In this document: positions 1 through 64,000 of the stretch, one piece after another
How the letters are laid out: each line of letters begins with the position of its first letter
How positions within the stretch are numbered: the first letter of the stretch is position 1
DNA from: Candidatus Eiseniibacteriota bacterium
GTDB lineage: Bacteria; Eisenbacteria; RBG-16-71-46
Assembly (NCBI GenBank): GCA_963776245.1
Contig: CAVZLN010000003.1
Span: 352,001 to 416,000 of the forward strand
DNA length: 64,000 nucleotides
Direction of reading: 5' to 3'
Made by a program: the position numbers and the translations under genes
The notes under the pieces: model-generated
What the model saw: only the letters and a program-made list of their open reading frames with translations
What the model was told of the DNA's origin: nothing
Databases searched by the model: none

Positions 1-25
1 CGATCCCGGTCGTGTTCCTCCTGCC

Positions 26-1633
26 ATGACCATGCTCCTGCTCACCGCGGAGGAGATGCGCCGGCTCGACCGGCTCACCATCGAGGGCGGGCACGCGTCC
101 GGCGTCACGCTCATGGAGCGCGCCGGCGCCGGCGTGGTGGCCGCGATGGAGCGCCGGTACGGCCCGCTGCTCGGGTACCGGGTCCTGGTGATGTGCGGCA
201 CCGGCAACAATGGCGGCGACGGGTTCGTGGCCGCGCGCCGGCTGCGCGCGCGCGGCGCCGAGCCGCAGGTCGTGGTGCTGGGCGACATCGCCCGGGTCAC
301 CGGCGACGCGCGGCACCATCTCGAAGCGCTGCGCGCGGCGGGCGTCGAGCCGGCGGTGGCCGGGGACGAGGCCGCGCTCGCGCGGGTCGCCGCGCCGCGC
401 GACCGCTGGGACCACGCGGTGGACGCGCTGCTCGGCACCGGCGCCCGCGGTGCCCCGGAGGGGCCGGCGGCCGCGGGCGTGGAGATGCTGCGCGCGCTCG
501 ACGACGCGGGCACGCCGGTGGTGTCGGTGGACCTGCCCACCGGGCTCGACGCCGACACCGGCGCGATCGCGCGCCGTACCGTGCGCGCCGACCTCACCGT
601 GACCTTCGGCCATCCCAAGCGCGGTCACCTGCTGTGGCCCGGGCGCGCGTTCTGCGGCGTGCTCGAGGTGGTGGACATCGGGCTCCATCCGCCGCCGGAC
701 GATCCGGTGGCGTGGCGCGTGGAACTGGCGACCGAGACGGCGATGGCGCGCCTGGTCCCGACGCGCGACCCGCGGGCCCACAAGGGCTCGGTCGGCCGCG
801 TGCTGGTGATCGGCGGTTCGCCGGGGCTCACCGGTGCGGTGGTGCTCGCGGCGCGCGCGGCGACGCGCGCGGGGGCGGGCTACGTGCAGGTGGCGGTGCC
901 AGCGTCGATGCACGACCTGTTCGAGACCCAGCTCGTCGAGGAGATGACGCTTCCGATGCCGGAGACCCCGGCGCGCACGCTGTCGAAGTCCGCGCTCATC
1001 CCGGTGCGCGCGGCACTGGCGCGCGTGGACGCCGCGGTGCTGGGCTCGGGGCTGGGACGCGAGGACGGCGCCGCCGCGCTCGCCGGCCTGCTGGCCGCGC
1101 AACCGGGGCCCGCGCTGGTGATCGACGCCGACGCGCTGCACGCGCTCGCCGCGGCCGCGCTGGTGACCACACCGGCTCACGCGGCGCCGCGCGTGCTCAC
1201 GCCGCACCTCGGTGAGATGCAGCGCCTGACCGGCGTGGACGCCGCGACCCTCGAGGCCTCGCGCATCGACGCCGCGCGCGAATGGGCGGCGGCGTGGGGC
1301 TCGGTCGTGGTGTTGAAGGGCGCGCCCACGGTGACCGCGGCGCCGGATGGACGTGCGACGGTGAATCCCACCGGCAATCCCGGGATGGCGACCGCGGGCG
1401 CGGGGGACGTGCTCGCGGGCGCGATCGCGGCGCTGCTGGCGCAGGGGCTCGCGCCCTACGACGCGGCGCGGCTCGGGGCGTACGCGCACGGGCGGGCGGG
1501 CGACCACGTGGCGCTCACCCAGGGCGAGCACGGGATGAGCGCGGGCGACCTGGTCGCGGCGCTGCCGGGGGCGCTGCTCGCGCTCACCCGTCGGCGGGAC
1601 GACGCTCCGCGCGGGAACGCCGCCGGGCGCTGA
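26..1633 (+). CDS. nnr: Bifunctional NAD(P)H-hydrate epimerase/dehydratase (YjeF/Nnr)
   Basis: N-terminal LMERAG and GNNGGDG motifs; C-terminal HKG..GRVLVIGGS, VIDADAL, TPHLGEM and MATAGAGDVLAG motifs. Confidence 0.95.
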   Translation: MTMLLLTAEEMRRLDRLTIEGGHASGVTLMERAGAGVVAAMERRYGPLLGYRVLVMCGTGNNGGDGFVAARRLRARGAEPQVVVLGDIARVTGDARHHLEALRAAGVEPAVAGDEAALARVAAPRDRWDHAVDALLGTGARGAPEGPAAAGVEMLRALDDAGTPVVSVDLPTGLDADTGAIARRTVRADLTVTFGHPKRGHLLWPGRAFCGVLEVVDIGLHPPPDDPVAWRVELATETAMARLVPTRDPRAHKGSVGRVLVIGGSPGLTGAVVLAARAATRAGAGYVQVAVPASMHDLFETQLVEEMTLPMPETPARTLSKSALIPVRAALARVDAAVLGSGLGREDGAAALAGLLAAQPGPALVIDADALHALAAAALVTTPAHAAPRVLTPHLGEMQRLTGVDAATLEASRIDAAREWAAAWGSVVVLKGAPTVTAAPDGRATVNPTGNPGMATAGAGDVLAGAIAALLAQGLAPYDAARLGAYAHGRAGDHVALTQGEHGMSAGDLVAALPGALLALTRRRDDAPRGNAAGR

Positions 1634-1679
1634 TGCCGCGGGTCCCGGGGCCGGCGCCGCGCCGGCGCGCGCCTCTCCT

Positions 1680-2003
1680 CTACAGGTGGGGCTTCAGCCG
1701 GCCGAGGAGCGCGGCCTTGGGCATCGCACCCACCAGGCGCTCGACGGGCTGTCCGTCCTTGAACAGCAGCAGCGTCGGGATGCTCAGCACCTGATAGCGC
1801 TGCGCGGTGTCCCCGCTCTCATCGGTGTCGAGCTTGACCACCTTGAGACGGCCTGCGTATTCGCCGGCGATCTCGTCCACGACCGGCGCGATCGCACGGC
1901 ACGGACCGCACCATGCCGCCCAGAAATCGACCAGCACGGGCACCGGCGACTTCAGCACCTCGGCGTCGAAATTCAGGTCGGTCACGGCCGTTGCTTGCGA
2001 CAT
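1680..2003 (-). CDS. trxA: Thioredoxin
   Basis: WCGPC active site and SIPTLLLFKDG; ATG at 2003 preceded by GAGGAGG RBS (the longer ORF extension is spurious). Confidence 0.96.
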   Translation of the reverse strand: MSQATAVTDLNFDAEVLKSPVPVLVDFWAAWCGPCRAIAPVVDEIAGEYAGRLKVVKLDTDESGDTAQRYQVLSIPTLLLFKDGQPVERLVGAMPKAALLGRLKPHL

Positions 2004-2239
2004 GCGAGAACCTCCTCTTCGACACGATCGACGTCTCGAGAACGATCGCCCTTTCGGATGTCCGGCGGGACGGAACGATGCAGCGGGTTCCCGAGCGCGG
2101 TCAGGATAAGAAGGTGCTCCGGCAGCGTCAACCGCGCCGCTCGCCGCGCGGGCGCGTTCACCCGACGCCGCGCTTCCCGGGCACGTGCGCGATGGACTAG
2201 CATGCCTTGCCCGCTGCGTGCCGGGGACCCGGCCGGCGG

Positions 2240-3481
2240 ATGCGGAGGCTACCCTTGCGACGCGATCTCGATCGACTGATGCACGAACGCGGCCTCGCCG
2301 GCCTGGTGGTGCTCGCGCACGACCGCTACAGCCCGGCGATGCACTACACCACCGGACAACGGGTCTTCCACGGCATCTACTTCCGCGCCGCCGACGGCGG
2401 CGCGCATCTGATCCACGACCCGATGGAGCGCGATCAGGCGGCGCGCGTGGGCTGCGAGATCTCCGGCTATCCGCAGCACGGCTTCGTCGCACTGGCGGAG
2501 CAGGAGGGCGGGCAGGCGCGCGCGATCGGCCGGCTCATCGGCGAGACCTGCGCCTCGCTCGGCATGCGCGGCGCGGTGGCGATGTTCGGCGAGACCGGGC
2601 TCTCGACCGCGTGGCAGATCGTCGGCCGCGCGCTCGAGGTGAATCCCGAACTGAGACTCGACGCCACGCAGCCCGACGTGCTCTCGCTCGCGCGTGCCAC
2701 CAAGGACGATGACGAGATCGAGGCCATCCGCCGGGCATCGGTGGGCACCGTGAAGGCGATGCAGGCGGTGCGCGACCAGCTCGCTTCGCTGACGCGCGAC
2801 GGCGACGCGTTCCGCGCCCCCGGCATCACGGGGCCGGTGAAGCTCGGGGACCTGCGCCGCACCGTCCACCGCGTGTTCGCGGAGCACCGGCTCGCCGAGG
2901 ACGGCGAGAGCATCATCGCGCAGGGGCGGGATGCCGGCGTGCCGCACAATCGCGGCGATGACGATGCCCCGGTGCGGGCGGGCCAGTCGATCATCGTCGA
3001 CCTGTTCCCCGGCGAGGCCGGCGGCGGATACCACAGCGACATGACGCGCACCTTCTGCGTCGGCAAGGCGCCCGACCCGCTCCGGCGCATCCACGACGAG
3101 GTGCTCGGCGCGTACCACGCCGCGATGGCCGCCTACCGGGTCGGCGAGCGATGCCGCGCCTACCAGGACCTGGTCTGCGAGCGCTTCGAGAAGGCCGGTC
3201 ACGCGACGCGCCGCACCAACGACGCGGTGAGCGAGGGCTACGTGCACAACCTCGGCCACGGCATCGGCCTCTCGGTGCACGAGTCCCCGCTGCTCGGCGG
3301 CGCCGCCTCCAACCCCCAGATCGTCGAGGACCGCATGGCGATCACGGTCGAGCCGGGCCTCTACTACCCCTCGCGCGGCATGGGCGTGCGGATCGAGGAC
3401 CTGATCATCGCGCGCGCGGACGGGAAGCACGAGAACCTCACGCCGTTCCCGTACGACCTCGAGATCGAGCCGCGCGGGTGA
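2240..3481 (+). CDS. Xaa-Pro aminopeptidase family (M24) metallopeptidase
   Basis: GYHSDMTRTF, HNLGHGIGLSVHE, TVEPGLY and GVRIED motifs; start uncertain (ATG 2240 or TTG 2255). Confidence 0.9.
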   Translation: MRRLPLRRDLDRLMHERGLAGLVVLAHDRYSPAMHYTTGQRVFHGIYFRAADGGAHLIHDPMERDQAARVGCEISGYPQHGFVALAEQEGGQARAIGRLIGETCASLGMRGAVAMFGETGLSTAWQIVGRALEVNPELRLDATQPDVLSLARATKDDDEIEAIRRASVGTVKAMQAVRDQLASLTRDGDAFRAPGITGPVKLGDLRRTVHRVFAEHRLAEDGESIIAQGRDAGVPHNRGDDDAPVRAGQSIIVDLFPGEAGGGYHSDMTRTFCVGKAPDPLRRIHDEVLGAYHAAMAAYRVGERCRAYQDLVCERFEKAGHATRRTNDAVSEGYVHNLGHGIGLSVHESPLLGGAASNPQIVEDRMAITVEPGLYYPSRGMGVRIEDLIIARADGKHENLTPFPYDLEIEPRG

Positions 3482-4599
3482 GACGCTCGCATGAGGTCGT
3501 GAATCCCCCGCGCGCGGAGCGCGCCGTGCTCGTGGGCCACGCCTTCCGCGAGGGCGCCGGGCTGGCGCGCTCCATGGAGGAGCTCGCGCGCCTCGCCGAC
3601 ACCGCGGGCGCCAAGGTGAAGGGCACGCTGACGCAGAATCGCGGACGGTTCCACTCCGCGACCTTCATCGGCAAGGGCAAACTGGAGGAGCTCAAGGCCC
3701 TGGTGGCCGACACCGAGTCGGACGTCGCGATCTTCAACGATGACCTCGCGCCGCCCCAGGTGCGCAATCTCGAGAAGGCGCTCGGGGTGAAGGTGGTGGA
3801 CCGCTCCGAGATCATCCTCGACATCTTCGCCCGGCGCGCCCGCACCCGCGAGTCGCGCCTGCAAGTGGAACTGGCCCAGCTCGAGTACACGCTGCCGCGC
3901 CTCACTGGCATGTGGAAGCACCTCGAGCGCCAGGCCGGCGGCATCGGCACCCGCGGGCCGGGCGAGACCCAGCTCGAGACCGACCGCCGGCTGGTGCGCG
4001 AGCGCATCGCACGGCTGAAGCGCGCGCTCGAGGCGGTGGAGCGCGAGCGCGAGACCCAGCGCCGTTCGCGCCGCCGCGAGTTCCGCGCCGCGCTGGTGGG
4101 GTACACCAATGCGGGCAAGAGCACGCTCTTCAACCGCCTCACGCGCGCGCAGGTGTTCGTCGAGGACCGGCTGTTCGCCACCCTCGACGCGACCACCCGC
4201 CAGATGGTGAGCCCCGACCGCCGCCGCGTGCTGCTCACCGACACGGTGGGGTTCATCCGCAAGCTCCCGCACCATCTGGTCGCGTCATTCCACAGCACGC
4301 TGGTGGAGGCGATCGAGGCCGACCTGCTGCTGCACGTGGTGGATTGCTCCGATCCCGACATGCCGCGCCAGATGCAGGCGGTCGAGAAGGTGCTCGAGGA
4401 CATCCTCGAGTCCCCGCGCCCGACCACGCTGGTGTTCAACAAGGCGGACCTGCTCCACGACCCCGACTCCGAAGCCGGCCTGCGCGCCCGCTTCCCCGGC
4501 GCGTTCCTGGTCTCGGCGCGCACCGGGGACGGACTGGACGGATTGCGCGAAGCGCTCTGGACGCAGTCGGCCGGGCGCGAGGGCGCCCGGACGGGCTGA
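3478..4599 (+). CDS. hflX: Ribosome-splitting GTPase HflX
   Basis: GIGTRGPGETQLETDRR, GYTNAGKST, LFATLD, DTVGFI and NKAD motifs; GTGA overlap with the upstream stop. Confidence 0.95.
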   Translation: MRRSHEVVNPPRAERAVLVGHAFREGAGLARSMEELARLADTAGAKVKGTLTQNRGRFHSATFIGKGKLEELKALVADTESDVAIFNDDLAPPQVRNLEKALGVKVVDRSEIILDIFARRARTRESRLQVELAQLEYTLPRLTGMWKHLERQAGGIGTRGPGETQLETDRRLVRERIARLKRALEAVERERETQRRSRRREFRAALVGYTNAGKSTLFNRLTRAQVFVEDRLFATLDATTRQMVSPDRRRVLLTDTVGFIRKLPHHLVASFHSTLVEAIEADLLLHVVDCSDPDMPRQMQAVEKVLEDILESPRPTTLVFNKADLLHDPDSEAGLRARFPGAFLVSARTGDGLDGLREALWTQSAGREGARTG

Positions 4600-4664
4600 C
4601 CCGCGGCGGCTCCCGGCGGGCCGGTTTCGCGGCGGAGCGCGGACCGCGCTATGCTGCCCGGCCG

Positions 4665-5114
4665 ATGACCTCCACCGCCCATCTCCTCGAGTTCGCCCTC
4701 GATCTCGCCGTGCCTCGGGCACGGGTGTGGTCCGCGCTCACCGAGGCGCGGCACCTCGAGCGCTGGTTCTGCGACTTCGCCGAGAGCGAACCGCGACCCG
4801 GCGGGCGCCTGCTCATGGGTTGGACCCGCCCGTGTTCGTCACCCGAGCCCTATGAAGCGACCTGGGTGGCGTTCGACCCGCCGCACGCGTGCGCGCACGA
4901 GGGCGGGCACTCGGGCTATCCGGATGACTACGCCGGCCGGATCGAGATGGAGCTCGTCCCGCTCGGCGACGGCACCCGGCTGACCGTCCGGCACGCGTTC
5001 CCGCCGCGGCGCGAGTACGAACGCTTCGTGGAGACCTACCACCTGGCCTGGCCCAAGGCACTCGCGAGGCTCGAGCTCCACCTCGCCACGGAGGAGCCCG
5101 CACCCGCGCCATGA
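4665..5114 (+). CDS. SRPBCC/AHSA1-like domain protein
   Basis: RVWSALTE..HLERWF, GTRLTVRH and W...LARL pattern. Confidence 0.75.
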   Translation: MTSTAHLLEFALDLAVPRARVWSALTEARHLERWFCDFAESEPRPGGRLLMGWTRPCSSPEPYEATWVAFDPPHACAHEGGHSGYPDDYAGRIEMELVPLGDGTRLTVRHAFPPRREYERFVETYHLAWPKALARLELHLATEEPAPAP

Positions 5115-5959
5115 CCGACTCCACGCGCCTTCGCACCCTCCGCTTCGGGCACAGTCCCGATGCCGACGACGCCTACATGTTCTACGGGTTCCACACCGGG
5201 CTCGCGACCATCGCGGGATGCCGCGTGGAGCACGTGCTCGAGGACATCCAGAGCCTCAACCGCCGCGCGCTCGAGCGCGCCGACCTCGAGATCACCGCGG
5301 TCTCGGCGCATGCCTACGCCCACCTCGCCGATCGCTACGCCGTGCTGGCGTGCGGCGCGTCGATGGGCTTCGGCTACGGGCCGGTGGTGGTGGCGCGCCG
5401 GGCGTGCCCGCTCTCCGAGCTGCGGGGCAAACGCGTCGCGGTGCCGGGTGCCATGACCACGGCGGCGCTGCTGCTGCGCATCGAGTGCCCGGAGGCGGTG
5501 CCGGTGGACGTGATGTTCGACCGGATCCCGGAGGCGGTGCTGAGCGGCGACTTCGACGCGGGGGTCATCATCCACGAGAGCCAGCTCACCTACCGCGAGG
5601 AAGGCCTTGCCAAGGTGGTGGACTTCGGCGAGCTCTGGCAGGACCGCGATGGGCTGCCGGTGCCGCTCGGACTCGACGTGGTGCGCCGCGACCTCGGGCC
5701 CGAGCTGATGCAGGCGGTCTCCCGGGGCTTCCGCGCCTCGATCCAGGCCGCGCTCGACCACGAGGACGAGGCGCTGGCCTACGCGCTGCGCTTCGGGCGC
5801 GGGCTCGACACCGAACGGGGCGGACGGTTCGTGCACATGTACGTGAACGAACTCACCCTCGAGATGGGCGAGCCCGGGCGCCGCGCGCTCGAGCGGCTCT
5901 ATTCCCTCGCGGTCGGCTGCGGCGCCATCCCGGGGCCCCCGGCGCTCGAGGTGATCTGA
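5111..5959 (+). CDS. mqnD: 1,4-dihydroxy-6-naphthoate synthase (futalosine pathway)
   Basis: GHSPDADDAYMFY, DIQSLN, GVIIHE, PLG and MYVNE motifs. Confidence 0.92.
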   Translation: MTDSTRLRTLRFGHSPDADDAYMFYGFHTGLATIAGCRVEHVLEDIQSLNRRALERADLEITAVSAHAYAHLADRYAVLACGASMGFGYGPVVVARRACPLSELRGKRVAVPGAMTTAALLLRIECPEAVPVDVMFDRIPEAVLSGDFDAGVIIHESQLTYREEGLAKVVDFGELWQDRDGLPVPLGLDVVRRDLGPELMQAVSRGFRASIQAALDHEDEALAYALRFGRGLDTERGGRFVHMYVNELTLEMGEPGRRALERLYSLAVGCGAIPGPPALEVI

Positions 5960-6026
5960 TCCCGAGCGCGCGCGCGGAGCACCCCCGGAGCCGCGCGATC
6001 CGCGGACCGGCCGCCGGCCGGCGGCG

Positions 6027-6650
6027 TCACCCCGGGGCTTCCCGGAACCCCGCGAGGAAGGTCGCCGGCACGCCGTAGCGGCCTTCGAAGACGGTCTGCT
6101 CGAGCGGGCGGCGGGTCCGCGGTGCGCGCTCCTCGGAGCGCAGGGGCTCGTCGAGCGATTCCGGGTCGCCGGGCCAGCCGAGCGCGGTCACCGTCACCGG
6201 TTCGAGGTCGTCGGGCAGGCCGCACGCCTCGCGCACGCGCGCCGCGTCGAAGCCCCCCATGGGATGGAGCGCCACGCCGAGCGAGGTGGCCTGGACCGCG
6301 AGGGCGCCCCACGCCATGCCCGCGTCGTGCCACGCCCAGGCGTTCGGTCTGCCCTCGGAGCCGCGCACCTTGCGGGCCGCCGTCACCACCAGCACCGCGG
6401 CGTGCCGGGCCCACGACGGATTGCGCCCCGTGAGCGCACCCAGCACGCGCCCGAACCCGGCCCCGTCGTCGCGCCGTGCCACCACGAACCTCCACGGTTG
6501 CTCGTTGCCGCTCGACGCCGACCAGCGCGCGGCCTCGAACAGCGAGGCGAGCGTGGCGTCGTCCAGCGCGTCCGGACCGAAGGCCCGCGCGCTGAAGCGG
6601 CGCTCGATCAGATCGTGGATCGGGAAGCGGACATCCTGGGCCGGCCTCAT
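6027..6650 (-). CDS. Nitroreductase family protein
   Basis: RFSARAF, AARWSASSGNEQPWRF and HPMGGFD motifs; TGATG coupling to the upstream MarR gene. Confidence 0.9.
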   Translation of the reverse strand: MRPAQDVRFPIHDLIERRFSARAFGPDALDDATLASLFEAARWSASSGNEQPWRFVVARRDDGAGFGRVLGALTGRNPSWARHAAVLVVTAARKVRGSEGRPNAWAWHDAGMAWGALAVQATSLGVALHPMGGFDAARVREACGLPDDLEPVTVTALGWPGDPESLDEPLRSEERAPRTRRPLEQTVFEGRYGVPATFLAGFREAPG

Positions 6651-7111
6651 CACTCCTCCTCGAGCAGGGTCTCGCACAACCGGCCGAGCGCACGCGCCTC
6701 GCGCGCCGTCAGCCGGCGTCCGATCGCGCGCATCGCCGCGGCCATCGCGGGCTGGATGCGCTCCAGCAGGTCGAGCCCCGGGCGCGTGATGCAGGTGATG
6801 GAATGCCGCCGGTCGGACTCCCCCCGCGTGCGCTCCACCAGCCCCTCGCGCTCGAGCCGGTCGATGAGCCGGGTCACGTCGGGCGCGCGCTCGACCAGCC
6901 GGGCGGTGATCTCACCCCGAGGATACCCCTCGGGGTGCCCGCGCAGGATGCGCAGCACGTTGTACTGACCGCGCGTGATGCCGTGCGCGGCACAGACGCG
7001 GTCGAACCGTCCGCGCAGCTCGGCGGCCGCCACCAGCAGGCCGAGCACCGCCTCGTGGGTGGGGTTCTCGAACCGATTCTGTCGCAGGCGGCGCCGCAGC
7101 GGCTCTCCCAT
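6650..7111 (-). CDS. MarR family transcriptional regulator
   Basis: QYNVLRILRG, DVTRLIDRLE..GLV.R and DRR..IT..G winged-helix signature. Confidence 0.9.
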   Translation of the reverse strand: MGEPLRRRLRQNRFENPTHEAVLGLLVAAAELRGRFDRVCAAHGITRGQYNVLRILRGHPEGYPRGEITARLVERAPDVTRLIDRLEREGLVERTRGESDRRHSITCITRPGLDLLERIQPAMAAAMRAIGRRLTAREARALGRLCETLLEEE

Positions 7112-7224
7112 GTCCCCTTGGATGCCGCGGCGAGGTGGATGTTGCCACACATGTTCTGCGGGCCGGCGGGTCCCGCCGGGGGGCGGGATGGACGCCGCCC
7201 GGCGGCGCCCGCTAAGGTGCAGCC

Positions 7225-8949
7225 ATGGATCACTCTCGCCTTTCGGCCGCGCGGGCGTCGATGGCCGCGGCGCTCGCACTGGCCGCGTGCGCCATGTGGC
7301 TGTTCCACGCCGACGCCTGGGACCTGGGCCGGCGCTCGCCGGTGCTGTCGTTCGACGCCGCCCAGTACGCGGTCGCCGCCCGCGAACTGGCTGAGAGCGG
7401 CCGTCTGGCGACCCCGTTCGCGCTGCCGATCGATGTCGTCCGCCACGCCCAGCCACCCTGGCCGCTGTCGCTGGTCCAGCCGGGACTGGTGGTGGCCGAG
7501 GCGGCCGTGTTCCGGCTGGTGCCGGAACACGCGAGCGCCGGATCGCGGCGGCTGTGGCGCGCGCACCGGCCCGACCAGCGCGAGTGGCTGGTGCTGATCA
7601 TCCCGTTCGTGTGCTTCGTCTCGCTGGCGCTCTCGCTCGGGCTGGCGACCGCGCACCTGCTGGCTCAGGGCGCCCCCGGGACCTCCGACACGGCACGCGC
7701 CGCCGCCGGCGCGGTGGTGGGGCTGGCCTTCGTGCTCGACCCCGAAGCGCAGCACTTCGCGGTCGGCGGATTCACCGAGCTCCCTTTCACCGTCGGGCTC
7801 ACCGCCGCGTTCGCCGGGCTGGCCCTCGGGCGTGCCGCGCGGTTCCCGATCATCTTCGGGCTCCTGCTCGGCGTCACCGGTCTGTTCCGCGGGGCCACGC
7901 TGTGGCTCGCGCCGGTCCTGGCGCTCGGCGCCGCCGCGAGCGCCGAACCGCGCGACCGCGGCCGCGTGCTCGGGCTCTCGCTCGGCGCGTGGGCGCTGGT
8001 GCTCGCGCCGTGGTGGATCTACAAGTGGAGCGTGTTCGGCGACGCCGGGTGGGACCTCTCGCGCTGGTCGCTGTGGGACGGCGTCGGGGGCCGCACGTGG
8101 TTCACGCTCTTCCATACCGCCGACCCTCCGGTGTTCCCGACCGGCGCCGAGGCGGTCCGGTTGCTGGGGCTCAAGCTCGTCCGCAACCTGCCGCGACTCA
8201 CGCTGATGCTCGCGAACGGGCTCGGGGCGTTCTGGATCGGCGCGCTCGCGATCGCGCTCGTCACCGTGCGACTGTCGCGCGCGGCGCGTGTCGCGGGCTG
8301 GACGGTGCTGGGCGTGATCACCGTGAGCCTGGGGGTGGCGGCGCTGAGCGTGCCCTTGTTGCGCTACCTGTTCCCCGCCCGCGTCGCCCTCGAGGCCGCC
8401 GGGTTGCTCGCGTCGTGGGCGCTCGTCGCGCGTTTCGTCGGGCCCGATCCGCATGCCCGGAGGGTCCGCCTGGGGATCGGGCTGGTCGCGGTACTCGCCC
8501 TCGCGTGGGGCGCGTGGCGCACCACGCAGGGGCTCGCGGAGGCCCGCGCGGTGGCAGCCGAGCGCGGCACGCCGAGCACCGAGACGCTGATGCAGATCAC
8601 CGTGCTCATGAACCGGGAGCTCTCGCGGGGCGAGCCGGTGATGAGCAACCTCGGTCCGGTGCTGGCCTGGACCGCGCGCCGCCCGGTGGTGCACCTGGCG
8701 CTCACCCCCGATGAGGTGGAGCCGCTGCGCCGCCATCTCGACGTGCGCCACGTGTTGCTGGTCTTCCGCGATCCGGCGCACGCCTGGCCCGGATGGGCGG
8801 AGATCGTGGAGCGCCCCGCGGAGGCCGAGCACCGGCCGGAGTGGAACGTGCGACGCATGCGACGCTGGCAGACCTCGGACGGCTTCTCGCTGACCTGGCT
8901 CGACCTCGGACCGCTCGCGCCCGGCCTCGCCAGCCGCGTCGCCCCCTGA
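7225..8949 (+). CDS. Multi-pass membrane protein, probably a GT-C/ArnT-like glycosyltransferase
   Basis: About 10 hydrophobic segments, first loop with D..QY...AR.L, TE.PF and PW..Y motifs, soluble C-terminal domain. Confidence 0.5.
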   Translation: MDHSRLSAARASMAAALALAACAMWLFHADAWDLGRRSPVLSFDAAQYAVAARELAESGRLATPFALPIDVVRHAQPPWPLSLVQPGLVVAEAAVFRLVPEHASAGSRRLWRAHRPDQREWLVLIIPFVCFVSLALSLGLATAHLLAQGAPGTSDTARAAAGAVVGLAFVLDPEAQHFAVGGFTELPFTVGLTAAFAGLALGRAARFPIIFGLLLGVTGLFRGATLWLAPVLALGAAASAEPRDRGRVLGLSLGAWALVLAPWWIYKWSVFGDAGWDLSRWSLWDGVGGRTWFTLFHTADPPVFPTGAEAVRLLGLKLVRNLPRLTLMLANGLGAFWIGALAIALVTVRLSRAARVAGWTVLGVITVSLGVAALSVPLLRYLFPARVALEAAGLLASWALVARFVGPDPHARRVRLGIGLVAVLALAWGAWRTTQGLAEARAVAAERGTPSTETLMQITVLMNRELSRGEPVMSNLGPVLAWTARRPVVHLALTPDEVEPLRRHLDVRHVLLVFRDPAHAWPGWAEIVERPAEAEHRPEWNVRRMRRWQTSDGFSLTWLDLGPLAPGLASRVAP

Positions 8950-8959
8950 GCCGCGCGGC

Positions 8960-10189
8960 TCAGCGCGGCGTGACGAGCGGCAGGCCGCCCGGCCGCGGGT
9001 CGTGGTGCTCCTCGCCCGCGAGCGCGGCCGGGTACTCCGCCGGCACCTCGCGCAGGCTCTCCACGAACAGCGGCACCTCGGCGGCGAGCTCCTTGATCGA
9101 CTCGGGGCCCTCGCCCACGCGCAGCACCTGGTAGTGGGTGTCGCGCTGGGCGGGGGTGAACCCGGACTCGCGGATGAGGGTCTCGATCTCGGCGATCGTG
9201 GTCCGGTTCAGATGCCCGGTGGCGAGATGGACGTTCTCCTCGAACAGCGTGCCGCCGAAGTCGTCGGCGCCGAAATGGAGCGCGATCTGGCCGGTCTTCT
9301 TGCCCTCGCTGAACCAGGTCGCCTGCACGTGGTCGAAGTTGTCGAGGTAGAGCCGGGACGCCGCCAGCACCCGCAGGTACATCGAGGCCCCGGCGATATG
9401 GGGCACTTTGGACTCCATCGGCGTGTTGCCGCGCTTGTACGACCAGGGCACGAAGGCGGTGAAGCCGCGGGTCTCGTCCTGGAGCGCGCGGATGTGATCG
9501 AAGTGCTCCACGATCTCGGCCGGCGTCTCGACGTGCCCGTACATCATGGTCGCGGTCGAGCGCATCCCGGCACGGTGCGCCTCGCGGTGGACGTCGAGCC
9601 AGGCCTCCGGTCCACCCTTCTTGACCGAGATGCGCTTGCGCACCCGCGCGGCGAGGATCTCGGCGCCGCCGCCCGGCAGCGAGGTCTGGCCCGCGGCGCG
9701 AAGCGCCTCGAGCACCCCGCGGACATCCCGTCCGGAGACCTGCGCCATCTGATGGATCTCGGGCGCCGAGAAGAAGTGCGGCGTGATGTGCGGATAGCGG
9801 GCGCGCGCCTCGCGCACGATGGCGGGATAGAACTCCCACGGGATCGACGGGTTGAGCCCGCCCTGCAGCAGCACCGTGGTGGCGCCGACCGCGTCGGCGT
9901 CGGCCATCATGCGCATCACGCCTTCGAGGTCGTACGTGTACGCGTCGGGAGCGTTCGACCCCGGCTTGCGATAGAACGCGCAGAAGTGACAGTCCACCGT
10001 GCAGACGTTGGTGTAGTTCGGATTGGTGTCGATGACGTAGGTGACGAGCCGCGGGTCCGTCCTGCGGGCACGGGCCACCTGCGCGAGGGCGCCCAGCTCG
10101 AGCAGCGGCGCGCGCGTGAGCAGGTACACGCCCTGCTCGGTGGTCAGCCGTTCACCACCGGCGACGCGGGATTCGATGGTCGACCACAA
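8960..10189 (-). CDS. mqnC: Cyclic dehypoxanthinyl futalosine synthase (radical SAM)
   Basis: NYTNVCTVDCHFC (CxxxCxxC), LLQGGLNP, PGGGAEIL, ATMMYGH and DFGGTLFEENV; TTG start after AAGGAG. Confidence 0.88.
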   Translation of the reverse strand: MWSTIESRVAGGERLTTEQGVYLLTRAPLLELGALAQVARARRTDPRLVTYVIDTNPNYTNVCTVDCHFCAFYRKPGSNAPDAYTYDLEGVMRMMADADAVGATTVLLQGGLNPSIPWEFYPAIVREARARYPHITPHFFSAPEIHQMAQVSGRDVRGVLEALRAAGQTSLPGGGAEILAARVRKRISVKKGGPEAWLDVHREAHRAGMRSTATMMYGHVETPAEIVEHFDHIRALQDETRGFTAFVPWSYKRGNTPMESKVPHIAGASMYLRVLAASRLYLDNFDHVQATWFSEGKKTGQIALHFGADDFGGTLFEENVHLATGHLNRTTIAEIETLIRESGFTPAQRDTHYQVLRVGEGPESIKELAAEVPLFVESLREVPAEYPAALAGEEHHDPRPGGLPLVTPR

Positions 10190-10413
10190 GGGGCGGACTC
10201 CTTCAGGACGGGACGGGAGAAGGCGCGCGGAAGCACGATCCGAGGCCGCGAGGATACCCCGCGGCGCGGTGGTCCGTCGAGATTCCGCGGGCACGAGCCG
10301 CCGGAGACCAGGTCGAGGTGGGCCAGGCCCGGAGGGGCGCGTGTGGGTATTAGCACCCCGGAGGGTCTGGCCCACCTCGACCTGGTCCCCGGCGCGCCGC
10401 GACGGCCGGGCCG

Positions 10414-11085
10414 TCAGCGCACGGTGCAGAGACGGTAACCGATCCAGATGAGGATCAGCCCGATGCACTCGAGCACGTAGAGCACCTCGGTGAGGCCCAT
10501 GCGCGAGTACGCCCCCCCGATCCCGGGCAGCACCGCCCCCACCGCGATGAGGGTATTGCCCACCGCGAACCGGCCGGGCGAGCCCCGGCGCAGGTGCTGC
10601 CACACCGATCGCCCCGCGCCACCGATCAGGAAGATCACCGCATACAGGTTCGCGGGCGGGCTGAACAGCCGCACCCACGACCACACCATGACCTTCCCGC
10701 TCAGCCGGTGCGGCTCGACCAGCGTCAGGTCCAGCGGCCCCACGGCGACCAGGATCGAGGCCACCAGCAAGTAGGTCACCACGAGCACGGTCAGCCGGTT
10801 CGCGACGCGTCGTTCGAGGTGGAAGTACACCGAGCCCTGGGCCAGGGACACGCCGCCCAGGAGCGCCCCGGCGACGTACCAGAGCCTGAACATCGCCGGG
10901 CTCCACCCCGCCAGCGTCACCGTGCTCTCGCACAGGGTGCCCAGTCCGTAGATGTAGACGCCGGCCGCCCACCAGCCGAGATACGGCCGCCCCGGCTTCT
11001 CACGGTGGCGGCGGAGCAGGATGGTGCCGAGCACCGCGGAGAGCACGGTGGTGAGGATCGGAACGTAGCGGACGTATTCGATCAA
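10414..11085 (-). CDS. Uncharacterised ~6-TM membrane protein directly downstream of the 42-heme cytochrome
   Basis: Hydrophobic helices, WY..GALLGG..LAQG.VY motif; TTG start after GGAGG. Confidence 0.65.
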   Translation of the reverse strand: MIEYVRYVPILTTVLSAVLGTILLRRHREKPGRPYLGWWAAGVYIYGLGTLCESTVTLAGWSPAMFRLWYVAGALLGGVSLAQGSVYFHLERRVANRLTVLVVTYLLVASILVAVGPLDLTLVEPHRLSGKVMVWSWVRLFSPPANLYAVIFLIGGAGRSVWQHLRRGSPGRFAVGNTLIAVGAVLPGIGGAYSRMGLTEVLYVLECIGLILIWIGYRLCTVR

Positions 11086-11201
11086 GGGGCCTCCGGTGGG
11101 CGCGCATCCTACCCCGCGCGCCCCGGACACGTCACGCCCCGCCCCCGCCATCCGTGGCGGAGGGGCATCGTCCAGGGCTCGCGCCCGGGCTCGGACCGAG
11201 G

Positions 11202-14200
11202 CTACTTGTCCGGCGCGGGCTCCACCGACGGATCGTGGCACTGGACGCACAGATCGCGCTTCGGATCGTCCCGCAGCAACCCCTCGAACTCCGCGGCATG
11301 CGGCCGGTGACAGCTCACGCAATCGATCGGCTGACCGGTGCGCGGGTCGGGTCGCTTGCTCGTGGTCGGGTGGTAGTGCTTGGACAGATCGGAATGGCAC
11401 GTCTGGCACACCTCGGCCACGTCCTTGCCCACCATCAGCGCCTTGCTGTCGCTCGCATGCGGATCGTGGCAGGTGGCACAGCCGTTCTCGAGCGCCGCGT
11501 GCTTGAACTTGCCCTGCGTGAGCTTGCGATCGTGGCAGCTGAAGCACAGCCCGTCACCGGCCCGCGCCGTGAGCTTCGGACCCGAGCCGCCATGCGGATT
11601 GTGGCAGGCGAGGCACTGCTTCTCGCTCCTCACCGGCGCGTGCACGTTCAGGCGCGCGACCCAGGTCTTGGCCTGCTCGTGGCACTTGAAGCAGAGCTGC
11701 TGACCGGACACGAGCAGGGCCTTGCTGCCGCGCGCGGCATGGCACGAGGTGCATTCCCCGCGCACGAACGGCAGGTGGGGGAACGGCCGCATGAGCCCCT
11801 TCGCGGTCTTGGCCTGGACGTGGGGATCGTGACACGAGCCGCAGTCGACGGTCGCCAGCGCCATGCCCGGATGCTTGGCGATGAGCGCGGGCTTGGTGAG
11901 CGCGTGGCAGCCGGAACACACCGCGTTGCCGGCCTTGCGCGTGAGGGCCGGGTTGGCCGACCCATGCGGCGCGTGACAGGTGAGGCACAGCCCCATCGCC
12001 ACCGGCGGGTGCGGCTTGCCTGCGGCGATGCGTGCCGCGAGCTCGGTGTGGCAGCCCGCGCACAGATCGGCGGTCTTCTTCTTGAGGATGCCCACGCCCA
12101 CGCCCTGGTGCGGCTCGTGACACTTCGAGCACTCGCCATCCTTCACTGGCGCGTGACCGTGGGCGAGGTTCGCCTCGCGGGCGACCGACGCATGGCACGA
12201 CGCGCACAGGCGGTCCTGCGGCTTGAGGAGCAGCGCGGGCAGATCCGAGGCGTGCGGCGTGTGGCAGGCGACGCACCGTCCGGCCTTGACCGGTGGATGC
12301 ACCCGCGCGGTCGCGCTCCGGGGCCTGGCCACGTCATGGCAACGCCCGCACAGCGTGGCCAGCGGAGCCTGGAGGTTCTTCGCTCCCGGCACGCCCGGCC
12401 CGTGGCAGTTCGTGCACTTCTTCTCGGCGAATCCGGGATGGCTCTTCGCCGGCATGAGCGCGGCCGTCTTCGACTCGTGCGGGGTATGGCACGAGAGGCA
12501 CTTGCCCGCGGCGAGGTCGGCGCCGCCGTGCTTGGACTTGAAGTCGTCGTCCGCGGGGTCATGGCAGTCCGCGCACAGCGCGGGGACCGCCTTGAGGAGC
12601 GCGGGCGCGGCCGCGCCGCCGTGCGGGTCGTGGCATCCCAGGCAGTCCCCATTGGCGACCGGGGCGTGCACCTTGTCGCCGTTCTTGCCGATCATCAGGT
12701 GGCAGGTGACGCACAGCGCGCCGCCCTCGGCCTTGAGCAGCCGGGCGTTCGCCGAGCCATGGACCTCGTGGCACGACGTGCACCGGCCCTGCTTCGCGGC
12801 GGTGTGCGCCCCTTCGGACGCCACCTTCGCGGCGATGTCGTCATGGCATTGCGTGCACAGCTCGGGCGGCTTCTGGACCAGCAGCGCCTTGGTCTCCCCA
12901 CCGTGTCCGCCGTGGCAGTCCACGCACGCCCCGTCCGCCACCGGGGGATGCGGGTGCGCCGCCTTGAGCGACGCCCGCACCTCCTGGTGACAGCGCAGGC
13001 AGAGCTCGTTGCCCGGCTTGACGGCGAGCGCCGGGTTGTCGGATTGGTGCGGATCGTGGCATCCGGTGCAATTGCCGCCGCTGAAGGGCGTGTGGAGTTC
13101 CTTGCCCAGCAGCTTGCGCTGCGCGTCCGAGTGGCAGGTCAGACACAGTCCGCTCATGTCCTTGACGAGGAGGCGGTTCTCCTTGCTCGCGTGCGGGGCG
13201 TGGCAGCGCAGGCAGTCCTGCTTGGCCACCGGGGGATGCACACCCTTGCCCTCGCCGATGCGCTTGCCGAGGTCCGCGTGACAGGTCAGGCACATCGCGC
13301 CGTCCGCGGACCGCGTGAGCTTCGGATTCGCGGACCCGTGGGGATCGTGGCACGACGAGCACGATCCGTCCTTGAACGCCTGGTGCACGACCGGGCCGCC
13401 CGGATCGGTCACCACGTCCTCATGACACTGGCCGCAGAGGACCGACTGGCGTTCCTTGAGGAGCTTGCCGGCCTTGCCGCCGCGGTGCGGATCGTGGCAG
13501 CTCAGGCAGTCGCCGTCCGCCGCGGGCGGGTGCGGCGACTTGCGGGTCGCGACGTCCGCGAGCGCGCCGTGACAGGTGGTGCAGAGCGCGGGCACCGGCG
13601 CCACGAGCGCCTTGGTGACCACTTTGCCCTCGAGCACGTGGCACGCGTCGCACTGGCCCGCGGCCACCGGGGCGTGCGCCCCCGCGCGTTCGAGCTTGGG
13701 CGCGGCCGAGGCATGGGCCGAGTGACAGTCCAGACAGGCGAGCCCGCCGCGGTTCAGTTTCGCGTGCCCGGCCGCGACCGCGGAGCCGGGGTGGCAGGTC
13801 GCGCACAGCGCTTCACCGTCGAGCTTCAGGAGGCCGGCGTTCGGGCCGCCGTGCGGCAGGTGACACGCTTCGCAGTCGCCCCGGGCGAAGGGGACGTGCT
13901 GGTCGGCCAGCTTGGACTCCTGCGCGGTCGCGTCATGGCATCCGAAGCACGTCCGCGCGGGGCCGCCCTCGCGCACGAGCTTCGCCAGATCCGACGCGTG
14001 CGGGTCGTGGCAGCCGAGACAGTCGCCCGCGGCGAAGGCCGCATGTGCGTGCGCCGGAGCGGTGCCCGCCTTGAGGTCGGCATGGCAGTCGAAGCACAAC
14101 TCCTTCGCGCTCTTCTTGAGCACCAGCTTCTGGCTGAAGCCGTGGCTCAGGTGGCACGCGGCACAGTCGTTCTTCCGGACCGGCGCGTGCACGACCTTCT

Positions 14201-14363
14201 TCGCGAACGCCTTCTTCGCTTCCTGGTGGCAGTCGTAGCAGGTGCGCGCGGGCGCGGTCTTGGCGGAGGCCTTGAGCTGCAGCATGCCGGCCAGCGCGGC
14301 GACCGCGGCGAGGGCCAGGACGGCGACGAGCGCGCGGCGGACGCGCGGGGCCCGGGCGGTCAT
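11202..14363 (-). CDS. Giant 42-heme c-type cytochrome (paired-CXXCH repeat family)
   Basis: 42 CxxCH motifs counted by hand in 1053 aa; repeating H-x-P-x4-CxxCH-x-P-H...L-CxxCH unit; N-terminal signal or anchor sequence. Confidence 0.95.
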   Translation of the reverse strand: MTARAPRVRRALVAVLALAAVAALAGMLQLKASAKTAPARTCYDCHQEAKKAFAKKVVHAPVRKNDCAACHLSHGFSQKLVLKKSAKELCFDCHADLKAGTAPAHAHAAFAAGDCLGCHDPHASDLAKLVREGGPARTCFGCHDATAQESKLADQHVPFARGDCEACHLPHGGPNAGLLKLDGEALCATCHPGSAVAAGHAKLNRGGLACLDCHSAHASAAPKLERAGAHAPVAAGQCDACHVLEGKVVTKALVAPVPALCTTCHGALADVATRKSPHPPAADGDCLSCHDPHRGGKAGKLLKERQSVLCGQCHEDVVTDPGGPVVHQAFKDGSCSSCHDPHGSANPKLTRSADGAMCLTCHADLGKRIGEGKGVHPPVAKQDCLRCHAPHASKENRLLVKDMSGLCLTCHSDAQRKLLGKELHTPFSGGNCTGCHDPHQSDNPALAVKPGNELCLRCHQEVRASLKAAHPHPPVADGACVDCHGGHGGETKALLVQKPPELCTQCHDDIAAKVASEGAHTAAKQGRCTSCHEVHGSANARLLKAEGGALCVTCHLMIGKNGDKVHAPVANGDCLGCHDPHGGAAAPALLKAVPALCADCHDPADDDFKSKHGGADLAAGKCLSCHTPHESKTAALMPAKSHPGFAEKKCTNCHGPGVPGAKNLQAPLATLCGRCHDVARPRSATARVHPPVKAGRCVACHTPHASDLPALLLKPQDRLCASCHASVAREANLAHGHAPVKDGECSKCHEPHQGVGVGILKKKTADLCAGCHTELAARIAAGKPHPPVAMGLCLTCHAPHGSANPALTRKAGNAVCSGCHALTKPALIAKHPGMALATVDCGSCHDPHVQAKTAKGLMRPFPHLPFVRGECTSCHAARGSKALLVSGQQLCFKCHEQAKTWVARLNVHAPVRSEKQCLACHNPHGGSGPKLTARAGDGLCFSCHDRKLTQGKFKHAALENGCATCHDPHASDSKALMVGKDVAEVCQTCHSDLSKHYHPTTSKRPDPRTGQPIDCVSCHRPHAAEFEGLLRDDPKRDLCVQCHDPSVEPAPDK

Positions 14364-14845
14364 GGCTTCTGGACCGGCGCGACCTTCGACGAGTCGCGTC
14401 GGGCGACGATGGGCTCGTGATTGTCGAAATCGATCCGCAGGATCTTGAAGGCCAGCAGCGACCGGCGGCCGAAGTGCGGCGGCATGTTGAGGAACGCCCA
14501 GGTGGTGTCGTCGGGCGCGCCATTCTTGCGCACGAAGATGCGCAGCGCCGGGTTGTTGGGGGAGTTCGAGGCCGAGACGATCTTCCGCGTCTTCATGTCC
14601 ATGGTGAAGTCGGGCAGGAACTCGCGGACCCGCGCCGTGTACTCCGTGTCACCGATGCGGAACTCCTCGTCGAGGCGGACGGTGGCCTCGTCGTAGAAGC
14701 CCTTGAACACGCGATGGCCGACGCCGACCTTGACCGTCTTCACGCGCAGCTTCTGTGCCGCGGAGACGGCCGCCTCACCGAGCGCGGGGACGGCCAGCGC
14801 CGCGGCCAACACCACCACCCACCACACCCCACCACGGCCCTTCAT
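14360..14845 (-). CDS. Small exported beta-rich protein (DUF2155-like / ResB-periplasmic-fragment-like)
   Basis: Signal peptide; FLPDF.M...I.S.SN.PNNPA.I...W.F motif; ATGA-coupled on both sides. Confidence 0.55.
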   Translation of the reverse strand: MKGRGGVWWVVVLAAALAVPALGEAAVSAAQKLRVKTVKVGVGHRVFKGFYDEATVRLDEEFRIGDTEYTARVREFLPDFTMDMKTRKIVSASNSPNNPALRIFVRKNGAPDDTTWAFLNMPPHFGRRSLLAFKILRIDFDNHEPIVARRDSSKVAPVQKP

Positions 14846-15477
14846 GGCTTCCCTCCAGGGGCCGGCAAGGAGTCCGGACCCGCCGGGAGCCGGAACCGGC
14901 GGAACAGCTCCTCCGCGGTCTGCTCCGTGAGCCGCTCCAGACTGTGCACGCGTCCCCAATTGAATACCGTTTCGCGATCCTCACCACTGCGTACCCGCAT
15001 GGCGGTCCAGACCACACGGCCATCGGCACCACTCAGCAATCGCATCGAGACCCCGACGCTCGGCACATCGCCCTCCGGGGTGCGCACCGACTCGCAATTG
15101 AGGATGGCGCCCGTCATCAGATAGGCGGCCCTCAGGCGCTCGGCGAGTTTCACCGCCTGTTCGCTGGTGAGCATGCCGGTGGTGCGGATGCGGAACTGGC
15201 TCAGCCCGGCCTCGACGTCGCCGGGCTCCACCATCTCGCACGCGCCCGTCCGCCCGAGCGCGCCGAAGAACACGCGGGTGACCATCTCGCCCGGCTCGGC
15301 GCGGCCCGACAGGTTCTCGAGCGGCAGCATCGCCACCCTCTGCAGCGCGGGCGCGCCGGGCGCCCCGGGCGCGCCGGGCGCCATCACCGGCGCCGGCGCG
15401 GTCGCCGCGCAGCCGGCGACCGCGAGCGCCAGGGCCGCCGATCCCATCCACCGGAGCATGCTCATGCGCGCGCCCAT
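14842..15477 (-). CDS. CsgG/HfaB/DUF799-like lipoprotein
   Basis: Lipobox AVAG-C; RVAMLPLENLSG, G.I..., V.V.MRL....GRVVW pattern. Confidence 0.75.
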   Translation of the reverse strand: MGARMSMLRWMGSAALALAVAGCAATAPAPVMAPGAPGAPGAPALQRVAMLPLENLSGRAEPGEMVTRVFFGALGRTGACEMVEPGDVEAGLSQFRIRTTGMLTSEQAVKLAERLRAAYLMTGAILNCESVRTPEGDVPSVGVSMRLLSGADGRVVWTAMRVRSGEDRETVFNWGRVHSLERLTEQTAEELFRRFRLPAGPDSLPAPGGKP

Positions 15478-15482
15478 GGCGG

Positions 15483-16085
15483 TCAGAACGCCTTCTGCTG
15501 CAACAGCGCCACCGCTCTCTGGCACGCTTCCTCCGTCACCCGGCCGAACGAGCGCGAGCTCGCGCCGCCGATGACCGGCAGCCGTCCGCGGCCCTTGCCC
15601 GTCACCGAGATCCGCCACACCGTGTTCCCGGTCTGCACGTCCACCAGCTCGGCATCGAACGACACCACCGGGAAGTCCTCGCCACCGACACGCTGAGTGC
15701 CGTATTCGGTCACCGCGCCGCGGATGATGCCGGTGGCCTGCACCTTCTCGGCGGCGTCCTTGAGCTTGCCCGCATCCACGTTGCCCTGCATGTCGGGGAT
15801 GGCGCCGATGCGGCTGAGTTCGCCCGCGAAGGCCGCGGGATCCACCAGCTGGAAGCGGTCGGCGATCACCAGTTCGGTCACCATCGCGCGCGTCACGCGC
15901 GCGCCCGCGTACGGGTCGCCGCCCAGGCTGGCGAAGGGCAGCACCGCCACCCGCTTGTAGAACGTCATGTCGGCGAGGCGATTCACGTAGAGCCGCGGGG
16001 CCGCCGCGCAGCCCGTGATGGACACGGCGGACGCGGCGGCGATCGCGAGCGCAACCCAACGCTTCTTCCATGCAGGCATCGTCAT
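15483..16085 (-). CDS. CsgG/HfaB/DUF799-like lipoprotein
   Basis: Lipobox ITG-C; RVAVLPFASL, IIRGAVTEYG and LVDVQTGNTVW motifs; paralogous to the adjacent gene. Confidence 0.78.
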   Translation of the reverse strand: MTMPAWKKRWVALAIAAASAVSITGCAAAPRLYVNRLADMTFYKRVAVLPFASLGGDPYAGARVTRAMVTELVIADRFQLVDPAAFAGELSRIGAIPDMQGNVDAGKLKDAAEKVQATGIIRGAVTEYGTQRVGGEDFPVVSFDAELVDVQTGNTVWRISVTGKGRGRLPVIGGASSRSFGRVTEEACQRAVALLQQKAF

Positions 16086-17800
16086 CTCCCGAAGGACATC
16101 GTGAGGCTGGCATCGTACTGCCGGGACTCGCTCGGGGCGCCGTGATCGGCCACGCTCGCCCCGCCATTCAACGTGAGCCGCCGCGACAGCGCGCCGGCCA
16201 CTCGCGCACCCATGATCTCGCGGCCCGAGAGCTGGTTCGCCACCACGTCGGTGCGGGACTCCTCGCTCCGGGTCCAGTTGCCGGAGAACTGCCATTGCGG
16301 CAGCGGCGACCAACGCGCCGACGCCGTCCGCATCGAGGTGCGGGGATTCTCCCTGGAGAACGTCTCGTTCTGCGAATACGAACCTACCATCTCAAGAGTC
16401 CGGACCGGTTGCCAGCGGACGTCCACCGTTTGGGACCGCGAGTGCGCCGTGGCGCTGCCCAGCCGCGGCCCGACGCGGTAGATGCGAGTCGCGTATCCCA
16501 GCCTCAGGCTGCGCAGCGGGTCGGCATTCAGCCGTCCGCTCGCGTCGGTGTTCCAGCGCTGGTCCCGTGAGGCCGTGTCGCCACTCGCCGCCACCTGGAC
16601 GTAACCCTCCGCTTCGAGCCCGCGGGCCAGCTTCATGCGCGAGGACCCGCGGACCATCTCGGCCCAGAACGCGCCGCGCACCGGGTCCCAGTTGGTGGTG
16701 TGGGAGGCGCTCGCGACGCCATACCAGCCCGGGCGGACGTTGCCCTCGCCCGAGGCGACCGCGGTGGCGTAGCGGAGCAGGTCCTGTCCGTTTCCGGAAT
16801 TCACGGTCCGGGCCCCCGCGCCGGCCGTGAGTCGGACGCCGCGTGTGGGAGCGACATTGAAGTAGAGCGAGCCGTCCTGGTCGGTGGAGTTGAACCGGCG
16901 ACTGGTCACGGACGACGAGTGGCGCACGACGTAACTGGCGCTCAGATCGGTGATGAGCGAGGGACGCCAGGTCCCGCTCAGATTGCCGCCCTGGGTGCGC
17001 GACGTGTTGGTGGTCAGGCCGCCCCGCCGGTTGCGGGTGTCGCCGATGTCGTACGCCAGGCCCAGATTGCTGTTCGGGGTCGGCGCCATGTTGAGGCTGG
17101 CCCCGGCGCTGGCCACGCGCTGAGTGGCGACGACCGGGTCGCTTCCCTTGGGCTCGCGCCGCTGGTCGCCCAGCGAGCCGAAGAACGAGACCGGGCCGAG
17201 CTCGTACGCGGCGTGCGCGTTGCGGTTCACCGCCGTCTCATCGGGGCTCATCAGGTCCGCGGCGCGGTGGCGCCGCGCCCACGACAGGTCGACCCGCGGC
17301 AAGCTCGGCACGAAGACCGCCGCGCCCAATTGGGTGTCCTGGGTCTTGGCCGTGAAGCTCAGGATGCGCGCCGTGTCTCCGGGCTGGCTGAGGCCGCCCG
17401 GACTCACCCCGATCGTCGCCGAGGCCGGGCTGTGCGTGCCGTAGAGCGAGAAGACGGAGTGATTGAGGCGCAGGCTCCCCGCCGCGGTGCGGCTCGCGTC
17501 GGGCAGCTTCACGTAGGCGAGGTCCGTATAGCGCAGGTTCGACACCAGCTGCAGGTTCGGCCGCAGGAAGGCCTGGTGATTGAGATCGTAGGTCTGGATC
17601 CAGAACTCGCGCGCCCGGGTGACCATCCTCGACGTGCCATCCGGGTTCGTCACCCGGAGCGATTGCTCGTACCGCTGGTATTGCCCGGTCACGAAGCCAT
17701 ACGCGCCTTGCGCGCGCGCAGACCCCGCATGGACCAGCAGCGCGAGCAGCGCCACCGCGAGCGCGGATCGCGCCCCGCCCGTTCTGCTCTCACCGCGCAT
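16082..17800 (-). CDS. Putative outer-membrane beta-barrel protein
   Basis: Signal peptide (ARA-Q), S/T/N/R-rich alternating amphipathic strands, C-terminal YDASLTMSF beta-signal-like end. Confidence 0.75.
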   Translation of the reverse strand: MRGESRTGGARSALAVALLALLVHAGSARAQGAYGFVTGQYQRYEQSLRVTNPDGTSRMVTRAREFWIQTYDLNHQAFLRPNLQLVSNLRYTDLAYVKLPDASRTAAGSLRLNHSVFSLYGTHSPASATIGVSPGGLSQPGDTARILSFTAKTQDTQLGAAVFVPSLPRVDLSWARRHRAADLMSPDETAVNRNAHAAYELGPVSFFGSLGDQRREPKGSDPVVATQRVASAGASLNMAPTPNSNLGLAYDIGDTRNRRGGLTTNTSRTQGGNLSGTWRPSLITDLSASYVVRHSSSVTSRRFNSTDQDGSLYFNVAPTRGVRLTAGAGARTVNSGNGQDLLRYATAVASGEGNVRPGWYGVASASHTTNWDPVRGAFWAEMVRGSSRMKLARGLEAEGYVQVAASGDTASRDQRWNTDASGRLNADPLRSLRLGYATRIYRVGPRLGSATAHSRSQTVDVRWQPVRTLEMVGSYSQNETFSRENPRTSMRTASARWSPLPQWQFSGNWTRSEESRTDVVANQLSGREIMGARVAGALSRRLTLNGGASVADHGAPSESRQYDASLTMSFGR

Positions 17801-19214
17801 AGTTGATGGTGTAGGTCTCGCTGCCGTGGCACGTCGGCGTGCACGTCCCTCCGGTCGTCGTCTCGGTGTAGGCCTGCATCCCCGGCGTGCGGCCGGTGAT
17901 GATCAGGTGCTTGCGCGTGGTGGATCCGTGGGTGGTGTGGCAGGCGTAGCACGGGTAGCGCTCGCTGCCCACGTGCGAGGCATGGCCCCGGCTGAACCCG
18001 GGCGGGTTGAAGCGCGAATAACCCTTGGTGGTCGAGCTCGAGGCGCTGTTCGCGTAGACGTCGTACCTGTGACACACGAAGCAGATCTCGTTCGAGGCCA
18101 TGGTGCGGCTCGCCGACGACGCGGTGTACGGCGCCTTGAGGATGTAGCGGTTGGCCGATCCATGCGGCCCGCGCGTGGTGCCGAAATCGCTGCCGTGACA
18201 GTCGGTGCAGCGCGTGGTGGAGAGCGCGCTCCACCCGGTCACGAACGCGAGCATATTGATGTTGGTATTGCGCCCGAGACCCTCGATCGGATGGAACGAG
18301 GGATTCGCGGGATTGAGCACGCGCGCCATGTCGGTCTGGCCCGCCGGCTGCGTGGTCCAGGAGGAGTGGCACTTGAAACACAGCGAGTACTCGGCGGTCG
18401 GCGCGGAGAGCGTGTCCGAGCCGGGCACGAAGGTGTAGCTCGGCGCGCTGCCAGCCGCGCCGTTGAGAACGGTCACGCGGCTCGCGCCCAGGATCCTCTT
18501 CGACGCGTCGCTCCCGGACGGCGGGAAGAAGTCGGCCCGCGAGACGTGCGGATCGTGGCAGTCCGGGCACTCGGCGTGACGCCGGTTGACCGGCGTGGTG
18601 CCGAAATCGGAAGGCAGCGACTCGAGCGGCCCGGTGTGACGGCCGGTGTAGTCGGTCACGGGGTGACGGTAGGTCTTCTGGACCTCGAGTTGGATGTTGG
18701 TGAGCGCCGGGCTGCCGTCGTGGCACGTGAGGCAGAGCTTCTCCTCGCGCTGGAGCATCAGGAACGGGATGGTCCCGCTGACATCGGACCAGCCGTGCGG
18801 GTCGTGGCAATTGAGACATTTTCCCGCGGCATCGGGCTCGATGCGCTGGGGAGGGATGGGCCCCGGCCAGATCATCGAGGACTTCGAGCCGTGCCCGGTC
18901 CCCGAGAACAGGGCCTGTCCCGCCAGTGACCCGCCCGCCCAGGGCGTGGCGTGGCAGGTGAGGCACAGCGCGTTGTCGTCGGGGGCCATCAGCAGATTGC
19001 CGAGGGGCGCGGGCTGCCCTTCTCCGTGCATCGAGTGGCAGCGGTCGCAGTCGCCCACGTGCGGGCCCGTACCGAGGATGCTCGAGATCTGCTCGGGCGC
19101 GCGGGGTGGACGCAATCGGGGCGCGGCCGACATCAGCACCAGCGCGGCGGCGGCGGCGAGCACTGCCGGTAGGACTCTGCCGCGGAATCCGTCGCTCCCT
19201 GCCCACTCGCGCAT
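17790..19214 (-). CDS. Multiheme c-type cytochrome (9 CxxCH plus one CxxxCH)
   Basis: CDRCH, CLTCH, CLNCH, CLTCH, CPDCH, CFKCH, CTDCH, CFVCH, CYACH and terminal CTPTCH; N-terminal hydrophobic stretch. Confidence 0.9.
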   Translation of the reverse strand: MREWAGSDGFRGRVLPAVLAAAAALVLMSAAPRLRPPRAPEQISSILGTGPHVGDCDRCHSMHGEGQPAPLGNLLMAPDDNALCLTCHATPWAGGSLAGQALFSGTGHGSKSSMIWPGPIPPQRIEPDAAGKCLNCHDPHGWSDVSGTIPFLMLQREEKLCLTCHDGSPALTNIQLEVQKTYRHPVTDYTGRHTGPLESLPSDFGTTPVNRRHAECPDCHDPHVSRADFFPPSGSDASKRILGASRVTVLNGAAGSAPSYTFVPGSDTLSAPTAEYSLCFKCHSSWTTQPAGQTDMARVLNPANPSFHPIEGLGRNTNINMLAFVTGWSALSTTRCTDCHGSDFGTTRGPHGSANRYILKAPYTASSASRTMASNEICFVCHRYDVYANSASSSTTKGYSRFNPPGFSRGHASHVGSERYPCYACHTTHGSTTRKHLIITGRTPGMQAYTETTTGGTCTPTCHGSETYTINYAR

Positions 19215-19242
19215 GATCATCTCCGGCTCGTGCACAACGGTG

Positions 19243-19268
19243 CGGTGCGGACCCGAAGGTCCGCACCG
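19243..19268 (-). terminator. 11-bp stem with cUUCGg tetraloop downstream of the OmcS-like gene (stabiliser or partial terminator)
   Basis: Minus strand CGGTGCGGACC-TTCG-GGTCCGCACCG, perfect stem; no strong U-tract. Confidence 0.7.
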
Positions 19269-19319
19269 TCCATTCAGGATCGGGCTGCGGCCGCCCGCTC
19301 CGTCGTCAACAATTCCGGA

Positions 19320-20324
19320 TCAGGCGCCCTGCCGGTGGCACTGACGGCACATCTCGCGGAATGTACCGCCGTCTCCCTCGTCTGTCACCGTGCCCGTGCC
19401 CTTCATGTAGATCAGGCCGAACCCGTTGGCATTGCCGTGCGCCTTGTGGCACGTGAAGCACGAGGGCGTCAGGGTGTTGTCCGTCGGCGCCCCGGTCCAC
19501 AGGCCCTGGGAGTCCATCATCTTCAGCCTGTTCGTGTAAGCGGCGTACTGCGTCAGCGAGCTGCCCGTCAGGTTGGCGCCAGCCGTCGGGTGGCGGATGA
19601 AGTCCGTCCCGTTGTTCATGTTGGCGTCGGTCTCCAGACCGTGGAACAGCACGTGGCAGTTCTGGCACCACGCGCCGTACGCGCTGTTGGTGGGATCGGG
19701 CTCGTTGAAGTCCACGTCAGCCGGCCCGTAGCTCGCCGGTCCGCCGCGCTCCCACACGTCCGCCGTCAGGTCGTTGGCGCCCGACACGTAGGTGATGGTG
19801 TCGCCGAAGAAGAGCCCCGCGCTCGTCCGGAACCGGAGATTGCGGTAGGCGACGTTGCCATGCACCGAGTGGCAGGTGGTGCACACCAAGCCGTCGGTCG
19901 AGGGGACGTACAGGCTGCCCGTGCCGCCCGGAGGCGTCGCGGTCGAGAACAGGGTGTGGCCGTCGATCTCGTCGTACCCGGCGGGATTGGTGAGCGGCGG
20001 GTGGCCGGCCGCGACATTGAGACCGCCTGCCTGCCGAGCGGTGCCGGTGATGTTGTCGCCGAACACGTCCGGAGCCCAGGCGATGCCGTCGTGGCACGAG
20101 AGGCAGAGATTCACTTCCGTGTTGCGGAGCAGACGGCCGAACGGGCCACCGGTGCCGAGCGGGGTGTAGATCCCGCCGCTGGTGTAGCCGTGCTGCATGC
20201 TGTAGTGCGCGGTGTGGCAGTCGCTGCAGATGAGCGTCGTGCTCTTGTGGTAATCGCCTGCCATGGCCACGGAGGCCACGCCCACCAGCAGCAGGGCCGG
20301 CAGGAGTACGATCAGGCGCTTCAT
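19320..20324 (-). CDS. OmcS/OmcT-like hexaheme c-type cytochrome (candidate nanowire subunit)
   Basis: Sec signal (AMA-G); 6 CxxCH with OmcS-like context: YH-x6-CSDCHTAH, LL..CLSCH, GH..PPGG..CTTCHSVHG..YRNL, WCQNCH..FH..RHP, CFTCHKAH, CRQCH at the C-terminus. Confidence 0.85.
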   Translation of the reverse strand: MKRLIVLLPALLLVGVASVAMAGDYHKSTTLICSDCHTAHYSMQHGYTSGGIYTPLGTGGPFGRLLRNTEVNLCLSCHDGIAWAPDVFGDNITGTARQAGGLNVAAGHPPLTNPAGYDEIDGHTLFSTATPPGGTGSLYVPSTDGLVCTTCHSVHGNVAYRNLRFRTSAGLFFGDTITYVSGANDLTADVWERGGPASYGPADVDFNEPDPTNSAYGAWCQNCHVLFHGLETDANMNNGTDFIRHPTAGANLTGSSLTQYAAYTNRLKMMDSQGLWTGAPTDNTLTPSCFTCHKAHGNANGFGLIYMKGTGTVTDEGDGGTFREMCRQCHRQGA

Positions 20325-20447
20325 GGATTCACTCCTTCAGTGGACGACTGGAACGGAACTGGGTGTCCGATGGGAACGACCGTGACTACCTGCGGAACCG
20401 AGCGGCACCTCCTTTCGGGCCGCGGGCTGCGGCACGGACGCGCATGA

Positions 20448-21482
20448 TCAGCGTACCCACATCAGCTGGAACCGGCTTCCCGCGTTCTCCGCGAGCGCCA
20501 ACAGTCCCTTGCCATCGCTGGCCAGCGCGCTGGGGTTGATGAACTCACCGAGACCCACCCCGAACCCACCCACTGCCCCCAACAGGCTCCCGGCCGAATC
20601 GAAGACCTGGATCGAATGCCGGATCGCATCGCTCACCCACAACCGCCCATCCCCCGTGACCGCGATGCCCGACGGGAACGAGAAATTGCCGGGACCGATG
20701 TCATGCACACCGAAGCCCCGGATGTAACCACCCCTGGAATCGAAGATCTGGATCGCGAGCTGGGTGCGCGCGCATCCCACCACCACGTCGCCCGCGGGCG
20801 TGAGCGCCATCGAGGAGATGGCCGAGAGCTGTCCGGGGTCGGCCCCCGACGTGCCCCACGCGCCCTTGAACCGGTAGTCCGCGTCGAACTGGTAGATCCG
20901 GCCCTCTTTCCCGCGCGCCGCCACCCAGATGTCGCCGTCGGCGCCCACGGCGAGCACGCCGGGGCCGTGGCCGCCCGCGATGGTGTCGTCCGGCGCCGGC
21001 AGGCGCAGGCGCGCGACGGTGCGGCCGCGATAGTCGACCACGTCGACGTACGAGGCGAGCAGGTCGGAGACGAGGACGTTGCCCTCGCGATCCACCGCGA
21101 GGAACGCCGGCAGCCCGTCATGCGTGTCGGAGCCCGCCGGGCCGGGCACGCGATGGACGAAGTAGCCACGCGGGAAGGTCTTGAGGTCGAAGAACTCGAC
21201 GCGGTGGAGGTTGGTGTTGGCGACCACCACCTCGCCATGCTCGACGTCGAGGGCGATGCCCTGCGGCCCGCTGAAGTAGGCACCGCCGTTCGCGTATCCG
21301 AGCACCAGCACCGAATCGATCCCGGGCTCGTCAGCCGCGCGGCACGGGGTGACCAGCGCACCGATCGACAGGCTGGCCAGGAGCAGGGCACCGCTGGCGC
21401 AGGCCAGACCGCGACCCACCCGCTGGGCGGGGGCTCCGGTCCGGTAAGCCCGCTCGCGAGTCCGGCCCTGCTGACTCGCCAT
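20448..21482 (-). CDS. NHL-repeat beta-propeller protein, exported
   Basis: FSGPQGIALD, FSFPSGIAV..DG.LWVSD...IQVFD and FINPSALA repeats; GGAGGAGG RBS. Confidence 0.9.
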   Translation of the reverse strand: MASQQGRTRERAYRTGAPAQRVGRGLACASGALLLASLSIGALVTPCRAADEPGIDSVLVLGYANGGAYFSGPQGIALDVEHGEVVVANTNLHRVEFFDLKTFPRGYFVHRVPGPAGSDTHDGLPAFLAVDREGNVLVSDLLASYVDVVDYRGRTVARLRLPAPDDTIAGGHGPGVLAVGADGDIWVAARGKEGRIYQFDADYRFKGAWGTSGADPGQLSAISSMALTPAGDVVVGCARTQLAIQIFDSRGGYIRGFGVHDIGPGNFSFPSGIAVTGDGRLWVSDAIRHSIQVFDSAGSLLGAVGGFGVGLGEFINPSALASDGKGLLALAENAGSRFQLMWVR

Positions 21483-21590
21483 GGCGACCTCCTCCGAGGG
21501 GACAGCGCGACTGGCTGCGGTGGTCTGGTCCCACCCGGCTGCGGGAGGGGGACTGGGCGCGGTTCGCGCCTTGTTCCACAGTTCACTAGG

Positions 21591-21605
21591 GCAATGCTTG
21601 TGCCA
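21591..21605 (-). promoter_or_regulatory. Sigma-54 (RpoN) -24/-12 promoter for the cytochrome operon
   Basis: Minus strand TGGCAC-AAGCA-TTGC exactly matches TGGCAC-N5-TTGC, ~110 bp upstream of the NHL start in an AT-richer intergenic region. Confidence 0.85.
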
Positions 21606-21727
21606 TCCGTAGTTACACGGAGTGCACCCCTTGATTATCGACTCAATCCCACTGGGGCGCAACGGATAAGGGGGGCAAGTCCGGGGCGCCCCGGAGAGGC
21701 GATCGATCCCGGCCCGTGGATTCCGGA

Positions 21728-21776
21728 TGACAGGCTGGCATATGTGCCTATCCGCTTCCTGACAGACTGGCCTACG
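21728..21776. repeat. Imperfect 17-bp direct repeat (candidate enhancer-binding-protein sites)
   Basis: TGACAGGCTGGCATATG (21728) and TGACAGACTGGCCTACG (21760), 14/17 identical, 32 bp apart. Confidence 0.5.
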
Positions 21777-22113
21777 CTGAACATTCGCACGCACATGGAG
21801 GGCACGGCGCAGGTGGAATATGATGCCAGCCGCACCGCCTCGGGGGAGCCGGATCCGGCCCCGCGGACCCGGCGCCGCCCGGCCCGCCCCACCCGCACTA
21901 ACTCCGCGCGGTCAGCGAAGGTGCCCGTCGAGGCGGCGGGGCGTCCTCGGCCCTGTCACGAGCGCACACCGCATCGGCCTGTCATGCCCATGACATCGAT
22001 GGCGGGGGCCGATCCGTCGACCCATGCACCCGGTCCACCCCGGGCACGAATCTCGCAGCATGCACGGCGGTCGCTCCGCCGCCGCACGGTTTCAACCCCC
22101 AGAGGTCCATGAC

Positions 22114-24315
22114 ATGAACCCCGGCGATCTGCTGGTCCGACTCGGATTCCTCACCGCTGCGGCTGCGACCGTCCTGTTCTTCCCCGCCCTGCGCGGCCGC
22201 TCGCGCGCCACCGCCGGCGCGTGGGTATTCACCGCGCACACCGCGATGCTCCTGATCGCGCTCGCGCTGCTCGCGTCCCACTTCCTCGCTCATCGATTCG
22301 AATTCGCCTACGTCGCGCAGTATTCGTCGCGCGCGCTCTCGCCCGCGCTCACGTTCGCTGCGCTGTGGGCCGGCCAGGAAGGCAGCATCCTGCTGTGGGC
22401 CGCGATCGGGGGCGCACTCGGCCTGTTCCTGCTGGTGCAGCCCGGGCCGCTGAGCCGCCCGGCGATGTTCTTCGCGAGCCTCGCGCAGGTGTTCCTGAAC
22501 CTCCTGCTGATCGTGCGCAGCCCGTTCGCGCTCAGCGCGGTCGTCCCGCCCGACGGCCAGGGGCTCAATCCCCTGCTCGAGGACCCGTGGATGGTCACGC
22601 ATCCGCCGGTCCTGTTCATCGGCTACGCCGCCATGCTCATGCCCTTCGCGCTCGCGGCCGCCGCCCTGGTGCGCCACGAGTACCGGGACTGGAACCGGCA
22701 GGTGTGGCCATGGACGCTGTTCGCGGTGGTGACCCTCGGCACCGGGATCGTGCTCGGCGGGATCTGGGCCTACAAGACGCTGGGCTGGGGCGGCTACTGG
22801 GGCTGGGACCCGGTCGAGAACGCGTCGCTGGTCCCATGGTTGCTCGCGGTCGCGCTGCTCCACGGACTGCTCATCCAGCGCACGCTCGGTGCCATCGTGC
22901 GCACCAACCTGGTGCTCGCGATGCTCGGCTGGGCGACCACCATCGGCGGCACCTACCTCACCCGCAGCGGCGTGCTCGCCGACTTCTCGGTGCACTCGTT
23001 CCCGGATACCGGGCTCACCCTGCCGCTCACCGCGTGGCTGGTGCTCACCACGTTCTTCGGTGCCGCCATGCTCGGCGCGCGCTGGCGCACCATCGACGCC
23101 AGCAGCGCGAACTGGATGAACGTGAGCCGGGAGACCGCCCTGTGGCTCGGTCTCATGACCGTGCTGGTGTTCGCGGTGCTGGTGGCGATCGGCACCACCA
23201 TGCCGCTGCTCACGTCGATCGCGGGCAGACCCGCGAACGTGCAGAACACGTTCTACCACGGCGTCTCGGTGCCGCTCTGCCTCGCCATCCTGCTGCTCAT
23301 GGCACTCGCGCCCGCGCTGCGCTGGACGCGGCAGCAGGGGCTCTCGTGGCTCACGCTGCTGCCGCCCGGCCTGGTGGCGGGCGTGGTCGCGCTCGGCATC
23401 GCGGTGCCCGCGGGGCTGCGCGATCCGATGTGGCTGGTGCTGCTGTTCGCCACCGCGCTCGCGCTCGGCGTCAATCTGTGGATGGCGATGCGCCTGTTCA
23501 ATCGCGGGTGGATGTTCGGCGCCGGATACCTGGGCCACGTGGGCGTCGCGGTGATGGCGCTCGGCATCGCGGTCTCCGCCTCGATGGGCAGGACGGCGCG
23601 GCTGACGCTGCCACAGGGCCAGCCGGTGACGTCGCTCGGCTACACGCTCACCTTCGCGGGACACCAGACCGACGCGCGCGGCGCCAAGCACCTGGCGGTG
23701 CGCGTCGAAAAGGGCTCCTACGGATTCGACGCCCGCGCCAAGCTCATGGAGTCGCCGCGCGGCGACGGCCTGATCCGCAACCCGGCCATCGACCTGATGC
23801 ACGACATCTACCTGTCGCCGCTCGACGTGAAGAAGCCCGAGGTGACCCCCGAGAACGGTGCGACCTGGCTGCCCAGGAACCAGCGGGTCGAGGTGGCCGG
23901 CGTGGGCTACACGCTCGAGGCTCTCCGCATGGAGAGCGGCAAGGAGATGCGCGCCTATGCCGACATCTCGGTGCAGCGGGGTGACCGGACGATCCGCGTC
24001 TCGCCCTACCTGCTGGCGGGCCCGCAGGGCTCCCAGCCGGTGAGCGCCAGCGTCCCGGAGCTCGGCGAGGTGAGCATCGTGCGCCTCGACGCCGACAACG
24101 GCCGCGTCGCCGCCATGCTCCCGGGCGCGGTGGCCTCCGGCGGCGAGATCGCGCTGGTGGAGTTCAGCACCAAGCCGCTGGTGAACCTGGTGTGGATCGG
24201 CGCGCTCCTCACGCTCCTCGGCGCGGCGTTGGCGGGGATACGGCGCGCCTCCGAGCAGCGCGCCCAGGCCACGCGAGCGCCGCGGGTCGCGCAGGTGAGT
24301 CCGCAGACCGCCTGA
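22114..24315 (+). CDS. ccmF: Cytochrome c heme lyase CcmF/NrfE family
   Basis: WAGQEGS.LLW, GLNPLL..PWM..HPP, WGGYWGWDPVENASL (WWD domain), LTRSG and SVHSF motifs. Confidence 0.92.
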   Translation: MNPGDLLVRLGFLTAAAATVLFFPALRGRSRATAGAWVFTAHTAMLLIALALLASHFLAHRFEFAYVAQYSSRALSPALTFAALWAGQEGSILLWAAIGGALGLFLLVQPGPLSRPAMFFASLAQVFLNLLLIVRSPFALSAVVPPDGQGLNPLLEDPWMVTHPPVLFIGYAAMLMPFALAAAALVRHEYRDWNRQVWPWTLFAVVTLGTGIVLGGIWAYKTLGWGGYWGWDPVENASLVPWLLAVALLHGLLIQRTLGAIVRTNLVLAMLGWATTIGGTYLTRSGVLADFSVHSFPDTGLTLPLTAWLVLTTFFGAAMLGARWRTIDASSANWMNVSRETALWLGLMTVLVFAVLVAIGTTMPLLTSIAGRPANVQNTFYHGVSVPLCLAILLLMALAPALRWTRQQGLSWLTLLPPGLVAGVVALGIAVPAGLRDPMWLVLLFATALALGVNLWMAMRLFNRGWMFGAGYLGHVGVAVMALGIAVSASMGRTARLTLPQGQPVTSLGYTLTFAGHQTDARGAKHLAVRVEKGSYGFDARAKLMESPRGDGLIRNPAIDLMHDIYLSPLDVKKPEVTPENGATWLPRNQRVEVAGVGYTLEALRMESGKEMRAYADISVQRGDRTIRVSPYLLAGPQGSQPVSASVPELGEVSIVRLDADNGRVAAMLPGAVASGGEIALVEFSTKPLVNLVWIGALLTLLGAALAGIRRASEQRAQATRAPRVAQVSPQTA

Positions 24316-24526
24316 CGGTCGGGGAGGTCGCGCGCCCGCGGGTCCGGTCACGGATCCGCGGGCGTTCCCTTTTCAACGCACACACGTTTTTCCGCTGACG
24401 CGGACGCGTGGACCCGCTAGGTTGACGGCGGACGCGGGCCACCGAGGGTCCGCTTTCCGCAGTCGCTCCCGCGCGCGGCAGCCCCCGTGCGCCAGGTCGC
24501 CACACCCCAGGGACGAGGTGCCCCCC

Positions 24527-26629
24527 ATGCGATGGTCTCCGATCCTTCGCGCGCTGTTCGCTGTCCGCTCCCTACGCGCCCCGCTGCTCGCCATGGTCGC
24601 CGCGCTCACCGTGCCGGTCGCCGCGCTCGCGCTCACCGGCAACGGGAAACTCCAGATCCACCACATCGATGTCGGCCAGGGCGACGGCATGCTGCTGGTC
24701 TCCCCCAGCGGACAGACCGCGCTGTTCGACGACGGCAACTACCTGAACTGCAGCGGCATCAAGGCCTACCTCCAGGGGCTCGGTGTCACCTCGGTGGACT
24801 ACCATTTCTGCAGCCACTACCACTCCGACCACCTCGGCTGCATCGACGACCTCGCCGCCGTGAACATCGTGATCGGCACGGCCGGGTGGGATCGCGGGTA
24901 CTCGTACTCGTCCGGGACCTACACCGCCTACGTCACCACCCTCGGCGCCCGGCGCCGCACGCTCGTCAAGGGCCAGGTCGTCACCCTCGACTCGCTCGCG
25001 GCCGACCCCGTGCGCATCACCTGCGTGGATCTCAACGGCGCGGGCGTGTACTCGCCCACCGGGGCCGACGAGAACTCCAAGAGCGTGGTCCTCAAGGTGA
25101 CCTATGGCGCGTTCGACGAGGTCATCGCCGGGGACCTGACCGGCGATCCGGCCAGCGGCAATGATGTCGAGACCACGGTCGGGCCCGAGGTGGGCGACGT
25201 GGAGGTCTACAAGGTCCACCACCACGGCTCGCGCTACTCGAGCAATGACAACTGGCTCACCGCGGTGACGCCCGAGGTGGGGATCATCCAGGTCGGCAAT
25301 GGCAACTCGTACGGCCACCCGACACTCGACGCGCTCACGCGCCTGCACAACCACGGCGTGAAGACCTATTGGACCGAGACGGGCGCGGGCGCCACACCCG
25401 ATCCGGCGTGGGACAAGGTCGCCAACGGCGCGGTGGTGGTGGAGGCCGTCCCGACCGCGGGGGGCACCTTCACCGTGACCGGCAACGGCTTCGCCGACAA
25501 CTACACCATCGGCGGCGGGGGTGGCCCGGTCTACTCGAGCGACACCCGCGTGGCTTCCTCCGTCACGATGCTCCAGGGCACCGTGACCTCCGGCTCGGTC
25601 GCCAACCTGGCGGCCAACGACGCCTCCCGCACGACGGTCACGTCCGCCAAGGTGGGCACCACCTACCGGACCGACTGGTACGGGTCGGTGGTGCTCGCCC
25701 ATCCCGCCACCTCGCTCACGCTGACGTACGACGGGAATCACTCGGTGAGTCGCACGCAGACGCTGCACCTCTGGAACTGGACCACCAGCGCGTGGGTCCA
25801 GGTGGACCAGGCCACCGTGAGCACCAGCGACGTCACGCGCAGCTTCACCACCACGAGCCCGGCGGTCTATGTCTCGCCGGCCGGGGAGGTGCGCGTGCGC
25901 GTGCTCGCCAACACCCGGTCGTCCTCGTACACCTGCCGCGCCGACTACCTCGCCATCCGCTACCAGTACCTGCAGGGCACGGGGATCACCCTGCCGATCG
26001 CCGACTTCCGCGCCTGGCCGGCCATCGAGGATCGCGACCGGCTCTATCTTCCGCAGTCGGTCCTGCTGCGGGCGGACGCGGCGGCGGACGAGCGCGGCGC
26101 GGTGCTCACCTGGTCGGTGCTGAAGACCGATCACGTGGACGGGTTCAACGTCTACCGCGAGGATGGCGAGGGGAACCGGGTGCATGTCGGCGAGGAGGCG
26201 CTCATCGACCTGGCCGGGAGCGAAGCGGTGTTCCGCTACGTCGACCCCGCGGGCGCGGCGCTCGGGGGGACCTACTGGCTCGGGGCGCGCTCGTGCTCGG
26301 GGCCCGAAGGCCTGATCGGGCCATTCCAGGTCGTGCCATCCTCCGGCGCGACGGAGCTCGCGCTGGCAGTGAGTCCGAACCCGGCGCCGCGGGCGGCGCG
26401 GCTGTCGTTCACTCTGCCTCGCGAGTCCGCGGTGCGACTGTCGGTGTTCGACCTGCAGGGCCGTCGGGTGGCGACGCCGTTCGCCGGGCTCGCGCCGGCC
26501 GGTCCCAACGCGGTGGAGTGGAGCCTGCGGGACGAGAGCGGCCAGCGCGTCCGGCCCGGGCTCTACTTCGCGCGGTTCGAGGGTCTGGGGCGCACGTGGG
26601 TGACGCGGGTGATCGTGACCGACCGTTAA
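24527..26629 (+). CDS. Secreted ComEC-type metallo-beta-lactamase-fold hydrolase with beta-sandwich and FlgD-Ig C-terminal domain
   Basis: [24 protein letters not shown] and NSYGHP motifs; C-terminal PNP..F.L..V.L.VFD.QGR.V..PGLYF. Confidence 0.8.
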
Positions 26630-26708
26630 ACCCGCGGTGCCGGGGCTGTCCGTGCGAGCGACCGCGCGCATGGACAGCCCTTGCGCCGCGACCTACCATG
26701 CCCCATCC

Positions 26709-28640
26709 ATGAGCGCGCCCTCCACCACGTCCTCGCCCGGACCGTTCCTCACCGACTACGACCTGCACCTGTTCTCCGAAGGCACGCACGACCGGCTCTA
26801 CGACAAGCTCGGAGCGCACCTCGTCTCGGTGGACGGCCGTGCCGGTACGCGCTTCGCCGTGTGGGCTCCCAACGCCCGCGCGGTCTGGGTGATCGGCGAC
26901 TTCAACGGCTGGCAGCCCGGCGTCCACGGTCTGGCGCCGCGCGGGTCGTCCGGCGTCTGGGAGGGCTTCGTCCCCGGGGTCGGCCACGGCGCGCTCTACA
27001 AGTTCCGCATCGAGTCGCAACACCATGGCTTCGCGGCCGAGAAATCCGACCCGTTCGCGTTCCACGCCGAGTTGCGGCCGCGAACCGCCTCGGTGGTGTG
27101 GAACCTCGACGGCTACACGTGGGACGACGCGGGGTGGCTGGCGCAGCGCAGGAACGCGCATCGCCTCGACGCGCCGATCTCGATCTACGAGGTCCACCTC
27201 GGTTCGTGGATGCGCGTCCCGGAGGACGGCCACCGCTGGATGACCTACCGCGAGCTGGCGCCCCGGCTCGCCGCGTACGCGAAGGAACAGGGCTTCACCC
27301 ACGTCGAGCTGATGCCGATCACCGAGCATCCGCTCGATGGCTCGTGGGGCTATCAGACCACCGGCTACTTCGCCCCGACCAGCCGGTTCGGCACGCCCCA
27401 GGACTTCATGCACCTGGTCGACGTGCTGCACCAGCACGGCCTGGGCGTGATCCTCGACTGGGTGCCGGCGCATTTCCCGACCGACGGCCATGGCCTCGCC
27501 TACTTCGACGGCACGCACCTCTACGAGCACCAGGACCCGCGGCTCGGCCGGCACGAGGACTGGGGCACGCTCATCTACAACTACGGGCGCACCGAGGTCG
27601 CGAACTTCCTGATCTCGAACGCGCTCTTCTGGCTCGACCGTTACCACCTCGACGGGCTGCGCGTGGACGCGGTCGCCTCGATGCTCTACCTCGACTACTC
27701 GCGTAAGGCCGGGGAATGGGTCCCGAACGCGTTCGGCGGCCGCGAGAACCTCGCGGCGATCGCGTTCCTGCGGCGGCTGAACGAACGCGTGTACGGGCTG
27801 TTCCCCGACGTGATCACGTACGCCGAGGAATCCACCGCGTGGCCGGCGGTGTCGCGGCCGACCTACGTGGGCGGCCTCGGGTTCGGGCTCAAGTGGGACA
27901 TGGGGTGGATGCACGACACCCTGGTGTACGTCAGCAAGGATCCCATCCACCGGCGCTACCACCACGACCAGATCACCTTCCGCATGCTGTACGCGTTCAC
28001 CGAGAACTTCGTGCTCCCGCTCTCGCACGACGAGGTGGTGCACGGCAAGGGCTCGCTGCTCGACAAGATGCCCGGCGACCTGTGGCAGAAGTTCGCCAAC
28101 CTGCGCCTGCTGTTCGGCGACATGTTCGCGCAGCCCGGCAAGAAGCTCGTGTTCATGGGCGGCGAGATCGCGCAATGGCGGGAGTGGGGCCACGACACCA
28201 GTCTCGAATGGCACCTGCTCGAGCACGCGCCCCACCGCGGCGTGCAGCGCTGGGTGCGCGATCTGAACACCTTCTATCGCGGCTGCGCCGCGATGCACGA
28301 AGCCGACGCCGACGCGAGCGGCTTCGAGTGGGTGGACTGCCACGACGGCGACGCCAGCACGCTCTCGTTCCTGCGCCGGGGGCGCAGCCCGGACGATGTG
28401 GTGCTGTGCGTGTTCAATTTCACGCCCGTGCCGCGCGCGGGCTACCGCGTCGGGGTGCCGTGGGGCGGGCGGTGGGACGAGGTGCTGAACAGCGACGCCA
28501 CGCTGTACGGCGGCAGCGGCATGGGCAACGCCGGCGGAGTGCAGGCCGAGCCGGTGCCCCACCACGGCCGGCCGTGCTCGCTGCACATCACCGCGCCGCC
28601 GCTCGCGATGGTGGCGTTCCGGGGCCGGCGCTCCGGCTGA
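26709..28640 (+). CDS. glgB: 1,4-alpha-glucan branching enzyme
   Basis: [47 protein letters not shown] and [10 protein letters not shown] motifs. Confidence 0.96.
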
Positions 28641-28742
28641 GCGCGCCACCGACCGCCCCCCGGCTCCCGGGCGCTCGGGGGGACCGGGCGCACGGCACGA
28701 GGCCGCGCGCCCGATCTTCGGCCGGATCGCCTCCGGCCACTC

Positions 28743-30809
28743 TCACCAGATCTCGATGCGGTCCGCTCGCACCATCGCGTCCCCCGGCGCGCACCCGAAC
28801 GCCTGGCGGAACTCCACCATGTTCGAGAGCGGGCCGTTGACGCGCCAGTACGCGGTCGAGTGCGGATCGCTGAGCGCCGCCATGCGCATCATCTCGGGGC
28901 GGTACTTGCGCCGCCAGGCCTGGGCGTAACCGAGGAAGAAGCGCTGTTCGCCGGTCCAGCCGCCGATCACCGGCGCCGGCTTGCCCTTGAGCGAGATCCG
29001 CCACGCGTGATACGCGACCGTGAGGCCACCGAGGTCGGCGATGTTCTCCCCGAGGGTGAGCTTGCCGTTCAGGTGGAGCGTGTCCACCGCGACGTATCCG
29101 TCGTACTGGCGCACCACCTTCTCGGCCAGCGCGTCGAAGTGCTTGGAGTCCTCGGGGGTCCACCAGTCCTCGAGATTGCCCGCGGCGTCGTACTGGCGCC
29201 CCTCGTCGTCGAATCCGTGGGTGAGCTCGTGCCCGATGACCATCCCGATGGCGCCGTAGTTGACGGCATCGTCCACGCGCGGATCGAACTGGGGCGGCAT
29301 CAGGATGCCGGCCGGGAAGACGATCTCGTTGAAGGTCGGGTTGTAGTAGGCGTTCACCGTGGGCGGGCTCATGCCCCAGATCGTCCGGTCCACCGGCTTG
29401 CCGATATACGACAGTTCCCAGCGCCGCTGGAATTCCGTCGCGCGCAGGAGATTATCGGTCGCCGGCAGCGCCGGGTCGATGGCGAGCTTCGAGTAGTCGC
29501 GCCACTTGTCGGGGTAGCCGATCTTCTTGAGGACGGCGTCCAGCTTGTGCCGTGCCTGCCGCTGGGTGGTCGCGCTCATCCACGGTCGCGTCGCGATGCG
29601 TTCGCGCAGCGCCGCCTGCAGATTGTCCACCAGCTCCACCATGCGCGCCTTCGACGATGCCGGGAAGTTCTCCTCGACGAACGCCTTGCCGAGCGCCTCG
29701 CCCATGGTCCCGTCGACCGCCTGCGCGGCACGCTTCCAGCGCGGCTGGGGCACCTTCGAGCCGGTGAGCTTCGACTGGAACGCGAACGACTCGTCGAAGA
29801 ATGCCTGGCCCATCCAGCCGGCCCGTCCGCGCGCGTAGTGCCACTGGAGGTAGGCGCGCCACGTCTCCATCGGCGTGTTTTCGAGCAACGCGCCGAGGCG
29901 GCGCATGAAGCCCGGCATCGAGACGTCGAGCGAGGCCGTGGCGCTCGCCAGCGGCTTCACGCCGGTCTCGGCGAAGTACGCGGGCCAGTCGAAACCCGGC
30001 ACCAGCGTCCCGAGCTGGCCCACCGTCATCTTGTGATAGAGCGCCTTCGGGTCCCGCATCTGGACCGCGCTCAGCGAAGACTCGGCGAGTGCCGTCTCGA
30101 GCTTCATCACCGCGTCGGCCTTCGTAGCCGCCGCGTCGGGCGCGTCCCCGAGCAGCTGGAACATGCGGCCCATGAACGCCACGTAGTCCGCGCGCATCTG
30201 GGTGGACTTCTCGTCGGTGCGGAAGTAGTAGTCCCGGTCCGGCAGCCCGAGCCCGCCCTGCGTGACCTGGCCTATGGTCATGCTGCTCTGCCGGGGATCG
30301 GCCTCCGGCCCGAAGCGGAACGGCAACCCGCCGCCTCCCCACCGGCCGGCACCCACACCGATCACCGCCGCGTGCGCGAACTCCCGGCGCAGGTCCTCCC
30401 GGGTCTTCAGCGCGGCGATCCGCGCCAGCGTACCGGCCAGCGGGGCCGCGCCCTCGCGGTCCGCGCGTGCCGAGTCCATGAGGACGGCATAGAGCTGCCC
30501 GAGCTTCCGGATGGTCGGGTCCGGCTCGGTGCCGGCGCCGGCGCGGGTGCGCTCGAGCACCGAGTGGAGCGCCTCCTGGTTGCGGTCGGCCATCTCGCGG
30601 CTGGCGCCGATGCCCGAGTACGACGCCGGGATCTCGGCAGTCGCGAACCAGGCGCCGTTGGCGAACTGGAAGAAGTCGCGACACGGCGCGCACGTCGTGT
30701 CCATGAACGCGCGATTCGGACTGGGCGTGGGCAGCGTGTCGGCCGCGGCCAGCGCGGGAAGCGCGAGCGCGGCGAGCACGAGCGTGACGACGGACGTCCT
30801 GCGGAGCAT
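28743..30809 (-). CDS. M13 family (neprilysin/PepO) zinc metallopeptidase
   Basis: Signal peptide; DFFQFANG.W, VNAYY, GHELTHGFD (HExxH) and GENIADLGG motifs. Confidence 0.95.
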   Translation of the reverse strand: MLRRTSVVTLVLAALALPALAAADTLPTPSPNRAFMDTTCAPCRDFFQFANGAWFATAEIPASYSGIGASREMADRNQEALHSVLERTRAGAGTEPDPTIRKLGQLYAVLMDSARADREGAAPLAGTLARIAALKTREDLRREFAHAAVIGVGAGRWGGGGLPFRFGPEADPRQSSMTIGQVTQGGLGLPDRDYYFRTDEKSTQMRADYVAFMGRMFQLLGDAPDAAATKADAVMKLETALAESSLSAVQMRDPKALYHKMTVGQLGTLVPGFDWPAYFAETGVKPLASATASLDVSMPGFMRRLGALLENTPMETWRAYLQWHYARGRAGWMGQAFFDESFAFQSKLTGSKVPQPRWKRAAQAVDGTMGEALGKAFVEENFPASSKARMVELVDNLQAALRERIATRPWMSATTQRQARHKLDAVLKKIGYPDKWRDYSKLAIDPALPATDNLLRATEFQRRWELSYIGKPVDRTIWGMSPPTVNAYYNPTFNEIVFPAGILMPPQFDPRVDDAVNYGAIGMVIGHELTHGFDDEGRQYDAAGNLEDWWTPEDSKHFDALAEKVVRQYDGYVAVDTLHLNGKLTLGENIADLGGLTVAYHAWRISLKGKPAPVIGGWTGEQRFFLGYAQAWRRKYRPEMMRMAALSDPHSTAYWRVNGPLSNMVEFRQAFGCAPGDAMVRADRIEIW

Positions 30810-31009
30810 GCGGGGTTCCTCGGATGGGGTGGATGGGATGGGGTCGCGCCTGCACCCTAGGTGGCCCGCGCTCCGTCCGCCGTGCGTCGCCGGACGAGCG
30901 CGGAGAAAGCGCGGACGAGAGGGCACCCGGGACCTCCGGCGCGGAGGCCGGGCGGTCCCGATGAGAAGCGCTCGGGCGGCAGGGCGACCTGCCGCCCGTC
31001 GATGCTCCG

Positions 31010-31810
31010 CTAACGCCCGTCGCCGTCGAGCAGGTTGCCGAGGCCCCCGAGGATCGAGCCCTCCTCGCGTCGGCGTCCGCCGGTCTGCGGCGCGGCGGCG
31101 TAGATCCGGCTGGCGAGACGGCTGAACGGCAGCGACTGCAGCCACACCTTGCCCGGCCCGCGCACCGTGGCGAAGAACAGCCCCTCGCCGCCGAACAGCG
31201 CGGTCTTGACCCCGCCGACCATCTGGATGTCGTACGCCACACTCGGCACCATGCCCACCAGACACCCGGTGTCGACCCGCAGGGTCTCGCCGGCCGCGAG
31301 CGTGCGTTCCTCGAGCATGCCGCCCGCATGCACGAACACCCAGCCATCGCCGGTCAGGCGCTGCAGGATGAAGCCCTCGCCGCCGAACAGCCCGGCGCCG
31401 AAGCGCTTGGTGAACGCGATGTCGAGGCTCACGCCCTTGGCAGCGCACAGGAACGAGTCCTTCTGGCACAGCAGCTCGCCGCCGATCTCGGCCAGGTGCA
31501 CCGGCATGATGCGGCCGGGGTAAGGCGCCGCGAACGCCACCTTGCGTCGCTGCTGCGATTCGTTGTGGAACACGCTGGTGAACAGGGACTCGCCGGTGAG
31601 GAGCCGTTTGCCCGCGCCGAGCAGCGCGCCCATGAAGCCCTTTTGCTGGCCCGAGCCATCGCCGAAGACGGTGTCGATCTGGATCCCGTCCTCGATGTAC
31701 ATCATCATCCCCGCCTCGGCGACCGCGGCCTCGCCCGGATCGAGCTCGAGCTTCACGAATTGAAGGTCCTCGCCGACGATCTCGTAGTCCACCTCGTGCA
31801 TCTGGGCCAT
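31010..31810 (-). CDS. TIGR00266/AIM24 family protein
   Basis: [26 protein letters not shown] and VWLQSLP motifs. Confidence 0.9.
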
Positions 31811-32065
31811 CGGGGTCTCCTGGTGGGGGTGATGCCGGTCCTGGCGGGTGCCGGGGACGGGCGCCCATGCCCGGCGCCGGCCTGATACGCCGGCCGCGAC
31901 CGGCAGGTTGCCCGCCGCACCGGGTGCGAGGCGGGCGCTCGGCGCCCCGCATCGGCGCCCGGATGCGGCCGCCGGTCCGGACTGCTAGCCTGCCACCGGC
32001 GCGCCACGGCGCCAAGCACTCCCGTCCATTCCGGGCACTCGTCCACCCCGCGGAGGTCCGCCCCG

Positions 32066-33109
32066 ATGCGTCGCCCCATCGCCCTCGCCTTCACGCTCGC
32101 CGCGCTCGCCACCTCGTGCGCCCCCCGCGCCGAGCGGGCCGGCACCACGTCGGCGGATTCCACCCTCGATGCCGGGGCGCGTGCGGAGGTTCCCAGTCCG
32201 CGATCGAAGGTGACGTTCGTCGAGGTGAGTGCGAAGACCGGGCGCGTGGCGCTCGCGCTCTCGGCCGGGAGGCCGGGCGACAGCCTGCTGCTGGTGGCCG
32301 CCACCCGCGCGAGCGCGGGACGCTGGCTGGTGCGACATCGCACCGCGGACGGCGCCACGGCCACGCTCGCGAACCTGGTCGCGGTCCTCGACGCGGCCGG
32401 CACCGTGGACCTGCACGCCGATGGCACGCGCGAGGCGTTCTTCGTCACCAACTCCGGCGGCAGCGGCCTCACCAACCGCGAACTGAACCTCTACTGCCCG
32501 AAGTCGGACCGGCTGGTCACGCTCACCATGACCTTCATGCACGACGACACCCAGCCGGTGCCGTCCATCGTGCGCAGCGACGAACTCGAGCAGCCGGGGT
32601 TCGCGGCCGAGACCGCGTTCCTCGAGGGCATCAAGCGCGACTACGGCTACGTCAGCGCGGCCGACCTCGCGCACGGCGACGACCCCAGGCAGGCGTTCTA
32701 CTACTGGCGGACCGACAATGCCGGGCTCGCCGACGGCGCCCCGATGCGGGTGCGCCGGTTCCGGGGGCCGCGCGCCGGGATGGGCAGCGTGAACGACACG
32801 CTCTCGGTGGCCGGCATCACCTACACCGCCTACTTCAAGAGCGGCGTGGTGGCCTACGACCCGGTTCAGGACGAGCACTGGGTGGTGTTCCACCCCGACG
32901 ATCGCTACAGCTGGCCCACGCGGCTGGCGGCCACCGGCGACCTCCTCGTCATCGGCACCCGCGGCGAGGGGCTCGCGGTGGTGAAGCTCTCGACCCTCGC
33001 GCTCCGCCGCGTGAAGGTGCTCGGCAATGACGATGTCGAGGAGTTGGCGGTGCACGACAGCCTGATCGTCGTGAACCGCGTGGCCCGGGTGGCGCTTCCG
33101 GCATTCTGA
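32066..33109 (+). CDS. Hypothetical lipoprotein
   Basis: Lipobox LATS-C; coding-like composition; no family recognised. Confidence 0.6.
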   Translation: MRRPIALAFTLAALATSCAPRAERAGTTSADSTLDAGARAEVPSPRSKVTFVEVSAKTGRVALALSAGRPGDSLLLVAATRASAGRWLVRHRTADGATATLANLVAVLDAAGTVDLHADGTREAFFVTNSGGSGLTNRELNLYCPKSDRLVTLTMTFMHDDTQPVPSIVRSDELEQPGFAAETAFLEGIKRDYGYVSAADLAHGDDPRQAFYYWRTDNAGLADGAPMRVRRFRGPRAGMGSVNDTLSVAGITYTAYFKSGVVAYDPVQDEHWVVFHPDDRYSWPTRLAATGDLLVIGTRGEGLAVVKLSTLALRRVKVLGNDDVEELAVHDSLIVVNRVARVALPAF

Positions 33110-33174
33110 GGGCGCGGGGCCCGCGGCGGCGGCCCCGCACGGGACCGCCGCGAGCCGCGAGCGCCTGCGCCGGC

Positions 33175-33975
33175 TCACAGCCGGTAGCGGATCTCCCAGG
33201 GCAGCGCCTGCCCCGCACGGAAATAGCGGCGCCAGACCACCAGCCGCCGACCCTGCACGGTCACGTCGTGGATCGGTTCGGGCTGGATGGACACCACCGT
33301 CGCCCCGGCCGGGAGCAGGACCGAACGCGTGACCAAGCGGTCCTCGGGGTAGTCCCCGCGGTGGCGGTAGACCCAGAGATCGCCCTCGCGCCGGACGCCG
33401 TCCGGATAGCGGATGATGTCGGTGAGCAGCAGGCGCTCACCGGGCAGCACCGGGCGCGGCAGATCCACGCTCACGCGCTTGCCGCGGATCGAGTGGTCGT
33501 CCCGGACCTGCAGCTTCAGCTCGTTGCCGTATTCGTCCACCACCCGGCGGTCGGCGAGCGTCCCGAGCTCATGCGCCCCCACCCCCCAGTCCACGCGGGA
33601 GAGCGCCTCGGCGCCATCGTTGGTCCGCTGGATCCTCGAGTGCACCTCGAGCGCCCCGTCCGGCGCGATCCGCTCGAACGTCACGTTCTCCAGCACGACG
33701 CGCTCCGGCACCTCGACCCCGGTCTCGCCGGCCGCCTTCCCATCGATGCTGCGGATCTGGTCGCCCGTGAGCACCAGGCAGTCCCGCTCGGTCTGCATGA
33801 GGTACGACCCGGCCTGGATCCTCATCAGTGCGCCGGCGACCCGGCGACCGTCGTCCAGCTCGACCCTCCGCGTTCCTGCGCCGTCCGCCCGCACCGCGCC
33901 GCGCATCAGGACGATCCCGGTCAGGAACGCCGTCACCGCGAGCGACGCCACCATGACGACTGGTCGTGAACTCAT
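33175..33975 (-). CDS. Hypothetical exported or membrane-anchored protein in the ECF operon
   Basis: N-terminal TM or signal; ATGA overlap with the anti-sigma stop. Confidence 0.55.
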   Translation of the reverse strand: MSSRPVVMVASLAVTAFLTGIVLMRGAVRADGAGTRRVELDDGRRVAGALMRIQAGSYLMQTERDCLVLTGDQIRSIDGKAAGETGVEVPERVVLENVTFERIAPDGALEVHSRIQRTNDGAEALSRVDWGVGAHELGTLADRRVVDEYGNELKLQVRDDHSIRGKRVSVDLPRPVLPGERLLLTDIIRYPDGVRREGDLWVYRHRGDYPEDRLVTRSVLLPAGATVVSIQPEPIHDVTVQGRRLVVWRRYFRAGQALPWEIRYRL

Positions 33976-34523
33976 CTCATTCTCCTCCCCGGCGAGGGGC
34001 CGATCCCCCGCCATTCGATCGGATCCGCCATCGAGAACGTCCCCGCGACGCCGATGGCAAGGCCCTGCTCGCGGGCCGCGAACTCGGCGAGGTTGAGCAC
34101 CGGGCCCGCGCGCGGGCGGGGCCCCCGGCCCGGTCCCACGACCCCGAGCAGCACGAGCGCGAGCACCAGGCTCGTCGTCAGCGCCCCCGCCGTCACCAGG
34201 TCGGTGGCCACCGGAGCGAACCACCGACCCACCGCCCACCCTGTGCGCCCGGATGGCTCGGCGCGTCCGGCGCGATGCGCCCGCCCGGCCGCGGCGAGGA
34301 GCGGCTCCGCGGCGGCGAGGACCGCCGCGCGCTCCGCCGGCGTGGACGCCAGCCGCGGCGCCCGCTTCCAGGCGTCCCGCCAGGCCCGCGCCGCGTCCAT
34401 CTCGGCGCGGCATCGCGCGCATCCGCTCAGGTGCCCCTCGAGCGCCGCGCGGTCGTCCGCCTCGAGTTCGTCGTCGAGGAAGCGCGGGATCCGACCTTCG
34501 GTGTCGCGGCACGTCCAGTTCAT
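33972..34523 (-). CDS. Zinc-binding (zf-HC2) anti-sigma factor
   Basis: C..LD.EL....HL..CARC (HxxxCxxC) followed by one TM helix. Confidence 0.85.
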   Translation of the reverse strand: MNWTCRDTEGRIPRFLDDELEADDRAALEGHLSGCARCRAEMDAARAWRDAWKRAPRLASTPAERAAVLAAAEPLLAAAGRAHRAGRAEPSGRTGWAVGRWFAPVATDLVTAGALTTSLVLALVLLGVVGPGRGPRPRAGPVLNLAEFAAREQGLAIGVAGTFSMADPIEWRGIGPSPGRRMR

Positions 34524-35119
34524 AGGTCACCTCTCAGCGGGCCGAGGGTCCGGCGCAGCGCCGCGATCGCCGCGTGCTTGCGCGAGGCCACCGTCCCGAT
34601 CGGACACCCGCAGATCCCCGCGATCTCCCGATAGCGGAGCCCCTCCAACTCGCTCAGCACGAACACCGCGCGCAGTCCCTCCGGCAGCGCCCGGAGCGCC
34701 GCCACCAGGCGCCGGCCGAGTTCCCGGTCCTCCAGCAAGGCATCGGGCGCGGGCGGCCCGGGCAGGGTCTCCGCGAGCGCGGGCGTGGTCACGTCGTCCG
34801 CGCCCTCCGTGGACCCTTCGAGCGGAAGCTCCCGACGGCGCCGCTGCCGCCGGCAGAGCTCCCGGACCGTGTTGCGCACCACGGTGAACAGGTAGGTCGA
34901 GAAGCGGGCGCGCGCCTCGTAGCGGTGGGCCGATCTCAGGATCCTGAGGAAGCTCTCCTGGGCCGCGTCCCGGGCCAGTTCGCCGTCTCCGCACAGCCGG
35001 TACGCCAGGTCGAGCGCCCGCTGATGGTGGCGCGACACGATCTCCCCGAACGCGTCCCGGTCGCCGCGCGCCGACTCCAGCATGAGCTGTTCGTCGGTGC
35101 GCTCGTCCGGGCTCGGCAT
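34520..35119 (-). CDS. ECF RNA polymerase sigma-70 factor
   Basis: DEQLM..GD..AF, A.DAAQE.F, FSTYLF and L.Y.EIA....P.GTV.SR motifs. Confidence 0.92.
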   Translation of the reverse strand: MPSPDERTDEQLMLESARGDRDAFGEIVSRHHQRALDLAYRLCGDGELARDAAQESFLRILRSAHRYEARARFSTYLFTVVRNTVRELCRRQRRRRELPLEGSTEGADDVTTPALAETLPGPPAPDALLEDRELGRRLVAALRALPEGLRAVFVLSELEGLRYREIAGICGCPIGTVASRKHAAIAALRRTLGPLRGDL

Positions 35120-35334
35120 CACGGGGTCGACCACGGTGCGGCTCCTTCGGTTCCGACCACCTCGGGACGGCGGGGCTGGATGGGACCACGCCCCGACTGC
35201 CTGACGAGCATGGAATGCCGGAGGGCCAGCGTTTCTTCGGGGCATCCGACGAGCGAAGGGAGAACCCGGGGGGTGGACGGTGCTGGCCCGGCACGGGTCC
35301 GCCGTGCGGGGCGGCCCTTCGCTCCAGCTCGCGA

Positions 35335-36126
35335 CTACTCGACCTCGGTCAGCCCGTACTGCGCGATCAACCGCTCGAAGCGCTCGAGGCCTTCGAGGTC
35401 CTCGGGACCGAGGCGATAGTGGAACCCTCGCAGGTAGGCCTCGACCTCGGCGGCGGGCCACCCGGTCTCGGTCTGGCGTCGCGCCACCTCCGGCAGCGAG
35501 GCGAGCCCGGCCGCGAGCGACGCTTCGAGGAACTCGCGCAGCTCGGCCTTGACGCCGGGGTCGAGCGTGCGCCGCACCGCCCACACCGCGTACACGAACG
35601 AGAGCCCGGTCCACTCCAGCCAGTCCGCGCCGAGGTCGAGCGTCTGGGTGAAGCCCTCCGGGCGGCGGTCGCGCATGCGCATCGCGCCGTCGCCGATCAT
35701 GAGCAGCGCGCTGGCCTGCGACGGCTCGAGCCCGCGCACGTAGCGCACGTCCGCGAGCCCGCGCCGCACGTCGAGCAGCAGGCGGAGCAGGCGGATCGAG
35801 GTCGAGGTCTCGGGCGTCACCGACACCAGCGCGTGGGCCAGCGCCGCCGCCGGCTGGCGCGAATAGAGCAGCACCGAGTCGACCGTGCCGCGCCGCGCCA
35901 CCCCGAAAGGCCCCACCAGCTCGAAGCGGTCCTTCATCCGCAGGTAGTCGCCCGCGGCCATCAGGCCGAGGTCCACGCGGCCCGCCTCGGCCTCGCGGCC
36001 GAGCTCGCGGGGCACCAGATTGCGCACCGCGAACGGCGCGTCGTTCCAGAGCGCGTAGAACGGAGCCGCGTTGGAGTACGGGATGCGCGCGGCGAGCGTC
36101 CGGGTGGAAAGTCGGGAGGGCGTCAT
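35335..36126 (-). CDS. mqnA: Chorismate dehydratase (futalosine pathway)
   Basis: IPYSNAAPF, V.SV.L, TSTS..LL, IGD.A and DLG..W...TGL.FVYAVW motifs. Confidence 0.85.
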   Translation of the reverse strand: MTPSRLSTRTLAARIPYSNAAPFYALWNDAPFAVRNLVPRELGREAEAGRVDLGLMAAGDYLRMKDRFELVGPFGVARRGTVDSVLLYSRQPAAALAHALVSVTPETSTSIRLLRLLLDVRRGLADVRYVRGLEPSQASALLMIGDGAMRMRDRRPEGFTQTLDLGADWLEWTGLSFVYAVWAVRRTLDPGVKAELREFLEASLAAGLASLPEVARRQTETGWPAAEVEAYLRGFHYRLGPEDLEGLERFERLIAQYGLTEVE

Positions 36127-36208
36127 GGCGCGCGGAATCCTACGACACGCGCACGGCGCGGTCGAGGCGGCCCGTGCCGGATGCGCCGCCTGTGCGCCGG
36201 GCCGGCGG

Positions 36209-39200
36209 TCAGGCACGGGCGGTGTCGGCGGTGCCCTTGCGCTGGAGCTTGCCCCAGCCCGTGGTGCGGCCCTCGATGGCGTGACGCACGGCGCGCAGCG
36301 CCACGGCGTACATGACCTGGCGGTAGACGAAGCGCTGCCAGAACAGCCACCACAGGTCGCGTGGGCGCTCGCGGTCGAGCCGGTATGCCACCGCCGCCCC
36401 GAGGAGCTCGAGCGCGAAGAACAGCACGAACAGCGTGGCGACGCCGGAGAAGGACTCCATGGCGTGCGGCGCGGCTGCCAGTCGTGCGTGAGCCATGCGC
36501 GCGACACCCAGCTGGTGGTGGCGCCCCACAGCGTCCACACCATCATCAGGTCGACGATCGGCGACAGCATCTGGTAGGCGATCTGGAACAGCCACAGTGT
36601 CGGCATCGCCAGCCGGCCGAACCACCCGTAGCGTCCGAGCGCGTCGCGGTGCTTCCACAGGCACTGCAGCGTGCCGAAGGTCCAGCGGAAGCGCTGGCGG
36701 AAGAGCGGCCGCAGCGAGTCGGGCGCCTCGGTGTAGGCCAGCGCCCCGGGCTCGTTCACGATTCGCCAGCCCGCGCGTCGCAACCGCCAGGTCAGGTCCA
36801 TGTCCTCGGCGAGGGTGTCGGTCACGAAGCCGCCCGCCTGCTCGAGCGCCGCGCGCCGCCAGGCGCCGCACGGCGCCGGGCACCACGGTGATCGCGTTGA
36901 GCAGCGCGTAGGCGCGGCGGTCGAGGTTCTGGCTGGTGATGTACTCGATCGCCTGCCAGCGCGTCCACAGGTTGACGCGGTTGCCGACCTTGACGTTGCC
37001 GGCCACCGCGCCGACCGCCGGGTCGACGAAGTGACGCACCAGCCGCGCGATCGTGTCGGGGGTGAACAGCGTGTCGGCGTCGAGACACACCAGCCACTTC
37101 GCCACTCGAGGCCGCGAGCGCACGATTGAGCGCCGCGGCCTTGCCGGCGTTGGCCTGCCGCAGCAGGCGCACGCGCGGCTCGCCGCCGAACCCGCGCTCG
37201 ACTTCGTCCGCGGTGCCGTCGGTGGATCCGTCGTCCACCACCATCACCTCGAGCCCGGGGCCGGCTCCCGCGAGCACCGCCTGCAGCGTGCGCGCGATGA
37301 CCGGCCGCTCGTTGTACGCGGCGATGAGCACGCTCACCGTGGGATCGTACGCGGGATCGAACCGCGGGCGCCGGCGCAGCGATAGCAGCGCCAGCAGCGT
37401 CATCGCCAGGACGCGGAGCGCTCCCAGCACGATGGCCGAGACGAACGCGTAGTAGAGGAAGGTCTCCACGAGGTACACGGCCTCGAAGGTCGCGCGGTCC
37501 ACGCCCTGCAGCGGCCGGGTGTCGGCGTCGATGCGGGGCATCACCTGGTCGCGCGTCAGACCGGCCAGTTGCGAGACCGTGACGAAGTGGAATCCGCGCC
37601 GCTTCAGTTCGGGGATGAGGACGTGCAGCGCCCCCACCGTGCGCGAGCGATCTCCGCCGCCATCGTGGAGCAGCACGGTGTTGCCGCGCTGCTCGGCCAC
37701 CTCCTCGAGCACGGCCCGCATGATGTCCTGCCCCGTGCGCGATCGCGTCGCGCCGGTGGAGTCCACCGTGACGAGGTTCCAGTCCTGCGGGTCGAGGTAC
37801 TCGCCGACCGTCATGTACCCGAGTCGCGAGGCGGCGAGGATGGGGAGCACCTCCTCGGCGCTGGTGGGTTCGGCGTCGGCGTTGTAGGGCGGGCGGAAGA
37901 ACAGGGTCGAGCGGCCGAGGTCGGCCTCGATCACGCGCTGGGTGGCGTTGAGCTCGAGACCCAGCCGCTCGGCCGAGATGGCGGCGAGGTTGGGATGGGT
38001 GAAGGAGTGGTTGCCGATCTCGTGTCCCTCGTCCCACATGCGATGGATCACGTCGGGGTGGCGTTCCGCGTTCTGCCCGATGACGAAGAACGTGGCGTGC
38101 ACGCTGTCGGCCTGGAGCTCGTCGAGGATGTCGTCCGTCCACGGCGAGGATGGGCCGTCATCGAACGTCAGCGCGATGGCGCCGGGCTGGAATCCCTCGC
38201 GGCGGAGCACGTAGGGCGTCGGGAAACTCGCGTAGGTCTGATCGGTGAAGAGACCGGTCGACGGATCGCGATCCAGCCGCCGGGCGCCCGCGCGCGGCTC
38301 GGACTTCACGGTGAGGATCTCGCCGTCCCCCGAGAACGCCACATCGAACGGAAAGCGGTCCGCCGAGAGCTGGACGGAGTCGGGACGGGCATCGGGCCGC
38401 GCGCGATCGAGGAACGTCCAGATGTCGGGATCCTCGCCACCCAGCACCCAGAGCACGCTGCCGCGCACGCCGCGCGCGAGGGAGAGCGTGCGCTGATTGG
38501 CGGCCGAGATCGCGTCGAGCATCCAGACCTCGTGTTCGTCGCCGTCCTCATCGCGGTAGGTATACGTGGCGTTGAGCTCCCCCGCGTCGAAATCCACGAT
38601 GTCGCCGGGCGCGGCCCCGGGGTGGGTGTCGGCCGCCGTGGAGAGGGCCTGCTGGTAGGTCATCGCGGTCGCCGGGGGATGGCCGATCAACCAGTCGTAG
38701 GCGTATCCGCCGTAGCCCATCACGAGCTTGCCGGCGGGGATCCCCAGCAGCGCGCGATCGAGCGCGGCCGAGAACCAGCGTGCGCTGCACAGCGGGCCGG
38801 CGCCGCCCTGGCGTCCATGCTGGTCGTAGCCCATGAGCACCACGAAGTCGCACACCCGCGCCACTTCGGCGGCGGGCGGGACCACGCCCTGCACCGGGAG
38901 GTCGAACGAGAGCGCCAGACTCTCGGGCGCGAACCGGCGGGCCAGTCGCTCGAGGAATGCCGGGACGCGCGCCGCGTCCTCGGCCGAGAGGTTCTCGAGG
39001 TCCACGTTGAGGCCGCGGAAGCCGTGGATCACCAGCCAGTCGCGCAGCGCCCCCGCCAGCCGGTCCTGACGTGCGGGATCGGAGAGCAGCACGTGGGCGC
39101 GCGTGGAATCGAACATCCCCTCGTGGGCGTTGGCGAACACCGGATGGATGGCGATGCGCTGATCTCGGCAGATCTTGAGCACGTCCAGATTGTGCGGCGA

Positions 39201-39728
39201 GAGTTCGGGGTCCCAGTCGCGCGCATCGATCCCATCCGAATTCGGCCCCAGCCGCAGCCACACCGGGAACAGGTGCGTCAGGTGATCGGCATTGGCGCGG
39301 AGCGAATGGATACCGGTCCCCTGCCACACGGCGTAGAACGCACCGACGATGGCCGGCGACAGGGTGTCGCGGGGCGCGGCCTTCACCGCCTTCTCCTCGG
39401 CGCGGATGGCGGTGAGCAGGCGCCGGCGCGTACGGCTCTCGAGGAAGAGACGGCGCTCGCGCCCCCGCTCGGGTCGCTGCGGGAGCGCCGGTCGGATGAC
39501 GTGCCGCACCCCGGCGCTGAGCCCCGGGACATGCGGCAGCACGGGGACCGTGAGCAGACTGAGCGTGAACACCGCGGCGATGGCCAGCAGGAGCGCCCCG
39601 AGCAGGACGGTGATGCGAAGCACCCAGCGGGGGCGCCTACCGGTGGGATCCACGAAGATGGCGGCCTCCCGGCGGCCCGGGCCACCCGGCACGTCGCGCC
39701 GGGGATCGCGGGACTCAGGAGTGGACAC
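36209..39728 (-). pseudogene. GH18-like / polysaccharide deacetylase / GT2 fusion (PgaC/IcaA-like) interrupted by three 1-bp indels
   Basis: GLNVDLE and LMGYDQH (GH18-like), LTFDDGP, HEIGNHSFTH and LLHDGG (NodB), DDGS, DADT, LAED and QRFRW (GT2) fall in different frames; shifts at ~37094, ~36869 and ~36470. Could be sequencing error. Confidence 0.75.
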
Positions 39729-40422
39729 GGAGACTCGCGACCATGCCGCTGTCCCGGGTGCCCGCGGCGCTGCCGCCGGCGACACCGAGCGTGACGGCGA
39801 GGTGGTCGGACAGATCGAGCGTGACGCCCGCGTTCGCCGTCACCAGCCGCGCGCCCGGGCTCTCGCCGTACCACACCCCCTCCACCTCGCACCATAGGTC
39901 GACCGCGTCGCCCACGGCACGGCTGATGCCGATGGTGGCGGAGCCGTCCAGGAAGCGCCCCTGCGAGACGATGCCTCCCACGCTCTGGACGCTGGCCGAC
40001 GCGCCGAGGAGGGTGGCCGGGTCGAGACGCACCGCGCCCGGGAGGGCCAGCCCGGCCTCGAGCACCCGCGTGTCGGGCGAAGCGGCGGAGCCCGGGATGC
40101 GCGTCCAGAAGACGATCCCGGTCTGCACTCTCGCCTCGTGAGAGGCCGTGAGCCGGGTGCGCAGTTGCAGCGTGGTGGCGCCGAGGCCCTCGGCCGAGAC
40201 GGCATCCGAGGCGGGACCGGGGTCGATGGTCTGGTACTCGCAGGGCTGCAGAAGGAGCGCGACCACGCGGCCAGTGCCGCGACCGCGACCCGCGCCATGG
40301 CCGCCCGCGGCGCGCGCCAGGGCGATCCACGGCAGGACACATGCGGTCATCAGGCCCGCGGTGATGAGGGTGGTGGACACGAGCGCACGGCGGGACGACC
40401 CGATCCGACGGGTGGACGGCAT
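39715..40422 (-). CDS. Putative outer-membrane beta-barrel/transporter-like protein
   Basis: N-terminal hydrophobic segment followed by amphipathic beta-strand pattern; weak resemblance to MetA-pathway phenol-degradation-type barrels. Confidence 0.4.
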   Translation of the reverse strand: MPSTRRIGSSRRALVSTTLITAGLMTACVLPWIALARAAGGHGAGRGRGTGRVVALLLQPCEYQTIDPGPASDAVSAEGLGATTLQLRTRLTASHEARVQTGIVFWTRIPGSAASPDTRVLEAGLALPGAVRLDPATLLGASASVQSVGGIVSQGRFLDGSATIGISRAVGDAVDLWCEVEGVWYGESPGARLVTANAGVTLDLSDHLAVTLGVAGGSAAGTRDSGMVASLRVHS

Positions 40423-40564
40423 GCGCGCAGCCTAGGACTTCGAGTCATGGGGCTCCAGCGGCTCCGCGCCGGCCGGCCGCACCGGAGGAAGGCCGCCCGG
40501 TCCGCCGGCGGCCGGATCGCGCTGCAGGATCGCGCCGCAGGAGCGCGCATCGCGGCCGCGCGGC

Positions 40565-42130
40565 TCAGTCCTCGCGCCCCAGTTCCTCGAGGAAGGCGTC
40601 GCCGTAGCGCTCCAGCTTCACCGGCCCCACGCCCGAGAGCTGCAGCAGCTCCCCGCGGCTGCGCGGGCGGTGTTCGGCCATCTGGCGCAGCACCGCGTCA
40701 CTGAAGACGATGTAGGCGGGCACGCCTTCGGCGTCGGCGAGGCGCTTGCGCAGGGCGCGCAGGCGGTCGAACGCTCCGGCGTCGTACCCGCCGCCCACCG
40801 GCGCGGTGCCGGCACGGCCACCCGCCGCGCCCCGCGCCCCGCGCGTGACGCCGGCCAGCGCGACCAGCGCGTCGATGCCCACGCCGCGGCACACGTCGCA
40901 CGATCGGCCGCAGGGCGCGAGCGCTTCGTCGAAATACCCGACCAGCGCCTGATGGCGGCAGCCGCCGCGGTCCACCATCCGGAACAGCTCGACCGTGCGG
41001 CGCCGTGTCTCCGCCCGCACCTCGGGGTCCTCGACCGTGTCGAGGAAGCGGTCGTAGCCGATGACGTCGGCCCACGAGTAGAGCAGCACGCAATCGCTCG
41101 GCAGGCCGTCGCGCCCGGCGCGGCCGATCTCCTGGTACCACGCCTCGATGCTCTTCGGCATGTCGCGGTGGATGACGAACCTCACGTTGCTCTTGTCGAT
41201 CCCCATGCCGAAGGCGACGGTGGCCACGATCACGTCCGCCTCGTCGCGTGCGAACGCCTCCTGATTGCGATGGCGCTCGTCGTCGCCCAGCCCGGCGTGG
41301 TACGGCAGCGCGCGCACGCCGTGGGCGTTGAGCCATGCCGCCACCTGCTCCACCGAGCGCCGGCTCAGGCAGTACACGATGCCGCTGGCGCCGGCGTGGC
41401 GGCGGATGATGGCGAGCATGTCGCGGCGCGAGTCGCGCTTGTGGCCCTCGGCGTCCTCGCCCTTGCGGTGCGCGGTGATGATGAGGTTGGGGCGGAAGAA
41501 CGAGCCCTTGTAGCCCGCCGGCTTGCGCATGCCGAGCTGGTGGATGATGTCCCCCGTCACGCGCCGCGTCGCGGTCGCGGTGAGCGCCAGCACCGGGATG
41601 TCGCCGAGCTCGCCCTTGAGCCCCGAGAGCCGGCGGTAGGACGGCCTGAAATCGTGCCCCCACTGGCTGATGCAGTGCGCCTCGTCCACCACCACGAGGC
41701 TCGGCCGGCATTCGGCGATGATCCCGCGCAGCCCGGCCTCCAGCCCTTCGGGCGCCACGTACAGGATCTCGACCTCGCCGCGCCGCAGCGCCGCCACGCG
41801 GCGCCTGCGCTCCTCGAAGTCCACCGTCGAGTTGAGCACGGTGGCCCGCACCCCCACGCGCACCAGCGCGTCGACCTGGTCCTTCATGAGCGAGATGAGC
41901 GGCGAGAGCACGAGCACGTGCCCGGCCAGGATCTTGGCCGGGATCTGGAAGGTCAGCGACTTGCCCGCGCCGGTGGGCATCACGCCGATGCAGTCCTGCC
42001 CGGCGAGCACGGCGTCGATGATCTCGCGCTGCCCGGGGCGGAACGTGGGATAGCCGAACACCGTCTCCAGCACCTGCTGGGGGTCCGTGAACCTCAGCGA
42101 ATCGAAGAGCGGGGTGCTGGACTCGGGCAC
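40565..42130 (-). CDS. recQ: RecQ family ATP-dependent DNA helicase with HRDC domain
   Basis: [43 protein letters not shown], Cys Zn site and VPAYIVFSD (HRDC). Confidence 0.93.
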
Positions 42131-42311
42131 TGGGCCCTCCGTGAGCGGGAGCGGGTGGGGAGCGGGCGGCCCGTGGGGCGACGTGGGCAGCCGGCACGGA
42201 GCGACTCTAGTGGATGCGGCGGCCCGATGCACGGACCGCTCGCGGCGCGGGGCCGGCGGGCGGGTCGCGGGCCGCTCGCGCTCGCGGACGTGGATGCGTA
42301 ATCTGGACCGT

Positions 42312-44471
42312 ATGCACTCCCGACCGCAGTCCCTCACCGGCATCGCTCGGTGCTCCCTCGCGGCGCTCGTCGCGCTGCTCGCGTCGGGCTGCGCGCGGCC
42401 CTCGCACCCGGGAGCGAGCGTGGGCGAGGCCGCGCGGCTCCCGGAGCACTACGCCCACTCCATCACGGCGCTCGGCCACCCCGGCGCGTACCGCGCGTTC
42501 CAGGTCGGGCACGGCAGCGTGGTGGGCACCGGCGAATGCGCACTCGAATGGCGACTCGACGGCAACGGCGACGAGGTGCGGACGTCGCCGGTGTGGTTCG
42601 AGCGGGATGGCGTGCCGGTCGCCCATTGGACCATGACCGCGCCCGGCCGGCGGGTCTCCTTCGAGGCCGCCGCCGTCCCGAGCGGAGCGCTCGGTGACAC
42701 CAGCCTCGTGTGCGCGGTGCGCGCCACCGCCGAGTGCGTGGGCGCGGCGACCGTCGAGGTGGGGCTGGAGGCGCGCGTGCGCAGCCTGCCCGACGGACCT
42801 CATTCGGTGCCCTGGGACGCTCCCGAGCGCTGGCGCTTCGACGAGGCATGGCGCGGTCACGACGCGCTGCGCGATGGCCGCGTGGTCGCGGTGGTGGACC
42901 GGTCGGCCCGGATCGCGGCGGGGGCGCCGACGCCGGCGCGTCCGTCCCGCGTCGAGGGCCCGGGGGTGGGCTCCCTGATCGCGCGCTGTGAAGCTCGCCT
43001 CGCGCCCGGCGAGCGCCGCTCGTGGGACTTCTGGATCCCGCTGTACCCGCTGGGCCCCCGTGATCGCAGCCCCGGGCGCCAGGCCGGGCCCGATCGCGTG
43101 ATCCCGCGGGCCAGGCAATGGTGGCGCGAGACGCTCGGGCGCGCGACCGTGTTCCAGACCCCCGACACGCTCGCGAACCTCGCCTGGCGCGCCGCGATCG
43201 TGACCCTGGTGCAGTGCCAGCAGCGCGACGCCGGGCGCTGGGTGCCGATCGGCAATCCGTTCCAGTATCGCGACGTGTGGATCCGCGACGGCGCACGCGT
43301 GGTGCGCGCGCTGGCGGTCGCGGGGCTGGTGGAGTACGCGCGCGACGACGCACGGACACTCACCGAATTCCAGCTCCCGTGTGGCGCGCTGCTCTCCCAG
43401 CGCGGCCAGCTCGATGGCACCGGGGAGGCGCTGTGGGCGTTCGAGCAGGCGAGCGCGCTCACGGGCGACGCCGCGCTCGCGCGCGAGCTGCTGCCGGTGG
43501 CGCAGCGCGGTCTCGACTGGATCGCTCGCCAGCGCGCGGCCACCACCACCCTGGGTCTGCCCGGGGCGGGCCTGCTGCCCTACGGTGACCCGCGGGACGG
43601 CGAGCTGGTGGTGGCCCAGCTGATCGGCAACGACGCCTGGGGGATCGCCGGCTGCGACGCGGTGGCCTCCCTGGCGCGCCGGGCCGGGGACGACGCGCTC
43701 GCCGCGCGCGCGGCCCGTCAGGCCGCCGACTACCGGGCCACGTTCGTCGCCGCGCTCGCGCGCGTCCGGCATCCGGATCTTCCACCCTCGTTCGCGGGCC
43801 CCGGGCGCGACTGGGGCAACACCTCGGTCGGCTATCCCACCCGCGCGCTCCCCGTCGGCGATCGGCGTCTGGCGGCGCTCGCGCAGCGCATGCTGGCCCG
43901 CGGGGGGGACACCGGACTCACCTGCTACGGGCCCGACGACTCCCTGCACACCTACAACGGGTCCGACCTCGCGCAGTGGGCGCTGCTGGCCGGCCGCCCC
44001 GCGCTCGCGCGCGGCTGGCTGGCCGGCGTGCTCGCCCACAGCAGCAGCACGCTCGGCCAGGCCGAGATCTTCGATCGTCGTGACGGCGGTTTCGGCATCA
44101 ATCTCCCGCCCCACTCGACCGCCGCGGCCACCCTGGTGGACCTGATGCGCAATCTGGTGCTCAGCGATCTCGGCGACACGCTCGAGCTCGCGCTCGGCGC
44201 GGACACCACGTGGTGGCGCGGCACTCGCCTCGAGCGGGCACCCACTCGGTTCGGGGTCACGACGGTGTCGCTCGAACGGCCGGCCTCCGACCGGCTGCGC
44301 CTGCGTCTCGAGCCGCTCCCGGCGCCATTGCGCGTGCGTGTCCCCGATGGCCTGCGCGCGACCGCCGCGCTCTCGCCCGGGGCGCGAGTGATCTCGGACG
44401 CCTGGGTGGAGGCACCACCGCGCGCGACCGAAGTGACGTTCACGGTCGCCGATCGGGTCCCGCCGCGATGA
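42312..44471 (+). CDS. Lipoprotein with six-hairpin (alpha/alpha)6 glycoside-hydrolase-like domain
   Basis: Lipobox [24 protein letters not shown] and GLLP motifs; start uncertain (42294 or 42312). Confidence 0.55.
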
Positions 44472-45127
44472 GTGCCCGCGAGCGCGGGCGCCCCCGTCGG
44501 ACGCGCGCGACCGGACGAGCGCCGGCGCCGCGCGCGCCCAGGCGCCGCGCGCGGCCGCTGCGGAGATGGGTGGGCGCGGGCGCCGCGGCCGTGCTCGCGG
44601 GCGCGGTGCTGGCGTGGTGGCTGCTGCCCCCGCGACGCGAGGCGCCTCGCGATCCACGAGCGACGGTGCCCTCCTCCGCCGCGGCCGAGAGCGCCACCCG
44701 CGCGATCGCGGCCGAGGACTGGGCGGCGTCTCTCTACTGGGCCGACCTGCTGGCCGCGCGCGAACCGCGGAACTCCCGCCTGATGCTGAACCTCGCCATG
44801 GCGTCCAACAACTTCGCCTTCGGGGGCCACCGGTCCGCGCGCGCGCGCGACGCGACCCGCTCGAGCCTGGAGCGCGCGCGCATCGAGCGACGCGCCTTCG
44901 CACTGCTCGACTCGGCGGCGGCGCTCACGGGTGACGCGAGGGAATCGGCGTACATCCTGGAGTGGCGCGGGCAGCTCTACGAGGTCCTCGGGCTGCCCCT
45001 CGAGGCCCTCGTGGTGTACGGCGGCGCGCTCGAGCGCTTCCCCGACTCTCCCGAAGCGCGGACTCGGATGGGCCTGCTCTATTCGGCGCTCGATGTGCCC
45101 CCCGCCCGAGGCGGGGCCCGGCCGTGA
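44468..45127 (+). CDS. Membrane-anchored TPR-like protein (paralog A)
   Basis: Arg-rich N-terminus, one TM, helical repeats with WRGQLYEVLGLP..AL..Y. Confidence 0.65.
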   Translation: MSARERGRPRRTRATGRAPAPRAPRRRARPLRRWVGAGAAAVLAGAVLAWWLLPPRREAPRDPRATVPSSAAAESATRAIAAEDWAASLYWADLLAAREPRNSRLMLNLAMASNNFAFGGHRSARARDATRSSLERARIERRAFALLDSAAALTGDARESAYILEWRGQLYEVLGLPLEALVVYGGALERFPDSPEARTRMGLLYSALDVPPARGGARP

Positions 45128-45783
45128 AGCGACGCGCCCCGGTGGCGGTGGTCCCGCCACCTCGGAGGCCGCGGGGCAGGACGCCGGCCCGCGCGCACGC
45201 GTCCCGGGGCCGGGGGCGCGCCGCGCTGCTGGCGCTCGCCTTCCTGGTGGCTCTGGGCACGCTCGCCGGGTGGTGGTTCACCCGTCCTCGCGCGCGGCCC
45301 GCGCCGGTCGGCGACCCGAGCACGACCCGCGCGGCGCTGCTCGAGAGCCTTCAGGTGGCGGACGCCGCGCAGGACTGGGAGCGCCAGCTGGTGCTGACGC
45401 GACTGCTGGTGGATCGCGAGCCCCGCAGCTCGCCGCTGCTGCTCGGCCTCGGTCTGGCATGGAACAACTACGCGTGGGTCGGGGGGCGCTACGCGCGCGC
45501 CCGCACCTCCACTCGGACGACCCTCGAGCGCATGCGGATCGAGCGTTGGGCGTTCCAGCTGCTGGACTCCGCGGCGACCGTGGCCCGCACCCCCGAGGGG
45601 TTGACGCTGGTGCAGGTGTGGCGGGGCCAGATGTACGAGAACCTCGGGCTGCCGGCCGACGCTCTGGCGCTCTATCAGAGCGCGCTCGGCCGCTCGCCCG
45701 GGGACGCCAAGGCCAGGGAGCGCACGAGCTTCGTGATGAAGCAGTTCCACGACCCGGTCGCGCCCCCGGGCGCGCGCCCCTGA
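45124..45783 (+). CDS. Membrane-anchored TPR-like protein (paralog B)
   Basis: Same architecture as paralog A, with WRGQMYENLGLP..AL..Y; GTGA overlap. Confidence 0.65.
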   Translation: MKRRAPVAVVPPPRRPRGRTPARAHASRGRGRAALLALAFLVALGTLAGWWFTRPRARPAPVGDPSTTRAALLESLQVADAAQDWERQLVLTRLLVDREPRSSPLLLGLGLAWNNYAWVGGRYARARTSTRTTLERMRIERWAFQLLDSAATVARTPEGLTLVQVWRGQMYENLGLPADALALYQSALGRSPGDAKARERTSFVMKQFHDPVAPPGARP

Positions 45784-45844
45784 GACCGGCGCCGCGGGTC
45801 GCCGCGGGAACGGATGTTGGGTGGGGGCCAGGAGCCGGGACAGG

Positions 45845-46291
45845 TCAGCGGCTGATGCGCAGCTCGCGGCCGGTCTCGAGCAGGGTCTTGAGCCCCGAGA
45901 GCACCGGGTTCCAGCCGTGCATCACCTCTCGCCACGTCGCGGTCTCACCCTCGAACTCGTCGTGCACGAGCGTGAGTCGGCAGGTCTCGCCGAGCGCGTC
46001 GATCTCCCACGTCACGCGCGACGGCCGGTCGCGGCAGGCCTCGGCGTGGTGGAGCATCGAGAACGAATGCACCAGCCGCGCCGGCGGCTCGCACTCGAGC
46101 ACCACGCCCTCGAGCGCCGCGGTGCCGTCGGCCTCGCGCCACGCGATGGGGCCGCCCACCGCGAGCGTGCTCTCGATCGCGGTCCCATAGAAGTAGCGCA
46201 CCGATTGGACCGGGTCGACGATCGCCTGCCACAGGCGTTCGGGGGTGGTCCGGATATAGACCTCCCACACGTGGCGCGGGCGGGACGTCAT
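45845..46291 (-). CDS. SRPBCC/AHSA1 domain protein
   Basis: YIRTTPERLWQAI.DP, SRVTWEI and GW..VLSGLKTLLETG motifs. Confidence 0.85.
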   Translation of the reverse strand: MTSRPRHVWEVYIRTTPERLWQAIVDPVQSVRYFYGTAIESTLAVGGPIAWREADGTAALEGVVLECEPPARLVHSFSMLHHAEACRDRPSRVTWEIDALGETCRLTLVHDEFEGETATWREVMHGWNPVLSGLKTLLETGRELRISR

Positions 46292-46692
46292 CCTTCGCCC
46301 TCGAGCGGCAGTCCGCGCGCGACCCAGCCCCGGATGCCCTCCGCCAGCGACCACACCTCGGTGTAGCCCATGCTCTGCAGGTTGGCGGCCGCGAGCACGC
46401 TGCGGTAGCCCCCTCCGCACTGGAGCACCAGCGGCACGGCACGGTCGGGCCACCGCGCCTCGATGTCGCGCTCGATCACGCCGCGCCCGAGGTGCAGTGC
46501 GCCCGGGATGCGCGTGGCATCCCACTCGTGGTCCTCGCGTACGTCCACGAGCACCAGGAGCTCGCCGGCGGCACGGCGCGAGCGGTACTCCTCGATCGTC
46601 ATCTCGCGCACCCGCGCACGCATGTCCTCCACCAGGCGCTCGAAGGCCGGGCCGTGGCGGTGCGCAGGCTGGGGGTCGTCCGGCAGGCTCAT
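46288..46692 (-). CDS. Rhodanese-like sulfurtransferase domain protein
   Basis: LVDVRE..EW, IPGA.H, CGGGYRS and GI.GW motifs. Confidence 0.9.
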   Translation of the reverse strand: MSLPDDPQPAHRHGPAFERLVEDMRARVREMTIEEYRSRRAAGELLVLVDVREDHEWDATRIPGALHLGRGVIERDIEARWPDRAVPLVLQCGGGYRSVLAAANLQSMGYTEVWSLAEGIRGWVARGLPLEGEG

Positions 46693-46699
46693 GGCGCCC

Positions 46700-47842
46700 C
46701 TAGGCCGCGGGTGCCGGCGCGGGGTCCGCGGCCGCAGCGTATTCCCGCACCACGCGGTAGAGCGCGTCGCGCTGCACCGGCACCTTGCCGGCCTCGCGGA
46801 TGGTCTGGACCATGCCTGCTTCCGCCACGCCCACCGGGCTGCGCGCCAGCGCGGCGTGGGCGATCTTCTCCACCCCGATGGTGCCGTCCAGATCGCTGGC
46901 GCCGAAGTTGAGCGCCACGCTGGCGGTGTCCTGACCGAGCATGACCCAGTAGGACTTCACGTGGGGCACGTTGTCGAACACCAGCCGCGAGAGGGCGATG
47001 GTCTTGAGGTCCTCGATCGCGGACGCCTGCCGGCGCACCAGCCCGGTGGTGCCGGGCTGGAACGCGAGCGGGATGAAGGCGAAGAACCCGGGTGCCTGGT
47101 CCTCGAGGTCCCGCAGGTCGATCATGTGCTGCACCCGCTCGGCGCGCGTTTCGATATGACCGTAGAGCAGCGTGGCGTTCGACGGGATCCCCATGGAATG
47201 GGCGGCCGCGTGGATCTCGAGCCAGCGCCGGGCGCCGATCTTCTGGGGGAACAACTCGCGCCGCACGCGCTCGCTGAACACCTCCGCGCCGCCGCCGGGC
47301 AGCGCGTCCAGCCCCACCCGGCGCAGCTGCTCCAGCACCCATTCCGCGGGCTGACGGGTGAGCCGGCAGAAGAAGTCGATCTCGACCGCGGTATAGGCCT
47401 TCACGCTCAGCCCGGGCTTCTTCTCCTTGACCCAGCGGATGACGTGCAGGTAGTCGTCGAAGCGCCACTTGTCGTGGAGACCCCCGACGATGTGGATCTC
47501 GTGGATGTCGGGATCCACATGGGCGAGCACCTCGTCCCGTCCCATCGTGTACGCGCCCGGGGCGCCGGGCTTCTTGGCGTAATCGCAGAAACGGCACGAC
47601 AACACGCACACGTTGGTGGGATTGAGCTGGCGGTTCACGCTGAAGTACACGCGCTCGCCGTGGCGGTCGCGCGCCACCGCGTCGGCGAGGCGCCCGAGCT
47701 CCACGACGTTCGCGTCGAACAGCCGGACGCCCTGCTCCTGGGTGATGCGTCCGCCCTCGAGGAGCACGTGTCGCGCGACGTCGACCAGCGGGTCCCGCAG
47801 GTGGAGCGCGCGAACGTGGTCGAGGGAGGTGGCTCGGGGCAT
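46700..47842 (-). CDS. mqnE: Aminofutalosine synthase (radical SAM)
   Basis: NPTNVCVLSCRFC, EIHIVGG, KAYTAVEI, NATLLYGHIET, HVKSYW and DLDGTI..EKI.H motifs. Confidence 0.9.
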   Translation of the reverse strand: MPRATSLDHVRALHLRDPLVDVARHVLLEGGRITQEQGVRLFDANVVELGRLADAVARDRHGERVYFSVNRQLNPTNVCVLSCRFCDYAKKPGAPGAYTMGRDEVLAHVDPDIHEIHIVGGLHDKWRFDDYLHVIRWVKEKKPGLSVKAYTAVEIDFFCRLTRQPAEWVLEQLRRVGLDALPGGGAEVFSERVRRELFPQKIGARRWLEIHAAAHSMGIPSNATLLYGHIETRAERVQHMIDLRDLEDQAPGFFAFIPLAFQPGTTGLVRRQASAIEDLKTIALSRLVFDNVPHVKSYWVMLGQDTASVALNFGASDLDGTIGVEKIAHAALARSPVGVAEAGMVQTIREAGKVPVQRDALYRVVREYAAAADPAPAPAA

Positions 47843-47897
47843 GGGGTCTCCGTGGGTGCTCGGAACGGTCGCGGGAGTATAGCGATTCGGGAGTGGT

Positions 47898-50015
47898 CTA
47901 GCGCAGTAGGACGATCCGGCGGGTCAGCGCGATCGTGCCGGAGCGCAGGTCGACGAAGTACACCCCGGGGCCGACCGGCATCCCCGCGTCGTCGCGCCCG
48001 TCCCAGCCGATCGTGCGGGTTCCGCCCGGGAGCTCGTACGGCGCGCCGAGGGTGCGGACCGCGCGCCCGGTGAGGTCCAGGATCCGGATCGAGGCGAGCG
48101 CCGGGCCCGGCGTCTCGATCACCAGCACGACCGAGCCCGTGCTCGGATTCGGCCGGGGTGGGAGCAGGCGGAGCGCGACCCTCTCGGGGGCGGGCGTTGC
48201 GGGGACGCCGACGGTGAGGGTCGGCCGGGGTCCGTACCAGGGCACCGGCCGGCCGCGCTCGTAGCACCCCAGGTCCGGCGCGGCTCCGGTGTAGCCGTCG
48301 TTGATGTTGGGCAGCACCTGGCCCCGGTCCACCGCGACGCTGCCCGCCTTGAGCTGGAGATCGATGTCCGAGGGCGAGTAGGGCGTGCCGTAGCCCTGCG
48401 CCCAGTCCCACTCGGGATGTACCGGGTAGGAGGCCGTGACGAACTCGCCGATGGTGACTTCGATCCCGTGCTCCTCCTGCCCGGCGCCGGCGAAGAACGC
48501 GGGGAGATTCGCATACGTCCCGCTGTTGTACCGGACGAGGTTCGCCTGCTGCCGGTTGTACCCGTCGTAGTCCAGGTCGCCGCGCTGGCCCCCGGCGACG
48601 TACAGGGTGTAGAGGTTCGGGCGCGCGCCGAGCAGCAGGTTGTTGCGATTCCGCACGTGGTGCCAGAGGCCGCTCTCGTACCAGCCCGACTTGGAACAGA
48701 TGTTGGTGTTGTGGAACGCGAGCATGCCGCTCGTCTCCTGCGGATCGAGGGCGCCGAAGTAGGCGGTCTCCTGGTGGTACTTGAAGGGGTCGATCCGCGT
48801 GTTGTACATCTCGTTGTAGAGGAAGTAGCACGGCCCGCCGAAACTGGGCTGGCAGCTCACCGCGCTTCCCGAGTTGAGGAAACGGTTGCGGAACACGCGG
48901 ACATTCTGGTGGATCGCGTCGGTCTGGCACGCGTCGTCGCTCGCGCGGTCCACGAGGTTGTTGTAGATGTCCACGTTGAAGGTGCGCAGGCCCGTCCCGT
49001 CGCTCTCGCCCGCCTGCAGCCCGTCCCAGGACTCCACCACCCGGTTGTAGCAGATGATGATGCCGTTCCCCGTGACCGCGACGCCGTAGCCGCCGGTGCC
49101 GTAGGTCCCCGTCCGGCCGATGGCCGCCCAGTCACCCGGCATCAGGAACGTGTTGTCGGCGATGAACAGATCGCGGACCGCGTCGCCGAGGATCCCCCGG
49201 GTGGACACCAGCTGGTGGACGGGCTGGATGATGCAACCGCGGATCACGACGCCGACGGAGCCGCCGACCAGCACGGGCCGCAGACAGTTGGCGAGGGTCA
49301 TGCTCTCGATGAAGACGTACTGGCGGGCGGTGAGATCGACGCAGTTGGAAGTGCCACTCGTCCCGCCGTTCCCGTCCAGGATCACCGTGGCCGGATCCGC
49401 GCCGAGGTAGACGATCGGGTCCGTGGCGGTGCCGTCGTGCACCGGGACGAACTTGGTCCCGTAGGTGCCGGGCTGGAGGATGAAGATGTCGCCCGGGGCC
49501 GCCGCGGCGTCAGCGGCCGCCAGGCCCTTGAACGGATCCGCCGGCGTGCCCGTCCCCCCGCCGCTCCCGGGGATCACGTGGCGCACCCGGCCGTTCGCGG
49601 CGGGACGCGGTTCGGCGCGCGTGACGACCGTCACGATCTGCTGGGCGTAGCCACCGTCGGGATCGCTGAGGGTCAGCCGGACGTCGTATGCGGTGGCGGG
49701 CTCGAGGAAGAAGATGCTCCCGGCCAGCAGGTTGCCGGGGTCCTCGCCGTGGTGCCAGAGGCCGGTCTCCACGCGCCACAGGGGCTGGGCGCTGCGCCAG
49801 ACGGACTCGCCCGACTTGCGATACTCCACCCCGACCGCGCAGTCGAGGTCGTCGTCGCCGGTGATCCGCCACTCGAATCCGGCACACTCGATGGTGGTGT
49901 ACGAGGTGATCGCCCCCGGCACGGTCGAGTTGGCGGCGGCCGCCGTCCCCGTCCACCCGGCCACCAGGCCGGCGGCCAGCAGCGCGGGGACCGTCCAGGT
50001 TCTCTCTCGGCGCAT
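47898..50015 (-). CDS. Secreted parallel beta-helix (pectin-lyase-like) protein with FlgD-Ig C-terminal domain
   Basis: Signal peptide; FN3-like N-terminus, A.PGD...L.PGTY, Asn-ladder repeats, APDLGCYE and PNPS..D..GR.V..WDG.D..G..V..GVYF. Confidence 0.75.
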   Translation of the reverse strand: MRRERTWTVPALLAAGLVAGWTGTAAAANSTVPGAITSYTTIECAGFEWRITGDDDLDCAVGVEYRKSGESVWRSAQPLWRVETGLWHHGEDPGNLLAGSIFFLEPATAYDVRLTLSDPDGGYAQQIVTVVTRAEPRPAANGRVRHVIPGSGGGTGTPADPFKGLAAADAAAAPGDIFILQPGTYGTKFVPVHDGTATDPIVYLGADPATVILDGNGGTSGTSNCVDLTARQYVFIESMTLANCLRPVLVGGSVGVVIRGCIIQPVHQLVSTRGILGDAVRDLFIADNTFLMPGDWAAIGRTGTYGTGGYGVAVTGNGIIICYNRVVESWDGLQAGESDGTGLRTFNVDIYNNLVDRASDDACQTDAIHQNVRVFRNRFLNSGSAVSCQPSFGGPCYFLYNEMYNTRIDPFKYHQETAYFGALDPQETSGMLAFHNTNICSKSGWYESGLWHHVRNRNNLLLGARPNLYTLYVAGGQRGDLDYDGYNRQQANLVRYNSGTYANLPAFFAGAGQEEHGIEVTIGEFVTASYPVHPEWDWAQGYGTPYSPSDIDLQLKAGSVAVDRGQVLPNINDGYTGAAPDLGCYERGRPVPWYGPRPTLTVGVPATPAPERVALRLLPPRPNPSTGSVVLVIETPGPALASIRILDLTGRAVRTLGAPYELPGGTRTIGWDGRDDAGMPVGPGVYFVDLRSGTIALTRRIVLLR

Positions 50016-50217
50016 GTGCCGTTCCCTTCCTCAAGCGCGGCGTGCCGTGCCAGCGCTTGCAGCGCTTCCAGCACTCCCGCGGCGCGCATCGCGCCAGGTC
50101 TCCCCGCGGCCCAACCGCCGGAGACTAGCATCGATCCGTCGGATCGGCCGACCGGCCCGGGGCGGAGCACGGTCATGCCGCGGGTCCCGCGCTCCCGGCG
50201 TGGCCGGGGACCGCTCG

Positions 50218-52848
50218 TCACATCGAGAAGTAGCGCGTCGCCTTGACGAGGAAGATGTTGCTCGCCTTGGTGTCGAGCAGGCGGTCGAACGAGCGCCGGA
50301 TGGCGAAGTCCGGGAGCAGCTCGTGGTCCACACGCTCCTGGGTCCACACCAGGAAGAAGGTCGAGCCGGGCAGGTACTCCCAGCGCAGCACCGCGTTCCC
50401 GCGCAGCGACTTGAAGTCGAAATCGGGATCGTCGAACGAGAACGGCGCGCCGTTCGGCGGCGTGATCGTGATCTTCCCGTCGCTGGAGACCGCCCCCGCG
50501 CCGTAGGGGATGAAGTCGTAGCTGCGCGGCCGCGCCAGCTCCTTGTACCCGCCGAATCGAGCGGAGGAGACCAGCGGCTGCGCGAAGAGCTGGAGCGAGA
50601 GCCGCGGGCTGACGGTCCAGTTCAGGCGCACGTTCGCGTACACGGTGCGCTGGTCGAGCGTGGCGAACACGTACCGATGGCCGTAGGTCGCGGTCGCGGC
50701 CGGGTCGTCGTTCCCCGGGACCCACTGGGCGTCCTCGAGGACCCGTTCGTAGCCGGGCCCGACGCCCAGGGTGACGTTCGAGACCGGCTTCCATTCCACG
50801 CTGGGATAGGCGTTCCAGCTGTACGAGCCCGAGGTCTGGCGCGAGCCGTTGACTTCCACGAAATAGGTGATCGGTCGCTGCTCGTCCGTCTCGATGCGCC
50901 CGTAGATCTCCTCGCCCGGCATCATGAGCATGAGCGGGCCGCCGCGCGTGCGCCGCGCGTCGATCGCGCGGAGGAAATGGTCGACGTTGACCTGGGTCTC
51001 CCAGTTGTTGATCCAGGTCGTGCGCGCGCTCGCCCAGCCGGCGACCGCCGTGTGATCGCCATCGAGATCCCAGCTCGAGAACACCGTGCCGAGCACATTC
51101 GCGTAACGGCGCCAGGAATTGGTGGTGGTCCACTGATAGCCGGTGCCGGCGTGGCCGTTGATCACGTCGGCGTATCGCATGTAGCCCATCTCGTTGACGT
51201 CGAACCGCGGGTCCATGTAGCCGACCGCGGCGTTGAGGAGCACGTTCCCGTTCTGTTTGTTGAGCCAGTACCGGCTGCCGAAACCGGTCAGCGAGCGGGC
51301 CCCCGGGTCGAGCCGGTCGCCGACGCGGTCCGGGCGCTGGAGATAGTGGCGCGGCGAGCGCTGGAGCGCGTCGATCCGCGCCGGGCTGCCATCGATGCGC
51401 GACAGGGCGGTCCAGCCCGAGATCACATAGGTCTTGCGGGCATCGAGGAAGGTCCAGCCGTCGAACCCGGCCATCAGCGAACTGCTCGAGAGCGCGTCCC
51501 GGACGTCGGCCCGGTCCAGCCGGCGGGCGGCCAGCGTGCTCATCACGCCGAATCCACTGCGGCGGTCCTTGAACTCCTTGAGCGCGTGGGTGGCGCCGTA
51601 GTACGTCAGCGGCTCGGCCTCGGCGTCCCAGCGCGTGCCGTCCGACTGGTAGCGCGCGGTCTCGCGCCCGGTGAGCGCGTGGAGGGTGCCGAAATTGACC
51701 GTGGGGGTGAGCTTGCCGGTGATCTTCGCGGCGCCGAGGATGCGGGTGCCGATCGGCACGTCGGAGTATTCCGCGCTGTCGTCGACGAGCTGCGGCGAGC
51801 GACCGATGCGGCGGCTGTAGAAGAACATCGGTTCCGGCCAGTTGAAGTTCCAGTAGTCGTTCGCGCCCTCGTTGCCGAAGCGGAAGTTCGACGCGCCCTC
51901 GACGAAGAACGGGCGCTTCTCGTCGAAGAACGACTCGACATCGGACAGGTTCACCACCGCCGGGTCCACCTCGACCTGGCCGAAGTCGGGGTTCGCGGTG
52001 GCGTTCAGCGTCAGCCGGCTGCCGAGGCTGGTGCGCAGGTCCACGCCGCCCTCGGGGGTGTACTCGCTGCCGTCGCGGAACGGGTCAGCGGCGGCGTGGC
52101 GCAGGAACTCGCCCCGGGTGGTGGCGTAGGGCACCACCTCGACGGCGCGCCCCGGGCGGATGCCATCGAGCCCCACCAGGTCGCCGAAGCGGGAGACGAA
52201 TCCGCTCTCCTTCTTGGGCGGGTAGGCGAGGAACGCCTCCTCGGTCTTGCGCGGGAGGACGCGGCGGAGATTCACCCCCCACACCTGGCGGTCGCCCCGA
52301 TTGAAGCGCAGCTGGGAGAACGGGATGCGCATCTCGCAAGTCCATCCGCGGTCGTCCACGTGCGCCGCTCCGCTCCAGACGCCATCCCACGAAGCGTCCT
52401 CGAAACCGTCATTGGAGAGCGTGCCGTCGTACTGCGTGCCGGCGGCGTTCACCATGAAGTAGTAGCCGCTGCGCCGGTCGAGGTAGGGATCGAGGTAGAA
52501 GGAGAAGCGGTCCGCGCTGATGGATACGTCGCGGCGCGCGAGCCGCGCCACGATCGAGTCGGGGTGGGAGTCCCACAGGCGGGCCCCGAGGTAGATGGCG
52601 TCGTCGTCGAAGGCCACGCGCACCTCGGTGCGCTCGGACCCCGGTGCGCCCTCGACCGGGTCGCGCTGGAAGAAGTCGGTGAAGGCGGGGGCACCCTGCC
52701 AGACCGCCTCGGTGAGCTCGCCATCCACGACGATCGGAGCGGTCAGACGCACCGCCGTCACCCGCGGATGGGGGATGGCGTCTCCCACCGCCGCGTCCGC
52801 GATGCCGGCGAGCAGGCAGATCGCGAACAGTGAGAAGAGGCTGCGCAT
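50218..52848 (-). CDS. CBM9-like / DUF5916 outer-membrane protein
   Basis: VDG.L.E.VW, GW..E.RIPFSQLRF, NPDFGQVE.D, EKRPFF.EG, FYSRRIG and LRWEY.PGS motifs. Confidence 0.85.
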   Translation of the reverse strand: MRSLFSLFAICLLAGIADAAVGDAIPHPRVTAVRLTAPIVVDGELTEAVWQGAPAFTDFFQRDPVEGAPGSERTEVRVAFDDDAIYLGARLWDSHPDSIVARLARRDVSISADRFSFYLDPYLDRRSGYYFMVNAAGTQYDGTLSNDGFEDASWDGVWSGAAHVDDRGWTCEMRIPFSQLRFNRGDRQVWGVNLRRVLPRKTEEAFLAYPPKKESGFVSRFGDLVGLDGIRPGRAVEVVPYATTRGEFLRHAAADPFRDGSEYTPEGGVDLRTSLGSRLTLNATANPDFGQVEVDPAVVNLSDVESFFDEKRPFFVEGASNFRFGNEGANDYWNFNWPEPMFFYSRRIGRSPQLVDDSAEYSDVPIGTRILGAAKITGKLTPTVNFGTLHALTGRETARYQSDGTRWDAEAEPLTYYGATHALKEFKDRRSGFGVMSTLAARRLDRADVRDALSSSSLMAGFDGWTFLDARKTYVISGWTALSRIDGSPARIDALQRSPRHYLQRPDRVGDRLDPGARSLTGFGSRYWLNKQNGNVLLNAAVGYMDPRFDVNEMGYMRYADVINGHAGTGYQWTTTNSWRRYANVLGTVFSSWDLDGDHTAVAGWASARTTWINNWETQVNVDHFLRAIDARRTRGGPLMLMMPGEEIYGRIETDEQRPITYFVEVNGSRQTSGSYSWNAYPSVEWKPVSNVTLGVGPGYERVLEDAQWVPGNDDPAATATYGHRYVFATLDQRTVYANVRLNWTVSPRLSLQLFAQPLVSSARFGGYKELARPRSYDFIPYGAGAVSSDGKITITPPNGAPFSFDDPDFDFKSLRGNAVLRWEYLPGSTFFLVWTQERVDHELLPDFAIRRSFDRLLDTKASNIFLVKATRYFSM

Positions 52849-53289
52849 GGGACGGTCCCTCGGGTCGTGGGTCGGCGGATACGGGAGGTTGGACGTACCA
52901 CGCGCGCGATAAGTTGCAGGCGGTTCCATCGCCCCGGGTCGTGCCCCCCGGAGGATGCCGCCGCGGCGCTCCGGAGTGCGGCGCTCGCCGCTCCGTCGCG
53001 CCGCACCGGAGGTCCACGGGGCCCGCGGATCCCGGTCGGTTGGACCGCCGGGCCCGGTCATGGACGGGGCCACCATGCCCCGCGCCAGCGGGGACCGCCA
53101 GCGTGGGACGACCGGCGGCGCGCTTCGGCTCACCAGCGGCGGGGAAGCGTCGGCGAGCGCGATGCCGACGCCCCGGAGCGGCGGGACGGTCCGGCCGGAG
53201 CGTGGAAGGGGAAGATGACCCCGTCGACCTCCCGCCCGGTCCCGACCGGACGAGGGGACCGGGCCGGTCTCACGGTCGGTGAGTGGGGT

Positions 53290-54207
53290 TCACCGATCGC
53301 CGCGCGCCAGCGCGGCCGCCAGTCCCGCGGCCGCCCGCGCGTTGTTCGAGAGCAGCGCGCGGTTCGAGGTCACGCTCGCGCCACCGGTGAGTTCGCTCAG
53401 GCGCCCGAGCAGGAACGGCGTGACCGCGCGCCCGCGCACTCCGCGCTGCGCGGCGTCGGCGAGCGCCGCAGCGAGCGCCTGCTCGTACACCGCGAGCGCC
53501 AGCTCGCCCTCGACCGGCACCGGATTCGCGACCACCACCCCGGTGGTGAAGCCCAGCGACCAGTGCGCGCGCACCGCGTCGGCGAGCGCCGACACCGTGT
53601 CGAAGCCGCGGTCGAGAGGCGCCCCGCCATCGCGGCGGTAGAACGCCGGGAAGCGCTCGGTGCCGAGCCCGTACACCGGCACGCCCAGCGTCTCCAGCAT
53701 CTCGACCGTGCGCGGCAGATCGAGGATGGCCTTCGCGCCCGCGCACACGACGGCCACGCGATGGCGCGCGAGCGCGGTGAGATCCGCCGACACGTCGCCG
53801 CTCTCGGACACGTCGCGGTGGACCCCGCCGATGCCCCCGGTGGCGAACACGCGGATCCCCGCCTCGGCGGCCACGAAGATGCTGGCCGCGACCGTGGTCG
53901 AGCCGGCCCCGCTGCGCATCAGCTCGGCGGCGAAGTTGCTGAGATTGAGCTTCGGCACGTCCCGGAGGGTGGCGAGGCGTTCGAGCTCGGCGGCGGACAT
54001 CCCGACGCGCACCCGCCCCTCGAGCACGCCGATGGTGGCGGGCAGCGCGCCGTGCGCGATCACCTCGCGCTCGAGCGCCGCGGCCACGCGGAGCCCCTCG
54101 GGGTGGGGCAGTCCGTGCGTGACCAGCGTGGTCTCGAGGGCGACCACCGGCCGGTTCGCGGCCAGCGCGCGCGCCACCTCGGGTGCGACGACGAAGCGGT
54201 CGTTCAT
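53290..54207 (-). CDS. psuG: Pseudouridine-5'-phosphate glycosidase
   Basis: VVALETT..HGLP.P, FATGGIGGVHR, DVSADL, GAKAILD and VTPFLL motifs. Confidence 0.93.
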   Translation of the reverse strand: MNDRFVVAPEVARALAANRPVVALETTLVTHGLPHPEGLRVAAALEREVIAHGALPATIGVLEGRVRVGMSAAELERLATLRDVPKLNLSNFAAELMRSGAGSTTVAASIFVAAEAGIRVFATGGIGGVHRDVSESGDVSADLTALARHRVAVVCAGAKAILDLPRTVEMLETLGVPVYGLGTERFPAFYRRDGGAPLDRGFDTVSALADAVRAHWSLGFTTGVVVANPVPVEGELALAVYEQALAAALADAAQRGVRGRAVTPFLLGRLSELTGGASVTSNRALLSNNARAAAGLAAALARGDR

Positions 54208-55115
54208 GCGGTCCTCGGTGACGGCGCGCGACCCAGGCGGCGCGCGGCCTCGTGGGGGGTGGCCGCGAGGAGCCCGGCCGGGCCCCAATCCTCGAGCGCG
54301 AACGAGGTGCTCGCCACCGCGCGCGCCAGCGCGTCATCGAGCGTCTCGCCCGCCAGCAACCCGGCGAGCAGGCCGGCCGCGAAGCAGTCGCCCGCGCCGG
54401 TGGGATCCACCACCGGACCGTCGCCCGCCGCCCATCGCAGCCCGCGGTCGGCGCGCACGTCGTAGAGCACGCCACCGCGCGCGCCGCGCTTGAACGCGAC
54501 CAGGCGCAGCCGGCCGCCGGCGAGCCGACGCAGCGCCGCGCGCGGATCGGCCGCCGCCTCGGGCAGGCGCATCTCGTCCTCGCCGACGAACAACACGTCG
54601 ACCTGCGCGAGCACCTCGCGCCACGCGGGCAGCGTGTCGTCGCTCACCGGCTCGTGCGGGTCGAGCGCCAGGAGCGCGCCCGCCCGGCGCGCCAGCCGCT
54701 CGACCAGCGGGCGCTGCGTCTCGAGCGGCATGGGCGCCAGGTGGAACGCGCGGGCATCGAGGTACGCGGCCGGCAGATCGCCGGGGCCGGGCGACACCTC
54801 GGCGTGGGTCGGACTCCCGAGCCGGTGCACCACGCGGCGGATCGCGCCCTCGTAGAGCAGCCAGGTGCGCAGGCCTTCGCGGTCCAACGGGCGCACCCCC
54901 GTGAGGTCCACGCCGCGGGTGGCGAGCGCGGCGAGCGCCGCCCGCGGGTAGTCGGTCCCGCGCACGCTCGCGACCCCGACCGCGAGCCCCCAGAGCGTGG
55001 CGGCGAGCGAGGCGTAGAGCGTGGCCCCTCCCGGCTCGCCCATGCGCGTGCGGCCGTCGTCGAGCACCACGTCATCGACCAGCAGATTGCCGAGGACCAC
55101 CAGGTCGAGGCTCAT
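54204..55115 (-). CDS. PfkB family carbohydrate/nucleoside kinase
   Basis: GG..Y N-terminal motif and VDPTGAGDCFAAG C-terminal signature. Confidence 0.88.
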   Translation of the reverse strand: MSLDLVVLGNLLVDDVVLDDGRTRMGEPGGATLYASLAATLWGLAVGVASVRGTDYPRAALAALATRGVDLTGVRPLDREGLRTWLLYEGAIRRVVHRLGSPTHAEVSPGPGDLPAAYLDARAFHLAPMPLETQRPLVERLARRAGALLALDPHEPVSDDTLPAWREVLAQVDVLFVGEDEMRLPEAAADPRAALRRLAGGRLRLVAFKRGARGGVLYDVRADRGLRWAAGDGPVVDPTGAGDCFAAGLLAGLLAGETLDDALARAVASTSFALEDWGPAGLLAATPHEAARRLGRAPSPRTA

Positions 55116-55936
55116 CGCGCGGACGGCAGCTCCGCGAAGGCCCGCGCCATCGCGCGCGCGCGCTGCGGGTCGAGCGCGTTCGACCACACGCCGCCCTCCT
55201 TCACCCACGACCCGACGATGAATCCGTCGGCGTCGACGAAGCGCGCGAGATTGTCCGCGGTGAGCCCCGAGCCCACGAGCACCGGGAGGGACACCGCCGC
55301 CCGCACCGCGTTCACGTCGTCCAGGCCGGTGGCGCGACCGGTGGCGGTGCCGGTGACGACCACGCCGTCGGCGAGGAAGAACTCCGCCGCGCGCGCGGTC
55401 TCGGCGAGATCCACGTCGGCGGTCAGCGCGTGCGAGGCGTGCTTCTTCTTGATGTCGGCGAACACGCGCACGCCCCCGGCGCCGATCGCCCTGCGATAGC
55501 GCAGCAGATCGCCCGCGTCGGCGGCGATCGGTCCTTCATCGGCCACGTGCGCGAACACGAACCCCTCGACGCGCACGAACGAGGCGCCGCAGGCCAGCGC
55601 CACCGCCAGCGCCTCGCGGTTGGCGCCCGCCAGCACCTGCACCCCGAGCGGCAGCGCCGCCTCGCGCCGCACCTCTTGCCCGACCACGCTCATCGCCGCG
55701 ACCACCTCGGGCCCCGCCGCACGATTGAGGTACGGCCGGTCGTGCATGTTCTCGATCAGGATCGCGGTGAACCCCGCGGCGCGGTAGACCCGCGCCTCGT
55801 CCACGGCCCGTGCGACGACGGTCTCGAGGGTCTCGGACGCCGCCGGGGTGCCCGGCAGCGCGCCGACGTGGATCATGCCGATGAGCGCGCGCGGCGCGGC
55901 GAAGAGCTCGCGCATCAGGGTGGGGCGGTCGGACAT
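55112..55936 (-). CDS. BtpA/SgcQ family TIM-barrel protein
   Basis: IGMIH..LPG.P, IENMHD.PY, ADIKKKH, VVTG.ATG, GSG and IVGS..K.GG motifs. Confidence 0.9.
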   Translation of the reverse strand: MSDRPTLMRELFAAPRALIGMIHVGALPGTPAASETLETVVARAVDEARVYRAAGFTAILIENMHDRPYLNRAAGPEVVAAMSVVGQEVRREAALPLGVQVLAGANREALAVALACGASFVRVEGFVFAHVADEGPIAADAGDLLRYRRAIGAGGVRVFADIKKKHASHALTADVDLAETARAAEFFLADGVVVTGTATGRATGLDDVNAVRAAVSLPVLVGSGLTADNLARFVDADGFIVGSWVKEGGVWSNALDPQRARAMARAFAELPSAR

Positions 55937-56023
55937 GACGGGGCTCCGGAAGGGAAGAGGCGGATCGCGGCCGGACTCTAGCGCAGAGCCCGGGCGGGCG
56001 CACGAGGGCGCCCCGCCTTCGAG

Positions 56024-57856
56024 CTAGGCCGCGTCGCGCGCCCGCTCGCTCTGCCGCATCGGCACCTCGAGGATGAAGGTGCTGCCGCCGCCCGGATGGC
56101 TCTCCGCGCACAGCCGGCCGCCGTGCGCCTCGGCGATCGCCGTCGCGATCGGCAGCCCGAGTCCGAGCCCGGGCACGTCGAACTCGAGACCGGTGGAGGA
56201 CCGGTGCTTGAGCGGATCGCCCGGGGTGAAGCCGTCGGTGAGCACGGCATCGAGCCGGCCCGCCTCGATGCCGATGCCGGTGTCCTGCACCTCGATCCGC
56301 AGCATGCTGTCGCGCCCGCGGGCCCGCACGTCGACACGACCGCCGTCGGGGGTGAATCGGATGCCGTTCGTCACCAGCTGCAGGATCGCCTGCTCGATGC
56401 TCTCGGCGTCCACCTCGACCGGTTCGTCGAACGGCTCGCAGTGGGTCTCGACCCGGACGGCCCGGCCGGAGCCCGCCGCCACCGCGGCCCCGACCGCGTT
56501 GCGCACCAGGGCCGGCACGTCGCGCGGCTGGAGTTCCAGCACCAGCCGTTCGCCCTTCACGCGCGCGAAGCGCGCCGCGTCTTCGGCCAGCCGCGTGAGC
56601 CGCGCGAGATGCGAGCGCATGGTGTCGAGGGCGTGCTTCTGCGCGGGGCTCACCGGCCCCAGTCCACCGCCCACGAACAGGTCGTGATAGCCGATCAGCA
56701 CGCTGATGGGCGTGCGCAGCTCGTGCGCGGCCACGCTCAGGAAGCGGCTCTTGAGCCGCGTCCCCTGCTCGAGGCTTCCAAGGTAGGCGCGCTCCCGGCG
56801 CCGCATCTCGCCGAAGCGGGTCGCCAGATATCCGAGCTCGTCGTTTCCGCTCGCCCCGAGCGGGTGTTCGTAGTTGCCCTTTTCCATCTCCTGCGCGCCG
56901 CGCACCAGGCGCTGCACCGGGCCGAGGATCTGCCCGCTGAACACCAGTCCGGTGATCAGCGCCGCCGCGAGCGCGAGGGCCACCAGCACCAGCAGGTCGC
57001 GGCGCATGTGGCTCAGGAACGACGTCTCGGGATCGAACGAGCGCTGCATCACGTAGTACTGGCGCGCCCCGGGGTCGGAGCCCGGGATGCGCCGCGCGAC
57101 CGTCAGGTAGTCGGCGCCCGGCGCGCGCACCCGCTCCACCGCGGGCCGTCCGCGCCCGGGCTCCGCCGTCAGGTCCACGCGCTCGAGCGCCCGCACCAGC
57201 GCGGTCCGGTCGCCCGGGGCCTGGAGCGTGCTGCCGGTGAAGGTGGTGCCGGAGAAGAATGTCACCTCGCAGCGCATCTGCGATTTCAGTTCGCGCGCCA
57301 GGCTCGGTCCGATCTCCCGGCCGAGCAGCAGCACTCCGACGATCCGCCCGTCGGAGACCACCGGGGTGAGCGCGACCTGGAAGTGCGCGCGCGACTCGAT
57401 CAGGATGCCCTCGACCCGCGAACCGCGGAGCGCCCGGCGCACGAAGGGCGCGCGTGCGCTGGGCGTCGAGGACGCGCCGCCGACCGAGGCCAGGACGCGC
57501 CCGCGACGGTCCAGCACCTCGAACAGGTCGGTCTGGGCGATCTGATTGAAGTCCCGCGCCATGTCGCGCATGGTGGCGACGAACCGGCTGTCGCGCTGCG
57601 AGATCCCGAGCATCAGGAACGAGAAGAAGCGCGGGTCCCGTGCGATCACGCGCCCGCCGCCCGCCAGCTCGCGCGAGCGCGTCTCGAGCACGCTCTCGAA
57701 CACCGACGCCGAGCGCTCGAGGCTCTCGTGGATGCTCGACGAGTCCACGTGCGTGGTGACGTTGCGGCTCACGACCGCGAGTGTCGCCACGGCCAGGATC
57801 GCCGGAGTGAACACCGCGAGCAGCATGATCTTCCACCGCAGGCTGATCCGCATCAT
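56024..57856 (-). CDS. Membrane sensor histidine kinase (Cache-like, HAMP, HisKA, HATPase)
   Basis: Two TM helices, DELG.LA..F..M (HAMP), AHELRTP, N..RFT, DTG.GI and GLGLGL motifs. Confidence 0.92.
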   Translation of the reverse strand: MMRISLRWKIMLLAVFTPAILAVATLAVVSRNVTTHVDSSSIHESLERSASVFESVLETRSRELAGGGRVIARDPRFFSFLMLGISQRDSRFVATMRDMARDFNQIAQTDLFEVLDRRGRVLASVGGASSTPSARAPFVRRALRGSRVEGILIESRAHFQVALTPVVSDGRIVGVLLLGREIGPSLARELKSQMRCEVTFFSGTTFTGSTLQAPGDRTALVRALERVDLTAEPGRGRPAVERVRAPGADYLTVARRIPGSDPGARQYYVMQRSFDPETSFLSHMRRDLLVLVALALAAALITGLVFSGQILGPVQRLVRGAQEMEKGNYEHPLGASGNDELGYLATRFGEMRRRERAYLGSLEQGTRLKSRFLSVAAHELRTPISVLIGYHDLFVGGGLGPVSPAQKHALDTMRSHLARLTRLAEDAARFARVKGERLVLELQPRDVPALVRNAVGAAVAAGSGRAVRVETHCEPFDEPVEVDAESIEQAILQLVTNGIRFTPDGGRVDVRARGRDSMLRIEVQDTGIGIEAGRLDAVLTDGFTPGDPLKHRSSTGLEFDVPGLGLGLPIATAIAEAHGGRLCAESHPGGGSTFILEVPMRQSERARDAA

Positions 57857-58518
57857 CACTTCACCAGGTCGAGCTGGACATCGCCGCGCTTCGGCACCTC
57901 GGCGGTGCGCGCGAACTCGCCCAACCCGGGATGGAAGACGTTCACCGTATACGAGCCCGGCGGCAGCTTCGGCAGGCGATAGTGTCCGAGCGAGTCCGGG
58001 CGCGTGAAGACGTGGTTGGGAGTGACCACCACGTAGCCCTGCTCGTCCGGATGGATGTCGCAGTGCAGGTTCACGACCCCGGGGCGCGCGAATCCGATCG
58101 TGTCGCTCGCGCCGGGGGCGTTCTTGCCGAGGTCGAAACGCATCGCCGGGGACACGCTGAAGACGTTGTGGTAGACCCGGTCCAGGTTGAGGAACGCGAC
58201 GCGGGTGCCCGCCGCGACCACGGCGACGCGCGGATCGAAGCGGGCGCGCTGGACCACCTTCTGCACGCGCACCCGCGGCGAGCCGTGGAAGAACCAGAGT
58301 CGACGCGGGCGGGCGAGATCGCGCTCGACCTGCTCGGGCACGCGCTCGACGTAGATGACCGCATCGGTCACCCCGCGCTGCCGCCCCGCCTCCGGGGCGC
58401 GCGCCGGTCGCTGCGCCCGCGGGCCCATCCAGAGCGTGCCCTGGATGACGCCGGCGGCGGCCCCGCTGGCCACCAGCGCCGTGACGATGACCGTCCCTGC
58501 CACCGCCTTGAACCGCAT
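57856..58518 (-). CDS. Exported cupredoxin-like (MauL-like) protein with carboxypeptidase-regulatory-like domain
   Basis: F.P.V..V..GT.V.F.N.D...HNVFS and CDIH motifs; TGATG coupling to the kinase. Confidence 0.75.
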   Translation of the reverse strand: MRFKAVAGTVIVTALVASGAAAGVIQGTLWMGPRAQRPARAPEAGRQRGVTDAVIYVERVPEQVERDLARPRRLWFFHGSPRVRVQKVVQRARFDPRVAVVAAGTRVAFLNLDRVYHNVFSVSPAMRFDLGKNAPGASDTIGFARPGVVNLHCDIHPDEQGYVVVTPNHVFTRPDSLGHYRLPKLPPGSYTVNVFHPGLGEFARTAEVPKRGDVQLDLVK

Positions 58519-58654
58519 CCATCCTCCGGGGTGTCCGATTCGTGTCGCGTCCGCGCGGCACGGCCTGGGGCCGCGGGTCGGGCTGCCCGGGTTATCGGCC
58601 GCCGCGGGGGCGAGGATTAGCGCGGGTGGCGGGAGGAGGATCCGCGCCCGGGAC

Positions 58655-60463
58655 TCATCTCCACCAGCTGTCCACCTTCGCCACCACCTCGGGCAGGTTC
58701 GCGACCGGCTCCGGATAGCCGGGCTTCCAGGTGGCGTCGAGGCCGAGCGGGCCGCGGCAGGTGAGCCACGCGCCGCGCGTCGTGGTGGAAGCGGGCACGG
58801 TGTCGCGCGCGCAATCGAATCGCGTGAACACCCCCCACAGCAGCGTGGCATCGTCCATGAGATCCACGTCCTCGCTCACCGCGACGATGAGCGGCACCGC
58901 CGCGTACTCGTTCCGGCGCACCAGCGCCTCGATCACCTCGCGCCCGGGCGTGCTCCCCGCGGGTGGCGGATCGTCGGCGTTCCAGCCGGCTCCGTCGCCC
59001 CCGACCGCGCCCTTCACCCGCACCGCGAGCACCCCACCCCACGCGAGCCGCCAGTCCAGCACGCGCTGGTCGAACGCGCGCGGGTCCGCGACCTCCGCCA
59101 GCGGCGCGCGCGGCGCGCGTCCGGGCTTGGCCTGGGCGTCGAGCACCATCTTGCTGCCGAGGTTCATGGTGTACGAGGTGAAGTCGAGGGTGTCGAGCGG
59201 CACGCCGGGCAGCAGCAGGAAATCCTCCGACGCGTCGAAGTGCCGCGCCAGGGCGCCGAACACCGCCTGGCGGTCGCGCGGATCGACGGTGGCATCCACC
59301 AGGATCACGCACTTGGTGAGCGACAGCTGCCCGGTGCCGAGCAGGCCGAGCGCGGTCTTGCGGGCCTCGCGCGCGAAGCGGTTCTCGACCGAGACCACCA
59401 GCAGATTGTGGAAACCGGCCTCGAAGTAGGCCCACAGGTCCGCGACCTCGGGGTGGATGACCTTGAGGACCCCGGTGAACATCTCCTGCACCGCCTCGCC
59501 CATCCACAGATCCTCCTGCGGGGGCTTGCCGACGATGCTGGCCTGGAACACCGGCCGTTCGCGGTGGGTCACCGACCGCACGTGGAACACCGGGAAGTCC
59601 GCGGCATGGGAGTAGTGGCCGAAATGATCGCCGAACGGGCCTTCGAGCCGGCGCTCGCCGGCCGGCACGAGGCCCTCGATCACGAACTCGGCGTCGGCAG
59701 GCACCCACATCGCGAGCGAACGCGCCCGGGCGATCCGGGTCCGGCGCCCGCGCAGGAAGCCGGCGAACGCCAGTTCGTCGATGCCCTCGGGCAGGGGCGC
59801 CACCGCGGCGAGCAGTGTGGCGGGATCGGCGCCGACGGCGACCGCGACCTCGAGGGCGACGCCGCGCTTCTCGGCCTGGTGGAAGTGGAAGCCGCCCCCC
59901 TTGCCGATCTGCCAGTGCATTCCGGTGGTCGCGGCGTCGTACACGTGCATGCGGTAGATGCCGAGGTTGCGCCGCCGGGTGCCGGGGTCTTCCGTGAACA
60001 CCAGCGGGAAGGTGATGAAGCGCCCGCCGTCCCTCGGCCACAGTCGCAGGATGGGCAGCGCCGACAGATCGGCGCCGAGCGCGTGGGCCTGCGCCGGTCC
60101 GCTGGCGAGTCGCTCGGGCCGGCCCGCCAGCACGCGCGCGGCCGAGCCGCGCAATGCCCAGAGGTCGGCGAGCGACCCGCGCGGCAGGTGGTGGAAGAGC
60201 TCCTCGATCTCGGCTCCCACCTCGCGTGGGGTGCGGCCGATCGCCCACTCGATGCGCCGCGTCGCCGCCAGGACGTTCACCGCGAGCGGGAAGCGGGCGC
60301 CGCGCACGTTCTCGAACAGGAGCGCCGGGCCCTCGCGCTTCGCCTCGCGGCAGGCGATCTCGGTGACCTCGTGCGCCCAGTCCACCTCGCGCGTGACGCG
60401 CGTGAGGTCGCCGCGGCGCTCGAGGTCGGTGAGGAAGTCCGACAGCGAACGGAAGCCCTTCAT
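58655..60463 (-). CDS. UbiD-family (prFMN) decarboxylase, menaquinone biosynthesis type
   Basis: GPALLFENV, WPRDGG.FIT, RNLGIYR, EGPFGDHFGHY, GKPPQED and P.DTLD motifs. Confidence 0.9.
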   Translation of the reverse strand: MKGFRSLSDFLTDLERRGDLTRVTREVDWAHEVTEIACREAKREGPALLFENVRGARFPLAVNVLAATRRIEWAIGRTPREVGAEIEELFHHLPRGSLADLWALRGSAARVLAGRPERLASGPAQAHALGADLSALPILRLWPRDGGRFITFPLVFTEDPGTRRRNLGIYRMHVYDAATTGMHWQIGKGGGFHFHQAEKRGVALEVAVAVGADPATLLAAVAPLPEGIDELAFAGFLRGRRTRIARARSLAMWVPADAEFVIEGLVPAGERRLEGPFGDHFGHYSHAADFPVFHVRSVTHRERPVFQASIVGKPPQEDLWMGEAVQEMFTGVLKVIHPEVADLWAYFEAGFHNLLVVSVENRFAREARKTALGLLGTGQLSLTKCVILVDATVDPRDRQAVFGALARHFDASEDFLLLPGVPLDTLDFTSYTMNLGSKMVLDAQAKPGRAPRAPLAEVADPRAFDQRVLDWRLAWGGVLAVRVKGAVGGDGAGWNADDPPPAGSTPGREVIEALVRRNEYAAVPLIVAVSEDVDLMDDATLLWGVFTRFDCARDTVPASTTTRGAWLTCRGPLGLDATWKPGYPEPVANLPEVVAKVDSWWR

Positions 60464-60861
60464 CTCCTTCCGCCGATCTCGCGATAGAGATACCACCCGT
60501 CCCCGAGGTCGCGATGCCAGCGCACCACCCGCCCCGCCCGGCGCGGCGGCGACACCACCGCGTCGAGGTCCTCCACCGGGTCGGCGAGCGGACGGGACGA
60601 ATGCGCGTAGCCCTTCACGTCGGCGAAGCGCGCCCGCGGGAACCACGCCGAGCGCGGGATGTACACCAGGGACTCCCCGCGCGCCTGCGCGAGCGCCTGC
60701 TCGAGCTCGCCGCGATGCGCCTGGAAGTGCGCGATCAGCGCCGCGTCGCTGGGGTTGCGCAGCCAGCGGCGGCCCGCGACCTCGAGTCCGGCGGTGAGCG
60801 CCACCCCGGCGACCACCGCGAGCACCGCGCCCAGCACGAGATGCGAACGCCAATCGCTCAC
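60460..60861 (-). CDS. Small hypothetical membrane-anchored protein
   Basis: One N-terminal TM; 4-bp overlaps with both neighbours (GTGA and ATGA). Confidence 0.55.
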   Translation of the reverse strand: MSDWRSHLVLGAVLAVVAGVALTAGLEVAGRRWLRNPSDAALIAHFQAHRGELEQALAQARGESLVYIPRSAWFPRARFADVKGYAHSSRPLADPVEDLDAVVSPPRRAGRVVRWHRDLGDGWYLYREIGGRR

Positions 60862-61412
60862 TCGAGCGCCTCCTCGCGCCAGCCCGCGCCGGCGTCCTCG
60901 CCCAGCACCGCGAGCACCTTGGCGGTGAAGCCCCCGACGAGCGCGTCGAGGTCCTTCGGGTTGCGGTACCACGGCGGCGAGATCGGCATGATGACCACGC
61001 CTTCGCGCGACAGGCGCGCCATGTTCTCGAGCGCGATGGTCGAGAGCGGGGTCTCTCTCACGCACAGCACCAGCCGCATGCGCTCCTTGAGCGCGACCGC
61101 GGCGGCGCGCGTGATCAGGGTGTCGGCGATCCCGGCCGCGATCCGGGCGAGCGTGGAGACGCTGCACGGGGAGACGACGTAGGCGTCGTAGCGGTTGGAG
61201 CCCGACGAGAACGGCGCGGCGAGGTCGGTGTCGGCGAACACCTTCCTGACGTGCGGCGCGAGATCGCCGGGCTTCAGCCCCAGTTCGGCGGCCATCACCT
61301 GACGCGCCCAGTCCGACATCACCAGGAACTTCTCGCCCGGCAGGCGCTTCACCAGGTCCACCCCGTAGATGCTGCCCGAAGCGCCGGTCATGCCGATGAG
61401 GTAACGCGCCAT
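60858..61412 (-). CDS. ubiX: Flavin prenyltransferase UbiX
   Basis: IGMTGASG, SSGS, PCS..TL..IA.G, RAA.V.LKER and RETPL motifs. Confidence 0.93.
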   Translation of the reverse strand: MARYLIGMTGASGSIYGVDLVKRLPGEKFLVMSDWARQVMAAELGLKPGDLAPHVRKVFADTDLAAPFSSGSNRYDAYVVSPCSVSTLARIAAGIADTLITRAAAVALKERMRLVLCVRETPLSTIALENMARLSREGVVIMPISPPWYRNPKDLDALVGGFTAKVLAVLGEDAGAGWREEALE

Positions 61413-61414
61413 CC

Positions 61415-62323
61415 TCAGAACCCCCCGGTGACCCAGCGGGCCACCATCACCATCACGAACACCGCCCCGCTCACCCACGCGTTGATCTTGAAGAACGCCA
61501 GGTTCACGTCCTCCGCCCAGTGCTGCTCGAGCTCGAGCATCGCCACGATGGCGAGCCACACCGCCAGCACCGCGAGGAAGCCGCGCACCGTGAGCCCGCC
61601 TGCCGCCGGCGACAGCAGCGCGAGCGCCGCGCCGCCGAGCGCGAGCGCGCCGAGCCGGTGCAGGAACGCCGACACCTCGAGTGCGCGGGCGCGGCCGAGC
61701 CACACCACCGCGGAGTGCACGGCGTGCGCGCGGTCGAACTCCTCGTCGAGCGTGCCATAGATGATGTCGAATCCGGTACCCCAGCAGAGCGCGAAGAGGG
61801 CCAGTCCGATCGCCGGCGCCGGGTGCGCGAGATCCGGATGCGCGACCGCCCAGCCGGCGAGCGCCGACAGCGACATCGCCGCGCCCACGCCGGCGTGGCA
61901 GAACGGGGTGAAACGCTTGAGCCAGGGATAGATCGCGAACACCGCGAGCGGGATGGCCGCGACCCTCACGTAGAGCGGCCCGAGCGCCACGCACGCCGCA
62001 AGGTAGGTGGCCAGGCTCGCCGCCAGCAGCACCCAGCCCTCGGCCACCGCCATCCGGCCGGACGGCAGCTCGCGCACCCGGGTGCGCGGGTTGAGCGCAT
62101 CGATGTGCCGGTCGATGAGCCGGTTCATCGCCATCGCCGCGGTGCGCGCACCGACCGCGGCGACCACGGTGAGCGCCCAGCGCGCGCCGGACATCGCGTC
62201 GCCCGGCTGGCTGAAGATGCCGGCGAGGATGAGCGGCAGCGAGAACAGCGTGTGTTCGAGACGCACGAACGAAGCGTACGTGCGCAGACGTTCGACGGGG
62301 CGGGTGGCGGTGGCGGTCGGCAT
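61415..62323 (-). CDS. UbiA-family polyprenyltransferase (MqnP-like)
   Basis: EHTLFSLP, ART.AMA.NR.ID..ID..NPRT..R.LP.G and GFDIIY...D..FD motifs. Confidence 0.9.
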   Translation of the reverse strand: MPTATATRPVERLRTYASFVRLEHTLFSLPLILAGIFSQPGDAMSGARWALTVVAAVGARTAAMAMNRLIDRHIDALNPRTRVRELPSGRMAVAEGWVLLAASLATYLAACVALGPLYVRVAAIPLAVFAIYPWLKRFTPFCHAGVGAAMSLSALAGWAVAHPDLAHPAPAIGLALFALCWGTGFDIIYGTLDEEFDRAHAVHSAVVWLGRARALEVSAFLHRLGALALGGAALALLSPAAGGLTVRGFLAVLAVWLAIVAMLELEQHWAEDVNLAFFKINAWVSGAVFVMVMVARWVTGGF

Positions 62324-62428
62324 GCGGGGTGTCCGGCGCACGCCCTGCGCGCGCGGCGGGTGGCTCAGACTAGGGGGTCGCGGCCCGCGCGTCGAGTGCG
62401 CCGCGGCGGGCGCCGGCGCGGCGCCCCG

Positions 62429-63733
62429 CTAACGCCGCGCGGGCGCGGCGGCGCCGGCGGCCGTGGCGCGCTCGAGGCGCGTCTGCTGCGCCGGGCTCAA
62501 AGCCACGAACTCGAGTCCGAGTCCCAGCGCGCTCTCAGGGTCGGTGGCCGCGGGGTCCCGGTCCACCCACACCACGCGCGCGGCGAGGCGTTCGACCCCC
62601 CGGTCCCCCGGCAGCACGAGGTGCACGGACACCACGGCCTCGCGCAATGCGACTCCCTCCTGGAGCAGGTCGCCACGGCGGAACCGCACGCCCATCCCGC
62701 GCGCCGACAGCTCCACCAGCGCGCCCGGGAGCGGGGCCACGCGCGTGCCCGCCAGCCCGAGCATCACGACGCCGTTCGCGACCTGGACCGAGAGCCGGTT
62801 CTCCCGGCGCCGCTCGATGGGCGCGGCCGTCGCGGTGGTCGGCTCCGCGATCGGATCGGGCACCGGCCGCGGAGAGCGGACCGGCGACACGGTCGCGGGT
62901 CCCGGCGGCGCGGCGGGCGGGGTTGCCCCGACTTCGAGCGGCGCGGTCGCCGCGGCCACCAGCTCGGCGACCTGGGCGTCCGCCGCGGTCTCCGCGGGCG
63001 TCGGCGCTGGCTCTTCCGCGGGTTTGCGGGTGGGCGGGCCGGGCGGGCCGTCCGCGACCGAGAACAGCTCGGGATCGAGGCACAGGCACTCGGCCGGCGT
63101 CTCCGGCTCGATCCGCAGTTGCATCGCGGTGTCCACGGAGGTCGGTAGCACGATGATGTCACCGGGATCCGCGATCACCGATTCGCCCTCGGGCGCGTCG
63201 TCCCGCAATGCGGTCCAGCGCACGCGCCCATGGATCACCACCCACAGCAGGCCTGCCTCCGGCGCCACCAGCCGCGGCACGGCGCCGAACGTCTCCACGC
63301 GGCAGCGCTCCGCGGCGTCCGCGAACTCCGCCGAGGTGAGGCGGACCAGCAACTGGGGCCCGAAGGAGCGCAGGCCCTCCGCGACCCGGCGCCGTCGCTC
63401 CGAGCGCGCGAGCGAGACGAACCACTGATGCATGGCGTGGTAGCGGCGCGCGTGCAGGGTGGTGGGCGGATGGAGCTCGTCGAGCCGCCGTTGAGCCGCG
63501 AGCGCGAGGAACAGCTCGCCGCGTCCGACCGCGAGCGGCAGCAGGCGCTCGTACTGGAGTTGCGCGAGGCCGGGCTCGCCGAGCGCCAGGTAGAGCGAGG
63601 CGAGCAGGTAGCGCGGGGGCAGGTCGTAGGGCTGGGCGTCCACGGCCGCACGCGTCTGACGCACGCACTCATGGAGGTCGCCGCCGCGGAACGGCGCGGC
63701 GATCGACTCCCAGAGCTGCGGGATCGGGCTCAT
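62429..63733 (-). CDS. TPR-like / cNMP-binding-like / Pro-rich linker / PilZ domain protein
   Basis: C-terminal ERRRENR, ELSARGM, RVVW and GLEF PilZ signature; helical N-terminus. Confidence 0.65.
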   Translation of the reverse strand: MSPIPQLWESIAAPFRGGDLHECVRQTRAAVDAQPYDLPPRYLLASLYLALGEPGLAQLQYERLLPLAVGRGELFLALAAQRRLDELHPPTTLHARRYHAMHQWFVSLARSERRRRVAEGLRSFGPQLLVRLTSAEFADAAERCRVETFGAVPRLVAPEAGLLWVVIHGRVRWTALRDDAPEGESVIADPGDIIVLPTSVDTAMQLRIEPETPAECLCLDPELFSVADGPPGPPTRKPAEEPAPTPAETAADAQVAELVAAATAPLEVGATPPAAPPGPATVSPVRSPRPVPDPIAEPTTATAAPIERRRENRLSVQVANGVVMLGLAGTRVAPLPGALVELSARGMGVRFRRGDLLQEGVALREAVVSVHLVLPGDRGVERLAARVVWVDRDPAATDPESALGLGLEFVALSPAQQTRLERATAAGAAAPARR

Positions 63734-63932
63734 GCGTGCGCCTTCGTCCGGGGTCTGCCGCGCGGGGACTCCAGTGGCCGGGTGGGTCCTCGGAGTCATC
63801 GGCAGCGGCCGCGCGACGCTTGAGGCACCGCCGCCGCCGATCCCCGAAGACCCCGTGGCCCGCCCGCCGGCCGGTCGCGACGTTCTGTTATGCTCCCGGC
63901 CCGCGGCGTCCGCCCCGGCACGACGACCGACC

Positions 63933-64000
63933 ATGATCCACGCTCTCGCTCCCATTCTCGCGCTCAGCCTCGCCGCGGCCCCGGCCGTGGCCCGCCCGAT
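63933..64000 (+). CDS. 5' fragment of an exported protein (runs off the window)
   Basis: ATG at 63933 encodes MIHALAPILALSLAAAPAVA, a typical signal peptide. Confidence 0.45.
   Translation, partial: MIHALAPILALSLAAAPAVARP

Follow-up and report, generated by a model that had tools for sequence, protein, structure and literature searches.

A compact and rearranged relative of the Geobacter omcS-companion cluster in a genome most likely belonging to Candidatus Eisenbacteria

The question raised by this locus is whether a set of cytochrome and outer-membrane genes is related to the genes that accompany omcS in Geobacter, and whether its products would carry an OmcS-like cytochrome on or through the outer membrane. 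We analysed the whole stretch of 64 kb, referred to here as the window, together with 77 related loci. The sequence comparisons given below show homology between this locus and the omcS-companion (osc) cluster of Geobacter, of which it is a compact, rearranged relative with added parts. The osc system, with which Geobacter is reported to assemble conductive OmcS cytochrome filaments and export them, was published by Shen et al. in 2025 (Cell Chem Biol 32:239), under a title that calls it widespread, and since this kind of system was already published for Geobacter, the novelty of the locus is below that implied by a preliminary description of the same DNA.

Positions 11202-21482 of the minus strand form one operon, with the order NHL-repeat propeller, hexaheme cytochrome, 10-heme cytochrome, beta-barrel, lipoprotein 1, lipoprotein 2, small exported protein and 42-heme cytochrome, and all the genes named in the preliminary description are present in the order given there. 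From the NHL gene to the 42-heme gene, the successive intergenic distances are 123, 84, -11, -4, +5, -4 and -4 nt, so that coupling is tight between the 10-heme and barrel genes and throughout the final five genes, with gaps or overlaps of -11 to +5 nt. The total of 58 heme sites was also reproduced, although they are not all CXXCH motifs, one of them being CX3CH. The span first proposed for the cluster, 10414 to 24315, holds for the cluster genes but extends too far at its lower end: a 7TM membrane protein at 10414-11151 was considered as a member and rejected, being detected in only 1 of the 77 related loci. Menaquinone biosynthesis genes surround the cluster.

All eight operon genes were detected in 29 of the 77 related loci, and the operon minus its fast-evolving barrel was complete in 39; contig ends truncate many of the other loci. 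The NHL propeller was detected in 67 of the 77 loci and the lipoproteins in 53-55, and the eight-gene arrangement is far beyond chance. Judging from its genes, the host is most likely a member of Ca. Eisenbacteria. For each gene of the cluster, the top-ranking relatives come from MAGs carrying that label, and the upstream mqnC is 81% identical to the copy in the related locus L004, in which it sits on the opposite side of the cluster; these relationships put the host outside the Desulfuromonadia, as had been supposed. Of 206 Ca. Eisenbacteria genomes, 64 carry the hexaheme gene, Atlas clusters of this type are most frequent in Ca. Eiseniibacteriota, and the entire gene order also recurs in other phyla, many of them of the FCB group. 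Zixibacteria and Ignavibacteriales are among the groups of the related loci. Cytochromes are abundant in this genome, which holds 16 multiheme frames and 196 CXXCH motifs, and the host is uncultured, from soil or sediment.

A sigma-54 promoter and a divergent CcmF had been proposed upstream of the operon, and both were borne out. The promoter motif TGGCAC-N5-TTGC (21591..21605, minus strand) is an exact match lying about 110 nt upstream of the NHL start, and it is the sole match with zero mismatches in the 64 kb window. Of 60 related loci, 31 have a match with at most one mismatch close to the start of the NHL gene, as opposed to 3 of 164 control windows. RpoN is among the proteins encoded in the genome, as are at least 22 strong enhancer-binding proteins. 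The divergent gene (22024..24315, plus strand) encodes a CcmF/NrfE-type heme lyase of 763 aa with Pfam domains Cytochrom_C_asm and CcmF_C, scoring under the CcmF equivalog cut-offs, and a CcmF-like gene adjoins the cluster in 29 of the 77 loci. It is a second CcmF, because a canonical CcmC-CcmE-CcmF set is present elsewhere in the genome (contig C9).

The hexaheme cytochrome (19320..20324, minus strand; 334 aa), with six CXXCH motifs and a signal peptide ending at AMA/GD, is compact and OmcS-like. When its family profile, drawn from a family with 615 database matches, was compared with the PDB, OmcS (6ef8) was the sole significant match (E 1.6e-5), the next having E 0.09. We also compared the cluster with a genuine OmcS cluster of a relative (L091), whose OmcS homolog matches 6ef8 across residues 1-407 (E 3.5e-112). 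The hexaheme protein matches this homolog by BLASTP at E 2e-9; CXXCH motifs 1-5 line up in order within the main HSP, while the C-terminal sixth motif falls in a second HSP (E 0.07). By family membership the hexaheme protein is an OmcS-type cytochrome. All six CXXCH motifs, as well as H26, H40, H123, H155, H228, H245 and H296, align to histidines of OmcS or of the homolog, in keeping with six bis-His c-type hemes whose motifs and distal histidines are ordered as in OmcS. H40, which lies in CSDCHTAH (CXXCH-x-x-H) and is invariant in 31 family members, aligns with OmcS His16, the histidine close to the N-terminus that is donated to heme 5 of the next subunit in the OmcS filament. The AlphaFold2 model calculated without hemes was unusable (pLDDT 41.6), and the case for polymerisation therefore rests on this one conserved histidine and on homology; it is from homology only that we infer polymerisation, export and an extracellular location. 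PMC12977616 describes OmcS as the only known wire former among the Geobacter paralogs.

The osc cluster of Geobacter sulfurreducens comprises GSU2504-GSU2493, according to PMC13194489 and PMC12977616. The likeness to the omcS neighbourhood noticed in the preliminary description proves to be true homology, with the hexaheme match, the lipoprotein matches given below and the matches of the giant cytochromes all made against L091. The 42-heme cytochrome (11202..14363, minus strand; 1053 aa), which carries 42 CXXCH motifs in 21 Paired_CXXCH_1 units, matches the 26-heme OscI-like protein of L091 over residues 7-654 (E 5e-107) and the 16-heme OscJ-like protein over residues 659-1043 (E 5e-57), and its heme count is that of a fusion of the two (26 + 16 = 42). 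From the barrel through the two lipoproteins and the small protein to the giant cytochrome, the gene order is colinear with that of the L091 genes resembling OscE, F, G, H, I and J. Common to the two clusters are a hexaheme of the OmcS type, a pair of PelC-like lipoproteins preceded in each case by a large outer-membrane protein, OscI-like and OscJ-like giant cytochromes, the barrel-to-giant-cytochrome order and an NHL propeller. The NHL-repeat beta-propeller of the window (20448..21482, minus strand; 344 aa; Pfam NHL, E 2e-18), which has an N-terminal hydrophobic signal, matches both NHL-type propellers of the L091 cluster by BLASTP (E 2e-10 for the upstream propeller and 4e-8 for the OscK-like one), the match to OscK being weak evidence for osc membership, since NHL repeats are common. 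NHL-repeat beta-propeller proteins are also encoded with multiheme cytochromes in Desulfovibrio ferrophilus IS5 (DFE_0448-0451 and DFE_0461-0465), in clusters that resemble this one by description and for which an outer-membrane cytochrome complex has been proposed, as stated in PMC5815863.

The cluster also differs from osc. OscI and OscJ are fused here into one 42-heme protein, and the hexaheme is present in a single copy and is about 100 residues shorter, with a precursor of 334 aa compared with 407 for mature OmcS. The locus had been called complete-looking, which did not hold: the OscD-like (YncE-type) propeller and the OscH-like (SurA/PPIase) protein, described as morphology and folding factors in PMC13194489 and PMC12977616, were not found in the operon, which has no rotamase/SurA domain, and neither gave a tblastn match in the genome at E 1e-4. 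Bridging forms exist among the 77 related loci, where this hexaheme family is accompanied by OscD-like genes in 7, by OscE-like genes in 5 and by OscH-like genes in 2. Their labels are Planctomycetota, Acidobacteriota, Thermoanaerobaculia or deltaproteobacteria, and none of the loci with OscD- or OscH-like genes is labelled Eisenbacteria. Added here are the 10-heme protein with its CX3CH site, a small exported protein, a dedicated CcmF paralog and a sigma-54 promoter. The small exported protein (14360..14845, minus strand; 161 aa) occupies the place of OscH in the Geobacter-type cluster and belongs to a family without a name, with a conserved core of about 115 residues and invariant R45, D66, F80, N98, W116, P123, H124 and F133. 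Among 120 listed of its 263 database relatives, every named one is called hypothetical; it had no match in the PDB, and a Pfam search of the family returned nothing convincing (four different chance-level matches, each in one member, E 0.008-0.04).

The two lipoproteins had been described as CsgG-like, and this is accurate for the wider PelC/LpoB/CsgG superfamily but not for CsgG proper. Lipoprotein 1 (15483..16085, minus strand; 200 aa, lipobox ITGC) matches PelC 5t11_A at the profile level (E 2.5e-11), and lipoprotein 2 (14842..15477, minus strand; 211 aa, lipobox VAGC) matches PelC 9h80_C (E 5e-16), PelC being the closest solved structure. The window's own copies gave no match to the CsgG Pfam (PF03783) at E 0.01. 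Among their homologs, it was found at E ≤0.01 in 12 of 46 for lipoprotein 1 and in 13 of 43 for lipoprotein 2, always accompanied by LpoB or GNA1162 of the same superfamily, and LpoB matched more of them (38 of 46 and 24 of 43, respectively). By sequence the two lipoproteins are paralogs, their families aligning to each other by hhalign at E 5.5e-43. Against L091, the family of lipoprotein 1 aligned with the 218-aa OscF-like lipoprotein (99.8% probability, E 3e-29) and that of lipoprotein 2 with the C-terminal domain of the 382-aa OscG-like protein (98.9% probability, E 2e-17), the names OscF and OscG having been put on the L091 genes by gene order and three anchor points in PMC13194489.

PelC forms a dodecameric lipoprotein ring around the PelB porin (PDB 9h80, 5t10, 5t11, 5t0z). 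The likeness to PelBC lies in two lipoproteins that are PelC-like at the profile level, carry lipoboxes and are encoded next to an outer-membrane barrel. The systems differ in that there are two paralogous lipoproteins here rather than one PelC, no pel genes or TPR domain in the operon or its flanks, a presumed cargo that is a heme protein rather than a polysaccharide, and a barrel of about 28 strands, whereas the PelB porin is 16-stranded. CsgG of the curli channel belongs to the same broad lipoprotein superfamily but forms its own pore, whereas the barrel is a separate gene here. A two-chain fold of lipoproteins 1 and 2 gave an ipSAE of 0.58, compared with 0.00 for the best control, with runs agreeing in at least 82% of contacts and a partner pLDDT of at least 76. 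Of 157 solved complexes, 116 attained the pass mark, as did 2 of 215 mismatches, and scores of 0.60 or less include only 18 of the 157 solved complexes together with both passing mismatches. The support is weak, and because PelC rings have already been solved, the pass may reflect only likeness to them.

The 10-heme cytochrome (17790..19235, minus strand; likely start at the ATG at 19220 or 19214) has nine CXXCH motifs and a C-terminal CX3CH, and all ten are invariant in 41 aligned sequences. The predicted outer-membrane beta-barrel (16082..17800, minus strand; 572 aa) was modelled by AlphaFold2 with 28 strand elements and a mean pLDDT of 89.8. It holds the position of the OscE-like protein, which has 738 aa, without demonstrable sequence similarity to it: a BLASTP match of E 3e-4 extends over 89 residues and the hhalign probabilities are 0.95% and 8.6%. 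A Pfam search found no family in the window's barrel and one weak match in 1 of 31 members.

These two genes bring in the most probable of the alternatives, an Mtr/Pcc-type porin-cytochrome conduit that forms no filament, in which the 10-heme protein would lie inside the 28-strand barrel as MtrA does in MtrB, the hexaheme would be a surface monomer or small oligomer, and the lipoprotein ring and the 42-heme protein would be accessories. We consider the conduit unlikely, and the same holds for the roles it gives to the other proteins, although several observations argue for it. The gene order is mtrC-mtrA-mtrB in the Mtr system, which is matched here by a putative surface cytochrome, a 10-heme cytochrome and a barrel, the genes of the latter two overlapping by 11 nt, and a multiheme path through the outer membrane is plausible in both systems. 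The 10-heme protein is highly conserved (49-65% identity in 37 of 38 aligned homologs) and has no clear counterpart in the Geobacter-type cluster L091. MtrB of the Mtr complex (6r2q_B) is the best fold match of the barrel by two methods (Foldseek TMq 0.48; VIA Z 15.3, rmsd 9.3 over 401 residues), but further large barrels score within 1 Z of it. By sequence, however, the 10-heme protein is not MtrA-like, scoring 57.6 bits against the MtrA/DmsE family TIGR03508, which has a cut-off of 192.2, and finding no significant relative among solved structures (E 0.53 for the MtrA chain 6r2q_A). The MtrB_PioB Pfam was found in 0 of 31 barrels, whereas the L091 OmcS cluster carries a separate MtrB_PioB porin. 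Mtr has neither a lipoprotein ring nor an OmcS-like subunit, and rings of the PelC type are known as parts of secretion systems and not of electron conduits.

The reading that we prefer, with a probability of roughly 0.6, is that the cluster brings the OmcS-like hexaheme onto or through the outer membrane, wiring it to the periplasm. Sigma-54 and an enhancer-binding protein would switch on the operon, for which the promoter motif is the observed part. All of the products would be exported by Sec, as their signal peptides and lipoboxes indicate, and heme would be loaded by the general Ccm system, while the additional, adjacent CcmF may act on the CX3CH site that is invariant in the 10-heme protein. 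By homology with PelC and with OscF and OscG, the two lipoproteins may encircle the 28-strand barrel with a ring beneath the outer membrane, in the way that PelC surrounds PelB, and ring and barrel together would make a pore that the hexaheme passes or plugs. Hexaheme subunits would then polymerise head to tail, as in OmcS, through the conserved histidine donated to heme 5 of the next subunit, and the 42-heme fusion, perhaps also the 10-heme protein, would conduct electrons through the periplasm as far as the filament base. A role in assembly or as chaperones is probable for the NHL propeller and the small exported protein. We infer filament formation, export and the direction of electron flow.

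The same hardware might also run inward, taking up electrons from Fe(II) minerals, other solid donors or partner cells, and we hold this to be doubtful. The sequence sets no direction, and PMC8478452 counts Eisenbacteria among the taxa that have genes for iron cycling and describes genes for oxidation as well as for reduction in Zixibacteria and Ignavibacteriales, while the NHL-plus-cytochrome clusters of D. ferrophilus are linked to electron uptake in PMC5815863. On the other hand, the studied homologs, OmcS and osc, are described in connection with electron export, and the menaquinone genes around the cluster argue weakly in the same sense, as low-potential quinones suit anaerobic respiration. 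A periplasmic multiheme module for respiration or storage with no extracellular part, in which the barrel and lipoproteins would serve an unrelated export, is very improbable: the 42-heme protein may be periplasmic, and its N-terminus has a borderline NapC/NirT-type match (E 8e-4), but translational coupling links the barrel and the two lipoproteins to the cytochromes, with which they co-occur across the related loci, and homologs of the lipoproteins sit inside the genuine OmcS cluster L091.

Several observations tell against the preferred reading: the hexaheme is much shorter than OmcS, the barrel shows no demonstrable homology with the OscE-like protein, OscD-like and OscH-like proteins were not found, and in studies cited in PMC13194489 OmcS was dispensable for Fe(III) oxide reduction or anode growth. 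As this bacterium carries a compact, rearranged version of the osc gene set, the making of OmcS-type cytochrome "nanowires" may extend far beyond the classic metal reducers.

The cytochrome cluster comprises eight minus-strand genes, which we separated from numerous spurious ORFs by third-position GC, a criterion used because the window is about 72% G+C. In gene order they encode an NHL propeller (20448-21482, 344 aa), a hexaheme cytochrome (19320-20324, 334 aa), a 10-heme cytochrome (17790-19235, 481 aa), an unannotated protein modeled as a barrel (16082-17800, 572 aa), lipoprotein 1 (15483-16085, 200 aa, lipobox ITGC), lipoprotein 2 (14842-15477, 211 aa, lipobox VAGC), a small exported protein (14360-14845, 161 aa) and a 42-heme cytochrome (11202-14363, 1053 aa), with intergenic distances of 123, 84, -11, -4, +5, -4 and -4 nt. 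A CcmF/NrfE-like gene (22024-24315, plus strand) diverges from this operon. The eight-gene operon, the divergent CcmF and the sigma-54 promoter named in the preliminary description are all present in the window as read. Its total of 58 heme motifs holds as a sum (6 in the hexaheme protein, 42 in the 42-heme protein, and nine CXXCH plus one CX3CH in the 10-heme protein), with the correction that one site is CX3CH and not CXXCH. A 245-aa membrane protein encoded 50 nt downstream of the 42-heme gene (10414-11151, minus strand), with a weak HisKA_7TM match (E 2.6e-5), is probably outside the module; we rejected both it and MqnC as module parts, each being found in one of 77 related loci (L028 for the membrane protein).

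An exact sigma-54 element, TGGCACaagcaTTGC, is located at 21591-21605 on the minus strand and is the window's sole match without mismatches. When one mismatch is allowed, the element recurs close to the start of the NHL gene in 31 of 60 loci, compared with 3 of 164 control windows. The genome carries RpoN and no fewer than 22 strong enhancer-binding proteins, all of the latter encoded outside the window. A scan downstream of the 42-heme gene for a terminator and a sigma-70 promoter found none.

The hexaheme cytochrome belongs to a large family without a name (615 database matches, the best 120 of which are at least 52% identical) and, as judged from profile comparison, is OmcS-like. When a 31-member profile of the family was compared with 177,635 PDB sequences, the filament cytochrome OmcS (6ef8/6nef) was the only significant match (E 1.6e-5, the next being E 0.09); single-sequence phmmer searches of the PDB with the hexaheme and 10-heme proteins gave no meaningful match. 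For a genuine OmcS cluster we searched 301 genomes of the phylum to which the related locus L031 belongs and took 12 regions; in genome G126 (loci L090 and L091) the hexaheme protein matches OmcS residues 1-407 (E 3.5e-112), and L091 serves here as the reference. Between the hexaheme protein of the window and the OmcS homolog of L091, CXXCH motifs 1-5 are colinear (E 2e-9, 25% identity), the sixth, C-terminal motif aligns in a second HSP (E 0.07), and another seven histidines each have a histidine opposite them in OmcS or its homolog. H40, which lies three residues past the first heme motif and is invariant in the family, is aligned with His16 of mature OmcS, which ligates heme 5 of the adjacent subunit in the filament; the CXXCH histidine of heme 5 itself falls at OmcS residue 332 in the profile-PDB alignment, which fits this role. 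Compared to OmcS, the window protein is about 100 residues shorter. Its AlphaFold2 model, computed without hemes from a 31-sequence alignment, was not used for fold searches because the pLDDT was 41.6.

In L091 the OmcS homolog is followed by a YncE-type propeller (467 aa), a 738-aa protein without a Pfam family, a 218-aa lipoprotein, a 382-aa protein with a lipoprotein-like C-terminal domain, a SurA/PPIase protein (558 aa), a 26-heme cytochrome, a 16-heme cytochrome and an NHL protein. We labeled these genes OscD-like through OscK-like, after the omcS-companion (osc) cluster of Geobacter sulfurreducens, by gene order and not by sequence identity to the Geobacter proteins. The labels were anchored on the available text of two papers, in which oscC is GSU2501 and oscI is GSU2495 (PMC13194489), and GSU2495 is the 26-heme protein, with an eight-gene block GSU2500-2493 (PMC12977616). 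A third anchor point from the former is its assignment of folding to OscH, secretion to OscE/F/G and morphology to OscD (PMC13194489).

Homology of the window cluster to the osc cluster is firm. The lipoprotein 1 family aligns with the OscF-like protein of L091 (hhalign probability 99.8%, E 3e-29) and the lipoprotein 2 family with the C-terminal domain of the OscG-like protein (98.9%, E 2e-17), the two families being paralogs of one another (E 5.5e-43), and the NHL propeller matches the two NHL-type propellers of L091 (E 2e-10 and 4e-8). Residues 7-654 of the 42-heme cytochrome match the OscI-like protein (E 5e-107) and residues 659-1043 the OscJ-like protein (E 5e-57); because of these matches, and because 26 + 16 = 42 hemes, the protein is by its alignments an OscI-OscJ fusion. 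The barrel sits at the OscE position, and similarity of its family to the OscE-like proteins of L091 and of a further locus, L089, was not demonstrable (hhalign 0.95% and 8.6%). The OscD-like and OscH-like proteins have no match in the host genome. Among the 77 loci, OscD-like matches are found in 7, OscE-like in 5 and OscH-like in 2, all labeled outside Eisenbacteria, so that the hexaheme family adjoins classic osc parts there. The small protein occupies the OscH position (hhalign against the OscH-like protein 0.2%), the two do not co-occur in the loci examined (43 loci with the small protein, 2 with OscH-like), and the small protein may functionally substitute for OscH. Two low-GC clusters from the same phylum as L031 (L079:14373-17525 and L084:16872-19591) have three successive PelC-like lipoprotein-domain genes and, instead of the 6-heme OmcS, 5- to 7-heme cytochromes starting KV(S/R)G-x-C-x-N-CHTMH.

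The two lipoproteins had been described as CsgG-like, which is correct at the superfamily level only. Among solved structures both are closest to PelC, the ring lipoprotein of PelBC export (9h80_C, E 5e-16; 5t11, 5t10 and 5t0z, E 2.5e-11 to 7e-9), with GNA1162 and LpoB next. The Pfam family LpoB matches more of the homologs (38 of 46 for lipoprotein 1 and 24 of 43 for lipoprotein 2) than do CsgG (12 of 46 and 13 of 43) or GNA1162-like (10 of 46 and 4 of 43). A two-chain fold of the mature lipoproteins scored 0.58 against 0.00 for the best control. Of 157 solved complexes 116 reach that mark, as do 2 of 215 mismatches, and a score of 0.60 or below is a weak pass; the runs agreed in at least 82% of contacts with a partner pLDDT of at least 76. 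This score may show likeness only, because PelC rings have already been solved. For the small protein, four different chance-level Pfam matches (one member each, E 0.008-0.04) are unconvincing, a PDB search gave no match, the 263 database relatives bear no informative name, and we rejected the DUF2155 assignment from the Atlas (0.83), which is below trust level.

The main rival to an osc-type system is an Mtr-like porin-cytochrome conduit formed by the 10-heme protein and the barrel. The barrel model (mean pLDDT 89.8, 28 strand elements) has MtrB, the porin of the Mtr complex, as its top fold match (Foldseek TMq 0.48; VIA-align Z 15.3, rmsd 9.3, 401 residues), with other large barrels scoring within 1 Z of it. 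The barrel profile had no sequence match in the PDB, and the Atlas returned only unnamed barrels and, as a lead, the TIGR03016 PEP-CTERM-associated outer-membrane family (0.96). The 10-heme protein is not a member of the family of MtrA, the decaheme cytochrome of the Mtr conduit, and DmsE, and it has no significant solved relative. Such a conduit can be combined with the osc-type reading.

Nine CXXCH motifs and the C-terminal CX3CH (GGTCxxxCH) of the 10-heme protein are invariant in 41 sequences. Dedicated lyases exist for non-standard heme sites, as NrfE does for CXXCK. The CcmF beside the cluster is a second copy, because the genome has a canonical CcmC-CcmE-CcmF set on contig C9 (and no ResB); by analogy with such lyases, the second copy may serve the CX3CH site of the 10-heme protein. 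The genome has 16 multiheme frames with 196 CXXCH in total, and three more multiheme loci are located at G000:C3:494566-506299 (17+8+19+4 hemes), C3:519011-522362 (13+2) and C3:741528-745728 (28+20). We observed a borderline NapC/NirT-family match, not relied on, in the first ~85 residues of the 42-heme protein (window 14106-14333, E 8e-4) and a stronger one in the 17-heme frame (G000:C3:494704-494964, E 9e-10); by sequence such matches may mark the entry point of quinol electrons.

The host genome (3.56 Mb in nine contigs, 92% complete) belongs to a phylum of which 64 of 206 genomes have the hexaheme gene; among high-quality genomes the count is 43 of 121, and by genus 26 of 83. Scanning one genome per species with the family profile yielded 173 stretches, and 77 loci were retained. 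MAGs labeled Ca. Eisenbacteria contribute 29 of these, including all of the closest loci (62-53% identity), and the Atlas clusters nearest the small protein and the barrel are commonest in Ca. Eiseniibacteriota. The other labels are Zixibacteria, Latescibacterota, Krumholzibacteriia, Gemmatimonadota, Ignavibacteria, Fibrobacteraceae, Planctomycetota, Armatimonadota, Acidobacteriota and deltaproteobacteria; a few labels (Saccharimonadales and Hyphomicrobiales among them) look misbinned. Small shares of the locus are present in seven DNA runs from three studies, and no RNA run was listed with it.

When the 77 loci, many of which end at contig edges, were searched by tblastn with the proteins of the window, matches were found for NHL in 67, the 10-heme protein in 66, the 42-heme protein in 60, lipoprotein 1 in 55, lipoprotein 2 in 53, the small protein in 43, the barrel in 36 and CcmF in 29. 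The complete eight-gene set occurs in 29 loci and all genes except the barrel in 39. Six loci without a barrel match were examined, and all six have a 475-601-aa ORF directly upstream of lipoprotein 1; in four of these ORFs the last residue is aromatic, as is typical of outer-membrane proteins. Tandem arrays of three to five hexaheme-family copies, reminiscent of omcS/omcT, exist in two other genomes (G002:C16:91740-96426 and G001:C130:47007-51534), with four in-frame stops in one G002 copy. The genus is represented by just one other genome; its hexaheme match (G398:C14:634960-635950) is split into two frames near residue 65, by a possible frameshift or assembly error.

Futalosine-route menaquinone genes flank the cytochrome cluster on both sides, encoding a VitK2_biosynth protein (5111-5959, plus), MqnC (8960-10190, minus; 425 bits against a cut-off of 428.1), a second CofH/MqnE-like radical SAM protein (46700-47842, minus), UbiD (58655-60853, minus) and UbiA (61415-62341, minus). 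This arrangement may be due to chance or may link quinone supply to the cluster; in the related locus L004 an mqnC with 81% identity to the upstream one lies on the opposite side of the cluster. A 735-aa protein (24422-26629, plus) joins a ComEC/metallo-beta-lactamase-like N-terminal part to a C-terminal T9SS sorting/FlgD-Ig domain, and matches confined to its C-terminal tail (residues ~637-734) adjoin the cluster in 4 of the 77 loci. A 987-aa protein (36822-39785, minus) combines GH18, polysaccharide deacetylase and GT2 domains, an unusual fusion for handling a chitin-like polymer.

The best-supported explanation of the cluster is an osc-type export or anchoring system. In this scheme, in which the formation of filaments, their export, the partners and the way electrons flow are all inferred, the OmcS-like hexaheme cytochrome would be exported or anchored through a pore of the barrel and a PelC-like ring, and the OscI/J fusion would feed it. 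We give a probability of roughly one in three to a joint reading, taken as a whole, in which a two-paralog PelC-like ring and a 28-strand barrel, evolutionary relatives of exopolysaccharide export rings, would form a pore that both secretes and anchors a cytochrome polymer already folded and loaded with heme; the small protein would replace the OscH isomerase, the fused OscI and OscJ would be a 42-heme periplasmic cable, a private CcmF would serve the CX3CH heme, the whole would be under sigma-54 control, and some third of Eisenbacteria, along with many Zixibacteria, Gemmatimonadota, Ignavibacteria, Latescibacterota and Planctomycetota would thereby make conductive filaments.

Shen et al. 2025 reportedly describe an osc-type system in Geobacter, which their title calls widespread. 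The kind of system is therefore already known; the compact cluster in Eisenbacteria and FCB-type phyla and the link to PelC are new as far as the literature was searched, where we found no description of either, and Shen et al. 2025 with its supplements may contain both. The osc parts kept across phyla are the hexaheme cytochrome, the barrel, two PelC-like lipoproteins, the OscI/J cytochrome and the NHL protein, while OscD and OscH are dispensable or replaceable, and, through the lipoproteins, the solved PelBC export complex can serve as a structural model of the pore. The compact variant bears on the secretion and assembly of cytochrome filaments, a question that the accessible part of a 2025 preprint calls unanswered.

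A literature search on respiration in Ca. Eisenbacteria, of which no cultured member is known, gave gene-list mentions only. In its available text, PMC8478452 merely lists Eisenbacteria among taxa with iron-cycling genes. The conserved, sigma-54-controlled cluster of OmcS type, present in 64 of the phylum's 206 genomes, provides a concrete and testable hypothesis, that these bacteria, which are common in soil and sediment, exchange electrons with minerals or partner cells. If the joint reading is true, cytochrome nanowires would be widespread among uncultured phyla of soil and sediment.
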